40,808 nt of DNA, taken from an archaeon (lineage in GTDB: Archaea; Iainarchaeota; Iainarchaeia; JAFGOX01; DATDTB01). The stretch lies in the NCBI GenBank assembly GCA_035291025.1, contig DATDTB010000045.1, positions 1-40,808 of the forward strand. The letters run 5' to 3'. Shown here in pieces: positions 1 to 40,808 of this stretch. The notes below the pieces were generated by a model. The model saw nothing but the letters and a program-made list of their open reading frames with translations. It was not told where the DNA came from and ran no database searches. Numbering within the stretch: position 1 is the first letter of the stretch; every line of letters begins with the position of its first letter. A program made the translations under genes and the position numbers.

Positions 1-3000
1 ACTCTATTTGCGGCCTGCCGCACTGGGTTATGTTGCCCGAGCTGACAAGCGTTTTCTCAATCAATGGCGTGCACGTGCTTCCAGTGAACGCGCACAGGTA
101 TTGTTCCCAGTCCTTGAAGTCGCACGCCGTGCTCGCCGCCAGCAAGTCAACCTGGCTCCCAGTAGAGCCCTCGCCAACAACCGCGCAGCTCGCCTGCGTT
201 TTCGTGGTAAAGCAAGGAGTCAAACCGAGTTGTTCGACTGGCAGTTCCGCTAACGAGTCAAAGCTGGAGACTGGCTTTGAGAGGAACACTATGGTTTTTT
301 GCTTGAAGTCCCTTAACAGGAACGATGGCTGTAGGACGAGGCTCGCGTTTACTTGTGTTTCTTTTCCTGCTTCGAGGACGAAGAACGACGGGTTGAATGA
401 TAATTGCTCAATGCCGGTTTCAGCGAACGAGCTAATTGAGACGTTTACTTTCTCGGTGCAGTCGTTTCTCACATTGAAGGTTGTTTGAGCGAGCGTGCCG
501 CGGTCGCGGTTCGGGAAGGACACGGGCGAAATGAACGAGTTGGTTATGCAGGCAAAGGAACTGAATTCGGCGTTGAACGCTTTAGAGTTGGTCGCGATGG
601 CTTTCCCTCCCAGCAAAGTGTAGGCGCCGTTGGCCGTGATTTTCACGTCGTTCGCGGCGCCGTCCCCGACTTGCCCGGCTTGCGGCTCGTAGCCAACGTT
701 TAAGTTGACAATTTGGCCAGTGTTGTGCTGCAGGGTTCCAATTACTACGTTCTTTTGCCCGTTAGAAAATATTGAATTGGAGAAAATGGTTCCCGCGTTC
801 CCGAAGCCAGTTGAAATGTTCAAGTTGACGTCCTTCAACTCCCTTTGGCACTTGTTTGTCACTTCAACGTCTTTGTATGCGCCGCTCGTCTCGCTTATTG
901 TTGCCTTTCCTTCCGGCGTTATTGTTATTTCAAGGCAGCCCTCTGGTGTTGGCTGGATTGTGGGCGAGAACAGGCTCACTGGAATCTCTGCAGTTATAAC
1001 CGAGGCCTCTGTCGCGGCAGTGAGCTTTAACTGGAAAGTTACCCTTATTTTGAAGTCTTCAGGGTAGGAGTTTTTCGGGATCCTCAAAGTCCCAGTGATG
1101 GCGCCCGCGGTTTCGTCGCTTGACCCAAACGATGCCTTGGATACTTCCAGTTTTTCGACTCGCACGCCGCCCGTGTCGTTGTTGGCAATGTTTTCAGGCC
1201 TTTCCGCGGTCGAGTCCCACGTCGGCGTTCCAATGATCGAGCCAGTGCTGCCCTCGACCGCCGCTTTCACAATGACTGCGATTGGCCCGGTTAGTCCTCC
1301 AGTGGGCAGTTCGTCAACGTTTATCGGCTCCTGCGGCCCTATTGGGATTACTTTGGCGAGGTTTTCAGCCGTTATGGGTATTTCCTTTTCAACGCTCCCG
1401 TACCCAGGGAACTGCCCTGAAACCTTTATGGGCGAGCCCTCGTTTTGAGGCGTTACCTTGATGGAGTACTGTTGTTTTTGGAAGTCCTCTGTCCAGTTCG
1501 TTTTCTCTATTTTTCCACCGGCAGCGCTCAAAAAACTCGCTTTCAGCGCGAGCCCGGAGTCCGCCAAAGGCAGAGTTGTAATCTTGTCGTTAATGAAGGT
1601 TTGCACCACAATCGTGTTTTCCTTTCCAAGCTGGGCCTCTGCAGGGCTCGTTATGAGGACGTCAAAGTTTCCAGCTGCGCGCGATTCCACGTTGAATTCC
1701 TTGAAGCTGGGCGGAGTGACGTAGCGGCTGGACTTCACGAGGCCAACGCTCCACGCCGCGTTTGCAGCGCTCTTTTCCGCCTTTACCTTGGCAGTAAAGA
1801 CTAGTTTTCCGCCAACCGCGATGTCTCCAGAGGCCTTTGAGAAAGAGTTAAGGCTTTGGCCTGTCTTTTCCTCAACAGTCGTTGTCGCCACTCCAATGTT
1901 TTTCAGCGAATAACTCTTTATAGTGAAAGTCTTTTGCTCCTGGTCTTTAATGACGAGGTTGCTGCCGGAGAGCACGCTCACGGTGCCGTGGTAGAAGTCA
2001 AAGGACGCCCCGCTTACCACGGAGGTGCCAGGGTTGCATACTTGGACTTCAATCGAGGCCTCCTCGCCCAGCAAAAGCGTTGGGAATTCGTCGCTCGAGT
2101 AATCCGTGGCGTTGCTTAGCCTTTTCACTTGCCCGCTGGGGTCAGTTATGGTCGCGTAAAAAGGAGCTTCCGGAGTGCAGCCGACTGGCTGGACGTCCAT
2201 TGTTCCAATGACTATTTTCGGGCTCAATTCCTTGGCTCCAGTCAGGCTTGACGCGTCGCACGCGCTTGACTCCGTGGACGTTTCGCCAAAGCACGACGTT
2301 CCAACTTTCTTCCAAGCCTTCACGCTCAATGGAATCTCTGTTCCCTGCTCTATTCCAGCCTTTACCTTGAACTCCAACCCGAAGTAAACTGACTCGGGGC
2401 CTTTCACGAGCCACTCAACCGCGCCGCGCGCCCCGCCCGTTGGAATGCTTGGAACGAAGTCAGACGTGGAACTGAAGGCTACGAAGTGGGCGTAGTCAGC
2501 GAACTTGTTCGTTGCCCCAAGCGCCGCAAAGCCTAGAGAGCCGCCGTCGCTTCCCTTGCTGATTGCCTGGAACTTCAGGCAATAGTTCTGGCCGGAGGCA
2601 ATGCTTCCGCTAAAGGGTAGCTCGTCGGAGCAGTTCTTGTAAACCCCGCGGTAAACTACTTGGGCGCCGTTTGACTCCCCGCTGACGATTTTGTCAGATT
2701 CCTTTAGCGTAATAGTGTAAAGCCCGCCAGAGGCAATCGTGACCGGTTCTGTTGTCACTTCCCTGTAACCAGAAGCCCTTACCACGAACGACCCGCGTTG
2801 TCCCTCGAACAAGAACACAGTCGTTGTTTTCCCGTCGCCCCCTGTCGTGTTTTCCAACGCGGTCAAAGTCCCAGTGGCGTCCTGGAAAGACAGTTGCGCG
2901 CCGCTAACAACGGAGCCGTTTTCAGCCTTGACTTCAGCCGTGACAATTATGGGCGTGAGCTTTAGCTTCAAGGTCACGCTTTTTTGCTCGCCTTCGCTTG

Positions 3001-4480
3001 AAAACTTTATCACTTCGCTGTTTGCGTCGAACTGCGCGTACGCCGCCTTGACAATGAAGTCCGTCCCGACAGGCAAGCCAACGAACGCGGCCTTGCCGTT
3101 CGCGTCAGTTGAGGCGGCGGGCTTGAATGGCGAGGGAGACACTTGGAGTATCCCCTTGACTGTCTGGACAGTGTGCAGCGCAACAGTCGCGTTGGGCACT
3201 GCGAAGCCTTGGTTGTCCGTGACCGAGACGCTGAGCCTCGTCACCTTTGCCGGGTCCACTGAGTCGAGCTTTTCCAGCTTGTAAGTGTAAGCCTTTCCCG
3301 GGTCAGCGCTGGCGACGCTGAAGTCCTTGTAACCCGACTTTGACAATATGAGCTTGTACTTCTTTTGCACGTCCACCGGCACAGTGACCTTGCCGTCGGC
3401 GGCAGTAGTGTAAGTTGAAACGTTGGAAGCGTCGTCAACCGGGTTCGAGGAAACAGTGACTCCCTGCAATGGCTTGCTTTCGCCTTCAACGACTGTAACT
3501 ACAATGGTGCCGCTGGCCTTTTCCAGTTCCACTTTGAGTTGCTGGACTTCGCCTGCCTTTATTGTCACGGGCGCGCTAAAGGTGTTGCTTGACAAGTAAC
3601 CGTCAGCCTTTACAACGACGTAAACCCTCGTCGCCTCCAAGTTCTCGAGCTTGGCGCTGCCCTCGGAGTCGCCCTTGGTGCTGCTTTTGAGGACGCCGCT
3701 GTTGGCTGAGCGGGCTTCCACGAACGCGTTGGGGACCGGCGCCTTTGTCACCGAGTCAGTTATTGAAACTATCAGCGTCCCCGTTCCAGTGGTCGGCGCT
3801 TGCTGTAAGTAAACCGGCGCAGGGTCGCCTGACTCTGGCACGCTGATTAGCTGGCCGTTCTCGGTTTGGTAAACAGCGCCTTCCTTGAATGGGACCTTGC
3901 AAGAGCCGTCGCACGGGTGCGTTGTCTGCGTACCGTCAACGTGTTTTGCCACTATGACCATTTTTCCAGGCGTGCCGTCCGGGTTTAGTATAGTGAACTT
4001 GAGCATTCTCTCAACTGCCACTAAAACAGCGTCCCTTGAAACAGCCTCGCTTCCCGTAGTAAACGTAAGCGAGAACGCCTCAAAACCCTTTTTTTCAGCC
4101 GCAAGAGTGACTTCAGTGTTGGCTGGAACGCTGAAGGAAGCCTTGCCGTCCTCCAAAGTGGTAAAGGAAAGCTTTTCCCCGCCAAAGGCGGCGCTCACAA
4201 AGGCTTCCGAGACAGGTTTGCCCGCGGCGTCAATGACTGAGACATTCAATGAAATCGCCCCCGGAGCCAAGGGGTTTGCTCCAAGGAACAACGCAGCCGG
4301 GACGGCAATGGCTCCAAGGACCAGCAACAGCATTACCGGCATTGAGGGAATGCCTTGGCTTTCAATGGCGTCCGTGACCGAGTAAACGGGGACTCCGGCC
4401 TTGTCCAAGGAGTCAAGCAAGTCGTAGTACTTGTCCTCAATCGAGAAGTACAAGTCCTTCAAAGGGTTTCCTTCAGCCAT
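1..4480 (-). CDS. Giant membrane-anchored surface protein, 3'-truncated by the window edge (>1,490 aa). Short cytoplasmic N-terminus and one TM helix, followed by tandem carboxypeptidase-regulatory-like/PEGA-type beta-sandwich repeats
   Basis: ATG at 4480-4478. Hand translation begins MAEGNPLKDLYFSIEDKYYDLLDSLDKAGVPVYSVTDAIESQGIPSMPVMLLLVLGAIAVPAALFLG... I translated about 1.5 kb from the start and about 0.7 kb at the left edge in this frame without meeting a stop. Repeats look like GTLIVSITDSVTKAPVPNAFVEARS...GSAKLENLEATRVYVVVKADGY and LSVSVTDNQGFAVPNATVAL...DANGKAAFVGLPVGTDFIVKAAY. It is absent from the ORF track because no stop codon lies in the window. The + strand ORFs listed here are short, low-complexity antisense products. 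Confidence 0.75.
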   Translation of the reverse strand, partial: MAEGNPLKDLYFSIEDKYYDLLDSLDKAGVPVYSVTDAIESQGIPSMPVMLLLVLGAIAVPAALFLGANPLAPGAISLNVSVIDAAGKPVSEAFVSAAFGGEKLSFTTLEDGKASFSVPANTEVTLAAEKKGFEAFSLTFTTGSEAVSRDAVLVAVERMLKFTILNPDGTPGKMVIVAKHVDGTQTTHPCDGSCKVPFKEGAVYQTENGQLISVPESGDPAPVYLQQAPTTGTGTLIVSITDSVTKAPVPNAFVEARSANSGVLKSSTKGDSEGSAKLENLEATRVYVVVKADGYLSSNTFSAPVTIKAGEVQQLKVELEKASGTIVVTVVEGESKPLQGVTVSSNPVDDASNVSTYTTAADGKVTVPVDVQKKYKLILSKSGYKDFSVASADPGKAYTYKLEKLDSVDPAKVTRLSVSVTDNQGFAVPNATVALHTVQTVKGILQVSPSPFKPAASTDANGKAAFVGLPVGTDFIVKAAYAQFDANSEVIKFSSEGEQKSVTLKLKLTPIIVTAEVKAENGSVVSGAQLSFQDATGTLTALENTTGGDGKTTTVFLFEGQRGSFVVRASGYREVTTEPVTIASGGLYTITLKESDKIVSGESNGAQVVYRGVYKNCSDELPFSGSIASGQNYCLKFQAISKGSDGGSLGFAALGATNKFADYAHFVAFSSTSDFVPSIPTGGARGAVEWLVKGPESVYFGLEFKVKAGIEQGTEIPLSVKAWKKVGTSCFGETSTESSACDASSLTGAKELSPKIVIGTMDVQPVGCTPEAPFYATITDPSGQVKRLSNATDYSSDEFPTLLLGEEASIEVQVCNPGTSVVSGASFDFYHGTVSVLSGSNLVIKDQEQKTFTIKSYSLKNIGVATTTVEEKTGQSLNSFSKASGDIAVGGKLVFTAKVKAEKSAANAAWSVGLVKSSRYVTPPSFKEFNVESRAAGNFDVLITSPAEAQLGKENTIVVQTFINDKITTLPLADSGLALKASFLSAAGGKIEKTNWTEDFQKQQYSIKVTPQNEGSPIKVSGQFPGYGSVEKEIPITAENLAKVIPIGPQEPINVDELPTGGLTGPIAVIVKAAVEGSTGSIIGTPTWDSTAERPENIANNDTGGVRVEKLEVSKASFGSSDETAGAITGTLRIPKNSYPEDFKIRVTFQLKLTAATEASVITAEIPVSLFSPTIQPTPEGCLEITITPEGKATISETSGAYKDVEVTNKCQRELKDVNLNISTGFGNAGTIFSNSIFSNGQKNVVIGTLQHNTGQIVNLNVGYEPQAGQVGDGAANDVKITANGAYTLLGGKAIATNSKAFNAEFSSFACITNSFISPVSFPNRDRGTLAQTTFNVRNDCTEKVNVSISSFAETGIEQLSFNPSFFVLEAGKETQVNASLVLQPSFLLRDFKQKTIVFLSKPVSSFDSLAELPVEQLGLTPCFTTKTQASCAVVGEGSTGSQVDLLAASTACDFKDWEQYLCAFTGSTCTPLIEKTLVSSGNITQCGRPQIE

Positions 4481-4593
4481 TCAAGAAAAACTCCAACAGC
4501 AAAGCGTTGAAAATTGTTACTTGCGCCCAGTTAATACATATCCCCCTTGTTTCAATTAATCTGTCGCCAATGTGTTTTAAAGGTATTCCTCTT

Positions 4594-7014
4594 TCACGGC
4601 AGCCCATTCGGGGTGCAAAGGTTGGTTCCTCCGGAGCCGATTGACGGTGGAGTGAAGCAGTTAGTCAGCGCTTGGCTTGAAAGCGGGCAGCACGCAGTCC
4701 TGTCATTGCACGCGGCGCCGCACTGCCCGCTCCCAGAGTTGACGCAGTCCGAGTTGGCGTGCGTTACAGTTACTGGGGGGATTCCATGATTGTGGTTTCC
4801 ACCAGTGCTTTGCGTCTGGCACCCAGTATTGCCAAAACCCGTCCTTTCCCAAGTGTTTTCCACGCATAAGGCTTCAGGGTTAGTGTTTGGCTGTCCGGGC
4901 GTGTTTGTCGCGGGAACCGCGCAGTCCGCCAAGTACGCCGCGTCATTTTCAGGCGTTGCGGTACACGGCCCGCCTGACAAGGTGCTGTAGCCGCTGGGGT
5001 TTATTCCTGTCTGAAGCGAGCACTTAGTGCACCGCGCCCGCTTGGCGTTGACTTCCGCGTCGTTTACTACTTGAGTAATCTTGGCTGAGTCTTCCTCCAG
5101 TGAAAGCCCAAAGCAGTAACGCGCCGGTTCGCCGTTTGACTTCCTTCCAACCGGGTCTTCGAGTTTCAAGTAAACCGGCTCCAGCTTCAAGGGCCGCGAG
5201 CACTTCAGGAACGCGCTCCCAGTGCCGCTCGAGTCAGGCATGTCCGAACACGTTCCAGTTGGCACGCTCGTCCCGGAAATCGCGCAGTTGTTCTGGGAAA
5301 AGGGGTTGGTGCAAGTATAATGGTTGGGGTGCCCTGTTTTGAGGCAAGTTGTCTGGAACTGCATTGAACAGCTCGCCTCGCACTCCCTTTTTGCCTTCCA
5401 TTCGGCGACGTCGTCGTTGTCTTCGCTGGAAATGCTTGAAAAGTTGACCTTGCCAAAGGGTGCGCCTGAAAACGACACGCTCTTGAGGCTGTTGTTCAAC
5501 GCCGTCACGCCGCCAGCGAACTGGGACTTTGAAACGCTTTCGCACAGCGTGTTCTGCTGCTCGCATTCAGCTGGCGTGAGGTTGCATGAAGGCGCGTCGA
5601 AGCCGTTCGAGGCCGCAGTCAGTAGTTCTGCTTCGGCAATGCCGCAAACGGTCGCGAGGGACAAGTCGAGAACTGTTTCGCCTGGGTTTTCGCATGAGTA
5701 CTCGTTTCCGGTGACACTTACCTGTGTTGGCGTGTTGGTGCTGTAGGAAATGAAGTCAATCGAATTTCCAACGCCGCTCAGCGTGACTGTTCGGTCGTCG
5801 TTGCAGCCCTTGCTTCCGGGCTTGTTTTCGCAGCTTGTCGGAGCACCTGCGGCTGGCATTTTCAAGGAAGTCTTGCACCCGCACCCGGTTCCGCACAGCC
5901 CTAGCATCACGCCGTTGTTGTAAGGGGTAATCTTTCCATCCAACTGGATTTGCGTGTTGCCCGGGCCTCCCGAGACGGCGAAGTCGTGGTTTCCAAACAA
6001 TGCGTTCGCGTTCTTGGCAATTGACTTGTAAAAGTTTCTAGCGTTCCACCACGCGCCGTAAACCCGGAGTGGGATGTGTATCTTGATTGGCTTTGAGGGA
6101 ATGGCGCTGAAGGTGAGCTTTGTCTCAACGTACGGGCTTGGAGTTGCGGTGTTGAAGCGCGACAATGAAATTGAAGGGCCTTCCACGCGTTCTTTTTCCT
6201 TTACTCTCTCGAAGTGAAGAGCGATTATGAAATCCCCGCCAGGGCAGCCCGTCTCGTCGCAGTCCACTGGGTCGAAGGCGTCCTCGGCAAAGGTGAAAGT
6301 TGCGGTGCTGAACGGGCTCGGCGACGCCGGGCCGAGGACTGCCATGGCTACTTGGTTCCATTGAAATGCTGCGGGCGCGTCCTTGTATTCAAGGAAGTAC
6401 GTCGAGAGCTGCAGTCCAGCGAGGGCGTTTTTCGCGTCTTCAACGGAGTTTTGAACGCTTTCCTGAACGAAGTTAACCATTGTCACGGGCGAGCCAAACA
6501 GCTTTTTCTCGAATATTTTCTTGTCATTCAACCAAATGTTTTGCGCGCTAAGCGCGCCAGTCAAGCCCGGGCACGGGCTGCTGGAAGTTGGCGTGCACAA
6601 TACCATCCTGTCAGTTGAATCGCTTGCCTGCAAAGTGAACAAGCCCGGCGTTGGAAAAGAGTTCCCTGCACCTGGAAGGCCAGTGCTGCACTCGAGCCTG
6701 TCCTCGACCCAGCCAACCTCGTTTTCGAAGTACTCGTTTACTTTCGTTCGCGTCTTGACCATGACGTTTTGGGTGATTTCAAGTTGAACGGATTCAATCA
6801 AGTCCTTTTGCACGGCGCGGCTCTCCGTGAGGATGTTTGAAAGGGCTTGCTGGTTTTGCGCTTCTATAAGGCTGAGGTAGACAAGCATGGTTATCACTGA
6901 GAGGAGGCTGCCGACGGCAACGCCGAACATGAAACCCTTGCCCTTCAGCTTTTCAGGGAGCGCTTCCGAGAACGCCTCCATTCCCTCAAGGGCCTTGAAC
7001 AGTGCGCGGACCAC
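4594..7014 (-). CDS. Large (806 aa) cysteine-rich secreted or anchored protein with a class III (type IV pilin-like) N-terminus; paralog of the upstream gene
   Basis: Long ORF with a GTG start 6 nt after the upstream stop. The N-terminus ...KLKGKG/FMFGVAVGSLLSVITMLVYLSLIEAQ is a basic leader ending in G followed by a hydrophobic helix. I count 36 Cys, all after about residue 100 and most in the C-terminal half. An alternative ATG start lies at 6981. Confidence 0.8.
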   Translation of the reverse strand: MVRALFKALEGMEAFSEALPEKLKGKGFMFGVAVGSLLSVITMLVYLSLIEAQNQQALSNILTESRAVQKDLIESVQLEITQNVMVKTRTKVNEYFENEVGWVEDRLECSTGLPGAGNSFPTPGLFTLQASDSTDRMVLCTPTSSSPCPGLTGALSAQNIWLNDKKIFEKKLFGSPVTMVNFVQESVQNSVEDAKNALAGLQLSTYFLEYKDAPAAFQWNQVAMAVLGPASPSPFSTATFTFAEDAFDPVDCDETGCPGGDFIIALHFERVKEKERVEGPSISLSRFNTATPSPYVETKLTFSAIPSKPIKIHIPLRVYGAWWNARNFYKSIAKNANALFGNHDFAVSGGPGNTQIQLDGKITPYNNGVMLGLCGTGCGCKTSLKMPAAGAPTSCENKPGSKGCNDDRTVTLSGVGNSIDFISYSTNTPTQVSVTGNEYSCENPGETVLDLSLATVCGIAEAELLTAASNGFDAPSCNLTPAECEQQNTLCESVSKSQFAGGVTALNNSLKSVSFSGAPFGKVNFSSISSEDNDDVAEWKAKRECEASCSMQFQTTCLKTGHPNHYTCTNPFSQNNCAISGTSVPTGTCSDMPDSSGTGSAFLKCSRPLKLEPVYLKLEDPVGRKSNGEPARYCFGLSLEEDSAKITQVVNDAEVNAKRARCTKCSLQTGINPSGYSTLSGGPCTATPENDAAYLADCAVPATNTPGQPNTNPEALCVENTWERTGFGNTGCQTQSTGGNHNHGIPPVTVTHANSDCVNSGSGQCGAACNDRTACCPLSSQALTNCFTPPSIGSGGTNLCTPNGLP

Positions 7015-7020
7015 GGGTTT

Positions 7021-9381
7021 TCAGCACCCCCCGCTTTCCCCGCAGGACTCTATTATGACGTCCCTGCCGTTCCTGCCGCCGTACAAGCCAGTCGAGGACC
7101 AGCTCACGGTTCTTGAAGCGCACTCCCGCTTGTAGTCTTCGAGTGCTTCTTTTATTTTTTCCTGTGCGGCCTTTTCCTCGTCGCCGTAGCCGTTCCTGGA
7201 GTCGTCTTTGATGCATTCGCTCCAGTCATTTCGCTTTTCCTCGCACAAGTACTTTGGTTCCTCGCCTTGCTTTACCTGCACTTTCGAGCCCGCCTTGCAG
7301 GCTTCCTTGCAGTCTTCCACGTTTGACACGACTGAAGAGTCGGCGTCCTCGCATTCCTTTTTTCCGTCGCCGTCAGCGCAGCACTCCTTCATGGAGTCCA
7401 GTTCTGTTTCGCAGGGCACGAAGTCGTTCAAGGTCTTTTGAGCCTCCGCGAGTACTGGGTCTGCTTGAATCCTTGAACTGAATGCGACGGGGTTGACGTC
7501 TTTCACGCACGGGTCAACGCCTTGCGGGGCGCATAGCTCGTCAACGCCCCACTCCGGTGGGTAGTATTCTAGTCCCAGCGCATTGCTGACGGAGCTGTGC
7601 GAGCACACGAAGTTGCCTGGGCTGGCGTTGCATTGCTCTCCGGAGCAGTCGCCAGTGAGCGCCAGCTGTTTTTCCAAGTTGTTTATCTTGGCGAGCTCTA
7701 CTTTTTGCACGTTTGCCTGCGCGCCGCCTGGAATGAATGTCACGTCAAAGTAGTAATCCGTTTCCTCCGAGCTAAAAGCGTGGTTGGGGTCTTCGTCCTT
7801 GAATGCGGCGCACATTTCGAACACGCCAGAGGGCCTTGAACAGTAAGTGTTTTCCGGCAATGGAATCCCGAAATGGGGGTCTTGGTCGGGCTTGCATTCC
7901 AGCCCGTAAACACCCCCGATCGCGGCGCCGCCTAGAATCGCGCGCGTCACGCTTGTCGGCAACCCAATCGCCGTAATCAAGTCCATTGCCTTGCATTTCT
8001 GCAGGCACACTTTCTTGGTGGCGAACTTTTGCTTGTCGGGGTACTCGAAGTTGACGACGCGCGCCGCCTCAAAGCCTCCAAGCGCGCCGGGTGCAACGCT
8101 TACCTTGAACGCCAAGCCTTCGGCGTTGCGCGCGTTTTCGCTCACTGTCCAAGCGCCGCCCTCGAATGGGTACGAGGCTTCTTCGAGCTGCGCGAGGGCC
8201 TTGCACCCGGCGGCCCACGAACCGGAACCGCTTTTTATTTCGCTTCCCTTCAACGGCGTCATTTTCCCGTCTTCCTTTAGCGTGGCAGAGGCGATGGCGC
8301 ACATGCTTTCGGCCACGACAAAGCCCAGCCCTACTTCTGGTGTGGAGCAGTTGTACTTCCCTGAAACGCTTAAGGTAGCGCCGGGCCCAAAGGACTGGTT
8401 GAAGGCAAGGCTTCGCTGCGCGCTTACGACGTTGCCGCAGTTTCTTTCCGGCAGCCCTTCACTGGCGACGTCAATGCACTTTCCTGCTGTTTCGTTCCAG
8501 GGGTCGCTCATGCAGGAACACGCGTCCTGCTTGCACGTCCCCACTTGCGGGCCGCTGAACCCGAGCTGTTGGCCCGAGCCGAATAGCTTGGAGCTGTTGG
8601 ACTCAATTGAGTTGAACATTTTCTTAGCGTTCGAGAGCGCCTTGAACAAGCGGAACTGCACGTACACGGGAATGCGCGCGGTTGGAAGCAAGGGTTCTGT
8701 GATGGCCTGCCCCGAGCCCACTTTTTCAATGCGCAGCTGCGGGAGCCTGGAAAGCGTCTCGACTGACAGTTCGTCCAACGCGAGGACAATGAAGAACGAG
8801 CCCTGCGGGCAGTTGTTCGGGGAGGGGCAGCCAATGACTTCGTACGCCTTCTCCCCCTTCCTTCGGAGCTGGTCCCTGACCTCGCTCCAAACCGCAGGGT
8901 CTCCGGGCTGAAAAGAGATGGCGTTGTTGCCCAAGAGCAAGTCCTCCTTCCTCAGGGAAACCTTTTCCTTTAACCTTTCCACTACGTTGTTAATGACAGG
9001 GGAAGCCCCGATTAGTTCCTGTTGGATGAACGCGTCAATGGAATCCTTCCACGGTTGGCTCTGGGAAGTGAACACTTTGACGTTGTCAACGTTCATTCCA
9101 GTCCCGCACCCCAGCGAGTCGAGGTAAAAAGAATACGCTTCGCGCGTGGCGAAAATCACGGTTTGCAGGGCGTCGGCCCGCACTCCCGCGATAACGTCAC
9201 CGAGTAGTTCCTGGCCGAAGGTGACGGAGAGCTGCGACAAGCGCGACTTTTCCATTTCCTGCACGTTGATGACGACCAAGATGCTTATGACTAGGAACAT
9301 TATGCCCACGAGCATGGAAAACAAGGCCATGCCGCGGTCGTTCAAGAAAAAAGAACGTCCAATCTTTAAGCGCCTGCTCAT
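7021..9381 (-). CDS. Large (786 aa) cysteine-rich secreted or anchored protein with a class III (type IV pilin-like) N-terminus
   Basis: ATG at 9381. The N-terminus reads MSRRLKIGRSFFLNDRG/MALFSMLVGIMFLVISILVVINV. I count 32 Cys. It shares blocks with the 806-aa protein: GCPSPNNCPQGSFFIVLAL vs CDETGCPGGDFIIALHF, and IPVYVQFRLFKALSNAKKMFNSIESNSSKLFG vs IPLRVYGAWWNARNFYKSIAKNANALFG. Confidence 0.8.
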   Translation of the reverse strand: MSRRLKIGRSFFLNDRGMALFSMLVGIMFLVISILVVINVQEMEKSRLSQLSVTFGQELLGDVIAGVRADALQTVIFATREAYSFYLDSLGCGTGMNVDNVKVFTSQSQPWKDSIDAFIQQELIGASPVINNVVERLKEKVSLRKEDLLLGNNAISFQPGDPAVWSEVRDQLRRKGEKAYEVIGCPSPNNCPQGSFFIVLALDELSVETLSRLPQLRIEKVGSGQAITEPLLPTARIPVYVQFRLFKALSNAKKMFNSIESNSSKLFGSGQQLGFSGPQVGTCKQDACSCMSDPWNETAGKCIDVASEGLPERNCGNVVSAQRSLAFNQSFGPGATLSVSGKYNCSTPEVGLGFVVAESMCAIASATLKEDGKMTPLKGSEIKSGSGSWAAGCKALAQLEEASYPFEGGAWTVSENARNAEGLAFKVSVAPGALGGFEAARVVNFEYPDKQKFATKKVCLQKCKAMDLITAIGLPTSVTRAILGGAAIGGVYGLECKPDQDPHFGIPLPENTYCSRPSGVFEMCAAFKDEDPNHAFSSEETDYYFDVTFIPGGAQANVQKVELAKINNLEKQLALTGDCSGEQCNASPGNFVCSHSSVSNALGLEYYPPEWGVDELCAPQGVDPCVKDVNPVAFSSRIQADPVLAEAQKTLNDFVPCETELDSMKECCADGDGKKECEDADSSVVSNVEDCKEACKAGSKVQVKQGEEPKYLCEEKRNDWSECIKDDSRNGYGDEEKAAQEKIKEALEDYKRECASRTVSWSSTGLYGGRNGRDVIIESCGESGGC

Positions 9382-9404
9382 GCGCTTAAAGGAACACGCC
9401 TTGC

Positions 9405-9414
9405 CTTTTTAATC
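9405..9414 (-). promoter_or_regulatory. TATA-like box (GATTAAAAAG on the minus strand) 24 nt upstream of the 786-aa gene's ATG; candidate promoter of a leaderless transcript
   Basis: A/T-rich box at the position expected for an archaeal TATA element if transcription starts at or near the ATG. The same spacing recurs upstream of several other genes in this window. Confidence 0.4.
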
Positions 9415-9509
9415 TTTTCAAGAACGCTTGCTTTTCGCTTTGCGGGCGGTTACGGAGGTGAGTTACCCCTGCAAATTTTTCCTCTTTCCGCTTTTGCGGG
9501 CCTAACTTT

Positions 9510-10616
9510 TCAGTTGCCTGTTGGGAGCCCTCTTAGGAACTCCATCAAGACCTCGTAGTACTGCCCCATTCCGGCAATGGTGGCGTACTCGTTCAAGGAG
9601 TGCAGGTTCTTGCCCTCGGACCCGAAGACGACTGCAGGGATTCCATTCGCTGTCAGGAACCGCATATCGCTGGCGCCGAACTTTTCCACCAACGCGCACT
9701 CCTTTCCAGTGACGCGCTCGCACGACTTTTTCAGGAGCTGGATGTACTTGTTTTTTTCGTCGTTTTCCAGCATTGAACCTTCTTCCAAGACCTCTACGTC
9801 AACGCCTCCAAGCGCCTTGACCTTTTCAACGAACTCCTTGGAGTCAAAGCCTTCCACGAAGCGAACGTCCAAGAACATTTCAGCGTGGTCAGCTACCTTG
9901 TTGACCGCGTCTCCCCCGCTCATCTTGCCCAAGTTAAGTGTGGTAACCCACGCCTCTTCCTTTGGCCCGGGAAACCAGGACTTTATTTCCTTGAATTTTT
10001 CCATCAATGACTCGATGGCGTTGACTCCCTCCCACGGCTTCGAGCTGTGGGCAGCAACTCCCTTCGCGGAAACCTTGACCCACAAAACCCCTTTCTGGCG
10101 AATGCATACTTCCAGCCCCCCAGTAGGCGCGGTGTTCGGCTCCGCCGCCAAGGCAAACCTCGGCTCGTACCCGATTTCATTGAACAAGTACGCGCTCCCG
10201 TCATACCCGCCCAGTTCCTCGTCAGAGACAATCATTAACGCGGTGCTTGGCTTTTCCTTCCACGAAGCCAGGTCCTTGAAAGCCTTCATGAGGCACGCCA
10301 CGCCAGCCTTCATGTCACATGAGCCGCGGCCGTAAAGCCTCCCGTTCTCGGTTTTCGGGGCAAAGAACGCGTCAGGCGCTTCCACGACGTCAACGTGGCC
10401 GTTCAACAGGATTTCGGGTTTTTTCGAGCCGTCAAAGGAAACTACCATTGAGGGCTTTCCGTTTTTCTCGAACCGAGCCACGACGAACTCGGGCGAGTCA
10501 AAGTAGGAAGCGACGAAGTCAACGCACTTCCTTAACTCGGAGTGGTTGTCCTTCGTTGTCTTGAAGGCCATGAGCTTTTTCGTCAACTCCAGTATTCCCG
10601 CTTCAACTTCGCTCAT
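9510..10616 (-). CDS. M20-family metallopeptidase (ArgE/DapE/LysK-like deacylase)
   Basis: 368-aa ORF containing LLNGHVDVV, GRLYGRGSCDMKAG and SDEELGG, which are typical M20 metal-binding motifs. Confidence 0.85.
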   Translation of the reverse strand: MSEVEAGILELTKKLMAFKTTKDNHSELRKCVDFVASYFDSPEFVVARFEKNGKPSMVVSFDGSKKPEILLNGHVDVVEAPDAFFAPKTENGRLYGRGSCDMKAGVACLMKAFKDLASWKEKPSTALMIVSDEELGGYDGSAYLFNEIGYEPRFALAAEPNTAPTGGLEVCIRQKGVLWVKVSAKGVAAHSSKPWEGVNAIESLMEKFKEIKSWFPGPKEEAWVTTLNLGKMSGGDAVNKVADHAEMFLDVRFVEGFDSKEFVEKVKALGGVDVEVLEEGSMLENDEKNKYIQLLKKSCERVTGKECALVEKFGASDMRFLTANGIPAVVFGSEGKNLHSLNEYATIAGMGQYYEVLMEFLRGLPTGN

Positions 10617-10656
10617 TTTTTTCCCCGCCTTGAAGTCAATTAAGGCATTGAAATGG

Positions 10657-10664
10657 TTTTAAAG
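10657..10664 (+). promoter_or_regulatory. TATA-like box TTTTAAAG 27 nt upstream of the HAD hydrolase start
   Basis: Position and composition only. Confidence 0.35.
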
Positions 10665-10690
10665 CAGTTCACGGGTTAACTGGAGTTGGA

Positions 10691-11371
10691 GTGATTTTCG
10701 TGCCAGCCGGCTTTGCAGGGAAAAAATTCAAGGTCTTGGCGTTCGACTTCGACGAGACGCTGTTGGACAAGAAGTCGTTCGACTACCCGTTCTGGTTCGT
10801 CGAGCTCCCGGACAGGGTGTCGAAAAAGCAGAGAATCCCGTTCACTGACGCGTTGTACTTGGTCATTGACGCGTTCCTCAAGCTGGAGTCGTGCGCGGAC
10901 TGGTACCGTCCGAGTCACTGGTTTTCCTTTTTTCACTTGAGGGACGACTGGCGCCAAGCGATAAGGAGCATGGACTCCCGGGCGCGGTTTTACCCCGACG
11001 TAGTGCCGACCCTTAAGGCTTTGCGGGCGAAAAATAAGTACAAAATAGTCGTCTTGTCCAACTCGATTACCGAGTTCTTGGACAAAAAACTAAAGGACAC
11101 GCGTTCGCGTGGCTTGTTTGACGCGGTTTACAGCGCCATCGACGACTTCGGGAACAACAAGCGCCACGAAACCTTTGAGTTCTTTGCCCGCAAGATGAAG
11201 AAAGACTACGGCGTGGAAAAGCACGAAATCTTGCACGTGGGCGACAACTACGAGGAAGACTACGAACTGCCGAAAGAGCTGGGGATTCCTAGCCTGTGGA
11301 TCAACCGCGGCATGAAACAGGAAGGAAGGGACACTATTCACTCGCTAAAAGAACTGCTCGACTTTTTTTAA
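10691..11371 (+). CDS. HAD-superfamily hydrolase
   Basis: Contains motif I (LAFDFDETLL), VVLSN, and motif IV (HVGDNYEEDY). The start is a GTG, so the exact start is uncertain. Confidence 0.8.
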   Translation: MIFVPAGFAGKKFKVLAFDFDETLLDKKSFDYPFWFVELPDRVSKKQRIPFTDALYLVIDAFLKLESCADWYRPSHWFSFFHLRDDWRQAIRSMDSRARFYPDVVPTLKALRAKNKYKIVVLSNSITEFLDKKLKDTRSRGLFDAVYSAIDDFGNNKRHETFEFFARKMKKDYGVEKHEILHVGDNYEEDYELPKELGIPSLWINRGMKQEGRDTIHSLKELLDFF

Positions 11372-11375
11372 TGCG

Positions 11376-11396
11376 TTTTTGAGAATTAGTTTTTTT
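11376..11396 (+). terminator. Oligo-T tracts (T5 and T7) just after the HAD stop; candidate archaeal intrinsic terminator
   Basis: TTTTT at 11376-11380 and TTTTTTT at 11390-11396, in the 26-nt gap between convergent genes. Confidence 0.4.
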
Positions 11397-11397
11397 G

Positions 11398-11886
11398 CTA
11401 GCCGAACGCGCAGCAGTTAACTATTATATCTGCCTGGTCACTTATGGTTTTGCAATAATCCCCTAGAGTTGTATCTAGGGAAAGTTTCTTGCTACCAGAT
11501 GCACCTTCTCCGTTGCTACTGTCCGGTTTGGCGCAAGATGTTGCTATTGCTTTGTATTGGCTGCCATAGTGTGCGCAAAGTTGGTTGGGGCTTGACTCGT
11601 CACCATCACAGTCCCCAATGCATTCGTATATTACCGAAAAACAATCAGTGGTGGCAATCTTTATTTCACTCAAAGGATGCCCCTGCGTTGCGGTCGCCGC
11701 CTGCAAGTTCAAGACGTTTGAGGGGTCGTCTCTGGGGTCTGACGCGAAGAAGACTTTCTTTAACTCCGGCCCGCTTGAGTAGAGCGTGAACGCTGAAACA
11801 GCCAGGACTCCTAGGAAGAAGAAGGCGTTCAATGCCGTCAGGATGGCTAGTTTGCTGCCTTTTTTGCCTTTCTTGTTTTTGTCCAT
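11398..11886 (-). CDS. Small (162 aa) N-terminally anchored or pilin-like Cys-rich protein, paralog 1
   Basis: The N-terminus reads MDKNKKGKKG/SKLAILTALNAFFFLGVLAVSAF. It has 8 Cys and ends in ...IIVNCCAFG. It shares the block KVFFASDPRDDPSNVLNLQAATATQ with the adjacent gene. Confidence 0.7.
   Translation of the reverse strand: MDKNKKGKKGSKLAILTALNAFFFLGVLAVSAFTLYSSGPELKKVFFASDPRDDPSNVLNLQAATATQGHPLSEIKIATTDCFSVIYECIGDCDGDESSPNQLCAHYGSQYKAIATSCAKPDSSNGEGASGSKKLSLDTTLGDYCKTISDQADIIVNCCAFG
11684..11762. repeat. 79-nt block nearly identical to 12242-12320 (copy 1)
   Basis: Hand alignment gives 4 mismatches in 79 nt. The flanking gene sequence has diverged at the nucleotide level. Confidence 0.85.
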
Positions 11887-11922
11887 AACAATTACTTTCC
11901 CGAACTCCCTATGTTCTTGTTT

Positions 11923-12447
11923 TTATGGTAAGCCGCAGCAGCTCACTACTGAGTCGCCGCCGTCGGTGTCGTTGCAGAAAAAGCCAAGCGGGTCGTCAAA
12001 ACTGCCTTCTGCTTGGCAATCGTTGTTTCCACTACCATTAACACCGCAATCATCACCAGGGTCTTCTGTGTCATCGCACGCTACTGCTGTTGCAAAAGCG
12101 TTTTGTCCAAAAAACTTCTTGCAATACGCGTTTGGCGAGGCCGGTTCTGAAGTGTTTTGGAAACCACCTGGTAGGCACTCCCCGTTGCACTCAATTTCAA
12201 TTCCACTGCACTTTCCAGTTATTTCGGTCCAAGGGTGGGATTGTGTTGCGGTCGCCGCCTGCAAGTTCAAGACGTTTGAGGGGTCGTCTCTGGGGTCGGA
12301 TGCGAAGAAGACTTTCCTTAGTTCATGGTTGTTTGGGTAAATTATTGCCGCAGCCAGGCCAAGAACTCCTAAAAAAATCAGTACGTTGAAAGCGGTTATT
12401 ATACTTAGCCTTCTTTCCACGCCCTGGCTTGTTTCGCGGCTAACCAT
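11923..12447 (-). CDS. Small (174 aa) N-terminally anchored Cys-rich protein, paralog 2
   Basis: TM segment LSIITAFNVLIFLGVLGLAAAIIY. It has 10 Cys and ends in ...SVVSCCGLP. It carries the same FFASDPRDDPSNVLNLQAATATQ block. Confidence 0.7.
   Translation of the reverse strand: MVSRETSQGVERRLSIITAFNVLIFLGVLGLAAAIIYPNNHELRKVFFASDPRDDPSNVLNLQAATATQSHPWTEITGKCSGIEIECNGECLPGGFQNTSEPASPNAYCKKFFGQNAFATAVACDDTEDPGDDCGVNGSGNNDCQAEGSFDDPLGFFCNDTDGGDSVVSCCGLP
12242..12320. repeat. 79-nt block nearly identical to 11684-11762 (copy 2)
   Basis: See copy 1. Confidence 0.85.
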
Positions 12448-12491
12448 TAATACTAACTCTCTAGTGAGTAAATAAAAACCTTTTGCACGCC

Positions 12492-12968
12492 TCAGCGTCT
12501 TGCCTTTTTCCTTTCCTTTGAGCCGGGTGTATTGTGAACGCCGTGCATGCTGTTTCCTAGCCTTTTCCCTGTTTTAGAGTCGTAGGCGGTGCTCCTAACA
12601 GTTGACTGGACTTGGCCCCTTTCCAGGTTGCCGCCGCGCATTGCCGCGTCAACTGCCACGACGAACTGGCCCGCTTCAGGGGTGTTTGCGTGGGCCATTT
12701 GCTTGGCCTCAATTTTCAAGGGCCTTCTGAACCTTTCACTCTCGACGGTCATTTTCGTGTTTTTCCAGTCAAACCTCGCGTCGCCTGGATATAAACCCGT
12801 TCCGCTCCTCCTGACGCCGGTGACGCGAGCTGTTTTGGTTTTAACATGCAAGAACTCGTACTTTTCAGAGGGCTTTCCACTGAGGTTGTCCCAGAAGCGC
12901 AAAACCCGCTCCCTTAACTTTCCAAGGGGCGCCTCGCTCAAGGGCCTCCACTTAGCACTGCGCGCCAT
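12492..12968 (-). CDS. Hypothetical basic protein (158 aa)
   Basis: Only substantial ORF at this position, with an ATG start and an A/T box (12988-12999) 20 nt upstream. No family recognised. Confidence 0.5.
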   Translation of the reverse strand: MARSAKWRPLSEAPLGKLRERVLRFWDNLSGKPSEKYEFLHVKTKTARVTGVRRSGTGLYPGDARFDWKNTKMTVESERFRRPLKIEAKQMAHANTPEAGQFVVAVDAAMRGGNLERGQVQSTVRSTAYDSKTGKRLGNSMHGVHNTPGSKERKKARR

Positions 12969-13040
12969 TCATGTAAGCAGCTTGTTTCTTTTTTTAAAGC
13001 GTTTTTTCTCCGCGAAAAAACAAAACAGGAAAAGTGAGAG

Positions 13041-13223
13041 TGGTCGGGACTCTGGGATTTGAACCCAGGACCTGGCGGGTTCCGCCCCCCGCGCGAATTG
13101 CGCGGTGGTTTTATTGGAACTTGGCGCTTCAAAAAACCCAGATTTCCATCAAGGGAAACGGTAATTGAAACCCGAGCCCCCAAGACTACAGCCGCCCGCT
13201 CTACCAAGTTGAGCTAAGTCCCG
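13041..13223 (-). tRNA. tRNA-Tyr(GUA) with a ~106-nt intron in the anticodon loop; CCA encoded
   Basis: Minus-strand read: CGGGACT-TA-GCTC-AACTTGGTA-GAGC-G-GGCGG-CTGTAG[intron]...CCGCC-AGGTC-CTGGG-TTCAAAT-CCCAG-AGTCCCG-A-CCA. The acceptor, D, anticodon and T stems all pair. C1-G72 plus A73 matches archaeal tRNA-Tyr identity. Total length is 183 nt against about 77 nt for the mature tRNA. Confidence 0.75.
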
Positions 13224-13282
13224 TTCCACTCGCTGAAGGGAAAGTAATTGGGTTGTTTTTTTAAAAGGCAAGGGCTCTGCCT

Positions 13283-13600
13283 TCACTGCGGCGCGGCTTC
13301 CTTTGGTTTTTCGCCTTCGTGTTTTGCAGGCTCTTTTTGCTGGGCCTTCGCGGCCTTTTCCGCCTGCTTGCGTGCGTCGTTTGCCTCCCTGTTCTTCTTT
13401 GCTTCCGCGGCAGCGAGTTCCTTTTGAGCCTTTTCCTCTTCCTGCTGTTTTATTACTTCCCTGGACTTTTGCTGGGCTTCCTGTTCCAGGAAGTGCAGTG
13501 AGGAATACCAGCGTTCTTGCTTCATTAACCCGAACTTTCTCTCGCTTTCCTGGGTTTCCTTTGACTGAGTCTTCTTGTGCACGAACTTAGTCTTTGCCAT
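13283..13600 (-). CDS. Hypothetical Lys/Glu-rich protein (~105 aa)
   Basis: The ORF is 13283-13639. I prefer the ATG at 13600 (MAKTKFVHKK...) over the upstream TTG. The charged low-complexity C-terminus means its coding status is not certain. Confidence 0.45.
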   Translation of the reverse strand: MAKTKFVHKKTQSKETQESERKFGLMKQERWYSSLHFLEQEAQQKSREVIKQQEEEKAQKELAAAEAKKNREANDARKQAEKAAKAQQKEPAKHEGEKPKEAAPQ

Positions 13601-13698
13601 CTGAAAAAACCACCCTTTCACATTGAGATTAAGCAGCAACCTTTAACCGCTAAAAACCGTAAGCAGAACTGCGTGGAAAGGCAATAAATAGCTTTTGG

Positions 13699-14967
13699 CT
13701 AGCGTGATTGAGTGTGTTCCCTTGCCATTTTCCCAGCCAATTCCTCCAGCCCTTGCCTTTTCACTTCAGCCTCAAACAGCCTTGCAAGCGCCGCCCCGTC
13801 TCGTCCGTAAACCCTTTTCAGCATTTCAGTTACTGCCTTCCTGTTTTTGTCGAAGTTGCCCGCCGCAGTCCGCGCATTCACAGGCGCGGCTTTTTTCTCA
13901 AAGGTGTCAATGTACACCACGCTGCCCGAGTCGTTCAGCCCCCAGTTGCCTATGTGTCCGTCCAAGGCAACCCTGTTTTCGAGGGCTTTCCTGAAAATCC
14001 CCACCAGTTCCGGGACTTTTTCGCCTATTATCAATGGACTCCAGTGCGGAATGAACAAGTGCGCCCTCGTCTTCCGAGCCTGCTGGAACTGCTCGCGCGC
14101 CTCTTCCCTTGCCTCCTCCCGTGCGTGTTCTTTTTTCTGTATCACGCGTAGTAGTTGCTCTCGCACCTCGCGGGCCTTGGCTTCCACGAAACCGAAAAAG
14201 CTCTTCGGCTTGCTTTCCGGCGTGTTTTCCCTGCGAACCGCCAGCTGGTGTTCCAGTGCTTCTATTTGCCTTGAAATCTTTTCAAGTTCATCCGTTTCCA
14301 TGTTGAGCAGGTTTCTCCGGGCGACGAGCGCGTGCCCAGTGCCTTCACTGCGGGGCGCCCGCCGCTTCAAACCCTTCTTCAAGGCGCCGTTTAGTTCGAG
14401 GACTGCCTGGACGTAGCCCTTGGGCGCGTTTTCGCGCGGAGCGTGGGTTATTTTTTCCAACTCGACTATTCTTTGGAGGAGCTCCGCCGTCTCCAGTTCA
14501 AGTTCTTGTTTTTTCAGCTCCAAAAAAGCCCGTTCGACGCGCGCCTTGACCTTGTACTCGCGCAGGTTTTGAGTGTTGAACGTGTGAACCAGTGGAGTGA
14601 TTCTTTCAACGGCGTGCACGGGCGCCCCTGACAAGTCCACAAAAGTGAAGCGCCTCCCTGGCACCGGAACGTTTTTCTCGAGGAACGCGTGTTTTTTGGC
14701 GTGCTGCCTGGCCACTTGGGCTGATTCCGGGAAACCGGTTTCTTTCCCACGTGATTTTAGCCTCTTTAAAACCATTTCCGGGTCTCGGCTTCTTTCGACA
14801 ACGAATGCCTTGCCCTCACCCAATGGCAGTCCGAGCCTGTGCTCCGGCGCCTGCAAGCCTTTTTGCTGCCGCTTTGCTGCCTGCGCTGGAGCGCGTCTTT
14901 CAATGGAAAACTGGGGGATGTGAAACGAGAAAGTCCTTTGAATCACGCGCCTTTTCTGTGAGGCCAT
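13699..14967 (-). CDS. Hypothetical 422-aa protein with a central coiled-coil; possible divergent kinase-like lobes
   Basis: Long ORF with an ATG start and an A/T box 22 nt upstream. The central part is heptad-like and E/K/R/L-rich. LGEGKAFVV...MVLKRLK lies near the N-terminus and LDGHIGNWGLNDSGSVVYIDTFE near the C-terminus. Confidence 0.65.
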   Translation of the reverse strand: MASQKRRVIQRTFSFHIPQFSIERRAPAQAAKRQQKGLQAPEHRLGLPLGEGKAFVVERSRDPEMVLKRLKSRGKETGFPESAQVARQHAKKHAFLEKNVPVPGRRFTFVDLSGAPVHAVERITPLVHTFNTQNLREYKVKARVERAFLELKKQELELETAELLQRIVELEKITHAPRENAPKGYVQAVLELNGALKKGLKRRAPRSEGTGHALVARRNLLNMETDELEKISRQIEALEHQLAVRRENTPESKPKSFFGFVEAKAREVREQLLRVIQKKEHAREEAREEAREQFQQARKTRAHLFIPHWSPLIIGEKVPELVGIFRKALENRVALDGHIGNWGLNDSGSVVYIDTFEKKAAPVNARTAAGNFDKNRKAVTEMLKRVYGRDGAALARLFEAEVKRQGLEELAGKMAREHTQSR

Positions 14968-14988
14968 CCAATAAAAAACCGCTAAGGG

Positions 14989-14998
14989 ATTTTAAAGC
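14989..14998 (-). promoter_or_regulatory. TATA-like box (TTTAAAAT on the minus strand) 22 nt upstream of the 422-aa gene's ATG
   Basis: Position and composition only. Confidence 0.4.
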
Positions 14999-15044
14999 GT
15001 TAATGCCTCGGCTTCGCGACCAAGAATTAGAACTAGGAAGAGTA

Positions 15045-15120
15045 TGGCGCCCTCGGCCGGATTTGAACCAGCGACCTTCCGGTTAACAGCCGGGCGCTCT
15101 ACCGACTGAGCTACGAGGGC
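15045..15120 (-). tRNA. tRNA-Asn(GUU), 76 nt, CCA encoded, no intron
   Basis: Minus-strand read: GCCCTCG-TA-GCTC-AGTCGGTA-GAGC-G-CCCGG-CTGTTAA-CCGGA-AGGTC-GCTGG-TTCAAAT-CCGGC-CGAGGGC-G-CCA. This folds as a canonical cloverleaf. Confidence 0.9.
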
Positions 15121-15229
15121 TTTTTGTCTTCACTTCAAGCGCTTTTCAAGAAATCGCGTTTCCCTGCTTTTGAGTAAAAGGCTAAAGTGTTTTTATTACT
15201 TTGTCTGAAATGCATTGGAAGGGGGTTAG

Positions 15230-15931
15230 CTATTTCCCGAACCTGCTCTGTGCCTTCGCGTAGTACTCAACCGCGTCCTTGAAGTCCGCTTCCTCTACTT
15301 CAGGCCAGAGCTTTTCCGAGAAGTACAACTCTGAGTAAGCGCTTTCGTACGTCAAAAAGCCTGAAAGCCTCTTCGTGTCCCCTGTGCGGAAAATAAGCTC
15401 TGGAAAGCTCATGGGCGAGTAAAGGTAACTGGGGAAGGACTCCTCGGTTACGTCCTCCAATTCTATCTTGCCGTCGCGGTATTCCTGCGCAATTCTCTTT
15501 GAGGCGTCAACGATTTCCGCCCTGCCAGTGTAGGCTATGGCGAAGTTGAGCGTGCGCGGGTGGCCTTCAAAGTCTTCCTCTGCTTCACGCATTAAATCCC
15601 TCAAGTTTTTCGGCAATTCAGACAGCCGTCCAACGAACTTGGGCGTTATTTCGTGTTCGTCAAAGAACTTTGTCTTTATGGCGTCCTGTATTTGCTTCTT
15701 GAACAGCCTCAAAAGTATTGAGAGCTCGGCCTTGTTCCTTTGGAGGTTTTCCAGCGAGAGCGTGTAAAAAGTAACTGTTTTAATGCTTGGATATCTGTCC
15801 AGCCATGTCACCGCGTCCTGGGCTTTCCTGACGCCTTGGCTGTACGCCTGCAGGAGTGAAACGTTGTGCTTGCTGGCGTAGCGCCTGTTGCCGTCAGGGA
15901 TGATCCCGACAGAGCTTAGTTTTTGAGTCAT
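15230..15931 (-). CDS. uppS: Cis-prenyltransferase (undecaprenyl/di-trans,poly-cis-polyprenyl diphosphate synthase)
   Basis: Contains GIIPDGNRRYA near the N-terminus, plus RTGDTKRLSGFL and YSELYF, which are UppS family motifs. Confidence 0.9.
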   Translation of the reverse strand: MTQKLSSVGIIPDGNRRYASKHNVSLLQAYSQGVRKAQDAVTWLDRYPSIKTVTFYTLSLENLQRNKAELSILLRLFKKQIQDAIKTKFFDEHEITPKFVGRLSELPKNLRDLMREAEEDFEGHPRTLNFAIAYTGRAEIVDASKRIAQEYRDGKIELEDVTEESFPSYLYSPMSFPELIFRTGDTKRLSGFLTYESAYSELYFSEKLWPEVEEADFKDAVEYYAKAQSRFGK

Positions 15932-15956
15932 GAGTGAACTCCTTTAACTTGCTTGA

Positions 15957-15966
15957 TTTTAAAAAG
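15957..15966 (-). promoter_or_regulatory. TATA-like box (CTTTTTAAAA on the minus strand) 26 nt upstream of the uppS ATG
   Basis: Position and composition. It overlaps one copy of the repeated 12-mer TTAAAAAGCATT (15959-15970; second copy at 16045-16056). Confidence 0.4.
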
Positions 15967-16170
15967 CATTGACTTTGCGGGCGCGCGCGGAAACGCCCTG
16001 CTTTGCCGTTGCGCCGTGCTTCTTTGATTTAGCTTCGTTTTTGCTTAAAAAGCATTACTTGAAAGTTTCAACTCTTCACTAAAGGCGTGCCTAAGAGTTT
16101 TTATATACCTTTCAGCTTAACGTATTGCGCTCTCATAGTTCCATGGCAGTTGAGTGAACGTGATGCCTTA

Positions 16171-18336
16171 ATGCCCATTTCAAAGCGGTTGGCCCGGATT
16201 TTGGTGAAAAAAGTTGCCAGGAAACTGGCGGTTGACCGCCAGGTTTACGGGCTGACCAGGAAGCCCTTGCCCGAAGAGCTCCCCTTCGTGGGCAGGGTCT
16301 TGGCCGTTCCCGGCGCCCAAGCAGGGCCTTTTTCGTTCGACGAACCCGAGAAAAGGCCCTTCAAGGCGCCGCCGTTGTTTCCATTGGAAGCGCCTTACCC
16401 GGTTCCATTGCCCGCTTTTCCAGAGTCCTTGGAGCAAAAGAAGAACCGCGAGGAGTTCGCGAGGCTTCAAAGGGAAGTCTCTGACTTGGTGCCCGAAGTC
16501 AAGCCCTTGGACGTGGGCGAGGAAGCCGAAAAAGTGGAAGGCGAGCAGGCAAAGCACGAGTTGTCGCAGAGGATTTCCGAGCGCTTGAAGAAGCCCATTC
16601 CAGGAGTCCAGCAAGTTGAAATCGTCGCCCAAGCCCCCGAGTCGACTCCTGTTCGAGTGGAGATGGAGGGCGTTTTGAGGGAAGCCGGGCTGGGGACCGA
16701 GGTAGTGAAGGCCGCCGCAGAACTGGCGCGCGAACTCGGAGGAACCCCTGGGGCCTCGGGCAAGATTACCAAACTTCCAGAGTTAAAGCACGCCTTGCCT
16801 GAAAGGTTTTTGACCGAAATCGAGAGCGCCTGGAAGCCGCCAATACTTACGCAGGTAAACGAGCGCTACTCACTCATCTCGCCTTTCGCGTACGCGCAGA
16901 TTCGCTGGGAGCCCCGCGAGGAAAGCCTTCACTATTACATCATTGAGCCCACGCTGAACGAGGACCAGCTCTTGAAGCTAAAGTACATCAAGGAACTCTT
17001 GTCGGAGTACTTGAACATTAACTTGTACGAAGTCCAGGACGTGAACAAGATAGAGCAGTACTTGAGGGACAAGGTTGATGAGCTAATTTCAAAGTACGTG
17101 CTCGAGCTCTCAGATGAGGAAAAATCCCTCTTGGGTTACTTCATTTCACGGGACTTGCTGGGACTGGACAAGATAGAGCCCTTGTTGAGGGATGAATCAA
17201 TCGAGGACATTTCCTGCATTGGAATTGGGTTGCCAATATACATTTTCCACAGAAAGTACGGGTCAATCCGAACAAATGTCGCGTTTGAGACCGAGGAAGA
17301 ACTAAACAAGTTCTTGGTGAAAATAGCCCAAAAATGCGGCCGCACGATTTCGGTTGCTCACCCTCTCTTGGACGGGTCACTGCAGGACGGCTCGCGCGTC
17401 CAAGCCACTTACTCGAGCGGCGCGGACATTTCCATGAAGGGCAGCACTTTCACTATCAGGAAGTTCACGAAGGACCCGTTCACTGTCACTGACTTGATGA
17501 ACTTTGGCACAATCCCTCCAATAATAGGAGCTTACCTTTGGCTCGCCGTCGAGCACCGCAACTCCTTGCTGATGTGCGGCGGGACCGCTTCAGGCAAGAC
17601 TGTTTTCTTGAACGTGGTTTCGTTGTTCATTCCACCCGAGTCAAAGATTGTCTCCATTGAGGACACAGCCGAGTTAAGGCTGCCGCACGAGAACTGGGTC
17701 CCGAAGGTGGCGCGCGCCGGCACCGGGCCAACGGACACGAGCGGGAGGAGGATGGGCGAGGTTAGCTTGTTTGACTTGCTCAAGGCCTCGTTCAGGGAGC
17801 GCCCGGACTACTTGGTCGTGGGTGAAGTGCGTGGCGAGGAAGCGTACGTTTTGTTCCAGTTAATGGCTTCAGGGCACCCGGGAATGGCCACTATTCACGC
17901 CGAAGACTTCAATTCATTGGTTCACAGGCTGACCACGAAGCCCTTGAACTTGTCTGCCGGGCTGCTGCAGAGCCTTGACGTTGTCTGCTTCATGGAGTCC
18001 ACAAAGGTCAAGGGCGTTGAAGTCCGTAGGGTAAAGGAAGTCGTAGAAATTGCAGGGATTGACTTGAAGAACGACCGGCCAATAGCCAACACGATTTTCA
18101 AGTGGGACGCCGCCACGGACTCCTTCAAGTTCGTCTCGGACAAGAGCTACGTGTTGAACAAGATAATTGAACTGAAGGGAGTGTCAGAGGGAAGCCTGTG
18201 GGAGGAACTGGAAAGGCGCACGGAAGTCTTGGACTGGCTCAGGAACTCCAACACGCGTTACTACACTGAAGTCGCAAAGATCCTCGCGGCCTACTACAAG
18301 GACCCGGAAAAGCTCTTGGAGCGCCTCAAAATATAA
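16171..18336 (+). CDS. Type IV filament assembly ATPase (FlaI/ArlI, TadA/CpaF, EpdL-like secretion NTPase) with a ~250-aa Pro/Glu/Lys-rich N-terminal extension
   Basis: Walker A is CGGTASGKT and Walker B/Asp box is RERPDYLVVGEVRGEEAY. The conserved N-domain begins around YSLISPFAYAQIRW...YYIIEPTL. The ORF track starts at GTG 16087. I prefer ATG 16171 because a TTTTTATATA box at 16098-16107 lies inside the longer version, but the start is uncertain. Confidence 0.88.
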   Translation: MPISKRLARILVKKVARKLAVDRQVYGLTRKPLPEELPFVGRVLAVPGAQAGPFSFDEPEKRPFKAPPLFPLEAPYPVPLPAFPESLEQKKNREEFARLQREVSDLVPEVKPLDVGEEAEKVEGEQAKHELSQRISERLKKPIPGVQQVEIVAQAPESTPVRVEMEGVLREAGLGTEVVKAAAELARELGGTPGASGKITKLPELKHALPERFLTEIESAWKPPILTQVNERYSLISPFAYAQIRWEPREESLHYYIIEPTLNEDQLLKLKYIKELLSEYLNINLYEVQDVNKIEQYLRDKVDELISKYVLELSDEEKSLLGYFISRDLLGLDKIEPLLRDESIEDISCIGIGLPIYIFHRKYGSIRTNVAFETEEELNKFLVKIAQKCGRTISVAHPLLDGSLQDGSRVQATYSSGADISMKGSTFTIRKFTKDPFTVTDLMNFGTIPPIIGAYLWLAVEHRNSLLMCGGTASGKTVFLNVVSLFIPPESKIVSIEDTAELRLPHENWVPKVARAGTGPTDTSGRRMGEVSLFDLLKASFRERPDYLVVGEVRGEEAYVLFQLMASGHPGMATIHAEDFNSLVHRLTTKPLNLSAGLLQSLDVVCFMESTKVKGVEVRRVKEVVEIAGIDLKNDRPIANTIFKWDAATDSFKFVSDKSYVLNKIIELKGVSEGSLWEELERRTEVLDWLRNSNTRYYTEVAKILAAYYKDPEKLLERLKI

Positions 18337-18360
18337 ACGGGATGAAAAAGTGAACCTGGA

Positions 18361-19254
18361 ATGACTTTCGTAAAACAGTACATGCTCTTCTCCTACAAGC
18401 TATTCGGCAAGTACATCCCGCCATACGAGAAGACGTTCACTGACTTGGCTGGGGACTTGGACCGCGTCAGGATCAACGCCATCCTACCAGAGTACATTTC
18501 AACAATAATTGTCAGCTCGCTTTTGTGCTTTTTCATCGCCTTGCCCGCGTTTCACACGATATTGTTCTTGTTCTTGGGTAAAGCCATTCCATTGCTTGCG
18601 GTCGCTCTCATCACGATTTTCGCAGCTGTGACGTTTGGCGGGATGGTTTTCATCTTGCTTTACAGTTACCCGAAATTCCTTTTGTCGGAGTACTCAAGAA
18701 GCATTGACGCCGCGCTGCCTTACGCGGCGGCCCACATGTCAACCATTGCCGGCACAGGGACGCCGGCGCTGTCAATCTTCAAGGTTTTGGCAAACTTCAA
18801 GGAATTCGGAGAGCTAAGCAACGAATGCGGCGACATAGTAAGAGACGTCGAGTTGCTCGGGTTCGACTTCCTCACTGCAGTCGAGAGAACGGCGCGCCGC
18901 ACTGCCAGCGTGAAGTTCAGGGACTTGCTGTGGGGGCTTATCACAACCATCAGGAGCGGGGGCGACTTGAGGCTTTACTTGATTCAAAAGGCTGACACGA
19001 TGCTCGAAGAGCACAGGCGCACGATCCGGGAGTTCGTCAACACGGTCGGGATGTTCAGCGAGATTTACACCACTATCTTCATTGCAGCGCCGTTGCTGGT
19101 AATAATAATGGTTGCCACCATGGCCATCCTTGGCGGGAAGTCGCTTCCAATCAACCCCGCGACGATGATGGTACTGCTTATTTACGTGTTCATTCCCTTC
19201 GGTTCGATACTGTCAATCCTGGCGTTGAAGGGAATGAAGCCGCAAGAGGTTTGA
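18361..19254 (+). CDS. Type IV filament platform membrane protein, single T2SS-F domain (FlaJ/TadC/EpdJ-K-like), gene 1 of 2
   Basis: 297-aa polytopic membrane protein. The cytoplasmic T2SSF-like segment reads AALPYAAAHMSTIAGTGTPALSIFKVLA...VERTARRTASVKFRDLLWGLITTIRSGGDL. It begins 24 nt after the ATPase stop. Confidence 0.8.
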   Translation: MTFVKQYMLFSYKLFGKYIPPYEKTFTDLAGDLDRVRINAILPEYISTIIVSSLLCFFIALPAFHTILFLFLGKAIPLLAVALITIFAAVTFGGMVFILLYSYPKFLLSEYSRSIDAALPYAAAHMSTIAGTGTPALSIFKVLANFKEFGELSNECGDIVRDVELLGFDFLTAVERTARRTASVKFRDLLWGLITTIRSGGDLRLYLIQKADTMLEEHRRTIREFVNTVGMFSEIYTTIFIAAPLLVIIMVATMAILGGKSLPINPATMMVLLIYVFIPFGSILSILALKGMKPQEV

Positions 19255-19258
19255 GAAA

Positions 19259-20533
19259 ATGGTGCAGGCAAAGAAAACGGATGCAAGGAAGAAGGAACCC
19301 CTAAAGAAGGGCCCGGCAATTGACGTTTACAGGCTGCGCTGGATAGTTTCCAAGAACATCTTCGTCTTCCTTCTCGGGATCGGGACCTTCCTAAGCATCC
19401 TCTTGTGGATTATTTCCTTTGTCTTGTTCGGGGTCACGCAGCAGTTCACCACGACTGTACTCTTGGGCACTCTCTTCCTTTACTCGCCGCTGCTCGTGTA
19501 CTTGTACCTGCAGTACTCGCGCGTCCAGGAAATCGAGGAGTACTTTCCTAATTTCTTGAGGGACTTGGCCGACGCCCAGCGCGCCGGCACGACCCTGCCG
19601 AGGGCGATTTACGCGACTTCCAACATTTACTACGGCGCCCTCTCCCCCGAAGTCAGGAAGATGGCGGACCAGATTTCCTGGGGGATCCCCTTCGAGGAAG
19701 TCTTCGAGCGCTTCAAGAAAAGGATCAACAGCGTGCTCGTGCGGAGGAGCATTGACATCATAATAGAGGCGCACCGCGCCGGCGGCCAGATAACGCAGAT
19801 ATTTGACACTGTCACGGCGGACACGCAGAAAATAAAGGAAGTAGAACACGAGCGCAGGAGCACTTTGAGGGTGCACGTTTACACTGTTTACTTCATTTAC
19901 TTTGTTTTCATGTTCATCGTCGTAATCCTTCAAACGCTCCTGGTTCCGTCGCTTCCAGCTATAAGTAACATTTCCAAGATAGTCGGCGGCGGCGGGCAGA
20001 GCATTTCAGAGGAAGGGTTTTACGTTTACCTGCTCCACTTGACAGTTATTCAGGGCTTCTTCATTGGCCTCATCGCGGGCGAGATGAGCGAAGGCAGCCT
20101 GACGGCGGGCTTGAAGCACAGCGTCATACTCATTGCCGTCGGCTTCCTCATTCTGCAGTCAATCGCCGCGCCTCCTGACGCGCAGTCGCGCCTGGTTAGG
20201 ATGATGACCCTTGTTCCGGGTGGGGTGGAACTGGACTTGGACTTGGGCATATATGAAGTGAGGCAAAACATGAGCTCGACTTCCATTGTAGGCGAAGTGG
20301 GGAAAATAATCCAATCAGACCCCTCCAAGACGTACTTGTCTCAAATAGTCGCGGAAAACATCATTTTCGACGACACGGGGTGTAATTCCTGCGGCCGGGC
20401 GACCGCGTTCGTTACCGACGACAGGCACGGATTGGTCGTGAGGCGTCCCGTCAAGCTGCACTTCGCCTTGCAGATAAAGAACTATGCTTACCTGATTTCA
20501 ATGAGGACGCCCGCGCAGGGAGCCGCGACTTGA
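19259..20533 (+). CDS. Type IV filament platform membrane protein, single T2SS-F domain (FlaJ/TadB-like), gene 2 of 2, with a ~120-aa C-terminal soluble extension
   Basis: The T2SSF-like segment reads FPNFLRDLADAQRAGTTLPRAIYATS...VRRSIDIIIEAHRAGGQITQIFD. AGAGGT lies 8 nt upstream of the ATG. The C-terminus after the last TM (from about RLVRMMTLVPGG...) is not recognisable. Confidence 0.8.
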   Translation: MVQAKKTDARKKEPLKKGPAIDVYRLRWIVSKNIFVFLLGIGTFLSILLWIISFVLFGVTQQFTTTVLLGTLFLYSPLLVYLYLQYSRVQEIEEYFPNFLRDLADAQRAGTTLPRAIYATSNIYYGALSPEVRKMADQISWGIPFEEVFERFKKRINSVLVRRSIDIIIEAHRAGGQITQIFDTVTADTQKIKEVEHERRSTLRVHVYTVYFIYFVFMFIVVILQTLLVPSLPAISNISKIVGGGGQSISEEGFYVYLLHLTVIQGFFIGLIAGEMSEGSLTAGLKHSVILIAVGFLILQSIAAPPDAQSRLVRMMTLVPGGVELDLDLGIYEVRQNMSSTSIVGEVGKIIQSDPSKTYLSQIVAENIIFDDTGCNSCGRATAFVTDDRHGLVVRRPVKLHFALQIKNYAYLISMRTPAQGAAT

Positions 20534-20550
20534 AGACTGCGTGGTCGTAG

Positions 20551-20904
20551 TTGTTGAAGAACGAGAGCACCGGACGCGTCTTGAGCAAAAGCGTTGAACT
20601 CGCACTAACGCCTTTCCAGAGGTCTTTAGGGCTGCGCTTCCGACCCGAAAAAGAATTCACGAAGCCCTTGGTTTTCACGCTTTCAAGGGAAACGCGCTTC
20701 AACGCCACTTTGGACATGTTCTTCGTTTTCTACCCGATTGACGTTGCCTTCCTTGACAGCAGCAAGAAAATCGTTGAAGTCCTTGAAGGCTTCAAGCCCT
20801 TCACTTTCCACACTCCCTCGAAGCCAGTGAAGCACTTCATTGAACTCCCCAACGGCTGGGTTAAGCGTTTTTCCATAAAGCCAGGCCAAAGGCTTTCGTG
20901 GTGA
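20551..20904 (+). CDS. DUF192-family protein
   Basis: ALTPFQRSLGLRFR..., YPIDVAFLDSSKKIVEV and HFIELPNGWVKRFSIKPGQRL match the DUF192 (COG1430) pattern. The start is a TTG. Confidence 0.7.
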   Translation: MLKNESTGRVLSKSVELALTPFQRSLGLRFRPEKEFTKPLVFTLSRETRFNATLDMFFVFYPIDVAFLDSSKKIVEVLEGFKPFTFHTPSKPVKHFIELPNGWVKRFSIKPGQRLSW

Positions 20905-20943
20905 AAGCTCTTTTTAAAAACAAGCTCTCCCCTTTTTCCGTTA

Positions 20944-21522
20944 GTGGTGCTTTTAATGGCTGAATTTCCACGCAGGAAAAACCCTAGGGAAGAGGAAAGG
21001 GCGAGGCATGCCAGGATTTTGGCTGACGCCCGCATTGCGGCCGATGCCAGGAAGGCTGAACGCGAGCTGAGGCAAAGGCGCTTGTCGGAACTCCCTGACG
21101 CGCTTGCGCCCATCCTTTCAATTATTGACTCCCGCGAGCCGGCAAGCCTTCACAGGCTGAAGGCAGACGTGAAAAGGCAAGTAGAGTTACTGCATGGCTT
21201 GAAGACGCGGGAGGGCGCCGACGCACAAAAGGAATTGTTTGCCAGGCTGGCCCAGCGTTCCATGGAACTGGAGGAACGGGCCGTGGCTGCGTGGGACAAG
21301 ATGAAGGAAGCGCATGCGCAGGTAAAGGCCGCTGGAGACACCCCCGCAGCGGACGCCTTTTTCGCGCTGAAAAGGGAAGCGTTGTCGCTCCGTTCGAGGT
21401 CCAACTTCATCCAGGACCTGCTGCCAAGGGAACTGCGCTTGCAGGGCCGCGTCCAAATGGCTTCAAGCGCTTTCAGGATAGGGGCGCACGAGTTCTGGAG
21501 AAAGCAAAATAAAAAACAATAA
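20944..21522 (+). CDS. Hypothetical Ala/Arg/Glu-rich helical protein (192 aa)
   Basis: GTG start 24 nt downstream of TTTTTAAAAA (20911-20920), with an alternative ATG at 20956. No family recognised. Confidence 0.5.
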   Translation: MVLLMAEFPRRKNPREEERARHARILADARIAADARKAERELRQRRLSELPDALAPILSIIDSREPASLHRLKADVKRQVELLHGLKTREGADAQKELFARLAQRSMELEERAVAAWDKMKEAHAQVKAAGDTPAADAFFALKREALSLRSRSNFIQDLLPRELRLQGRVQMASSAFRIGAHEFWRKQNKKQ

Positions 21523-21534
21523 CTGCGTGTTTCC

Positions 21535-22437
21535 ATGGCTGACTTTAAAGTTACTTTTCTCGGGACTTCTTCCGCGACCCCGACAAAGGAAAGCGTTGTC
21601 GCCACTACCTCAGTGCAGTTCGCTGGCGAAATATTCCTAGTTGACTGCGCGGAGGGCGCGCAGCAGAGAATGATGCAGTCCAAGACGTCAATGTTCAAGG
21701 TCAAAAACCTCGCAATAAGCCACTGGCACGGCGACCACTTCTTCGGCCTCCCCGGCTTTTTGAACACGTTGAACTTGCTGGGCCGCCGCGAGGAACTCAA
21801 CTTATGGGTTCCCTCCAAGGCCGTTGCCAAAAAGTTCGTTGACTTCATGGGCTTGAGCGTTTTGGGCTTCAAGGTTTCACTGCACGAGTTGCGCGAAGGC
21901 GTTGTTTACGAAAAGGACAACTTCACAGTTTCCGCGGTAAGGCTCAAGCACTCAATCCCTTCCTTTGGGTTCGTGTTCACTCAGAGCAAGGGCAGAAAGT
22001 TCAACAAGCAAAAGGCGATCGCTTTGGGAGTGCCCGAGGGGCCGTTGTTTTCCGCCCTCCAGAAAGGCGAAGCAGTCAAGCTCGAAGGCGGGGGAAAAGT
22101 CAAGCCATCGCAAGTCCTGGAAGGCCAGGAGAGGGTGAAAAAAGTTGCAGTGATAGCGGACACTGTCCCGATTCCCTCGCTTGCAGCCCGCCTCAGGGAC
22201 TGCGACTTGTTGGTTCACGAAACGACTTTCAGCGAGAAGGAAAAAGAGCGAGCGCGGAAAACGAAGCACTCAACCGCGGTGGAAGTCGCGAAGCTGGCCA
22301 AGAAAGCCCGAGCCGGGCAACTAATCGGAACTCACGTGAGCGCGCGCTACGACGACAGGAGCTTTTTGGAAAAAGAAATGCAAAGCGTTTTCGCGAATTC
22401 AAGGATTGCAAGGGACCTGGAGTCAGTTGAAGTTTGA
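21535..22437 (+). CDS. rnz: Ribonuclease Z (tRNA 3' endonuclease, metallo-beta-lactamase fold)
   Basis: Opens with FLGTSSATPT. The HxHxDH motif is present as ISHWHGDHFFGLPGFL. It also has LLVHETTF, and its ~300-aa length is typical of short-form RNase Z. Confidence 0.9.
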   Translation: MADFKVTFLGTSSATPTKESVVATTSVQFAGEIFLVDCAEGAQQRMMQSKTSMFKVKNLAISHWHGDHFFGLPGFLNTLNLLGRREELNLWVPSKAVAKKFVDFMGLSVLGFKVSLHELREGVVYEKDNFTVSAVRLKHSIPSFGFVFTQSKGRKFNKQKAIALGVPEGPLFSALQKGEAVKLEGGGKVKPSQVLEGQERVKKVAVIADTVPIPSLAARLRDCDLLVHETTFSEKEKERARKTKHSTAVEVAKLAKKARAGQLIGTHVSARYDDRSFLEKEMQSVFANSRIARDLESVEV

Positions 22438-22454
22438 GTTTGACGGAAGGGAAG

Positions 22455-22574
22455 CGGGCCCGGCAGGATTTGAACCCGCGTTGCCGGTTTTCTTCGCAGG
22501 ACTTTTTGATGCAACTTTTTACTCAAAAAGTTGCTCCGAAGACCGGAATCCTATCCAGGCTAGATGACGGGCCC
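22455..22574 (-). tRNA. tRNA-Arg(UCG) with a ~46-nt intron at the canonical 37/38 position; CCA not encoded
   Basis: Minus-strand read: GGGCCCG-TC-ATCT-AGCCTGGATA-GGAT-T-CCGGT-CTTCGG[intron AGCAACTTTTTGAGTAAAAAGTTGC...CTGCGAAGA..]A-ACCGG-CAAC-GCGGG-TTCAAAT-CCTGC-CGGGCCC-G. Intron CGAAG can pair with exon CTTCG, which is BHB-like. Confidence 0.8.
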
Positions 22575-22717
22575 GTGACCTTTTCTTGGCTTGCAACGCT
22601 CAAAACCTGTTAGTTTTGGCGCGCAGAAATGCAGCGGCATTTCTAGCGTGGCTTGCGCCTTGCTCGTCCAGAAAAGCTCAACCAAAATAACTAGTGCTTT
22701 GGTTTTAAAAAACGCGT

Positions 22718-23167
22718 TTACTCGACTCGGATGCTGGCGCGCTGCCTTACCTCGAAGTCCGTTGCGGTCGCGCTCACTTCTATTGCGTAAGTCCCCTTGT
22801 CCACGCCCTGTTCCGCAGTAACCTTTACTTCCTTCTTGCGTTCCTGGCCGATCGCGACCTTGTCGAAGCCGAACTCCGTTGGCTCGAAGACCAGTTGAGT
22901 GGAGTCAATTGCCTTTACAGTTACTTGGACGTTTTCCAAGTCCTTCCCGGAAGTGTTCTTGAACACTATTGTCACAGTCGCGTTGTCGCCGGGCTTTAGG
23001 GAACCGCTGGAAAACGAGAACGTTATCGGAACATTCACGTAGTTCATCCACGCGTAGGCAATCCCAGCCAGCACAATCACGCCAACCACCATTGGAAGAA
23101 TTGGCACGCTTTTTACGGCGTTGACCGGCCCCTCGACGCCTTCGCTTAACTGGTCATACAATCCCAT
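22718..23167 (-). CDS. Membrane-anchored protein with a CARDB/Ig-like beta-sandwich domain (149 aa)
   Basis: N-terminal TM segment ILPMVVGVIVLAGIAYAW. It is followed by LKPGDNATVTIVFKNTSGKDLENVQVTVKA, a CARDB-like pattern. Confidence 0.65.
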   Translation of the reverse strand: MGLYDQLSEGVEGPVNAVKSVPILPMVVGVIVLAGIAYAWMNYVNVPITFSFSSGSLKPGDNATVTIVFKNTSGKDLENVQVTVKAIDSTQLVFEPTEFGFDKVAIGQERKKEVKVTAEQGVDKGTYAIEVSATATDFEVRQRASIRVE

Positions 23168-23249
23168 TGCATTAACACCATTGCACTTGGATTAACGCCT
23201 GAACCATATTTAACTTTGTCGCTTTCGCCGGCTTTGTTTTCTTTTAGCG

Positions 23250-24245
23250 TTACCCCCACGTCCTGAACCTTTTTCGCGCGCTTTGGATTTTCTGCATTGC
23301 TTCTATGGCGCCCTGTGTTACGCGTGACTTTGTTACAAAGTCCGCTTGCCGCTTCACTGTTTCCTCGGCGTTGGCTGGCGCGATTGCCATTCCCCCCTTT
23401 CTTTTCACGAGCAACATGAACGGCAAGTCGTTTTCAGCGTCTCCTACCGCGGCAGTCCTTGCAAGATTGATCTTGAGCCTTTTCGCGAGCAACCTCACTC
23501 CCAAGCCCTTGTCCACTTTCTCAGCCTTAATTCCCAGTCCTCGGCTCACTTCTCGTGGAAGGATGTCGACCGCGTGCGGGGAGCCCTTGAATGCGTGGAA
23601 GTACGGCTTTAGGTGTGGGTTTTCATTGAAGAATCCCTGAATGGCTTTATATAATTCCTCTCGTTTTTCGCGTATTTCTCCTGGGGAATGCTTGTCGTAC
23701 AAGCCAGAGTAAAACCCGGCAACCTGTAACCCGATCATTGTATCCCTCAACGGGAGCCTTTCCTTTCCCACAACGTTTTTTCCCGTGCCGCGGTACTCGT
23801 CCGCGAACCTTTCAATGCCGAACCCGTAAAGCCTTTCCCTTACGTGTTCCAGGAACTCTTTCTGGGAACTAAAGTAAACTTCTTTCCCGCCTTCAGTGAT
23901 TTTCCTCGGAAAACTGGCAGTAACGACTTTGTTGCCGGGGTTGAACGCAACCACTCCACCGTTTTCTGCAATGAAAGGCAACCCCTTCAACTCAAGCCTT
24001 GCCTGCAGGCGTTCAACGTATTCGCTCTCGCGGCCAGTACACAAAACGGGAGTGACGCCGCAGTTCCTGAGTTCCCTTAGTTGGTTCCTTAGCGCAGTTT
24101 CCATTGCCTTGAGTTCGCGGGCGTTTTCGCGCGTGTCCTTTAACCTTTCACCACTTGGAGAAGTCGGGTTACCGGTTTCCGCGTGCACTAAAACGTTGTC
24201 AACGTCAATGAATGCTGCTTTTATTTTCCTTTCAAAGAACTTCAT
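23250..24245 (-). CDS. HAD-superfamily hydrolase, subfamily IIB (Cof/sugar-phosphate phosphatase-like)
   Basis: Starts MKFFERKIKAAFIDVDNVL (DxD motif) and has LCTGR and AAVGDAENDLPFM (motif IV). The ORF-track version (to 24497) adds an S/T/R-rich leader that overlaps the DUF357 gene, so I use the ATG at 24245. Confidence 0.8.
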   Translation of the reverse strand: MKFFERKIKAAFIDVDNVLVHAETGNPTSPSGERLKDTRENARELKAMETALRNQLRELRNCGVTPVLCTGRESEYVERLQARLELKGLPFIAENGGVVAFNPGNKVVTASFPRKITEGGKEVYFSSQKEFLEHVRERLYGFGIERFADEYRGTGKNVVGKERLPLRDTMIGLQVAGFYSGLYDKHSPGEIREKREELYKAIQGFFNENPHLKPYFHAFKGSPHAVDILPREVSRGLGIKAEKVDKGLGVRLLAKRLKINLARTAAVGDAENDLPFMLLVKRKGGMAIAPANAEETVKRQADFVTKSRVTQGAIEAMQKIQSARKRFRTWG

Positions 24246-24279
24246 TGCAGTCCTTGAAAGCCTTGCCCTTAGAGCCAGT

Positions 24280-24567
24280 TCAGTCCACCACGAACAGCCT
24301 GTTATTGCCTTTGACGTCAAAGAAGCCCATCCGCGCGCCGGCGTCGAGCCAGGCGTGAGCGTAACTCGCGGCCGCGAGCGCGGTCGCGTGGTCGCCCTTT
24401 GACTTGAAGAATAAGGCGTCGTTGTAGTAGTCTTGAGCCATTCCAAGGAACTCCTTCGCTCGTTCCTTGTTTTCCTTTGAAGCGTTCTTGCCGGCAACTT
24501 CCAGGGCTTCCCTGGTGAGCGCGAGGTACCTTTCGAGTTTTCCTTCCAAGGACTCTTCTTTAGTCAT
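24280..24567 (-). CDS. DUF357-family protein
   Basis: MAQDYYNDALFFKSKGDHATALAAASYAHAWLDAGARMG matches the DUF357 pattern. The ATG at 24567 lies 1 nt after the dph5 stop. Confidence 0.65.
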   Translation of the reverse strand: MTKEESLEGKLERYLALTREALEVAGKNASKENKERAKEFLGMAQDYYNDALFFKSKGDHATALAAASYAHAWLDAGARMGFFDVKGNNRLFVVD

Positions 24568-24568
24568 T

Positions 24569-25330
24569 TTAACCAATTTTTTCAGCAAACGCTTCAAGGA
24601 ATTCTATTTCGAGTTCGTGCAGTTTCCCCAGGACAATGAGCGTTTGCGGGGCGTCGTTGTTTTCGAGTCGGGTGAACGCGTTCAATTTCCCGAAGTAAAC
24701 CTTTTGGAGTTCGCTGCCCGCAGAACACACGGCGACGCATTCCCACTTGCCTGCTTCGCTGCCTTGGCCGCGTTTTATGGCGATGTCCATCAAGACCTTC
24801 GCGCCCTCGCGCGCGGTCATGAGCTTGCCGGCTTTCACGTCCAAGAGGCACAACGTGTGCAGTCCCTTTTCCCTGTTTTCCCTTACCACTTCGTACGGGC
24901 TTTCCGGGTAGTAGTTGGGCTCTGGGTAGACAATGGTGGTGGAGCGGCCGAACTTGTAAACCTGCAGCCCCGAAACCCCTGGCGCGACGGTGTAAATGGA
25001 GACGCCGGGGATTACGCGCGTTTCGCAGCCCGCGTTTTTAGCCCTCAACAGCAAGTCCGTGTGAGTCGTTGCCGTGAGCGCGTCCCCAACCACCAGCAAT
25101 GCAACGTCTTCCTTTTTTGCCTCTTCAATTAATGCGCCGGCCTTTAGTTCCACGTCTTCCCTTGACAAGGGCTGGATTTTTTTCCCTAAAAACTCCCCCA
25201 GTTCAATGTTTCCAGGAATGAGCTTGCTGGTGTAGCATTCAAGGTAAACTTTCCCGCACGACTTAATTGCCTCCAAGCCCTTCAATGTAAGGTGTTCGGC
25301 CACCAACCCAGCGCCAATCAAGTAAAGCAT
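24569..25330 (-). CDS. dph5: Diphthine synthase (diphthamide biosynthesis methyltransferase)
   Basis: MLYLIGAGL...LKGLEAIKSCGKVYLECYTS and LVVGDALTATTHTDL are tetrapyrrole-methylase-fold Dph5 motifs. I prefer the ATG at 25330 to the upstream alternative at 25357. Confidence 0.9.
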   Translation of the reverse strand: MLYLIGAGLVAEHLTLKGLEAIKSCGKVYLECYTSKLIPGNIELGEFLGKKIQPLSREDVELKAGALIEEAKKEDVALLVVGDALTATTHTDLLLRAKNAGCETRVIPGVSIYTVAPGVSGLQVYKFGRSTTIVYPEPNYYPESPYEVVRENREKGLHTLCLLDVKAGKLMTAREGAKVLMDIAIKRGQGSEAGKWECVAVCSAGSELQKVYFGKLNAFTRLENNDAPQTLIVLGKLHELEIEFLEAFAEKIG

Positions 25331-25396
25331 TTCACTAGCGAATGTGCCTGGAAACATTTAAAACAAGTCCTCGTTTTACTTCCTCCTTGGATTGAA

Positions 25397-26521
25397 ATGC
25401 GTTCCTTTCTCTTGTTTAGCGCCTTGTTGTTTGCAGTTTTCCTGCCACTTGCTGCAGCGCAGGAGTTCAAGGAAGTGCAGTTCGAGGTCTTCCTTGACGG
25501 CAGCGCCGAAATACTGGTTGGGTACCACAATTTTCCCTGCATTAAGGAATCCGTGTTTGAGTTGAAGGCGTTCAAGGGCTCCGAACTCCAGCCCTTGGTG
25601 ATTTCCAGGACTTTGCTGTACAACGGCCAACCAGAACCAGTCAACGCCGAGATTGCGGGGAGCTCGTTTACTTACAGGGTTTCAACGGTTTCAGCGGGCA
25701 AGGGCTTCAACCTTTTCCGGACAACCACTTCTTTCATCAACGAATCACTTGACTCCCTGGCGTCAAAGTACTTCCTTCCAGCAGGCCTTACCAGCATTTC
25801 CTTTGCCTCAAGCTGCGAGTCGGAGCCGTCCGCGTTCCTTAAAGCTGTGTATCCGTCAGGTTCGTTCCCGCAGCGTTCCCGCATCGACTTCACTTTCTCG
25901 GACATCACAACCTCCGACCTAGTCTCTCAGTCTTTCCTTGACTCTTCGCTTGCCCCGGCATTCTCGCAGGAAACTCATTTCTCTCTCCCGGTAACGGTAA
26001 ACGTCTCCAACCCTGACCCTTCTTCTCTAAAGACTGACTTGTTCGGGAAAAGCGCGCCCGTGTTCCGCGGCGACCCGCCCCGCCAAACGGCTTTGTTCCT
26101 GCCGCACTCGCTGGCTTTGCTGCGCTCCACTACTCAGGGCTCGCAGCAGTCCGGGAAGTCTTACTTTTGGGTGTCACCGCGAAACCTTGCGGTTGACGTT
26201 GGAACGGACTACTTTCAGTTATTCAAGCCCGACAACCTGCCTTCAATGGTCGGCTTGTTCCTTTTGGCGTTGCTTGTAGTACTGGTCTTCGCAGTGGCCT
26301 TCAGCAAGTACCGCGAAGTGGAATTAAAGGAAAAAGAGGAACAGGAAAAACTGGAGAAGGAAAAACAGGAAGAGGAAAAAAGGCGAAGGGAACGCAGCGA
26401 GGCCTTGGGGCCCGAACCCTCGCAGTACGCCCCGCCGGAAAACCTGCCGCCACTGGACGAGCTCGAACCCCAGGAAGAAGAACTGCCGAGTGACAAGGAC
26501 GAGTTCAAGGAATTCAAGTGA
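25397..26521 (+). CDS. Type I membrane or secreted protein with a cleavable signal peptide, a C-terminal TM helix and an acidic/KE-rich cytoplasmic tail
   Basis: Signal peptide MRSFLLFSALLFAVFLPLAAAQE, C-terminal TM MVGLFLLALLVVLVFAVAF, then KEKEEQEKLEKEKQEEEKRRR. No family recognised. Confidence 0.65.
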   Translation: MRSFLLFSALLFAVFLPLAAAQEFKEVQFEVFLDGSAEILVGYHNFPCIKESVFELKAFKGSELQPLVISRTLLYNGQPEPVNAEIAGSSFTYRVSTVSAGKGFNLFRTTTSFINESLDSLASKYFLPAGLTSISFASSCESEPSAFLKAVYPSGSFPQRSRIDFTFSDITTSDLVSQSFLDSSLAPAFSQETHFSLPVTVNVSNPDPSSLKTDLFGKSAPVFRGDPPRQTALFLPHSLALLRSTTQGSQQSGKSYFWVSPRNLAVDVGTDYFQLFKPDNLPSMVGLFLLALLVVLVFAVAFSKYREVELKEKEEQEKLEKEKQEEEKRRRERSEALGPEPSQYAPPENLPPLDELEPQEEELPSDKDEFKEFK

Positions 26522-27392
26522 TTCTTGGTTGGACTGGCTTTTCCTAGCGTTGTTTTTCGCCTTCACTCACGGCCTAGCGTCAGTCCTTGACAGGCTGGCA
26601 ATGAAGCGCGAAGGCGTCAACCACTACGCTTTAGCGGTTGTAAGGTACGCCTTGAATTCGTTCGTTGCCTTGCTTGCAGTGCTTTACTTGGAAGGCCTTG
26701 CAGTCCCCTCGAGTGAACTGCTGTTTACAGCGGCGTTTCTCTCCCTTTTCTGGGCCGGGGGAGCGCTTTTTTACTTCAAGCCCTTGAAGCACGGAGACGT
26801 TTCGCAGTTGATTCCATTCCGGGAAGTGATCATTGCCTTGCTTTCCTTTTCGCTAGCAATAACGTTCTTGGGAGAGCCTTTTTCCTTCAACGATGTGGCT
26901 GGGGTGCTATTGGTCAGCCTTGGCGGCTACGCATTGCTGACGAACGGGAAACTCGTGCTCCCCAAGCTTTCAACGCCGCTCCTGCTAATAGCAGGCAACG
27001 GCGTCCTCTTGGCCGTTTGGGGCGTTTTCGCAAAGCCCGCGACCTTGAAGTTTTCACCTGCAATGCTTAACTTGTTTTTCTACTTTTCCGGGTCAATACT
27101 CCTGCTTGCCTATATGCTTGCAAGGGGCAGGCTAAGCGAATTCAAGCCCCTATTGTCTGACAACAGGGCGTTAAGGATTTCACTCCTTGCCTCTGTTTCC
27201 GCTTCAATTGGAACGCTTTCCTTGTTTTACGCGTTAAGCGCCGGGTTCGCAGCGGAAGTTCTTCCAGTCACTCGCTCCCTAGTTGTTTTCGCTGCAGCAA
27301 TTGGATGGGTTTTCTTAAAAGAACAAGCAGGAATGGCGAGGCTGCTTTCGGCCTTAACGGTTTTCGCAGGTGTTTACTTGCTTGCAGCCTAG
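26490..27392 (+). CDS. EamA/DMT-superfamily transporter
   Basis: About 10 TM helices arranged as two EamA-like halves. The start is uncertain; a TTG at 26529 would remove the overlap with the upstream gene. Confidence 0.75.
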   Translation: MTRTSSRNSSDSWLDWLFLALFFAFTHGLASVLDRLAMKREGVNHYALAVVRYALNSFVALLAVLYLEGLAVPSSELLFTAAFLSLFWAGGALFYFKPLKHGDVSQLIPFREVIIALLSFSLAITFLGEPFSFNDVAGVLLVSLGGYALLTNGKLVLPKLSTPLLLIAGNGVLLAVWGVFAKPATLKFSPAMLNLFFYFSGSILLLAYMLARGRLSEFKPLLSDNRALRISLLASVSASIGTLSLFYALSAGFAAEVLPVTRSLVVFAAAIGWVFLKEQAGMARLLSALTVFAGVYLLAA

Positions 27393-28228
27393 GCGCCTTT
27401 CGTGAGCAGTAACAGGAAGTCCCTAAAGCCTGGCCCCAGCGTCAAGACGAGCAGCGCCATCTTAGTGAACAAGTTCATTTCCTTGTCGTCTTTCTCGAAG
27501 TGTTCGTCGAGGAGCCAAAGCGCCCCGATTACTATTGGGACTTTGAAGAGGAATATGTATGGAGTGCCCGCGAGGGCAATGAAGTAATTCGGGACGACGT
27601 GGAGTTCCTGGAAGCCGTAGAACTGCAAAGCAGTCGTTGTTGCCGCCGCGTCAAGCGCACCAGCCATGGTGACAATTAAGTTTTCCCTTTTCTCCAATAC
27701 GTAGACTTTGAGTCTTGGAAGCGCCCACTTGAACGCAAGGGAGAGGGCGAGCGTGAGCAGGACTACTTGGATTGGGCCGTACGGCGGAGTAAACAAAGTG
27801 GACTGGTTGTATAGGTAAAACGCCATGAACGGCAGCAGCAACATCCACCCAGCTTTTCCATACACTGCCTTCCAGTTCTTCCCTCCAAGCCTCCACGCGA
27901 GCAGCATTCCGCCCACTATTACAATGGTTCCAACAGCGTAAATGCCTGGAGTGATGGTGTAAAAGCCCAGCTCTAATGGGTTGGAGGAACGCGGCACTAG
28001 CCTGAAGTCTTCAATGACTCGAAGCGAAGAGATTAGCATCACATACGGAACTAGGGCTGTGAACAAGCCGTAGTCAACCCTGAGCTTTAGCCACTGGAAT
28101 GCTTTCCAAATCCCGTAAACCAGTAAAATGAAGCCCAGCGCGTACGCGGTAGTGTTGCACGCGTTGTACCCAGTGTAAGTCTCTATTCCGACTTGGAAGC
28201 AGTTGTAGAAAAGCTCTTGCAGTCCCAT
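27389..28228 (-). CDS. DUF63-family archaeal integral membrane protein
   Basis: Polytopic membrane protein. AGALDAAATTTALQFYGFQELHVVPNYF resembles the conserved DUF63 segment. I prefer the ATG at 28228, 23 nt from the A/T box at 28251-28260, over the TTG at 28243. Confidence 0.65.
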   Translation of the reverse strand: MGLQELFYNCFQVGIETYTGYNACNTTAYALGFILLVYGIWKAFQWLKLRVDYGLFTALVPYVMLISSLRVIEDFRLVPRSSNPLELGFYTITPGIYAVGTIVIVGGMLLAWRLGGKNWKAVYGKAGWMLLLPFMAFYLYNQSTLFTPPYGPIQVVLLTLALSLAFKWALPRLKVYVLEKRENLIVTMAGALDAAATTTALQFYGFQELHVVPNYFIALAGTPYIFLFKVPIVIGALWLLDEHFEKDDKEMNLFTKMALLVLTLGPGFRDFLLLLTKGA

Positions 28229-28325
28229 GCAAAAGCCCTTCAATGGTTCTTTTTTTAAATCCCAAGGCAGGGTTAGTTATTGTTTTCTGGCTATTTTTTC
28301 CTCAAATCACTGTTGAGTTGCTTGA

Positions 28326-29384
28326 ATGGGCTTTGGCGTTAAGGTTTCAAGGAGGCACGGCGAGCGAGTCAGGAGGCACTTGCTTTCACACAACGTCTTC
28401 GCCCTGCGCGTGAAAATCGTGCAAGACGACGACTTCATTACTTTCCCAGTCACTGACCTGGTTTCAGAATCAGACATCGCGGGAGTCAGCGACACCGGGG
28501 CAGAAATAGTCGAGTTCGAGCACGTCCAGCAAAAAGAACTCCCAGTTAGGAGCATCGAGGAATACTTGAAGGACAGCCTTTCGCCCGGGGAACTGGATTC
28601 GTTGGTGAAGGCCTTTGACGTGGTTGGAGACATTGCAGTCATTGAAGTCCCTGAAGAACTCGTGGTCCGGGAAAAACTCATTGCCGAGGCGATAATGAAC
28701 GTCCACTCAAACATAAGGGTGGTGTGCAAGAAAGTCGGCGCGCACTCTGGCACGTTCAGGGTGCAAGGCGTGAAGGTAATTGGCGGCGAGAACCGGACCG
28801 AGACCACTTACATGGAAAGCGGCGTGAAAATGAAGGTTGACGTCTCAACGTCTTACTTTTCGCCGCGCCTTTCCCAGGAACGCCTAAGGATAGCCTCGCA
28901 GGTAAAGCCCGGCGAAACCGTTGCTTGCCTGTTCGGCGGAGTCGCTCCCTACGCCTTGGTTATTGCGAAAACGCAGCCCTTGGTTGGAATGGTTTATTCA
29001 GTGGAACTCAACCCTGCAGCGCACGAGTACGCCTTGGAAAACATTGCATTGAACAAGTTCCAGGGGAAAATTGAAGCCGTTTTGGGCGACGCGGGCGAGG
29101 CGTGCAGGAACGCCTTGAATGGAAAGTGCGACCGAGTCATCATGCCGTTGCCGAAGGGCGGCGAGGAATTCCTTGACGCCGCCATAAGCGCCTTGAAGCC
29201 TTCAAGCGGAGTGGTTCACTTTTACCAGTTCGCGCCCGAAAGCGACCTTTTTTCCCAGCCAGTAAAGAAACTAGAGGAAGCCGCCAAAAAACTGGGAAGA
29301 AAAGTCGAAGTCTTGTCAACGCAAAAAGTTGGGATGCAGTCCCCGCGCGTTTACCGCGTGTGCGTCGACGCACTAGTCAGCTGA
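28326..29384 (+). CDS. trm5: tRNA (guanine37-N1)-methyltransferase Trm5 (Met-10+ like)
   Basis: Contains FDVVGDIAVIEVPEEL and YFSPRLSQERLRIA, plus the SAM-binding region ETVACLFGGVAPYALVIAK. TATTTTTT lies 27 nt upstream. Confidence 0.85.
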   Translation: MGFGVKVSRRHGERVRRHLLSHNVFALRVKIVQDDDFITFPVTDLVSESDIAGVSDTGAEIVEFEHVQQKELPVRSIEEYLKDSLSPGELDSLVKAFDVVGDIAVIEVPEELVVREKLIAEAIMNVHSNIRVVCKKVGAHSGTFRVQGVKVIGGENRTETTYMESGVKMKVDVSTSYFSPRLSQERLRIASQVKPGETVACLFGGVAPYALVIAKTQPLVGMVYSVELNPAAHEYALENIALNKFQGKIEAVLGDAGEACRNALNGKCDRVIMPLPKGGEEFLDAAISALKPSSGVVHFYQFAPESDLFSQPVKKLEEAAKKLGRKVEVLSTQKVGMQSPRVYRVCVDALVS

Positions 29385-30424
29385 GCGAGAACTCCATTTA
29401 GTACTCGTATTGACTGAAGGTATTCTTTTAGGTTCAAGTGTTCTTGGTCCGTGTGGTCCAGGCTCGAGTTGCCGGGGCCATAGCTCACGATGTTCTTGCA
29501 TACTTGCGCGAAAGAGTTCATGTCGCTCGTGCCGGTCTTCTTCTTGAACTTTGGAGTCAAGCCCTGCGCCCTTATTGCTGAAAGGAACGCTCTTACGAGT
29601 GGTGTGTTTTTTCCAGCCACAACAGCTTCAAGCCCTTCCTTGTACTCTATTCTCGCGTTTTTCTTGAGTTTTTCCAACAACTCCGCGATTTCAGCGCATT
29701 CCGTTCCAGGCGGCAGGCGTATCGCGCAGTGCGCGACCGCTGTCTGCGGGCTTTGCTGCGCGTTGAGTTCAATTTGCCTTATTTCCAGCGTTGGAGTGCT
29801 AAAAAACGTCTCGCCTTCCTTGAGCGATGCCTTGAGTGACTTGAAGAACTGGTAAACTTCCTCCGCTATTCCCAAGTCTTTCCCGAAGTGCTGCCTTTCC
29901 CTTTCAAAGAAAACCCTAAAGCGCAGGATTCCCTTGTAGCCAATAGTGATGCCTTCAACGCTTGAAGGTTCACCGTTAATTACAAAGTCCGGGTTGTGTT
30001 CTTTCAGCAAGGAGTTCATTAAGTGCTGCGCTCCCTTTGACTCGCGTTCTTCCTCAGTCACGCCCGCAAACAACAGCGTTCCCTTTCCTTCGTGAGCCGT
30101 GAAGGCTTGAACCATGGCGCACAAAGGGCCCTTTGCGTCAACGGAGCCGCGGCCGTGGAGTTTCCCGTTTTCAACCCTCACTGGGATTTCCCCAGTTACA
30201 GTGTCCATGTGCGACGTCAAGAGTACAACTGGCTTTCCGCTGCCCTTAATGGCTATGGCGTTGCCTGCCTCGTCCGCGTACGCCTTGTCCGAGTGATCAC
30301 CCAAGTATTCAACGAGGAACCGTGCAACCCCTTCTTCTTCGCCGCTCGGCGAGTAAATGCCTACGACGCGTTCAATGAATTCTTCTGGCGAGATTTCACG
30401 CGAGTACTTTGCTTGTCTTTTCAT
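29351..30424 (-). CDS. lysK: [LysW]-lysine/ornithine hydrolase (M20 deacylase, LysK/ArgE-like)
   Basis: IYSPSGEEE, LLTSHMDTV and GRGSVDAKG are M20 motifs, and the gene sits last in the lys cluster. Starts at the ATG at 30424 (the ORF-track TTG is at 30430). It overlaps the lysJ 3' end by about 29 nt. Confidence 0.8.
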   Translation of the reverse strand: MKRQAKYSREISPEEFIERVVGIYSPSGEEEGVARFLVEYLGDHSDKAYADEAGNAIAIKGSGKPVVLLTSHMDTVTGEIPVRVENGKLHGRGSVDAKGPLCAMVQAFTAHEGKGTLLFAGVTEEERESKGAQHLMNSLLKEHNPDFVINGEPSSVEGITIGYKGILRFRVFFERERQHFGKDLGIAEEVYQFFKSLKASLKEGETFFSTPTLEIRQIELNAQQSPQTAVAHCAIRLPPGTECAEIAELLEKLKKNARIEYKEGLEAVVAGKNTPLVRAFLSAIRAQGLTPKFKKKTGTSDMNSFAQVCKNIVSYGPGNSSLDHTDQEHLNLKEYLQSIRVLNGVLAQLTSASTHTR

Positions 30425-31553
30425 ACGCAATCCTCAATTGTTCCTTGCTTACAATCAACGGCGGCAGGAACCTTAACACAGTCGTCCCGGCCGGCAATGC
30501 CAGCACTCCCTCGGCGGCCAACGCCTCTAGGTATGGCTGCGGCTTTTCCTTCAACTCCAACCCTACCATCAAGCCCTTCCCGCGCGCTTCGCGCACTTTG
30601 CTTGACTGAATGCCTTTCAGCAAGTCCAGGAAGTACTCGCCTTTTTCGCTTGCCTGTTCCCAAAGCCTTTCCTTTTCCATGAACTCAATCGTTGCCAGTG
30701 ACGCCGTGCAGGCAACGGGGTTTCCCCCAAAAGTCGTGCCGTGGACTAGCTTTTCGACCTTGAACACGTTGTCGTTGGCGGAAATGGCGCCCATTGGGTA
30801 GCCGTTCGCTATTGATTTGGCCATGCACAAGACGTCGGGCTGCACTCTCCAGTGTTCTTTTGCGAAAAACGCCCCAGTGCGGCAAAACCCGGTTTGGACT
30901 TCGTCGAAAACCAGCAGCACGTTTTTCTCGCTGCATATTTCGCGGACTTCTTTCAAGTACTCATTTGAGGGAATCCTGACGCCGCCCTCGCCTTGGATTG
31001 GTTCGACTATGAAGGCGGCAGTGTCGCTCGTAATGGCCTCCCTAAGCTTTTCAGAGTTGCCGAATGGAACGTGCTTGAATCCTGGGACGAGCGGCTCGAA
31101 TGGCTTCCTGTAATGTTCTTTCCAAGTCGCGCTCAGCGCCCCGAAAGTGCGGCCGTGGAAAGCGGAAACTGTCGAGATGACTTCCTTTTTGCCAGTGGAG
31201 GCTCGCGCCATCTTTATTGCGGCTTCGACTGCCTCGGTGCCGGAGTTGCACAAAAAACTCTTCTCCAAGCCAGTAAGCTTGCTGAGTTTTTCCACGAGCA
31301 GTGCGCGCTGTTCAGTGTAGTAAGTGCCTTGAATGTATGAAAGCCTTTCAAGTTGCTCTTGGACAGCTTTCACAATGAATGGGTTAGAGTGTCCCGCGTT
31401 GCAAACGCCATAGGAAGCCCCGCAGTCCACGTACTCCCTTCCCTCGGAGTCCCACAGGCTCGCGCCCTCACCGCGCACGATCACGGGCTTTTTCATTGGG
31501 TAAAGCCCTGCCTCGTGCCTGTCGTGCAGTGCCTTTAACTTTTCAGTTTCCAT
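30396..31553 (-). CDS. lysJ: [LysW]-aminoadipate semialdehyde/acetylornithine aminotransferase (class III PLP)
   Basis: Contains GHSNP, FLCNSGTEAVEAAIK, LLVFDEVQTGFCRTG and TFGGNP. Confidence 0.9.
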   Translation of the reverse strand: METEKLKALHDRHEAGLYPMKKPVIVRGEGASLWDSEGREYVDCGASYGVCNAGHSNPFIVKAVQEQLERLSYIQGTYYTEQRALLVEKLSKLTGLEKSFLCNSGTEAVEAAIKMARASTGKKEVISTVSAFHGRTFGALSATWKEHYRKPFEPLVPGFKHVPFGNSEKLREAITSDTAAFIVEPIQGEGGVRIPSNEYLKEVREICSEKNVLLVFDEVQTGFCRTGAFFAKEHWRVQPDVLCMAKSIANGYPMGAISANDNVFKVEKLVHGTTFGGNPVACTASLATIEFMEKERLWEQASEKGEYFLDLLKGIQSSKVREARGKGLMVGLELKEKPQPYLEALAAEGVLALPAGTTVLRFLPPLIVSKEQLRIAYEKTSKVLA

Positions 31554-31559
31554 GAAAGC

Positions 31560-31820
31560 TCACTTTTTCCCTTCAATCCACTTGCTTTTCGCAAAACCCA
31601 GAGTAAGGGTAGATAACAGGAAGGCAATACTTGGAACCAACGCGTTAAAGTACGGGTTTGGAAGGCCCGCGCTCAGGAAAAAAGCCACGAACACGGCGTA
31701 AGTAAAGGCCGCAACCAGGGTCCTCCTTTCCAGGCTCGTCTCCCACGCCTTGTCGAGTTCAACGCGCTTATTCCTAGCCTTGATTTGGTTTAGTTCAATC
31801 TCAACTTGTTCGAAGTTCAT
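31560..31820 (-). CDS. Small two-TM membrane protein (86 aa), hypothetical
   Basis: ATG start. A charged N-terminal helix is followed by two hydrophobic segments. It lies inside the lys cluster. Confidence 0.55.
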   Translation of the reverse strand: MNFEQVEIELNQIKARNKRVELDKAWETSLERRTLVAAFTYAVFVAFFLSAGLPNPYFNALVPSIAFLLSTLTLGFAKSKWIEGKK

Positions 31821-31823
31821 GAA

Positions 31824-32444
31824 TTATACCCGTTTTCTTATTTTTTTCCCTTTTCTTGTAATATTCCACTGATTTAAGTTAAGCGGAAAGGTTATGGCTG
31901 GCATGACTCTTGTTTCTGCGCTGGTAAGTGCCTTAATTGCGAAATTTGCGACTCCAACGCATCCCCTTACGCGAATTCTGTGACCGAAAAATCTCTTGCC
32001 ATACTGCATTAATGTGCCCTCGCTTGTTTCCGGGTTTTCTTCCTTGAAGAGCGCTTGAGAGCCTCCAATAATTGCACGCTTAATTCCGTGTCTTTGGAAG
32101 TACTCCACAAGTTCTATTGGCTTCTTGGGGGCACCGAACCGATGCCAAGTTTGAATTACTTCAATGTTCGCGTTTGGGTTTAAGCTCTTGGCCCAGGCCA
32201 GGGTTTGCTCTGCTTTTTTCTTTTCTTCCAGTATGAGAATAGGGTGCGTTGCGTTCTGTACTAGTTTTTCCAATCTCCTTATGTAAAACGCGTGAATTTT
32301 ACGAAATGCCATTTCGCCTTTGGTTTCTTCCTTGCCGGCACTTCTTGAACGTTCCAGTTCCTCAATTGCTTGCATGTTGAACCTTGGGTGCACTAAAACC
32401 CACGCTTGCTTTCTGGGAGTTCCCTTCGTTCTTTTAGCGATCAT
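31824..32444 (-). CDS. Hypothetical protein (206 aa), AT-richer than its neighbours
   Basis: ATG start and no recognised family. A hand count of 31821-31920 gives about 36% GC, against about 64% for a lysJ sample (30481-30600). Confidence 0.55.
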   Translation of the reverse strand: MIAKRTKGTPRKQAWVLVHPRFNMQAIEELERSRSAGKEETKGEMAFRKIHAFYIRRLEKLVQNATHPILILEEKKKAEQTLAWAKSLNPNANIEVIQTWHRFGAPKKPIELVEYFQRHGIKRAIIGGSQALFKEENPETSEGTLMQYGKRFFGHRIRVRGCVGVANFAIKALTSAETRVMPAITFPLNLNQWNITRKGKKIRKRV

Positions 32445-32461
32445 TCAATCGTTGTCCCCTT

Positions 32462-33241
32462 TCAATTCAACGCGTCAAGCACTGGGTGTTCAGTCCTCCC
32501 GTCGCCCAGCATGACGGTTGCAGCGCCGCCTTCAAGCAACTGCCTCAACGCCAGCACTTTCCGTTTCATCCTGCCCTCGACTCGCTGCTCTCGAGCCGCC
32601 AGTTCGCCTTTTGAGATTTTCTTGACTAAGGAGTTAGGGTTGTTTTTTTCCTCGAGAAAGCCTTTCTCTTCAATCAAGCTCACTATTTTTTCAGCCTTCA
32701 TTGACTCTTGCAGGACGCGCACGACGTCGTCGTTTTCCGAGTTAATTGCGAACCCGTTTTCGTCGGCAATCGGCATGCACAGCACTGGAGTGAATCCATT
32801 GCCTAAAAGCAGTTCCAGCAATTCCTTGTTAACGCTTTGCGGCTTTCCCGAAAAATCTCGCAGGATTTTTTGCTTGCCGTTTTCGATTACGCGAATGCCG
32901 TTGTTTCTCTTTCCTTGGATTACCCTTCCGTCTAGTCCGCTTAGTCCAATGGCGTTAACGCCTTTCTTCTGCAGCAACTCTACCAAGCGCTTGTTTTTCA
33001 CGCCGGCGTAAGCCATCATCAGCAAGTCAATTGCTGTCTCGTCGGAGTAAACACTGTCATAGCCAGAAACAGAGGTTACGACGCGTTTTTCCACTCCAAG
33101 GCGTTGAGACAATTCATCTCGTGCAAAGTTTGCCCCGTGCACTATTATGAATTTTTCACCTGACTTGGCTAGCGAGGCAACGTCTGACGTTATCCCGTCC
33201 AAGTTGACGCTTTTTCCGCCGCCAACCTTCAAGATTATCAT
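32462..33241 (-). CDS. lysZ: [LysW]-aminoadipate kinase / acetylglutamate kinase family
   Basis: MIILKVGGG..., IIVHGANF and NSENDDVV are amino acid kinase fold motifs. I use the ATG at 33241; the longer ORF-track version overlaps lysY. Confidence 0.85.
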   Translation of the reverse strand: MIILKVGGGKSVNLDGITSDVASLAKSGEKFIIVHGANFARDELSQRLGVEKRVVTSVSGYDSVYSDETAIDLLMMAYAGVKNKRLVELLQKKGVNAIGLSGLDGRVIQGKRNNGIRVIENGKQKILRDFSGKPQSVNKELLELLLGNGFTPVLCMPIADENGFAINSENDDVVRVLQESMKAEKIVSLIEEKGFLEEKNNPNSLVKKISKGELAAREQRVEGRMKRKVLALRQLLEGGAATVMLGDGRTEHPVLDALN

Positions 33242-33255
33242 TGCATTCACTTTTC

Positions 33256-34314
33256 CTAAATCGGGTGCATTCCCGGGAACTCCAACCCAGTAGTTTCTGG
33301 GAAGCCCATCATTGCGTTCATGCACTGTACTGCCTGACCTGAGGCGCCCTTCATCATGTTGTCAATGGCTGACATGACTACTAAGCGGTTGCTTCGTTTT
33401 TCGCGTTCGAAGCCCACGTCGCAGTAATTGCTTCCCCAGAGCAGCTTTGGCTCCGGGTAGCGGAAGTTGCCCGAAGTTTCTTTCACGATGCGAATGAATG
33501 GTTCTTTCCCGTATTCCTTGCGGTAAACCTTCCAAACGTCTATTTCCTCCAACGGCTGCTTGAGCCGGACTTGTGAAGTTATTGAAATGCCTCGAACGAG
33601 TTCCACGGCGTGGGGAGAGAAGTCAATTTCCGGTTTTATTCCGTTAAAGCTTAGCTCTTGCTCCATTTCAGCCGTGTGTCTGTGGCCCGTTGGAGCATAA
33701 GAGCGGACGGCGTGCGAGCGATCCGGGTGGTGGGATGACTCCGAGGCAGTTGTCCCAGTGGCAGAGCTGCCGACTTTTCCATCCACGCTAACTCGTCCTT
33801 CAATCAAGCCGTTCTTGAACAACGGGTAAAGGCCCAAAATCGAGGCAGTAGCAAGGCAGCCGGCGCCCGACACGATTCGCGCCTTCCTCATTTCCTCGCG
33901 GTGAAGCTCTGGGATGCCGTAAACGGCTTCCTTCAAGAGCTCGGGAGCGGAGTGCTCGAAGCCGTACCACTCTGGGTAGCCGTTTGCGTTGCGCAACCGG
34001 AAGTCAGCGGACAAGTCGGCAATCCTTGGAGCAAACTCCAAGAGCTTTGGAATTTCCTTCATTGACTCCCCGTGGTGCATTGCCGTGAAAATGAAGTCGC
34101 ATTTTTCCAACTGGCTTGGTTGGACGTACTTCAAGTCAGTGACCTTGCGGAGGTTCGGGTGAGTCGAGGCAACGCGTTTTCCCGGGCTGCTGCGTGACGT
34201 GACTTGCTGTAACTCAACGCGTGGGTGGAATAGCAAGAGCCTGACGAGTTCGCCGCCAGTGTAGCCAGAGCCTCCAACTATTGAAACCCTTAACTTGTCG
34301 TTTGAGTCAGCCAT
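33256..34314 (-). CDS. lysY: [LysW]-aminoadipyl-6-phosphate reductase / N-acetyl-gamma-glutamyl-phosphate reductase
   Basis: VSIVGGSGYTGGELVRLL is a Rossmann motif, SGAGCLATASIL holds the catalytic Cys, and the length matches the ArgC family. Confidence 0.9.
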   Translation of the reverse strand: MADSNDKLRVSIVGGSGYTGGELVRLLLFHPRVELQQVTSRSSPGKRVASTHPNLRKVTDLKYVQPSQLEKCDFIFTAMHHGESMKEIPKLLEFAPRIADLSADFRLRNANGYPEWYGFEHSAPELLKEAVYGIPELHREEMRKARIVSGAGCLATASILGLYPLFKNGLIEGRVSVDGKVGSSATGTTASESSHHPDRSHAVRSYAPTGHRHTAEMEQELSFNGIKPEIDFSPHAVELVRGISITSQVRLKQPLEEIDVWKVYRKEYGKEPFIRIVKETSGNFRYPEPKLLWGSNYCDVGFEREKRSNRLVVMSAIDNMMKGASGQAVQCMNAMMGFPETTGLEFPGMHPI

Positions 34315-34320
34315 TAAAGT

Positions 34321-35172
34321 TCACCTTTTAGCAGTTCCCAAGACGAATTCAACCATTTTCCCGGGAATATTTACGCCGGTTGGCTTGACTGAGTTCTTGA
34401 ACTCCATCTTGTGGTTTATTTCGTTTATTACAAGTCCTTTTTCTGGGTGTTCGAAGACGTCCATTGCCAGGATCGCGCCTTCTTTTCCCGCAACCGCCTT
34501 GGCTGCCTTGAGGCAAAGCTCGCTTAGTTCTGGCGTGACGTCGCACTTAGAGGCCTTGCCGCCGCGCGCAGTGTTCGTTATCCAGTGCTCGGAGTTCCTG
34601 TAAATCGCCGCGATTGTTTCGTCGCCCACCACGAAGGCGCGAATGTCCCTTCCTGGCTTCTTCACGTACTCTTGGATGTAGTAAATGTTGTGGTACAAGT
34701 TCCCCAGGGTTTCCTTGTGCTCCAGCAACGACTCGGCAGCGTCCCTGTCGTTTATTTTCGACAGAAGGCGCGCCCACGACCCCAAGACTGGCTTCATGAC
34801 GCACGGATAGCCTAGTTCTTCAATGGCCTTCAAGGCCTGGACTGGAGTGAATGCAGTGAAGGTCTTGAGCGTGGGAACTTTGTGTTTTTCCAGCGCCAGA
34901 GTCGTGGAGAACTTGTCCCCGCAGAGCCGTGAAACGTCAAAAGAGTTAACTGTTGGAGTGCCTTTCTGGTTCAAGTACTCCGTGATGTACAGCGAGTGCG
35001 TCTGGCTAATGCACCGGTCCAGGAGGACGTCAAAGGAGTGCTGGCTTTTTTCCAAGTCCAGCACCATTTCCCTGTCGTCAACCCTTTCAACTTCCACTCC
35101 CTTGGACTTGAATTCGTCGAACAGCATTTTTTCGTCCAACCTCACAATCGTGTGCAGCAACCCTATTTTCAT
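34321..35172 (-). CDS. lysX: Alpha-aminoadipate--LysW ligase (RimK-type ATP-grasp)
   Basis: MKIGLLHTIVRLDEKML..., YPCVMKPVLGSWARL, YIQEYV and EINHKMEFKN are RimK/LysX family features. Confidence 0.85.
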   Translation of the reverse strand: MKIGLLHTIVRLDEKMLFDEFKSKGVEVERVDDREMVLDLEKSQHSFDVLLDRCISQTHSLYITEYLNQKGTPTVNSFDVSRLCGDKFSTTLALEKHKVPTLKTFTAFTPVQALKAIEELGYPCVMKPVLGSWARLLSKINDRDAAESLLEHKETLGNLYHNIYYIQEYVKKPGRDIRAFVVGDETIAAIYRNSEHWITNTARGGKASKCDVTPELSELCLKAAKAVAGKEGAILAMDVFEHPEKGLVINEINHKMEFKNSVKPTGVNIPGKMVEFVLGTAKR

Positions 35173-35176
35173 CAAA

Positions 35177-36178
35177 TCACTCCAAGAATTCAATTATCCT
35201 CTGCGTAACCTGTGACGTTTTTGCCTTGCCTCCCAAGTCGTACGTCAAAACCTTGCCTTCTTTTAGCACGCTTTCAACAGCCCTTCTTACGTTGAGCGCG
35301 TCTTTTTCCATTCCCAAGTACTCCAGCATCATCGCAGTACTCAGAACCGCGGCCATTGGGTTGACCTTGTTCTGGCCTGCGTGCTTTGGCGCCGAGCCGT
35401 GGACGGGTTCGAACAAAGCGTTTTTTTCGCCGATGTTGGCCGAAGCCGCCAGCCCCAACCCGCCGCATATCTGTGCGGCCAAGTCGGAGAGAATGTCGCC
35501 AAAGAGGTTAGTTGTAACAATTACGTCGAGTTCGCGGGGGTTTTTGACCATTTTCATGGCCATGGCGTCAACGAGGACTTCCTCGGCATGAATTGAAGGA
35601 AAGGCTTTTGCTACTTCAAAGAATGCTTCGCGGAACAACCCGTCGCTGGCCCGCAGGACGTTTGCCTTGTGGACCGCAGTGACTTTTTTCCTTCCCTGCT
35701 TTTTAGCTAGTTCGAAGGCGTGCCTGCAAATCCTCTCGGACGCCTTCCTCGTGATGACGCGAGTCGTTGTAGCCCTGTCCTTCTCGCTTGTTTCAATTCC
35801 TGAGTAAAGCCCTTCAGTGTTTTCCCTCACGATAACAAAGTCCAACCACTTGAACAGAGCTGGAGTGTTCTCGTAGGACTTTGCTGGACGGATGTTGGCG
35901 TACAAGTCAAGCCCTTGCCTCAGCGTCAGCATGGCGCTCTTGTAACCCTTCAATGGCGTCAGTGGAGTGGTTGTGGCGCCGAACAATACAGCGTCGGACT
36001 CGCGCGCCCTTTGAAGCGTTTCCTGCGACACTGAAACCCCTTGTTTTTCGAACACCCTCAAGCCCACGTCGTCTTCAGTGAACGCCAAGGGCGCGCCGGT
36101 TTCCCCGAGTACTCTCAGGGTTGAGTTTATGACGTCAACGCCGATGCCGTCGCCTTTTATCACGAGAACTTTTTTCAT
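35177..36178 (-). CDS. Homoisocitrate dehydrogenase (isocitrate/isopropylmalate dehydrogenase family)
   Basis: Contains VIKGDGIGVDV, VRENTEGLYSG, NLFGDILSDLAA and HGSAP. The substrate is assigned from the lysine-cluster context. Confidence 0.8.
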   Translation of the reverse strand: MKKVLVIKGDGIGVDVINSTLRVLGETGAPLAFTEDDVGLRVFEKQGVSVSQETLQRARESDAVLFGATTTPLTPLKGYKSAMLTLRQGLDLYANIRPAKSYENTPALFKWLDFVIVRENTEGLYSGIETSEKDRATTTRVITRKASERICRHAFELAKKQGRKKVTAVHKANVLRASDGLFREAFFEVAKAFPSIHAEEVLVDAMAMKMVKNPRELDVIVTTNLFGDILSDLAAQICGGLGLAASANIGEKNALFEPVHGSAPKHAGQNKVNPMAAVLSTAMMLEYLGMEKDALNVRRAVESVLKEGKVLTYDLGGKAKTSQVTQRIIEFLE

Positions 36179-36198
36179 GGTCTTTCACTTTTCAATGT

Positions 36199-37290
36199 TC
36201 ACAACTCTAGCAATTCCTCGAAGGTTGCGTGGCCTTTCTCGAGCGACTTCAAGTGCGCCAGCATCCTGTTTTTCTGTTCTTCTCCCAGGGTTATTCCTTT
36301 TTCCCTGGCGTGGAATTCCAAGTGGTGCTTTCCAGCCATCTTGTCCAAGTGGAACTCGCGTTTTCTCCCAATGAGTTCTGCGGGGAAGACTTCGTAGTGT
36401 TCGGGGTTGGCGAACACGCCCGAAACGTGCAAGCCGGCGTTGTGCCTGAAGGCGTTGCTTCCAACTATTGGGGCCTGCGGCGAAACCTTCATGTTGCTGC
36501 AGTTCTCGACTTTTTCCGACAGTGAAGTAAGCATTGAGTACTTCCAGTCCTTTTCAACGCCGTAATGCGTCCTGAGCGCCAGGACTAGTTGTGACAAGTC
36601 CGTTATGCCCGTGCGTTCGCCCAAGCCGTTCACGCAAGTGTCAATTACGCTTGCGCCTGCCTCGAACGCCGCCAAGGAATTGGCGAGAGCGAGTCCTAAG
36701 TCGTTGTGGCAGTGAATGTGCAGCGGGACTTGGACGTTTTGCTTCAAGGCCCACACGAAGTTGTGGACTTTTTGCGGGGTGCCAGCGCCGACTGTGTCTG
36801 CAACGCTTATTCTGTCGGCGCCAGCGCTCACGGCAGCGCGCGACACCCTTATGACGTTGTCCAAGGGGCTGCGTATTGTGTCCTCGGGGGTGTACCTTAC
36901 TTTTAGGCCGTGGTTCTTCGCGTATGAGACCACGTCACCCACCAAGCCGAGCGCTTCGTCCAAGTTTTTCCTGAAATGGCTTTCCAGGCGCTTGTCTGAC
37001 ACGGAAAAGAAAATACCCACCCATTTCGCGTTAGTTTTTAGGATTTCGTCAATGTCCGAACGCATTGATCGAGAGTGCGCCACTACCTTGGCCTTCAACC
37101 CCATTTCCGAGATTTCCTTGACGGCGCGCGCTATGTCGGGCGAGACCGCCGGGTGCCCGGCTTCAATGAAGTCAACCCCGAAGTCGTCAAGCATTGCCGC
37201 AATTTCGAGTTTTTCCCTTATGCTGAAAGTCACTCCCGGCGTCTGCTCGCCTTCCCGCAGCGTCGTGTCAAGTATTTCAACGTTCCTCAT
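36199..37290 (-). CDS. Homocitrate synthase (short LeuA/NifV-type, no C-terminal regulatory domain)
   Basis: ILDTTLREGEQTPGV and HCHNDLGLALANSLAA are present. The ATG at 37290 is preceded by AGGTGA 8 nt upstream; the ORF-track GTG is at 37302. Confidence 0.85.
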   Translation of the reverse strand: MRNVEILDTTLREGEQTPGVTFSIREKLEIAAMLDDFGVDFIEAGHPAVSPDIARAVKEISEMGLKAKVVAHSRSMRSDIDEILKTNAKWVGIFFSVSDKRLESHFRKNLDEALGLVGDVVSYAKNHGLKVRYTPEDTIRSPLDNVIRVSRAAVSAGADRISVADTVGAGTPQKVHNFVWALKQNVQVPLHIHCHNDLGLALANSLAAFEAGASVIDTCVNGLGERTGITDLSQLVLALRTHYGVEKDWKYSMLTSLSEKVENCSNMKVSPQAPIVGSNAFRHNAGLHVSGVFANPEHYEVFPAELIGRKREFHLDKMAGKHHLEFHAREKGITLGEEQKNRMLAHLKSLEKGHATFEELLEL

Positions 37291-37314
37291 TTTTCGTCTC
37301 ACCTTTTTTTGCCT

Positions 37315-37866
37315 TCACTCTTTCACTCCAAGGCTGGCATTCTCCCTTGGCCGTAACGGATCGAGCGGCGCGAGCCCGTTTTGCTTCCTAATGTGGTTAA
37401 TCAAGCCGTTGTCTTTCACTATTTCGAGCACGAACCCTGGATACTTTGGGAACCGCACTGATTCTCCCCCAACCCAAAGCATCCCAGCTTCCAAGTCCAC
37501 TTTCACTGAGTCGTTGTCCTTGATTGACTCCACTGCTTGAATTGATTCAATGACTGGGAGCCCGATGTTTATTGAGTTCCTGTAAAAAATCCGCGCGAAA
37601 GACTTTGCTATTACCGCTTTAACGCCCGAGTACTTCAGACACTCCGAGGCCTGCTCGCGCGAGGACCCGCATCCGAAGTTTTTCCCGGCAACGAGTATTT
37701 CCCTTCCAACTACTTTGTCCTTGAATGAAAGGTCAAAGGTTTCCATTGCGTGTTTTTTCATTTCGCTTGCAGGCATTTGCACGTAAGTGTACTTGCCCGG
37801 CCATATTACGTCAGTGTTGACGTCGTCCGCGTTTTCGTACTTCATGGCCTTCCCAGTAATGATCAT
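37315..37866 (-). CDS. hacB: Homoaconitase small subunit (LeuD/HacB-like)
   Basis: NTDVIWPGKY and GKNFGCGSSREQA are present. Its start overlaps the large-subunit stop (ATGA). Confidence 0.85.
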   Translation of the reverse strand: MIITGKAMKYENADDVNTDVIWPGKYTYVQMPASEMKKHAMETFDLSFKDKVVGREILVAGKNFGCGSSREQASECLKYSGVKAVIAKSFARIFYRNSINIGLPVIESIQAVESIKDNDSVKVDLEAGMLWVGGESVRFPKYPGFVLEIVKDNGLINHIRKQNGLAPLDPLRPRENASLGVKE

Positions 37867-39119
37867 AGGTAATTCCTCGGGTCGGCTATTTTTCCTTCAA
37901 TGCATGAAGCGGCGACAACCGCGGGGCTGGACAGGTAAACGAGGGATTTCTTTGAACCCATCCTCCCGCAAAAGTTCCTGTTGCTAGAGGAAATGCAAAC
38001 TTCGTTGTCCTTCAGCGTGGCGCCAACCACGCCAAAGCACGGGCCGCACGAAGCCGTCATTATTTGCGCCCCTGACTCAACCAGTGAGTCAATTACCCCT
38101 TGCTGCTTGGCTTCCCTCAAGACTTCAACTGACGCCGGGTATACCACGAGCCTCGTGCCCTCGGCCACCTTCCTGCCTTCAAGGACTTTTGCCGCAATTT
38201 CCAAGTCCTCCATTCTCCCGTTAGTGCAGCTCCCCAGATACCCTTGGTGCACGCGCGTCCCGGCAACTTCACTCAATGGCTTTACGTTGTCAACAGTGTG
38301 AGGGCAAGCCACCTGCGGTTCCAGCGAGTCAACGTCCAATTCAACGACTCTTTCGTATCTTGCGTCCTCGTCCGCCCGCACTGGCTCGTACTCTTCTTTA
38401 GTTCGGGCTTGCAGGAATTCCCTTGTTTTCCCGTCAAATTCCATGACGCTGGCCTTCGCGCCCAGTTCAACGCCCATGTTCGTCATGGTCATCCTCGCGC
38501 TCATTGAAAGCCCATTGACAGTTGAGCCAGTGAACTCGATGCACTTGTACGCGGCTCCGTCCGCCCGAAGCAAGCTCAAGAGCTTTAGCAAAACGTCCTT
38601 GGAGTAAACACCTTCCTGCAGCCCTCCCTCCAGCCTTACCTGGATTGACTGCGGGACTCGGAGCCAAATCCTTCCAGTCGCCCAAATCCCCGCCATTTCA
38701 GTCCTGTTGACTGGGACTCCGAAGGCGTTCAACGCGCCGTACAGCGTGCTGTGAGAGTCAGCGCCCACCACTATTTGCCCGGGCAACACGAACCCGCGCT
38801 CAACCATTACCTGGTGCGAAACGCCTGCGGTTGCACCCAGGAAGTTCTTTATCCCCTGCTCTTTTGCGAAGGCCTCGCCCTCCAAGTGGTTGGCGCTGTA
38901 TTCGGGCTTTTCCGGGGGTATGCAGTGGTCGTAAATTACCACTATTTTCTCGCGGTTCCAAACCCTTGAAACGCCAGTGTCGTTGAACTTTTTCACAATG
39001 AACGCCGTGTTGTCGTGCGACATTACCCGGTCGGGCTCTATTGTGGCGATGTCGCCAGGGCTCAACTCCTCTGAGTTTGAGTGCTGCATCAATACCTTTT
39101 CAGCAAACGTGTTACCCAT
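37863..39119 (-). CDS. hacA: Homoaconitase large subunit (LeuC/HacA-like aconitase family)
   Basis: Contains DRVMSHDNT, GADSHT-like GADSHSTLYG, and the Fe-S ligand regions GSCTNGR and ASCGPCFG. Confidence 0.9.
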   Translation of the reverse strand: MGNTFAEKVLMQHSNSEELSPGDIATIEPDRVMSHDNTAFIVKKFNDTGVSRVWNREKIVVIYDHCIPPEKPEYSANHLEGEAFAKEQGIKNFLGATAGVSHQVMVERGFVLPGQIVVGADSHSTLYGALNAFGVPVNRTEMAGIWATGRIWLRVPQSIQVRLEGGLQEGVYSKDVLLKLLSLLRADGAAYKCIEFTGSTVNGLSMSARMTMTNMGVELGAKASVMEFDGKTREFLQARTKEEYEPVRADEDARYERVVELDVDSLEPQVACPHTVDNVKPLSEVAGTRVHQGYLGSCTNGRMEDLEIAAKVLEGRKVAEGTRLVVYPASVEVLREAKQQGVIDSLVESGAQIMTASCGPCFGVVGATLKDNEVCISSSNRNFCGRMGSKKSLVYLSSPAVVAASCIEGKIADPRNYL

Positions 39120-39153
39120 TCCCGTGGCACTCCCTAAGTCAAAATTCTTTTTC

Positions 39154-39318
39154 TCATTCGCCCCAGTCCTCTCCTTCTTCCGGGGCCTTGTCTATTTGCA
39201 GTGGGTTCACTGAGACAACCTCGAGCTCGGTGCCGCATTCCTTGCATTCAAAGATTTCCCCTTTTTCCAGTTTTGACTCGTCCAACTGCAGCTCGGCGCC
39301 GCATGCAACGCATTCCAT
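39154..39318 (-). CDS. lysW: LysW amino-group carrier protein (54 aa, zinc-ribbon, C-terminal EDWGE)
   Basis: Hand translation: MECVACGAELQLDESKLEKGEIFECKECGTELEVVSVNPLQIDKAPEEGEDWGE*. It has two CxxC pairs and the diagnostic acidic C-terminal EDWGE. GGAGGT (39327-39332) lies 8 nt upstream of the ATG. It falls below the 60-aa cutoff of the ORF track. Confidence 0.9.
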   Translation of the reverse strand: MECVACGAELQLDESKLEKGEIFECKECGTELEVVSVNPLQIDKAPEEGEDWGE

Positions 39319-39369
39319 TCCCTTTTACCTCCAAAAAACGATTTTTCCAGTTGAGTGAAGTTTCGAGCG

Positions 39370-39771
39370 CTAGTCCTGCTTGAGCACGGTAAACAGCTTT
39401 GCTTCCATTACCCCGGGCATAGTGCGGATTTTTTCAATGACCGAGTTCAGTTCTTCCATTCCATTGGTGTCAACGTGGCAGATGACGTCGTATTCGCCGG
39501 AAACCTCGGAAACCATTGAAGCCCCCAAGGCCTTGAGCTTTTTCACCACTTCCTGCGTTGGAGTCTTTATGTCGCACTTTATCGCCACTATGCCGCCGGC
39601 CCCCGCGCCCGTGATTATCGTGAACTTCGCGATCGTCTTTTCGCTGACTAGGTTTTCAACGCGCTTGCGCACGGCGCCTTCCGACAGCCCGAGCCTTTTC
39701 GCGAGCTCCACGTTCGACGCCCTCGAGTTCTCCCTGAGGAGGCCCAATATCCTGGAGTCAACGGAGTCCAT
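39370..39771 (-). CDS. Lrp/AsnC-family transcriptional regulator (LysM-like by position upstream of lysW)
   Basis: The N-terminal HTH is DSRILGLLRENSRASNVELAKRLGLSEGAVRKRV and a C-terminal RAM/ACT-like domain follows. It sits directly upstream of lysW on the same strand. Confidence 0.85.
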   Translation of the reverse strand: MDSVDSRILGLLRENSRASNVELAKRLGLSEGAVRKRVENLVSEKTIAKFTIITGAGAGGIVAIKCDIKTPTQEVVKKLKALGASMVSEVSGEYDVICHVDTNGMEELNSVIEKIRTMPGVMEAKLFTVLKQD

Positions 39772-39785
39772 TCCAAAAGACTTGG

Positions 39786-39819
39786 TACGAAAAGATATAA
39801 AAGGAGTGCGTTTTTCGTA
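39786..39819. promoter_or_regulatory. Inverted repeat TACGAAAA...TTTTCGTA bracketing a TATA-like box (39793-39804; TTTATATC on the minus strand) 22 nt upstream of the lrp ATG. Candidate promoter and operator
   Basis: TACGAAAA at 39786-39793 and TTTTCGTA at 39812-39819 are exact reverse complements. The A/T box lies between them. Confidence 0.45.
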
Positions 39820-39848
39820 TTTCGGGATTCTTTTAATGCACCAATAAG

Positions 39849-39861
39849 TACGAAATTCGTA
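39849..39861. promoter_or_regulatory. Perfect 13-bp palindrome TACGAA-A-TTCGTA using the same half-site; candidate Lrp-type binding site
   Basis: The sequence TACGAAATTCGTA was read directly. Apart from the central base it is its own reverse complement. It lies about 80 nt upstream of the lrp start. Confidence 0.45.
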
Positions 39862-39921
39862 TTAGTGCTGGCGTTTGTGTTTCCTGGCCTAGGCTGGGGG
39901 CGTGCGAGACCCTTTTTCTTC

Positions 39922-40170
39922 CTAGAATGACGTTGCCCTGAATATCTTGGTGTAGTGGTACGCCACGAGCATCACAAAAAACACAACAGCCATTATGACA
40001 GCAAAGTACGCGTACCCAAGCGCTTGGTTGATGTTGAGCACCAAGTGGAACACTTCCAGGTAGTTTATCAGGAATATCGCCGCGAGGAGCGAAAGCACCC
40101 AGCTCTTGAACCTGTGCTCTTCCTTGATTTCCAGAATCCTTGAAATGTCACTGTCCATTGTGTTTAACAT
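39922..40170 (-). CDS. Small membrane protein (82 aa), hypothetical
   Basis: Two hydrophobic helices (WVLSLLAAIFLINYL and YAYFAVIMAVVFFVMLVAY). Only ORF in this gap. Confidence 0.5.
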   Translation of the reverse strand: MLNTMDSDISRILEIKEEHRFKSWVLSLLAAIFLINYLEVFHLVLNINQALGYAYFAVIMAVVFFVMLVAYHYTKIFRATSF

Positions 40171-40202
40171 GCTCCAGCTTTTTTTTGCGCCGCGCCTTTT
40201 TT

Positions 40203-40808
40203 TCAGCGCAGGGCCTCCTTTAGTATTTCGTCGTTGTAGTTGACCGTGACCCCGTACCGCCCTATTTCCAAGGGGTGAATCTTTTTGCTGTGGTCCGTGC
40301 CCCGCATCTTCCTCACGGAAAGCGCGCGCAGCGGGGGGCTGAAATAGACGGCTATCACTCCGTCGGCCACGAACTCTTCGACGCCGAAGGCTGACAAGTC
40401 AGTTAAGCCGCCCTTTGTTTCCGCCGTCAAAAGTGTGGTGATGTTCAAGGCCTTCAGTTTTTCTATTACGTCAAAGAGCTTGTAGCGAATGGTTCCGGGC
40501 TCGTTGAGCCACACCCCGAAGGCGGTTGTGCTGTCAATTACTAGGCGCTTGGCGTTCATTTTGGCGGCCAGCGCCTCTATTGCCAGGAATTCGCGGTCAA
40601 CGTTTTTCAAGAACTCTTCGGGGCTCTTTGGGCGTATGGTGTAAAACTCCAGCAAGCCCCGCCTCCTGAGCTCTTCGACGTTCCAGCCAAAGCTCTGGAT
40701 GTTCCACCCCAGGTTCTTCTTGCCTTCCTCGAAGCTGATGAATATTCCGGGCTCCTGGAAGCTCACGGCGCCGTTGTACAAGAACTGAGTGCACAAGATA
40801 GTCTTGCC
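40203..40808 (-). CDS. KaiC/RecA-superfamily ATPase (COG0467-like), 5'-truncated by the window edge
   Basis: Reading in frame to the edge gives ...GKTILCTQFLYNG (end of Walker A). LVIDSTTAF is Walker B-like and SVRKMRGTDHSKKIHPLEI is typical of KaiC-like single-domain ATPases. Confidence 0.85.
   Translation of the reverse strand, partial: GKTILCTQFLYNGAVSFQEPGIFISFEEGKKNLGWNIQSFGWNVEELRRRGLLEFYTIRPKSPEEFLKNVDREFLAIEALAAKMNAKRLVIDSTTAFGVWLNEPGTIRYKLFDVIEKLKALNITTLLTAETKGGLTDLSAFGVEEFVADGVIAVYFSPPLRALSVRKMRGTDHSKKIHPLEIGRYGVTVNYNDEILKEALR

Follow-up and report, generated by a model that had tools for sequence, protein, structure and literature searches.

The window, meaning the whole stretch of 40,808 nt that was analysed, is close to an entire NCBI contig (40,816 nt; locus tags VJA40_) and derives from a small groundwater archaeon of the DPANN type, in line with the uncultivated archaeon of the original prediction. 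Open reading frame (ORF) analysis places three genes of the same direction on its minus strand: A786 (7021-9381), B806 (4594-7014) and C (1-4480). The intergenic gaps are 6 nt (A786/B806) and 113 nt (B806/C), and the block takes up 9,381 of the 40,808 nt, or 23% of the window, a layout that agrees with the first description of three tightly spaced genes. Homologs exist for all three and identical copies are found on five contigs, each assembled independently, which marks A786, B806 and C as genuine genes rather than chance ORFs. The groundwater runs SRR3989338 and SRR2090155 contain contigs that are identical in A786. A viral or mobile origin was dropped, as no relatives were found in IMG/VR. 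Comparison of the A786 and B806 tails with C and with the next gene detected no common Cys-rich module.

The three proteins of the block

A786 is a Cys-rich (4.1%), prepilin-like protein of 786 aa with an ATG start, annotated by NCBI as a 'hypothetical protein' (HLD80813.1). Its N-terminus reads ..NDRG|MALFSMLVGIMFLVISILVV, where the bar denotes the putative cleavage site, and holds the sole hydrophobic window of the protein by hydropathy. The leader spans residues 1-17 (MSRRLKIGRSFFLNDRG; 9331-9381, minus strand) if translation begins at the ATG. An alternative start at TTG 9345 would give a 5-residue leader, MNDRG, which agrees with the orthologs (MNKKG, MRLSSRG) and with 5 residues as the commonest leader length of the family. 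The start codons of A786 and B806 are ambiguous, and the motif is unaffected either way. The hydrophobic segment at residues 18-40 (9262-9330, minus strand) opens a predicted 72-residue α-helix (residues 18-89; AlphaFold2 pLDDT >90). It is followed by the conserved family core at residues ~41-300 (8482-9261, minus strand; pLDDT ~90-96), in which C185, C191, G194, P214 and R244 are invariant in alignment A1 and for which Foldseek gave no match. The C-terminal tail at residues ~577-786 (7021-7653, minus strand) is rich in Cys and acidic residues, lineage-specific and of low model confidence; a tail of this type is missing from typical family members of ~470 aa.

B806, a protein of 806 aa with a GTG start and an alternative ATG at 6984, is a diverged tandem paralog of A786 (BLASTP E = 2e-10 across ~320 aa) with 4.5% Cys. 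Its N-terminus reads ..KLKGKG|FMFGVAVGSLLSVITMLVYL and again contains the only hydrophobic window of the protein by hydropathy. The presumed site of cleavage and the hydrophobic segment (..KLKGKG|FMFGVAVGSLLSVITMLVYLSLI) lie at 6865-6936 on the minus strand, and the mature protein would begin at F28 of the longest ORF, one residue off the family register.

C is a giant surface protein of the 'giant2' type, whose ORF leaves the left contig end so that the window has residues 1-1,493 of 2,085. The third gene was completed from a near-identical contig (L121), on which full-length C is 2,085 aa long with 1,491/1,493 residues identical. The N-terminal module of C (4280-4480, minus strand) consists of a conserved acidic block of ~48 aa, with the consensus ..EDKYY..LD.LDK.G.PVY...DAIE...IPS.P, and one hydrophobic segment (residues 49-67). 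This module has no Pfam match and is present in 134 copies across 68 loci; its hydrophobic segment is the sole one in 77 complete giants. Residues ~70-600 (2681-4273, minus strand) carry Ig-like/carboxypeptidase-regulatory-like β-sandwich repeats that place C among the CarboxypepD_reg/Big_1 repeat surface proteins, above the Pfam gathering thresholds for CarboxypepD_reg (four stretches, E = 3e-27; 95.2 bits vs a cutoff of 32.3) and Big_1 (39.2 bits vs 34.9), with MG4 also matched. The single TM-like segment and the carboxypeptidase-regulatory-like repeats first claimed for the third gene are thus borne out; its 'cytoplasmic' N-terminus was an inference only.

The giants of the module are about 2,100-2,900 aa long. 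A class III site in their N-terminus, seen in a few copies as ..IEA|QNIPSFP, was rejected since the -1 position is not conserved. A DUF1554-type domain, considered for the C-terminus of C, was not confirmed by Pfam, where the only match was a sub-threshold Endostatin (E = 0.0035; 17 bits vs a cutoff of 29).

A prepilin-like family and its N-terminal motif

A786 and B806 belong to an Iainarchaeota prepilin-like family, defined here, and score 153 bits and 50.8 bits (alignment A2), respectively, against the family HMM. An exhaustive phmmer search with A786 gave 135 relatives, counted as clusters at 50% identity, which have an N-terminal region of 300-460 aa in common and set a lower bound on the size of the family. 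A relative was found in 109 GTDB species genomes, almost all labelled Iainarchaeum/Diapherotrites, by a genome scan that used a closer 15-sequence alignment. The orthologs of A786 are P0003 (836 aa, 36% identity, from a Diapherotrites MAG) and P0004. A typical member has ~470-530 aa, which corrects the original emphasis on proteins of ~800 aa; these are the exception. The core motifs C..C..G[TS]F[YF] and IY/HxP.R.F/Y are visible in both A786 and B806, and the invariant Cys pairs, together with a Cys content of 4-4.5%, suggest extracellular disulfides. The C-terminal regions of the family are variable and lineage-specific. Among the best 8,000 candidates of a word-indexed homology search, A786 had no match, B806 matched only a 99%-identical fragment and a 127-sequence family profile likewise recovered a fragment only. 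No match was confirmed when metagenomes were scanned with A786 and the two orthologs.

The N-terminal motif of the family is M-N-x-[KR]-[GA]|F-[NT]-[LM]-F-[TS]-A-[LI]-V, followed by ~20 hydrophobic residues and an invariant Glu. The site is occupied by K/R at -2 in 109/113 sequences, by G/A at -1 in 113/113 and by F at +1 in 111/113, compared with M at +1 in A786 and V in its ortholog P0004. Both proteins of the window have a leader of the class III kind, short, positively charged and closed by [KR]-[GA] (A786 ..DRG|M; B806 ..KGKG|F), and in both an uncharged hydrophobic stretch of ~20 residues opens a long N-terminal helix. A FlaFind-like rule, which is our own imitation of FlaFind, is passed by the N-termini of A786 and B806 and by 74/80 family ORFs, vs 36/3,771 other ORFs of those loci. 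The class III-like N-termini that had been noticed in the two proteins are now backed by the family-wide conservation of [KR][GA]|F.

Across 20 residues after the site the hydropathy is 2.2-2.8, and this hydrophobic segment is the most conserved region of the family, with a mean top-residue frequency of 0.61 vs 0.31-0.33 in most of the remainder. Such conservation, together with a 5-residue leader, is typical of pilin α1 helices and not of generic signal anchors. It bears on a rival reading in which A786 and B806 are uncleaved type II signal-anchor proteins, the helix serving as a SlaB-like stalk for a canopy of giants and [KR][GA]F as a topology or packing determinant, without any filament machinery. 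A generic anchor would not require a leader of 5 residues or invariant K/R, G/A and F at positions -2, -1 and +1, nor would its membrane segment be expected to be the best-conserved part of the protein. The uncleaved-anchor reading is regarded as rather unlikely, and draws what favours it from the structure searches and gene neighbourhoods.

AlphaFold2 with the family MSA predicts the N-terminal helix followed by an α/β domain, with pLDDT >90 for residues 20-300. The A786 model is confident for these residues only and is MSA-based alone, single-sequence AlphaFold2 (pLDDT 34) being unusable. Foldseek against PDB had no pilin among its matches (best E 1.4), Foldseek against PDB and BFVD found nothing below E 0.5, and the family profile had 0 matches to PDB sequences; a pilin α-β roll head was therefore not found by Foldseek or by the PDB profile search. 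Phmmer of A786 and B806 against PDB returned noise only (gp120, E = 0.25; FimH, E = 0.0024 over 75 residues). Searches of whole A786 and B806 with Pfam and NCBIfam gave no prepilin or pilin match at E ≤ 0.01 (Class_IIIsignal, Pilin_N and N_methyl were absent). No prepilin model was matched by the N-terminal fragments in Pfam either, the only signal being the TadE/G-like 'Tad' at a sub-threshold E = 0.03. The Pfam, NCBIfam, PDB and Foldseek searches thus agree with the original prediction that the ~800-aa pair belongs to no characterised family. That neither a pilin model nor a pilin fold was matched counts in favour of uncleaved anchors, for which the predicted 72-residue helix could be the stalk.

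Gene neighbourhoods and filament machinery

A C-type giant begins ≤2.5 kb downstream of a family member in 61/67 informative loci, with a median gap of ~130 nt, and here C begins 113 nt past B806. Upstream, a C-type giant ends ≤1.5 kb from a family member in 35/41 loci. All giants at family loci are on the same strand as the family member, which is single-copy in 78/80 loci. The triplet of A, B and giant is also found in the relative L081 at 32% identity, in which a B-type counterpart of 573 aa at the equivalent position reads MGLSEKG|FMFTPALGIM. Conservation of the genes as neighbours, on which the original prediction depended, is therefore seen both in this triplet and in the pairing of prepilin-like gene and giant. 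From this nearly constant adjacency to giants, the A786/B806 family probably forms a cell-surface or attachment structure. A core envelope component, as the uncleaved-anchor reading would have it, also suits one copy per locus and a fixed phylum-wide gene order, and giants with an N-terminal hydrophobic segment only may need a partner.

It is very improbable that A786 and B806 are substrate-binding proteins of the bindosome type, or secreted effectors, with Cys-rich heads that serve in nutrient binding or target a host cell, the giants being unrelated neighbours. Class III signals are known on large non-pilin substrate-binding proteins (bioRxiv 10.64898/2026.04.22.720090), and the variable, lineage-specific C-terminal regions would fit such a function. 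The adjacency of the giants, however, is too consistent for unrelated neighbours. Furthermore, Pfam, NCBIfam and PDB revealed no substrate-binding, enzymatic or toxin domain, and neither the window nor the inspected loci had an ABC transporter next to the genes.

An assembly module for type IV filaments is located at 16087-20533 on the plus strand and is described here as context rather than as an established part of the block. It consists of a FlaI-like ATPase (16087-18336; Pfam T2SSE, NCBIfam FlaI 406 bits) and a platform protein split in two genes (18361-19254 and 19259-20533; two Pfam T2SSF matches, NCBIfam FlaJ halves). Type IV pilus genes have been reported for Iainarchaeum andersonii and AR10, and FlaIJK in related DPANN archaea (PMC8561730). 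The module is ~6.7 kb from the block, with nine unrelated genes and a tRNA between. Small canonical pilin genes lie downstream at related ATPase loci and none is present in the window, which leaves A786 and B806 as the sole class III candidates in 40.8 kb; of n = 188 ORFs in the window, only these and two shadow ORFs pass the FlaFind-like rule. The small Cys-rich proteins at 11398-12447 were ruled out as pilins, as they have no [KR][GA] site ahead of a hydrophobic segment.

The original prediction joined the block and the assembly module into one apparatus. On this reading A786 and B806 would be tip or minor pilins (adhesins) of a filament built by the FlaI-like ATPase and the split platform 7 kb away, forming one organelle with the giant. 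The assembly module is genuine and close, and the two proteins are the only class III candidates near it. Large tip-located minor pilins are exemplified in bacteria by CofB and TcpB, and TadG is likewise a large minor or tip pilin or a pilus adhesin. At some type IV pilus loci of archaea, large adhesin-like proteins are encoded as well (PMC4858521; bioRxiv 10.64898/2026.04.22.720090). The linkage is, however, missing in relatives in both directions: FlaI or T2SSF was found within 10 kb of the family in 0/80 family loci, and a family member or giant in 0/38 loci built around relatives of the ATPase of the window. Conserved proximity to an ATPase and platform locus, as expected of type IV pilins proper, is thus not seen in the family. 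In addition, nine unrelated genes and a tRNA intervene, the module is on the opposite strand and the window has no major pilin candidate from which to build a filament. Tip or minor pilins of this filament are accordingly considered improbable, and the inference from the window alone that the nearby FlaI/FlaJ genes serve the same apparatus as the block is corrected. The assembly ATPase never being nearby agrees with uncleaved anchors. Class III signal proteins encoded apart from the assembly ATPase are nonetheless documented in Sulfolobales, and a wider occurrence has been proposed (bioRxiv 10.64898/2026.04.22.720090).

A proposed surface module and known systems

The reading preferred here, to which we give an even chance, takes the block as the local form of a surface module that is conserved in Iainarchaeota/Diapherotrites-type DPANN archaea, is so far undescribed and is made up of a prepilin-like gene and giants. 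The prepilin reading of A786 and B806 is supported only at the level of sequence. Cleavage, a surface location and a role of the module in attachment or in the envelope would be expected from it, and from gene order alone we infer that the prepilin-like protein may associate physically with the giant. At its core would be a single gene, set at operon-like spacing beside giant genes, whose disulfide-rich product has a class III N-terminus. In the lineage of the window, the prepilin-like gene has been duplicated (A786, B806), both copies carry extra Cys-rich C-terminal regions, and the downstream giant C alone is present.

Under the proposed mechanism, a class III signal peptidase would cut after [KR]-[GA]; no gene for this enzyme was found in the window, and it would be encoded elsewhere. 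The hydrophobic α1 helix may then act as a membrane-extractable stalk that is loaded in trans by a type IV filament ATPase and platform, as are the bindosome proteins of Sulfolobus. Alternatively, it may remain in the membrane as a specific anchor. The Cys-rich head and the giant Ig-repeat protein would together form an exposed coat or attachment layer. A core envelope component would account for the single copy and the fixed phylum-wide gene order no less well than an accessory adhesin would. A bolder version is doubtful: that the giant/prepilin-like/giant(/giant) operon encodes the principal envelope or attachment organelle, a new archaeal surface structure in which a prepilin-like stalk with an unseen head fold, lifted by type IV machinery in trans, carries giants of 2,000-2,900 aa exported via the ~48-aa module and hydrophobic segment.

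Most DPANN archaea have not been cultivated, and little is known of their envelope construction and of their contacts with other cells or surfaces. New here are a widely conserved, unannotated family whose N-terminus is of the prepilin type and whose head matches no solved structure, a conserved N-terminal module common to three giant surface proteins, and a gene order that is fixed in most informative loci of genomes labelled Iainarchaeum/Diapherotrites. Metaproteomics, cryo-ET and heterologous cleavage assays can now be aimed at the family and the module.

Several known systems resemble the module in part. Similar to the SlaA/SlaB S-layers, it combines in one operon a very large outer protein with a helical, membrane-anchored partner of ~470 aa, and is single copy, as a core envelope would be. 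SlaB, however, is anchored by a C-terminal helix without a prepilin-like motif, which argues against a SlaB-like stalk, and no sequence similarity exists between SlaA/SlaB and the module, whose proteins had no match to any S-layer family in Pfam. The SPEARE giants of Nanohaloarchaeota, proposed for cell-cell contact (PMC6642349), are likewise giant surface proteins of DPANN archaea. They differ in their N-terminal module and have no prepilin-like gene as a partner of their own genes; full-length C and the AR10 giants have only Ig-like domains, and none of the serine protease and restriction endonuclease domains of SPEARE.

The large minor or tip pilins and pilus adhesins (CofB/TcpB, TadG and the Epd DUF2341 proteins) share with the family a pilin-like helix fused to a large extra domain and a presumed role in adhesion or initiation, to which the weak TadE/G-like signal (E = 0.03) may be added. 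They are encoded inside pilus operons with major pilins, whereas the family never is, and the searches detected neither DUF2341 nor vWA nor a pilin fold in it. In Methanococcus, the DUF2341 proteins of the Epd loci are PilY-like (PMC4858521). Type IV pilus loci of Thermoproteales contain large Cys-rich signal-peptide proteins that have been read as adhesins, as minor pilins or as proteins of an S-layer-like kind (Makarova, Koonin and Albers 2016, PMC4858521). Many conserved cysteines and very fast sequence evolution are common to these proteins and the family, but the lineage is another one, homology is not detectable, and theirs are tied to ATPase loci while the family is tied to giants only.

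The BasEF-assembled bindosome of Sulfolobales (bioRxiv 10.64898/2026.04.22.720090) differs from the family in its substrate-binding domain and adjacent ABC transporter, neither of which was found for A786 and B806 by Pfam and a scan of the window ORFs. In the family, a giant Ig-repeat protein is the partner, no known fold matches the head, and cleavage and assembly are predicted. Both comprise large non-pilin proteins of ~500-800 aa with a conserved class III-type N-terminus, a hydrophobic helix and a variable C-terminal head, and in both the genes lie away from the assembly ATPase, beside functional partners. If the prepilin reading of the family is true, the concept of 'functionalised' type IV machinery would come to cover the display of giant surface proteins as well as nutrient-binding proteins.

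Gene layout and the giant protein C

In agreement with the original prediction, the ORF calls place three tightly spaced, co-directional minus-strand genes in bases 1-9381, which amounts to 23% of the window. A786 (7021-9381; 786 aa, start ATG) and B806 (4594-7014; 806 aa, start GTG) are separated by 6 nt, and a further 113 nt separate B806 from C (1-4480), which starts with an ATG at 4480, is open at its left end and encodes at least 1,493 aa in the window. The GC content over the block (window 1-9400) is 0.55-0.58, compared with ~0.52 in the remaining window. A786 is deposited as HLD80813.1 with the annotation 'hypothetical protein', and the locus tags of the contig begin with VJA40_. The start codons of A786 and B806 are uncertain. 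The alternative A786 start, TTG at 9345, gives the leader MNDRG and is favoured by the leaders of its orthologs (MNKKG and MRLSSRG) and by the commonest family leader; the alternative for B806 is ATG at 6984. The motif is unaffected either way. Hydropathy gives each protein a single hydrophobic segment, N-terminal and directly preceded by ..DRG in A786 and ..KGKG in B806. Cys content is 4.1% in A786, 4.5% in B806 and 1.2% in the window part of C.

For C, hydropathy and Pfam bear out one TM helix followed by carboxypeptidase-regulatory-like repeats: an acidic N-terminal block of ~48 residues precedes a single hydrophobic segment (residues 49-67) and a repeat region of four CarboxypepD_reg stretches, Big_1 and MG4. 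A786 is identical on five other independently assembled contigs, one of which (ENA ERZ4903137, 13,129 nt) continues beyond the left end of the window and supplies the flanking sequence that completes C. The full-length protein has 2,085 aa, with 1,491/1,493 window residues identical, and its missing C-terminal 590 aa are encoded at 10800-12259 of that contig. Between residues 1,600 and 1,870, ~35 Cys are arranged in roughly six C-x2-C-x5-8-C-x6-9-C repeats. Over the last ~150 aa, a resemblance to Endostatin (PF06482), which is C-type-lectin-like, stays below threshold (E = 0.0035; 17 bits, cutoff 29); this terminal domain may be a distal binding domain. The next gene on the contig encodes a Cys-rich protein with a Sec signal, not another giant.

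The N-terminal module of C (..EDKYY.FLDWLD.KGIPVY..VDAIE..NIPSFP and ~20 hydrophobic residues) is highly conserved and common to all giants, the very large surface proteins of this type, with 134 copies in 68 of the 80 scanned loci that carry relatives of A786 and B806. It has no match in Pfam. None of 77 complete giants has a membrane-type segment apart from the N-terminal hydrophobic one, and the last 80 residues are free of hydrophobic segments in all of them. The N-terminal block could either lie in the cytoplasm as part of a signal anchor or extend a signal peptide; the module is a candidate new sorting signal. Elsewhere in the window, a 149-aa protein (22718-23167, minus strand) repeats this anchor-plus-beta-sandwich layout in miniature: a single TM segment joins a short N-terminal region to an NPCBM_assoc/CARDB-like domain. 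It is not picked up by the giant N-terminal HMM.

A family with prepilin-like N-termini

BLASTP aligns A786 and B806 over ~320 residues (E = 2e-10), and the two are paralogs within a real, unannotated family. Neither has a match in Pfam, NCBIfam or PDB sequences, as expected from the earlier remark that no characterised family was recognised for the ~800-aa pair. The literature searched, an incomplete collection, contains no description of the family or operon that could be found, which does not prove novelty. DPANN pilus components were sequence 'dark matter' in earlier surveys (PMC4858521; PMC6393860). An exhaustive phmmer search with A786 returned at least 135 clusters (50% identity) at E <= 1e-3. 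Every alignment to these 135 relatives, typically 350-620 aa long, lies over the N-terminal 250-460 residues. Against the family HMM, built from 63 members, A786 reaches 153 bits and B806 50.8 bits. Two Cys are among the positions invariant in the family, as are a G-[TS]-F-[YF] and a P..R.F motif.

The family consensus is M-N-x-[KR]-[GA]|F-[NT]-[LM]-F-[TS]-A-[LI]-V, followed by ~20 hydrophobic residues and M-x-x-[TS]-E. Position -2 is K/R in 109/113 sequences, position -1 is G/A in all 113 and position +1 is F in 111/113; a leader of 5 residues is the commonest (45/106). The hydrophobic segment is the best-conserved part of the protein, with a mean top-residue frequency of 0.61 against 0.31-0.33 over most other parts. 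Such a peak would be expected of a pilin alpha-1 helix, not of a generic signal anchor. Under a FlaFind-like rule, our own approximation of the published pattern, 74/80 family ORFs pass, compared with 36 of the 3,771 remaining ORFs in these loci. Of 188 window ORFs, A786, B806 and two shadow ORFs alone pass, in line with the class III-type N-termini proposed for the pair; the [KR]-[GA] site is conserved family-wide. The bacterial prepilin signature is G|FTLIE, with Glu5. The family motif resembles it but carries T in place of Glu5. Curated prepilin models give no match, the only hit being TadE/G-like and sub-threshold (E = 0.03). The family N-terminus can be described as prepilin-like, of the class III type.

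The AlphaFold2 model of A786, built with the family alignment, has a mean pLDDT of 68, exceeding 90 for residues 20-300; it is unreliable for the Cys-rich tail (577-786). A continuous helix (residues 18-89) is predicted, then an alpha/beta domain. The long N-terminal helix with a head makes the architecture pilin-like, but no pilin fold can be recognised in the predicted head: the best Foldseek hits had E = 1.4 (PDB) and E = 0.5 (BFVD), neither of them a match.

Distribution and conserved gene order

In a pattern scan covering one genome for each GTDB species, 109 genomes encode a family relative, and the synteny counts rest on the 80 loci returned. Nearly all are labelled Iainarchaeum/Diapherotrites, including the complete AR10 genome and I. 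andersonii; the few with other taxon labels are suspected mis-binning. The nearest named relative of A786 comes from a Candidatus Diapherotrites MAG (hypothetical protein, 36% identity). Archaeal markers in the window are an intron-containing tRNA, Trm5/TYW2, DUF63 and a LysX-type lysine pathway. The tRNA gene (22455-22574, minus strand; Rfam 40 bits, missed by ARAGORN) has a ~47-nt insertion, presumably an archaeal intron. The contiguous lysine-biosynthesis block of AAA/LysX type (29351-39119, minus strand) encodes homocitrate synthase, aconitase-like subunits, an isocitrate/isopropylmalate-type dehydrogenase, LysX, a semialdehyde dehydrogenase, an amino-acid kinase, an aminotransferase and an M20 peptidase. 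This anabolic capacity is unusually rich for a DPANN-type genome; similar capacity has been reported from some Micrarchaeota/Diapherotrites lineages (PMC8561730).

A single family member is present per locus in 78/80, flanked by giant genes on the same strand; none of the loci examined has a giant on the opposite strand. An upstream giant (~2,400-3,000 aa) ends within 1.5 kb in 35/41 informative loci (median gap ~44 nt), a downstream giant (~2,300-3,000 aa) starts within 2.5 kb in 61/67 (median gap ~130 nt), and a third comes next in 9/12. The order in AR10 is 2,842 aa, 490 aa, 2,669 aa and another giant. Occasional larger gaps are filled by insertions such as toxin-antitoxin-like genes. The window C scores as the downstream 'giant2' class (200 bits). 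Peculiar to the window lineage are two enlarged tandem copies of the family gene and an M20 peptidase in place of the upstream giant. A relative locus (32% identity) repeats the order, with an A-like gene (735 aa), a B-like gene (573 aa; N-terminus MGLSEKG|FMFTPAL) and a C-like giant, so the three genes are conserved neighbours in this lineage. The single-copy, fixed-order, phylum-wide pattern also favours the main rival reading, in which A786 and B806 form the uncleaved stalk of an S-layer-like coat; the peptidase-type motif speaks against it.

The assembly module and comparison with known systems

The type IV assembly module (16087-20533) lies on the plus strand, opposite to the three-gene block. 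Its FlaI-like ATPase matches T2SSE, scores 406 bits against NCBIfam FlaI (cutoff 550) and has a Pro/Glu-rich N-terminal extension of ~270 aa. The platform protein is split in two genes, both matching T2SSF and one each matching the N- and C-terminal halves of FlaJ, a layout described for archaeal TFF 'system 1' and some DPANN '4A' loci (2026 preprint). Between A786 and the module are an M20 peptidase, a HAD hydrolase, five unannotated genes, a tRNA and a prenyl-diphosphate synthase. Small tandem paralogs at 11398-11886 and 11923-12447 (minus strand; 162 and 174 aa, 43% identity) lie in this interval. Both carry an N-terminal hydrophobic segment and the identical block VFFASDPRDDPSNVLNLQAATATQ, and their Cys-rich tails finish with CC; they have no Pfam or NCBIfam match and do not satisfy the class III rule.

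The original prediction suggested that the block and the module, 7 kb away, could form one apparatus. Comparison does not support this: in tblastn searches with every window protein, none of the 80 family loci had an ATPase, a platform gene or any other gene of the window within 10 kb. Reciprocally, among 38 metagenome loci around ATPase relatives (the 30 closest with 42-60% identity to the window ATPase), most keep the ATPase and two-platform triad and several have small canonical pilin genes (RRKA|ISY.., MKG|QS..), and none has a family member or giant. The module is real, and its linkage to the three-gene block is not conserved. No small canonical pilin gene lies downstream of the window module, where DUF192 and a 192-aa protein are found instead, so that A786 and B806 alone qualify as class III candidates within 40.8 kb. 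This is compatible with the module acting on them in trans and is no argument for a dedicated joint locus. That A786 and B806 are tip adhesins of the module is possible, with comparative genomics lending it no support.

The evidence best supports a conserved surface module, in which a disulfide-rich class III-type protein is encoded with giant Ig-repeat proteins; their cleavage, localisation, protein-protein association and function are what we infer. Some archaeal type IV pilus loci encode large Cys-rich proteins that have been read as adhesin, minor pilin or S-layer-like (PMC4858521; PMC6393860). The closest mechanistic precedent is the Sulfolobales bindosome and the broader 'functionalised TFF' proposal, in which the class III N-terminus is conserved on large proteins other than pilins, whose genes adjoin functional partners and not the ATPase (10.64898/2026.04.22.720090).

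What the first reader, a model, noticed from the sequence alone, without database searches (positions are those of the whole stretch)
4594..9381. Paralogous ~800-aa proteins with 32 and 36 cysteines concentrated outside the N-terminal region
By hand count the 786-aa protein has 32 Cys and the 806-aa protein has 36. Both counts are even. No Cys lies in the signal or helix region, and most lie in the C-terminal half, including CC doublets (KECCADG, TACCPLS) and closely spaced pairs (GCGC, CSC).
The two proteins share cysteine-free blocks in the N-terminal third (..FFIVLALDE.. / ..FIIALHFER.. and the ..A(K/R)N..SI..N...LFG block), so they are diverged duplicates.
Inference: these are densely disulfide-bonded extracellular domains. 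That would be unusual for archaeal surface proteins and implies an extracytoplasmic oxidative folding capacity.
Basis: partly seen in the sequence, partly recalled or inferred. Interest (0 to 1): 0.65.

Follow-up and report, generated by a model that had tools for sequence, protein, structure and literature searches.

The report
Cysteine-rich pilin-like archaeal surface proteins
The two cysteine-rich ~800-residue proteins are real; they are enlarged members of an unannotated family from tiny groundwater archaea (Iainarchaeota/Diapherotrites) that start like type IV pilins, very probably carry many disulfide bonds, and are always encoded beside giant cell-surface proteins.

Summary
A (7021-9381, minus strand, 786 aa) has 32 Cys and B (4594-7014, minus strand, 806 aa) has 36. 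That is 4.1-4.5% Cys against about 1% in the rest of the window.

Both open with a class III, prepilin-like signal: a basic leader, then [KR]G, then about 23 hydrophobic residues that begin a predicted ~72-75-residue helix. They belong to a family of at least 164 sequence clusters that has no Pfam or NCBIfam model. Named records carrying it are almost all Iainarchaeum/Diapherotrites (DPANN) genomes.

The family shares ten conserved Cys columns, and A and B keep all ten. They add 22 and 26 further Cys, mostly in insertions. Three results point to disulfides:
- 135 of 144 members have an even Cys count.
- Cysteines are gained and lost in couples.
- Haem and iron-sulfur motifs are absent.

The family gene always lies just upstream of a ~2,500-aa surface protein, and a type IV filament ATPase is nearby.

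Not testable here: Cys-Cys distances, signal cleavage, and any thiol oxidase. None of these enzymes is in the window.

Verdict: a new variant of a known kind, of moderate interest.

The parts
7021..9381 (-). Gene A: 786-aa pilin-like protein with 32 Cys (GenBank HLD80813.1, annotated hypothetical)
   Evidence: ORF and Cys count. Family membership. AlphaFold2 model: pLDDT 71.6, pTM 0.70. No Pfam or NCBIfam match.
9331..9381 (-). A residues 1-17: basic leader ending ..NDRG, the putative prepilin-peptidase cleavage site (G17|M18)
   Evidence: A and B are the only ORFs of 60 aa or more in the window that match the class III rule. The family consensus is (K/R)GF(T/N)LFTALV, and 114 of 142 members carry the motif.
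9262..9330 (-). A residues 18-40: hydrophobic N-terminal segment, the start of the predicted long helix 15-89
   Evidence: Hydropathy. AlphaFold2 helix 15-89 with pLDDT above 90.
8542..9261 (-). A residues 41-280: conserved family domain with the invariant C185, C191, G194 and R244
   Evidence: Family alignment A4. All 164 HMMER hits cover this region. pLDDT is 85-96.
7024..8541 (-). A residues 281-786: Cys-rich region holding 8 of the 10 core Cys (C283, C288, C315, C361, C393, C514, C713, C754) and 21 of the 22 additional Cys, the latter mostly in insertions
   Evidence: Confidence is low in the insertions 430-450 and 580-640 and in the C-terminus.
4594..7014 (-). Gene B: 806-aa paralog with 36 Cys (HLD80812.1). 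Its start lies 6 nt after A's stop codon, so the two are probably co-transcribed.
   Evidence: AlphaFold2 model: pLDDT 65.6, helix 28-99, same architecture as A. Core Cys: C252, C257, C374, C378, C395, C457, C484, C605, C732, C775.
6865..7014 (-). B residues 1-50: leader ending ..KLKGKG, the putative cleavage site G27|F28, and the hydrophobic segment FMFGVAVGSLLSVITMLVYL
1..4480 (-). Giant surface protein of more than 1,493 aa that runs off the window. It has a conserved cytoplasmic N-terminal motif, one TM segment, and CarboxypepD_reg and Big_1 repeats. It is the conserved downstream neighbour of the family gene.
   Evidence: Homologous giants follow the family gene in 46 of the 59 fetched loci.
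16087..18336 (+). Type IV filament assembly ATPase (T2SSE / FlaI-like)
   Evidence: Pfam T2SSE 3.5e-28. NCBIfam FlaI model 3e-121, but below its cutoff. A divergent T2SSE gene also lies upstream of the module in L003, L004 and L058.
18361..20533 (+). Two platform-protein genes (T2SSF / TadC-like): 18361-19254 and 19259-20533
   Evidence: Pfam T2SSF 7.6e-16 and 6.8e-15. A two-gene platform is the stated hallmark of archaeal TFF 'system 1', which is found in some DPANN (bioRxiv 10.64898/2026.04.22.720090).

Best explanation
A and B are tandem, anciently duplicated members of a lineage-specific family of type IV pilin-like proteins from Iainarchaeota/Diapherotrites (DPANN archaea).

**Proposed mechanism (inferred)**
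1. Each protein is made with a class III signal: a short basic leader, then [KR]-G, then about 23 hydrophobic residues.
2. A prepilin peptidase is expected to cut after the Gly.
3. The hydrophobic helix then holds the protein in the membrane, or in a short type IV filament built by the nearby ATPase and its two platform proteins.
4. The large head domain faces outward.

**The head domain.** It has a fold with no match in the structure libraries searched. Five family-wide cysteine pairs probably hold it together as disulfides. In A and B a further 11 and 13 lineage-specific pairs, mostly in inserted segments, would add to this.

**Likely role (inferred).** The gene is always encoded directly upstream of a ~2,500-aa membrane-anchored surface protein, and usually between two such giants. 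The most likely role is therefore a minor-pilin, adaptor or adhesin component of a surface apparatus that works together with the giant proteins.

**Shown here:** the sequence features, the family, the Cys conservation and coupling, and the synteny.

**Inferred:** cleavage, filament incorporation, actual disulfide formation, and the functional link to the giants.
For: **Class III signal**
- A and B are the only ORFs in the window that match a [KR][GA]+hydrophobic rule. In related loci only the family member matches.
- 114 of 142 family members carry (K/R)(G/A)x(S/T/N)(L/M)F(S/T) in the first 60 aa.
- F6, L8, F9, T10, A11 and L12 are invariant among 13 typical members.
- AlphaFold2 predicts a 72-75-residue N-terminal helix followed by an alpha/beta domain in both proteins.

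**Family**
- 164 cluster representatives reach E<=1e-3 and 83 reach E<=1e-10.
- No Pfam or NCBIfam model matches.
- The genome scan gave 54 loci. Where the record names a lineage it is almost always Iainarchaeum or Diapherotrites, including Ca. Forterrea.
- A's closest named homolog is a hypothetical protein from a Diapherotrites archaeon.

**Disulfides**
- Ten conserved Cys columns are shared by A and B.
- 135 of 144 members have an even Cys count, P 5e-30.
- C361 and C393 are present or absent together: 77 both, 62 neither, 5 exceptions.
- The median best-partner Jaccard index of variable Cys columns is 0.69, against 0.14-0.29 for W, H, M, Y and F.
- 20 of A's 32 Cys are invariant in its clade, against 119 of 754 other residues.
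- No CxxCH motif, one CxxC in total, and 3 and 8 His.

**Context**
- The A-B gap is 6 nt.
- The order giant1 -> member -> giant2 (-> giant3) recurs across the fetched loci.
- T2SSE plus two T2SSF genes lie 6.7 kb away in the window. T2SSE also flanks the module in L003, L004 and L058.
- The giants' ectodomains have an even Cys count in 40 of 49 cases.
Against: - No sequence or structural similarity to any known pilin was detected. Pfam N_methyl gave nothing for A or B, and one of 13 typical members reached only E 0.17. A PDB profile search was empty. Foldseek found no hit at E<=1e-3. hhalign against PilA aligned only 10 columns at 5.5% probability.
- No prepilin peptidase gene lies in the window or in the fetched flanks.
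- No small major pilin was recognised beside the genes.
- The ATPase is separated from A and B by nine unrelated-looking genes in the window.
- Cys-Cys distances in the models could not be inspected, and model confidence is low exactly in the Cys-rich insertions.
- Only 12 of B's 36 Cys are conserved in its nearest homolog.
- No thiol oxidase was found.
Confidence: 0.6

Rival explanations
1. A and B are ordinary uncleaved signal-anchor (type II) membrane proteins. The KGF..LFTAL motif is only a conserved membrane anchor. The proteins never enter a type IV filament pathway and act independently as disulfide-rich co-receptors or chaperones for the neighbouring giant proteins.
For: - No homology to known pilins was found in sequence or fold.
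- No peptidase gene is nearby.
- The tightest conserved linkage is to the giant proteins, not to the ATPase.
Against: - The residues around the putative cleavage site are far more conserved than a simple anchor needs. F6, L8, F9, T10, A11 and L12 are invariant in typical members.
- The motif resembles the bacterial G|FTLIE prepilin site (established knowledge; aligned).
- TFF ATPase and platform genes are present in the window and beside the module in three loci.
Confidence: 0.25
2. The cysteines are not mainly intramolecular disulfides. In the anoxic groundwater habitat they stay reduced, or they form intermolecular cross-links with the giant proteins or with each other to build a covalently linked surface lattice.
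For: - No DsbA, VKOR or thioredoxin gene lies in the window or flanks.
- P0025, the nearest homolog of B, has an odd number of Cys, 21.
- 9 of the 49 giants have an odd count.
Against: - The strong even-number bias (135 of 144) and the coupled gain and loss of specific Cys columns are what intramolecular pairs predict.
- Conserved short loops such as C185-x5-C191 are typical of local disulfides.
Confidence: 0.1
3. The cysteines bind metals, as iron-sulfur clusters, zinc or haem c.
For: High Cys density alone, plus one CxxC motif in B.
Against: - No CxxCH motif is present, and A has no CxxC.
- A has only 3 His and B only 8.
- No Pfam metal-binding domain matches.
- The location is extracytoplasmic.
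- Spacing is irregular and there are no internal repeats.
Confidence: 0.03

Closest known systems
Archaeal type IV pilins and other class III signal-peptide proteins (TFF superfamily substrates, such as Epd, Aap and Ups pilins and minor pilins)
   Same: - A short basic leader ends in [KR]-G directly before a ~23-residue hydrophobic helix.
- A long N-terminal helix carries a globular head.
- A FlaI/PilB-type ATPase and TadC-type platform genes lie in the neighbourhood. Two platform genes match what is described for TFF system 1 in some DPANN (10.64898/2026.04.22.720090).
   Different: - These proteins are 3-6 times larger than major pilins.
- The head domain has no detectable sequence or fold similarity to any pilin.
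- The conserved partner is a giant surface protein rather than a set of small pilins.
- No peptidase gene is seen locally.
[quoted passage not shown]
   Same: - A pilin-like N-terminus is fused to a large extra domain.
- They occur at one or two copies per system.
- They are often disulfide-stabilised.
- They have proposed tip, adaptor or adhesin roles.
   Different: - No homology was detected.
- The conserved Glu5 is replaced: the site reads G|F(T/N)LFT rather than G|FTLIE.
- The context is archaeal, without the other minor pilins.
Cysteine-rich components of Thermoproteales type IV pilus loci (Makarova, Koonin and Albers 2016, PMC4858521)
   Same: - Class III signal proteins and large accessory proteins in T4P loci carry multiple conserved Cys predicted to form disulfide bridges.
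- Large putative adhesins sit in the same loci.
   Different: - The lineage is different: hyperthermophilic Thermoproteota versus mesophilic groundwater DPANN.
- The families are unrelated.
- Here Cys density reaches 4-4.5%.
Sulfolobus bindosome substrates (sugar-binding proteins with class III signals, assembled by BasEF)
   Same: - Large (~500-600 aa) non-filament proteins use a class III signal and a dedicated TFF-type ATPase.
- The window ATPase hits the BasE model at 2.8e-55.
   Different: - No solute-binding domain is present.
- The ATPase scores far better on FlaI-type models.
- The partners are giant surface proteins, not ABC transporters.
Pilin folding by thiol-disulfide oxidoreductase/VKOR in CPR bacteria (Meheust et al. 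2019, PMC6744442)
   Same: Ultra-small, probably symbiotic groundwater organisms in which pilus proteins are proposed to need extracytoplasmic disulfide formation.
   Different: The CPR case is bacterial and the oxidoreductase was identified. Here no oxidase has been found yet.

Membership tests
Type IV pilin-like / class III signal-peptide proteins | Short positively charged leader ending in [KR]-[GA] immediately before the hydrophobic segment | tested here: met
   A reads ..NDRG|MALFSMLVG and B reads ..KGKG|FMFGVAVG. They are the only such ORFs in the window. 114 of 142 family members carry the motif.
Type IV pilin-like / class III signal-peptide proteins | Uncharged hydrophobic N-terminal stretch of 20 or more residues that begins a long alpha-1 helix carrying a globular head | tested here: met
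   Hydropathy. AlphaFold2 helices 15-89 (A) and 28-99 (B) with pLDDT above 90, followed by an alpha/beta domain.
Type IV pilin-like / class III signal-peptide proteins | Processing by a prepilin peptidase (PibD/FlaK/EppA) encoded in the genome | not testable with these tools
   No peptidase-like ORF lies in the window or in the 59 fetched loci by motif scan. The rest of the genome is not available.
Type IV pilin-like / class III signal-peptide proteins | Genomic association with a TFF ATPase and platform protein | tested here: met
   T2SSE plus two T2SSF genes lie at 16087-20533, 6.7 kb from A. T2SSE is adjacent to the module in L003, L004 and L058. In most loci the 10-kb flank ends before this could be seen.
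Type IV pilin-like / class III signal-peptide proteins | Detectable homology, in sequence profile or fold, to a known pilin family | tested here: not met
   Pfam and NCBIfam give nothing for A or B; one of 13 typical members matched N_methyl at E 0.17. PDB profile search empty. Foldseek gives no hit at E<=1e-3. hhalign against PilA gives 5.5% probability.
Type IV pilin-like / class III signal-peptide proteins | Assembly into, or at the tip of, a filament | not testable with these tools
   Needs microscopy or biochemistry.
Disulfide-bonded exported proteins | Even number of Cys in the exported part, as a bias across homologs | tested here: met
   A has 32 and B has 36. 135 of 144 members are even, P 5e-30. 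The window's cytoplasmic proteins split about 8 even to 10 odd.
Disulfide-bonded exported proteins | Cys positions conserved, and gained or lost in pairs | tested here: met
   Ten core columns. C361/C393 are coupled, Fisher 1e-34. Best-partner Jaccard is 0.69 against at most 0.29 for control residues. 20 of 32 Cys are invariant in the A clade. The signal is weaker for B's extra Cys (12 of 36).
Disulfide-bonded exported proteins | Paired Cys at disulfide distance in a structure | not testable with these tools
Disulfide-bonded exported proteins | Extracytoplasmic thiol oxidase (DsbA/DsbB, VKOR, MdbA-like) in the genome | tested here: inconclusive
   None among the window's genes and none in the fetched loci by CxxC motif. 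Only 40 kb of the genome is in hand.
Metal- or haem-binding Cys proteins | CxxCH, CxxCxxC or paired CxxC motifs with His ligands | tested here: not met
   No CxxCH. A has no CxxC and B has one. His counts are 3 and 8.
Archaeosortase substrates | C-terminal sorting motif, then a TM helix, then a basic tail | tested here: not met
   A ends ..IIESCGESGGC and B ends ..NLCTPNGLP, with no C-terminal hydrophobic segment.

The most novel reading that the evidence does not exclude
The ten-Cys pilin-like family, two or three ~2,300-3,000-aa membrane-anchored giants, a small archaeosortase-family protein and a type IV filament ATPase may together form an undescribed surface apparatus found across Iainarchaeota. 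In it the pilin-like protein would be the main or only substrate of the filament machinery. It would tether or present the giant adhesins, for example for attachment to hosts or to particles. Its dense disulfides would also mean that an anaerobic DPANN archaeon has an unrecognised route for extracytoplasmic disulfide formation.
Probability: 0.25. Interest if true: 0.7.

Novelty: new variant of a known kind. Interest (0 to 1): 0.5.

Why it matters
- **How DPANN cells use their surface.** DPANN archaea are thought to live by surface contact with other cells, yet almost none of their lineage-specific surface proteins has a proposed role.
- **A concrete module to test.** This work assigns a conserved, unannotated family to the type IV filament world. 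It links the family to giant surface proteins in a fixed gene order found in nearly all fetched loci.
- **A question about disulfide formation.** Sequence evidence indicates that exported proteins of this lineage are systematically disulfide-bonded. That raises the question of which enzyme makes the bonds in an anaerobe with a reduced genome.
- **Possibly a new fold.** The head-domain fold has no match in the PDB, so a solved structure could define a new fold.

Tried and rejected
- **Word-index homolog searches.** Searches with A, with B and with the 144-sequence alignment found nothing beyond B's own cluster. Only the exhaustive HMMER search revealed the family.
- **Family libraries and PDB sequences.** Pfam and NCBIfam on A, B and 13 typical members gave no family. 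PDB sequence searches with A, B and the family profile gave only chance-level hits.
- **Fold searches.** Foldseek of both models against the PDB, and of A against viral models, gave no hit at E<=1e-3.
- **Metagenome scan for more A-like relatives.** None was found.
- **First genome scan.** A 13-sequence alignment worked.
- **Bacterial promoter and terminator scan.** Uninformative for an archaeon.
- **Metal- or haem-binding reading.** Rejected on motif grounds.
- **Internal-repeat origin of the extra cysteines.** Rejected, because no self-similarity was found.
- **Archaeosortase-substrate reading for A and B.** Rejected, because there is no C-terminal signal.
- **Motif scans for a prepilin peptidase or a thioredoxin-like oxidase.** Nothing found in the window or loci.
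Full report
**1.

- The minus strand carries two adjacent ORFs. A is 7021-9381 (786 aa) and B is 4594-7014 (806 aa). B starts 6 nt after A's stop codon.
- A script counted 32 Cys in A and 36 in B. The first Cys is at residue 92 in A and 109 in B. In A 66% of the Cys lie in the C-terminal half, and in B 75%.
- All quoted motifs and shared blocks are present.
- Cys frequency is 4.07% in A and 4.47% in B, against 1.04% in the other 32 predicted proteins of the window. Binomial P is 1.6e-10 and 8.6e-13.
- BLASTP links A and B only over the N-terminal third, at 20% identity and E 2e-10.

**2. The N-termini look like prepilin signals**

- A begins MSRRLKIGRSFFLNDRG|MALFSMLVGIMFLVISILVV. B begins ...EKLKGKG|FMFGVAVGSLLSVITMLVYL.
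- Each has a basic leader ending in [KR]-G, followed by an uncharged hydrophobic stretch.
- I applied a simple class III rule to every ORF of 60 aa or more in the window. Only A and B matched.
- AlphaFold2 predicts one long helix in each protein, 15-89 in A and 28-99 in B, with pLDDT above 90. An alpha/beta domain follows.

**3. A and B belong to a large unannotated family**

- Word-index searches found nothing beyond B's own cluster.
- An exhaustive HMMER search of 1.84 billion representatives used a profile of full-length A plus the N-terminal third of B. It returned 164 proteins at E<=1e-3 and 83 at E<=1e-10.
- Most hits are 350-620 aa long and match A over residues ~13-300.
- Two proteins cover most of A: P0021 (735 aa) and P0022 (836 aa). 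They are ~30% identical to A and have 30 Cys each.
- P0025 (573 aa, 21 Cys) is the nearest relative of B.
- Of 142 members, 114 carry the motif (K/R)(G/A)x(S/T/N)(L/M)F(S/T) near the N-terminus.
- The family consensus is KGF(T/N)LFTALVxFxLI. From established knowledge, this resembles the bacterial prepilin site G|FTLIE, without the Glu.
- Neither Pfam nor NCBIfam has a model that matches A, B or 13 typical members.
- A scan of one genome per species found 54 loci. Where the record names a lineage it is almost always Candidatus Iainarchaeum or Diapherotrites, including the complete genome of Ca. Forterrea multitransposorum. Many other records say only 'archaeon'.
- One locus is labelled Micrarchaeota. 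Two are labelled Chloroflexota and are probably mis-binned.
- Sources call the proteins 'hypothetical'.
- The window itself is a contig of an 'archaeon' MAG (HLD80812.1 and HLD80813.1).

**4. The cysteines behave like disulfide partners**

- In the 144-sequence alignment ten Cys columns are conserved. In A they are C185, C191, C283, C288, C315, C361, C393, C514, C713 and C754. In B they are C252, C257, C374, C378, C395, C457, C484, C605, C732 and C775.
- A and B are therefore homologous along their whole length. They keep the full core and add 22 and 26 extra Cys, mostly in insertions.
- 135 of 144 members have an even Cys number (P 5e-30).
- 71 members have all ten core Cys. 36 members lack exactly C361 and C393. 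Those two columns co-occur in 77 sequences, are both absent in 62, and disagree in 5 (Fisher 1e-34).
- For all variable Cys columns the median best-partner Jaccard index is 0.69, and 48% reach 0.8 or more. For W, H, M, Y and F columns the median is 0.14-0.29.
- Reciprocal couples include C92-C524, C361-C393, C463-C579, C514-C754 and C668-C695 (A numbering).
- In the A clade 20 of 32 Cys are invariant, against 119 of 754 other residues (odds ratio 8.9, P 9e-9).
- For B against P0025 the figures are 12 of 36 against 135 of 770 (P 0.025). Many of B's extra Cys are therefore recent.
- There is no CxxCH motif, a single CxxC in the two proteins together, only 3 and 8 His, and no internal repeats. 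That argues against haem or metal clusters.
- Cys-Cys distances could not be checked, because the model coordinates are not exposed.

**5. The gene neighbourhood is strikingly conserved**

- Downstream of B, on the same strand, an ORF of more than 1,493 aa runs off the window. It has one TM segment, CarboxypepD_reg repeats and a Big_1 domain.
- In 46 of the 59 fetched loci the family gene is followed by a homologous giant of ~2,300-2,700 aa. It is usually preceded by another giant of ~2,400-2,950 aa, and a third often follows.
- The giants share a cytoplasmic N-terminal motif, LEDKYYxxLDxLDxKGIPVY..IExxGIPSFP, followed by one TM segment.
- Their ectodomains have about 1% Cys, with an even count in 40 of 49 cases (P 9e-6).
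- In the window, and in L001, the single family gene is replaced by an A-like plus B-like tandem pair, and no upstream giant is seen.
- A TFF ATPase and two platform genes lie at 16087-20533 in the window. A divergent T2SSE gene flanks the module in L003, L004 and L058.
- A two-gene platform is described for archaeal TFF system 1, which occurs in some DPANN (bioRxiv 10.64898/2026.04.22.720090).

**6. Fold and comparison with known proteins**

- Model confidence is moderate: pLDDT 71.6 for A and 65.6 for B. It is high in the conserved core and low in the Cys-rich insertions.
- Foldseek found no match at E<=1e-3 in the PDB or in BFVD.
- Sequence profiles found nothing in the PDB.
- hhalign against P. 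aeruginosa PilA aligned only the ten residues around the cleavage motif.
- The proteins therefore meet the signal, helix and context criteria for pilin-like proteins, but fail the homology criterion.
- Cys-rich class III proteins and large adhesins in archaeal T4P loci have been described for Thermoproteales (PMC4858521).
- Disulfide-dependent pilin folding has been proposed for CPR bacteria (PMC6744442).
- My literature searches found no paper describing this family or this module.

**7. Interpretation**

- The best reading is a class III-signal, pilin-like protein. Its large outward-facing head would be stabilised by five ancestral disulfides, plus 11 (A) or 13 (B) lineage-specific ones. It would work with the adjacent giant surface proteins and a type IV filament machinery.
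- Confidence differs by step:
  - extracytoplasmic and disulfide-rich: about 0.8;
  - processed as a prepilin: about 0.65;
  - adaptor or adhesin role with the giants: about 0.4.
- The main rival is an uncleaved signal-anchor protein unrelated to the filament machinery.
The 40-kb window and the fetched flanks hold no recognisable thiol oxidase or prepilin peptidase.

**8. Verdict**

- It is a new variant of a known kind: a pilin-like class III protein with a novel Cys-rich head and a fixed partnership with giant surface proteins.
- It is restricted to a poorly known DPANN lineage.
- Interest is moderate (0.5).

Noticed in passing
window 11398-11886 (-) and 11923-12447 (-): Two tandem paralogous small proteins (162 and 174 aa) have an N-terminal hydrophobic anchor and 8 and 10 Cys (4.9% and 5.8%). 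They share the block ELKKVFFASDPRDDPSNVLNLQAATATQ, and both end in ..CC(A/G)(F/L)(G/P). They have no Pfam or NCBIfam match and no homolog in the 59 fetched loci. They are further even-Cys exported proteins in the same organism, and possibly small pilins with an atypical signal.
   Followed up: partly
L003:287-928, L058:2398-2988, L015:1014-1502, L032:1280-1774 and 7 other loci: A 160-215-aa exosortase/archaeosortase-family membrane protein sits just upstream of the first giant gene in related Iainarchaeota loci. It scores 31-37 bits on TIGR04178 (cutoff 23) and has conserved LCTG, NxxRI and THDxLFR motifs. None is in the window. The giants lack a C-terminal sorting signal, so its substrate is unknown.
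   Followed up: partly
window 1-4480 (-) and giants in L003-L058: The giant surface proteins (2,200-3,100 aa) share a conserved cytoplasmic N-terminal motif, LEDKYYxxLDxLDxKGIPVYxxxDxIExxGIPSFP, followed by a single TM segment. The downstream giants often end with a ..VCxxxxxxxxLxWN.. motif. Their ectodomain Cys counts are even in 40 of 49.
   Followed up: partly
window 16087-20904 (+): A type IV filament gene set: a FlaI-like ATPase with a long low-complexity N-terminal extension (~260 aa), two TadC-like platform genes, and then a DUF192 gene. No pilin gene is recognisable directly beside them.
   Followed up: partly
window 29351-39119 (-): A near-complete alpha-aminoadipate lysine biosynthesis cluster: an M20 LysK-like peptidase, LysJ aminotransferase, LysZ kinase, LysY dehydrogenase, LysX ATP-grasp ligase, homoisocitrate dehydrogenase, homocitrate synthase, and the large and small homoaconitase subunits. 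This is notable biosynthetic capacity for a DPANN-type archaeon.
   Followed up: no
window 12492-14967 (-): Three cysteine-free, highly charged proteins (158, 118 and 422 aa, the last two Lys/Glu/Arg-rich and probably coiled-coil) have no family match. They lie between the small Cys-rich genes and the UPP synthase gene.
   Followed up: no
L026 (DAOWAC010000014.1) and L028 (JAFCCG010000048.1): Two contigs deposited as Chloroflexota MAGs carry the archaeal pilin-like gene, and L026 also the downstream giant gene. They are probably mis-binned.
   Followed up: no
window 40203-40796 (-): A KaiC-family ATPase fragment lies at the right end of the window.
   Followed up: no
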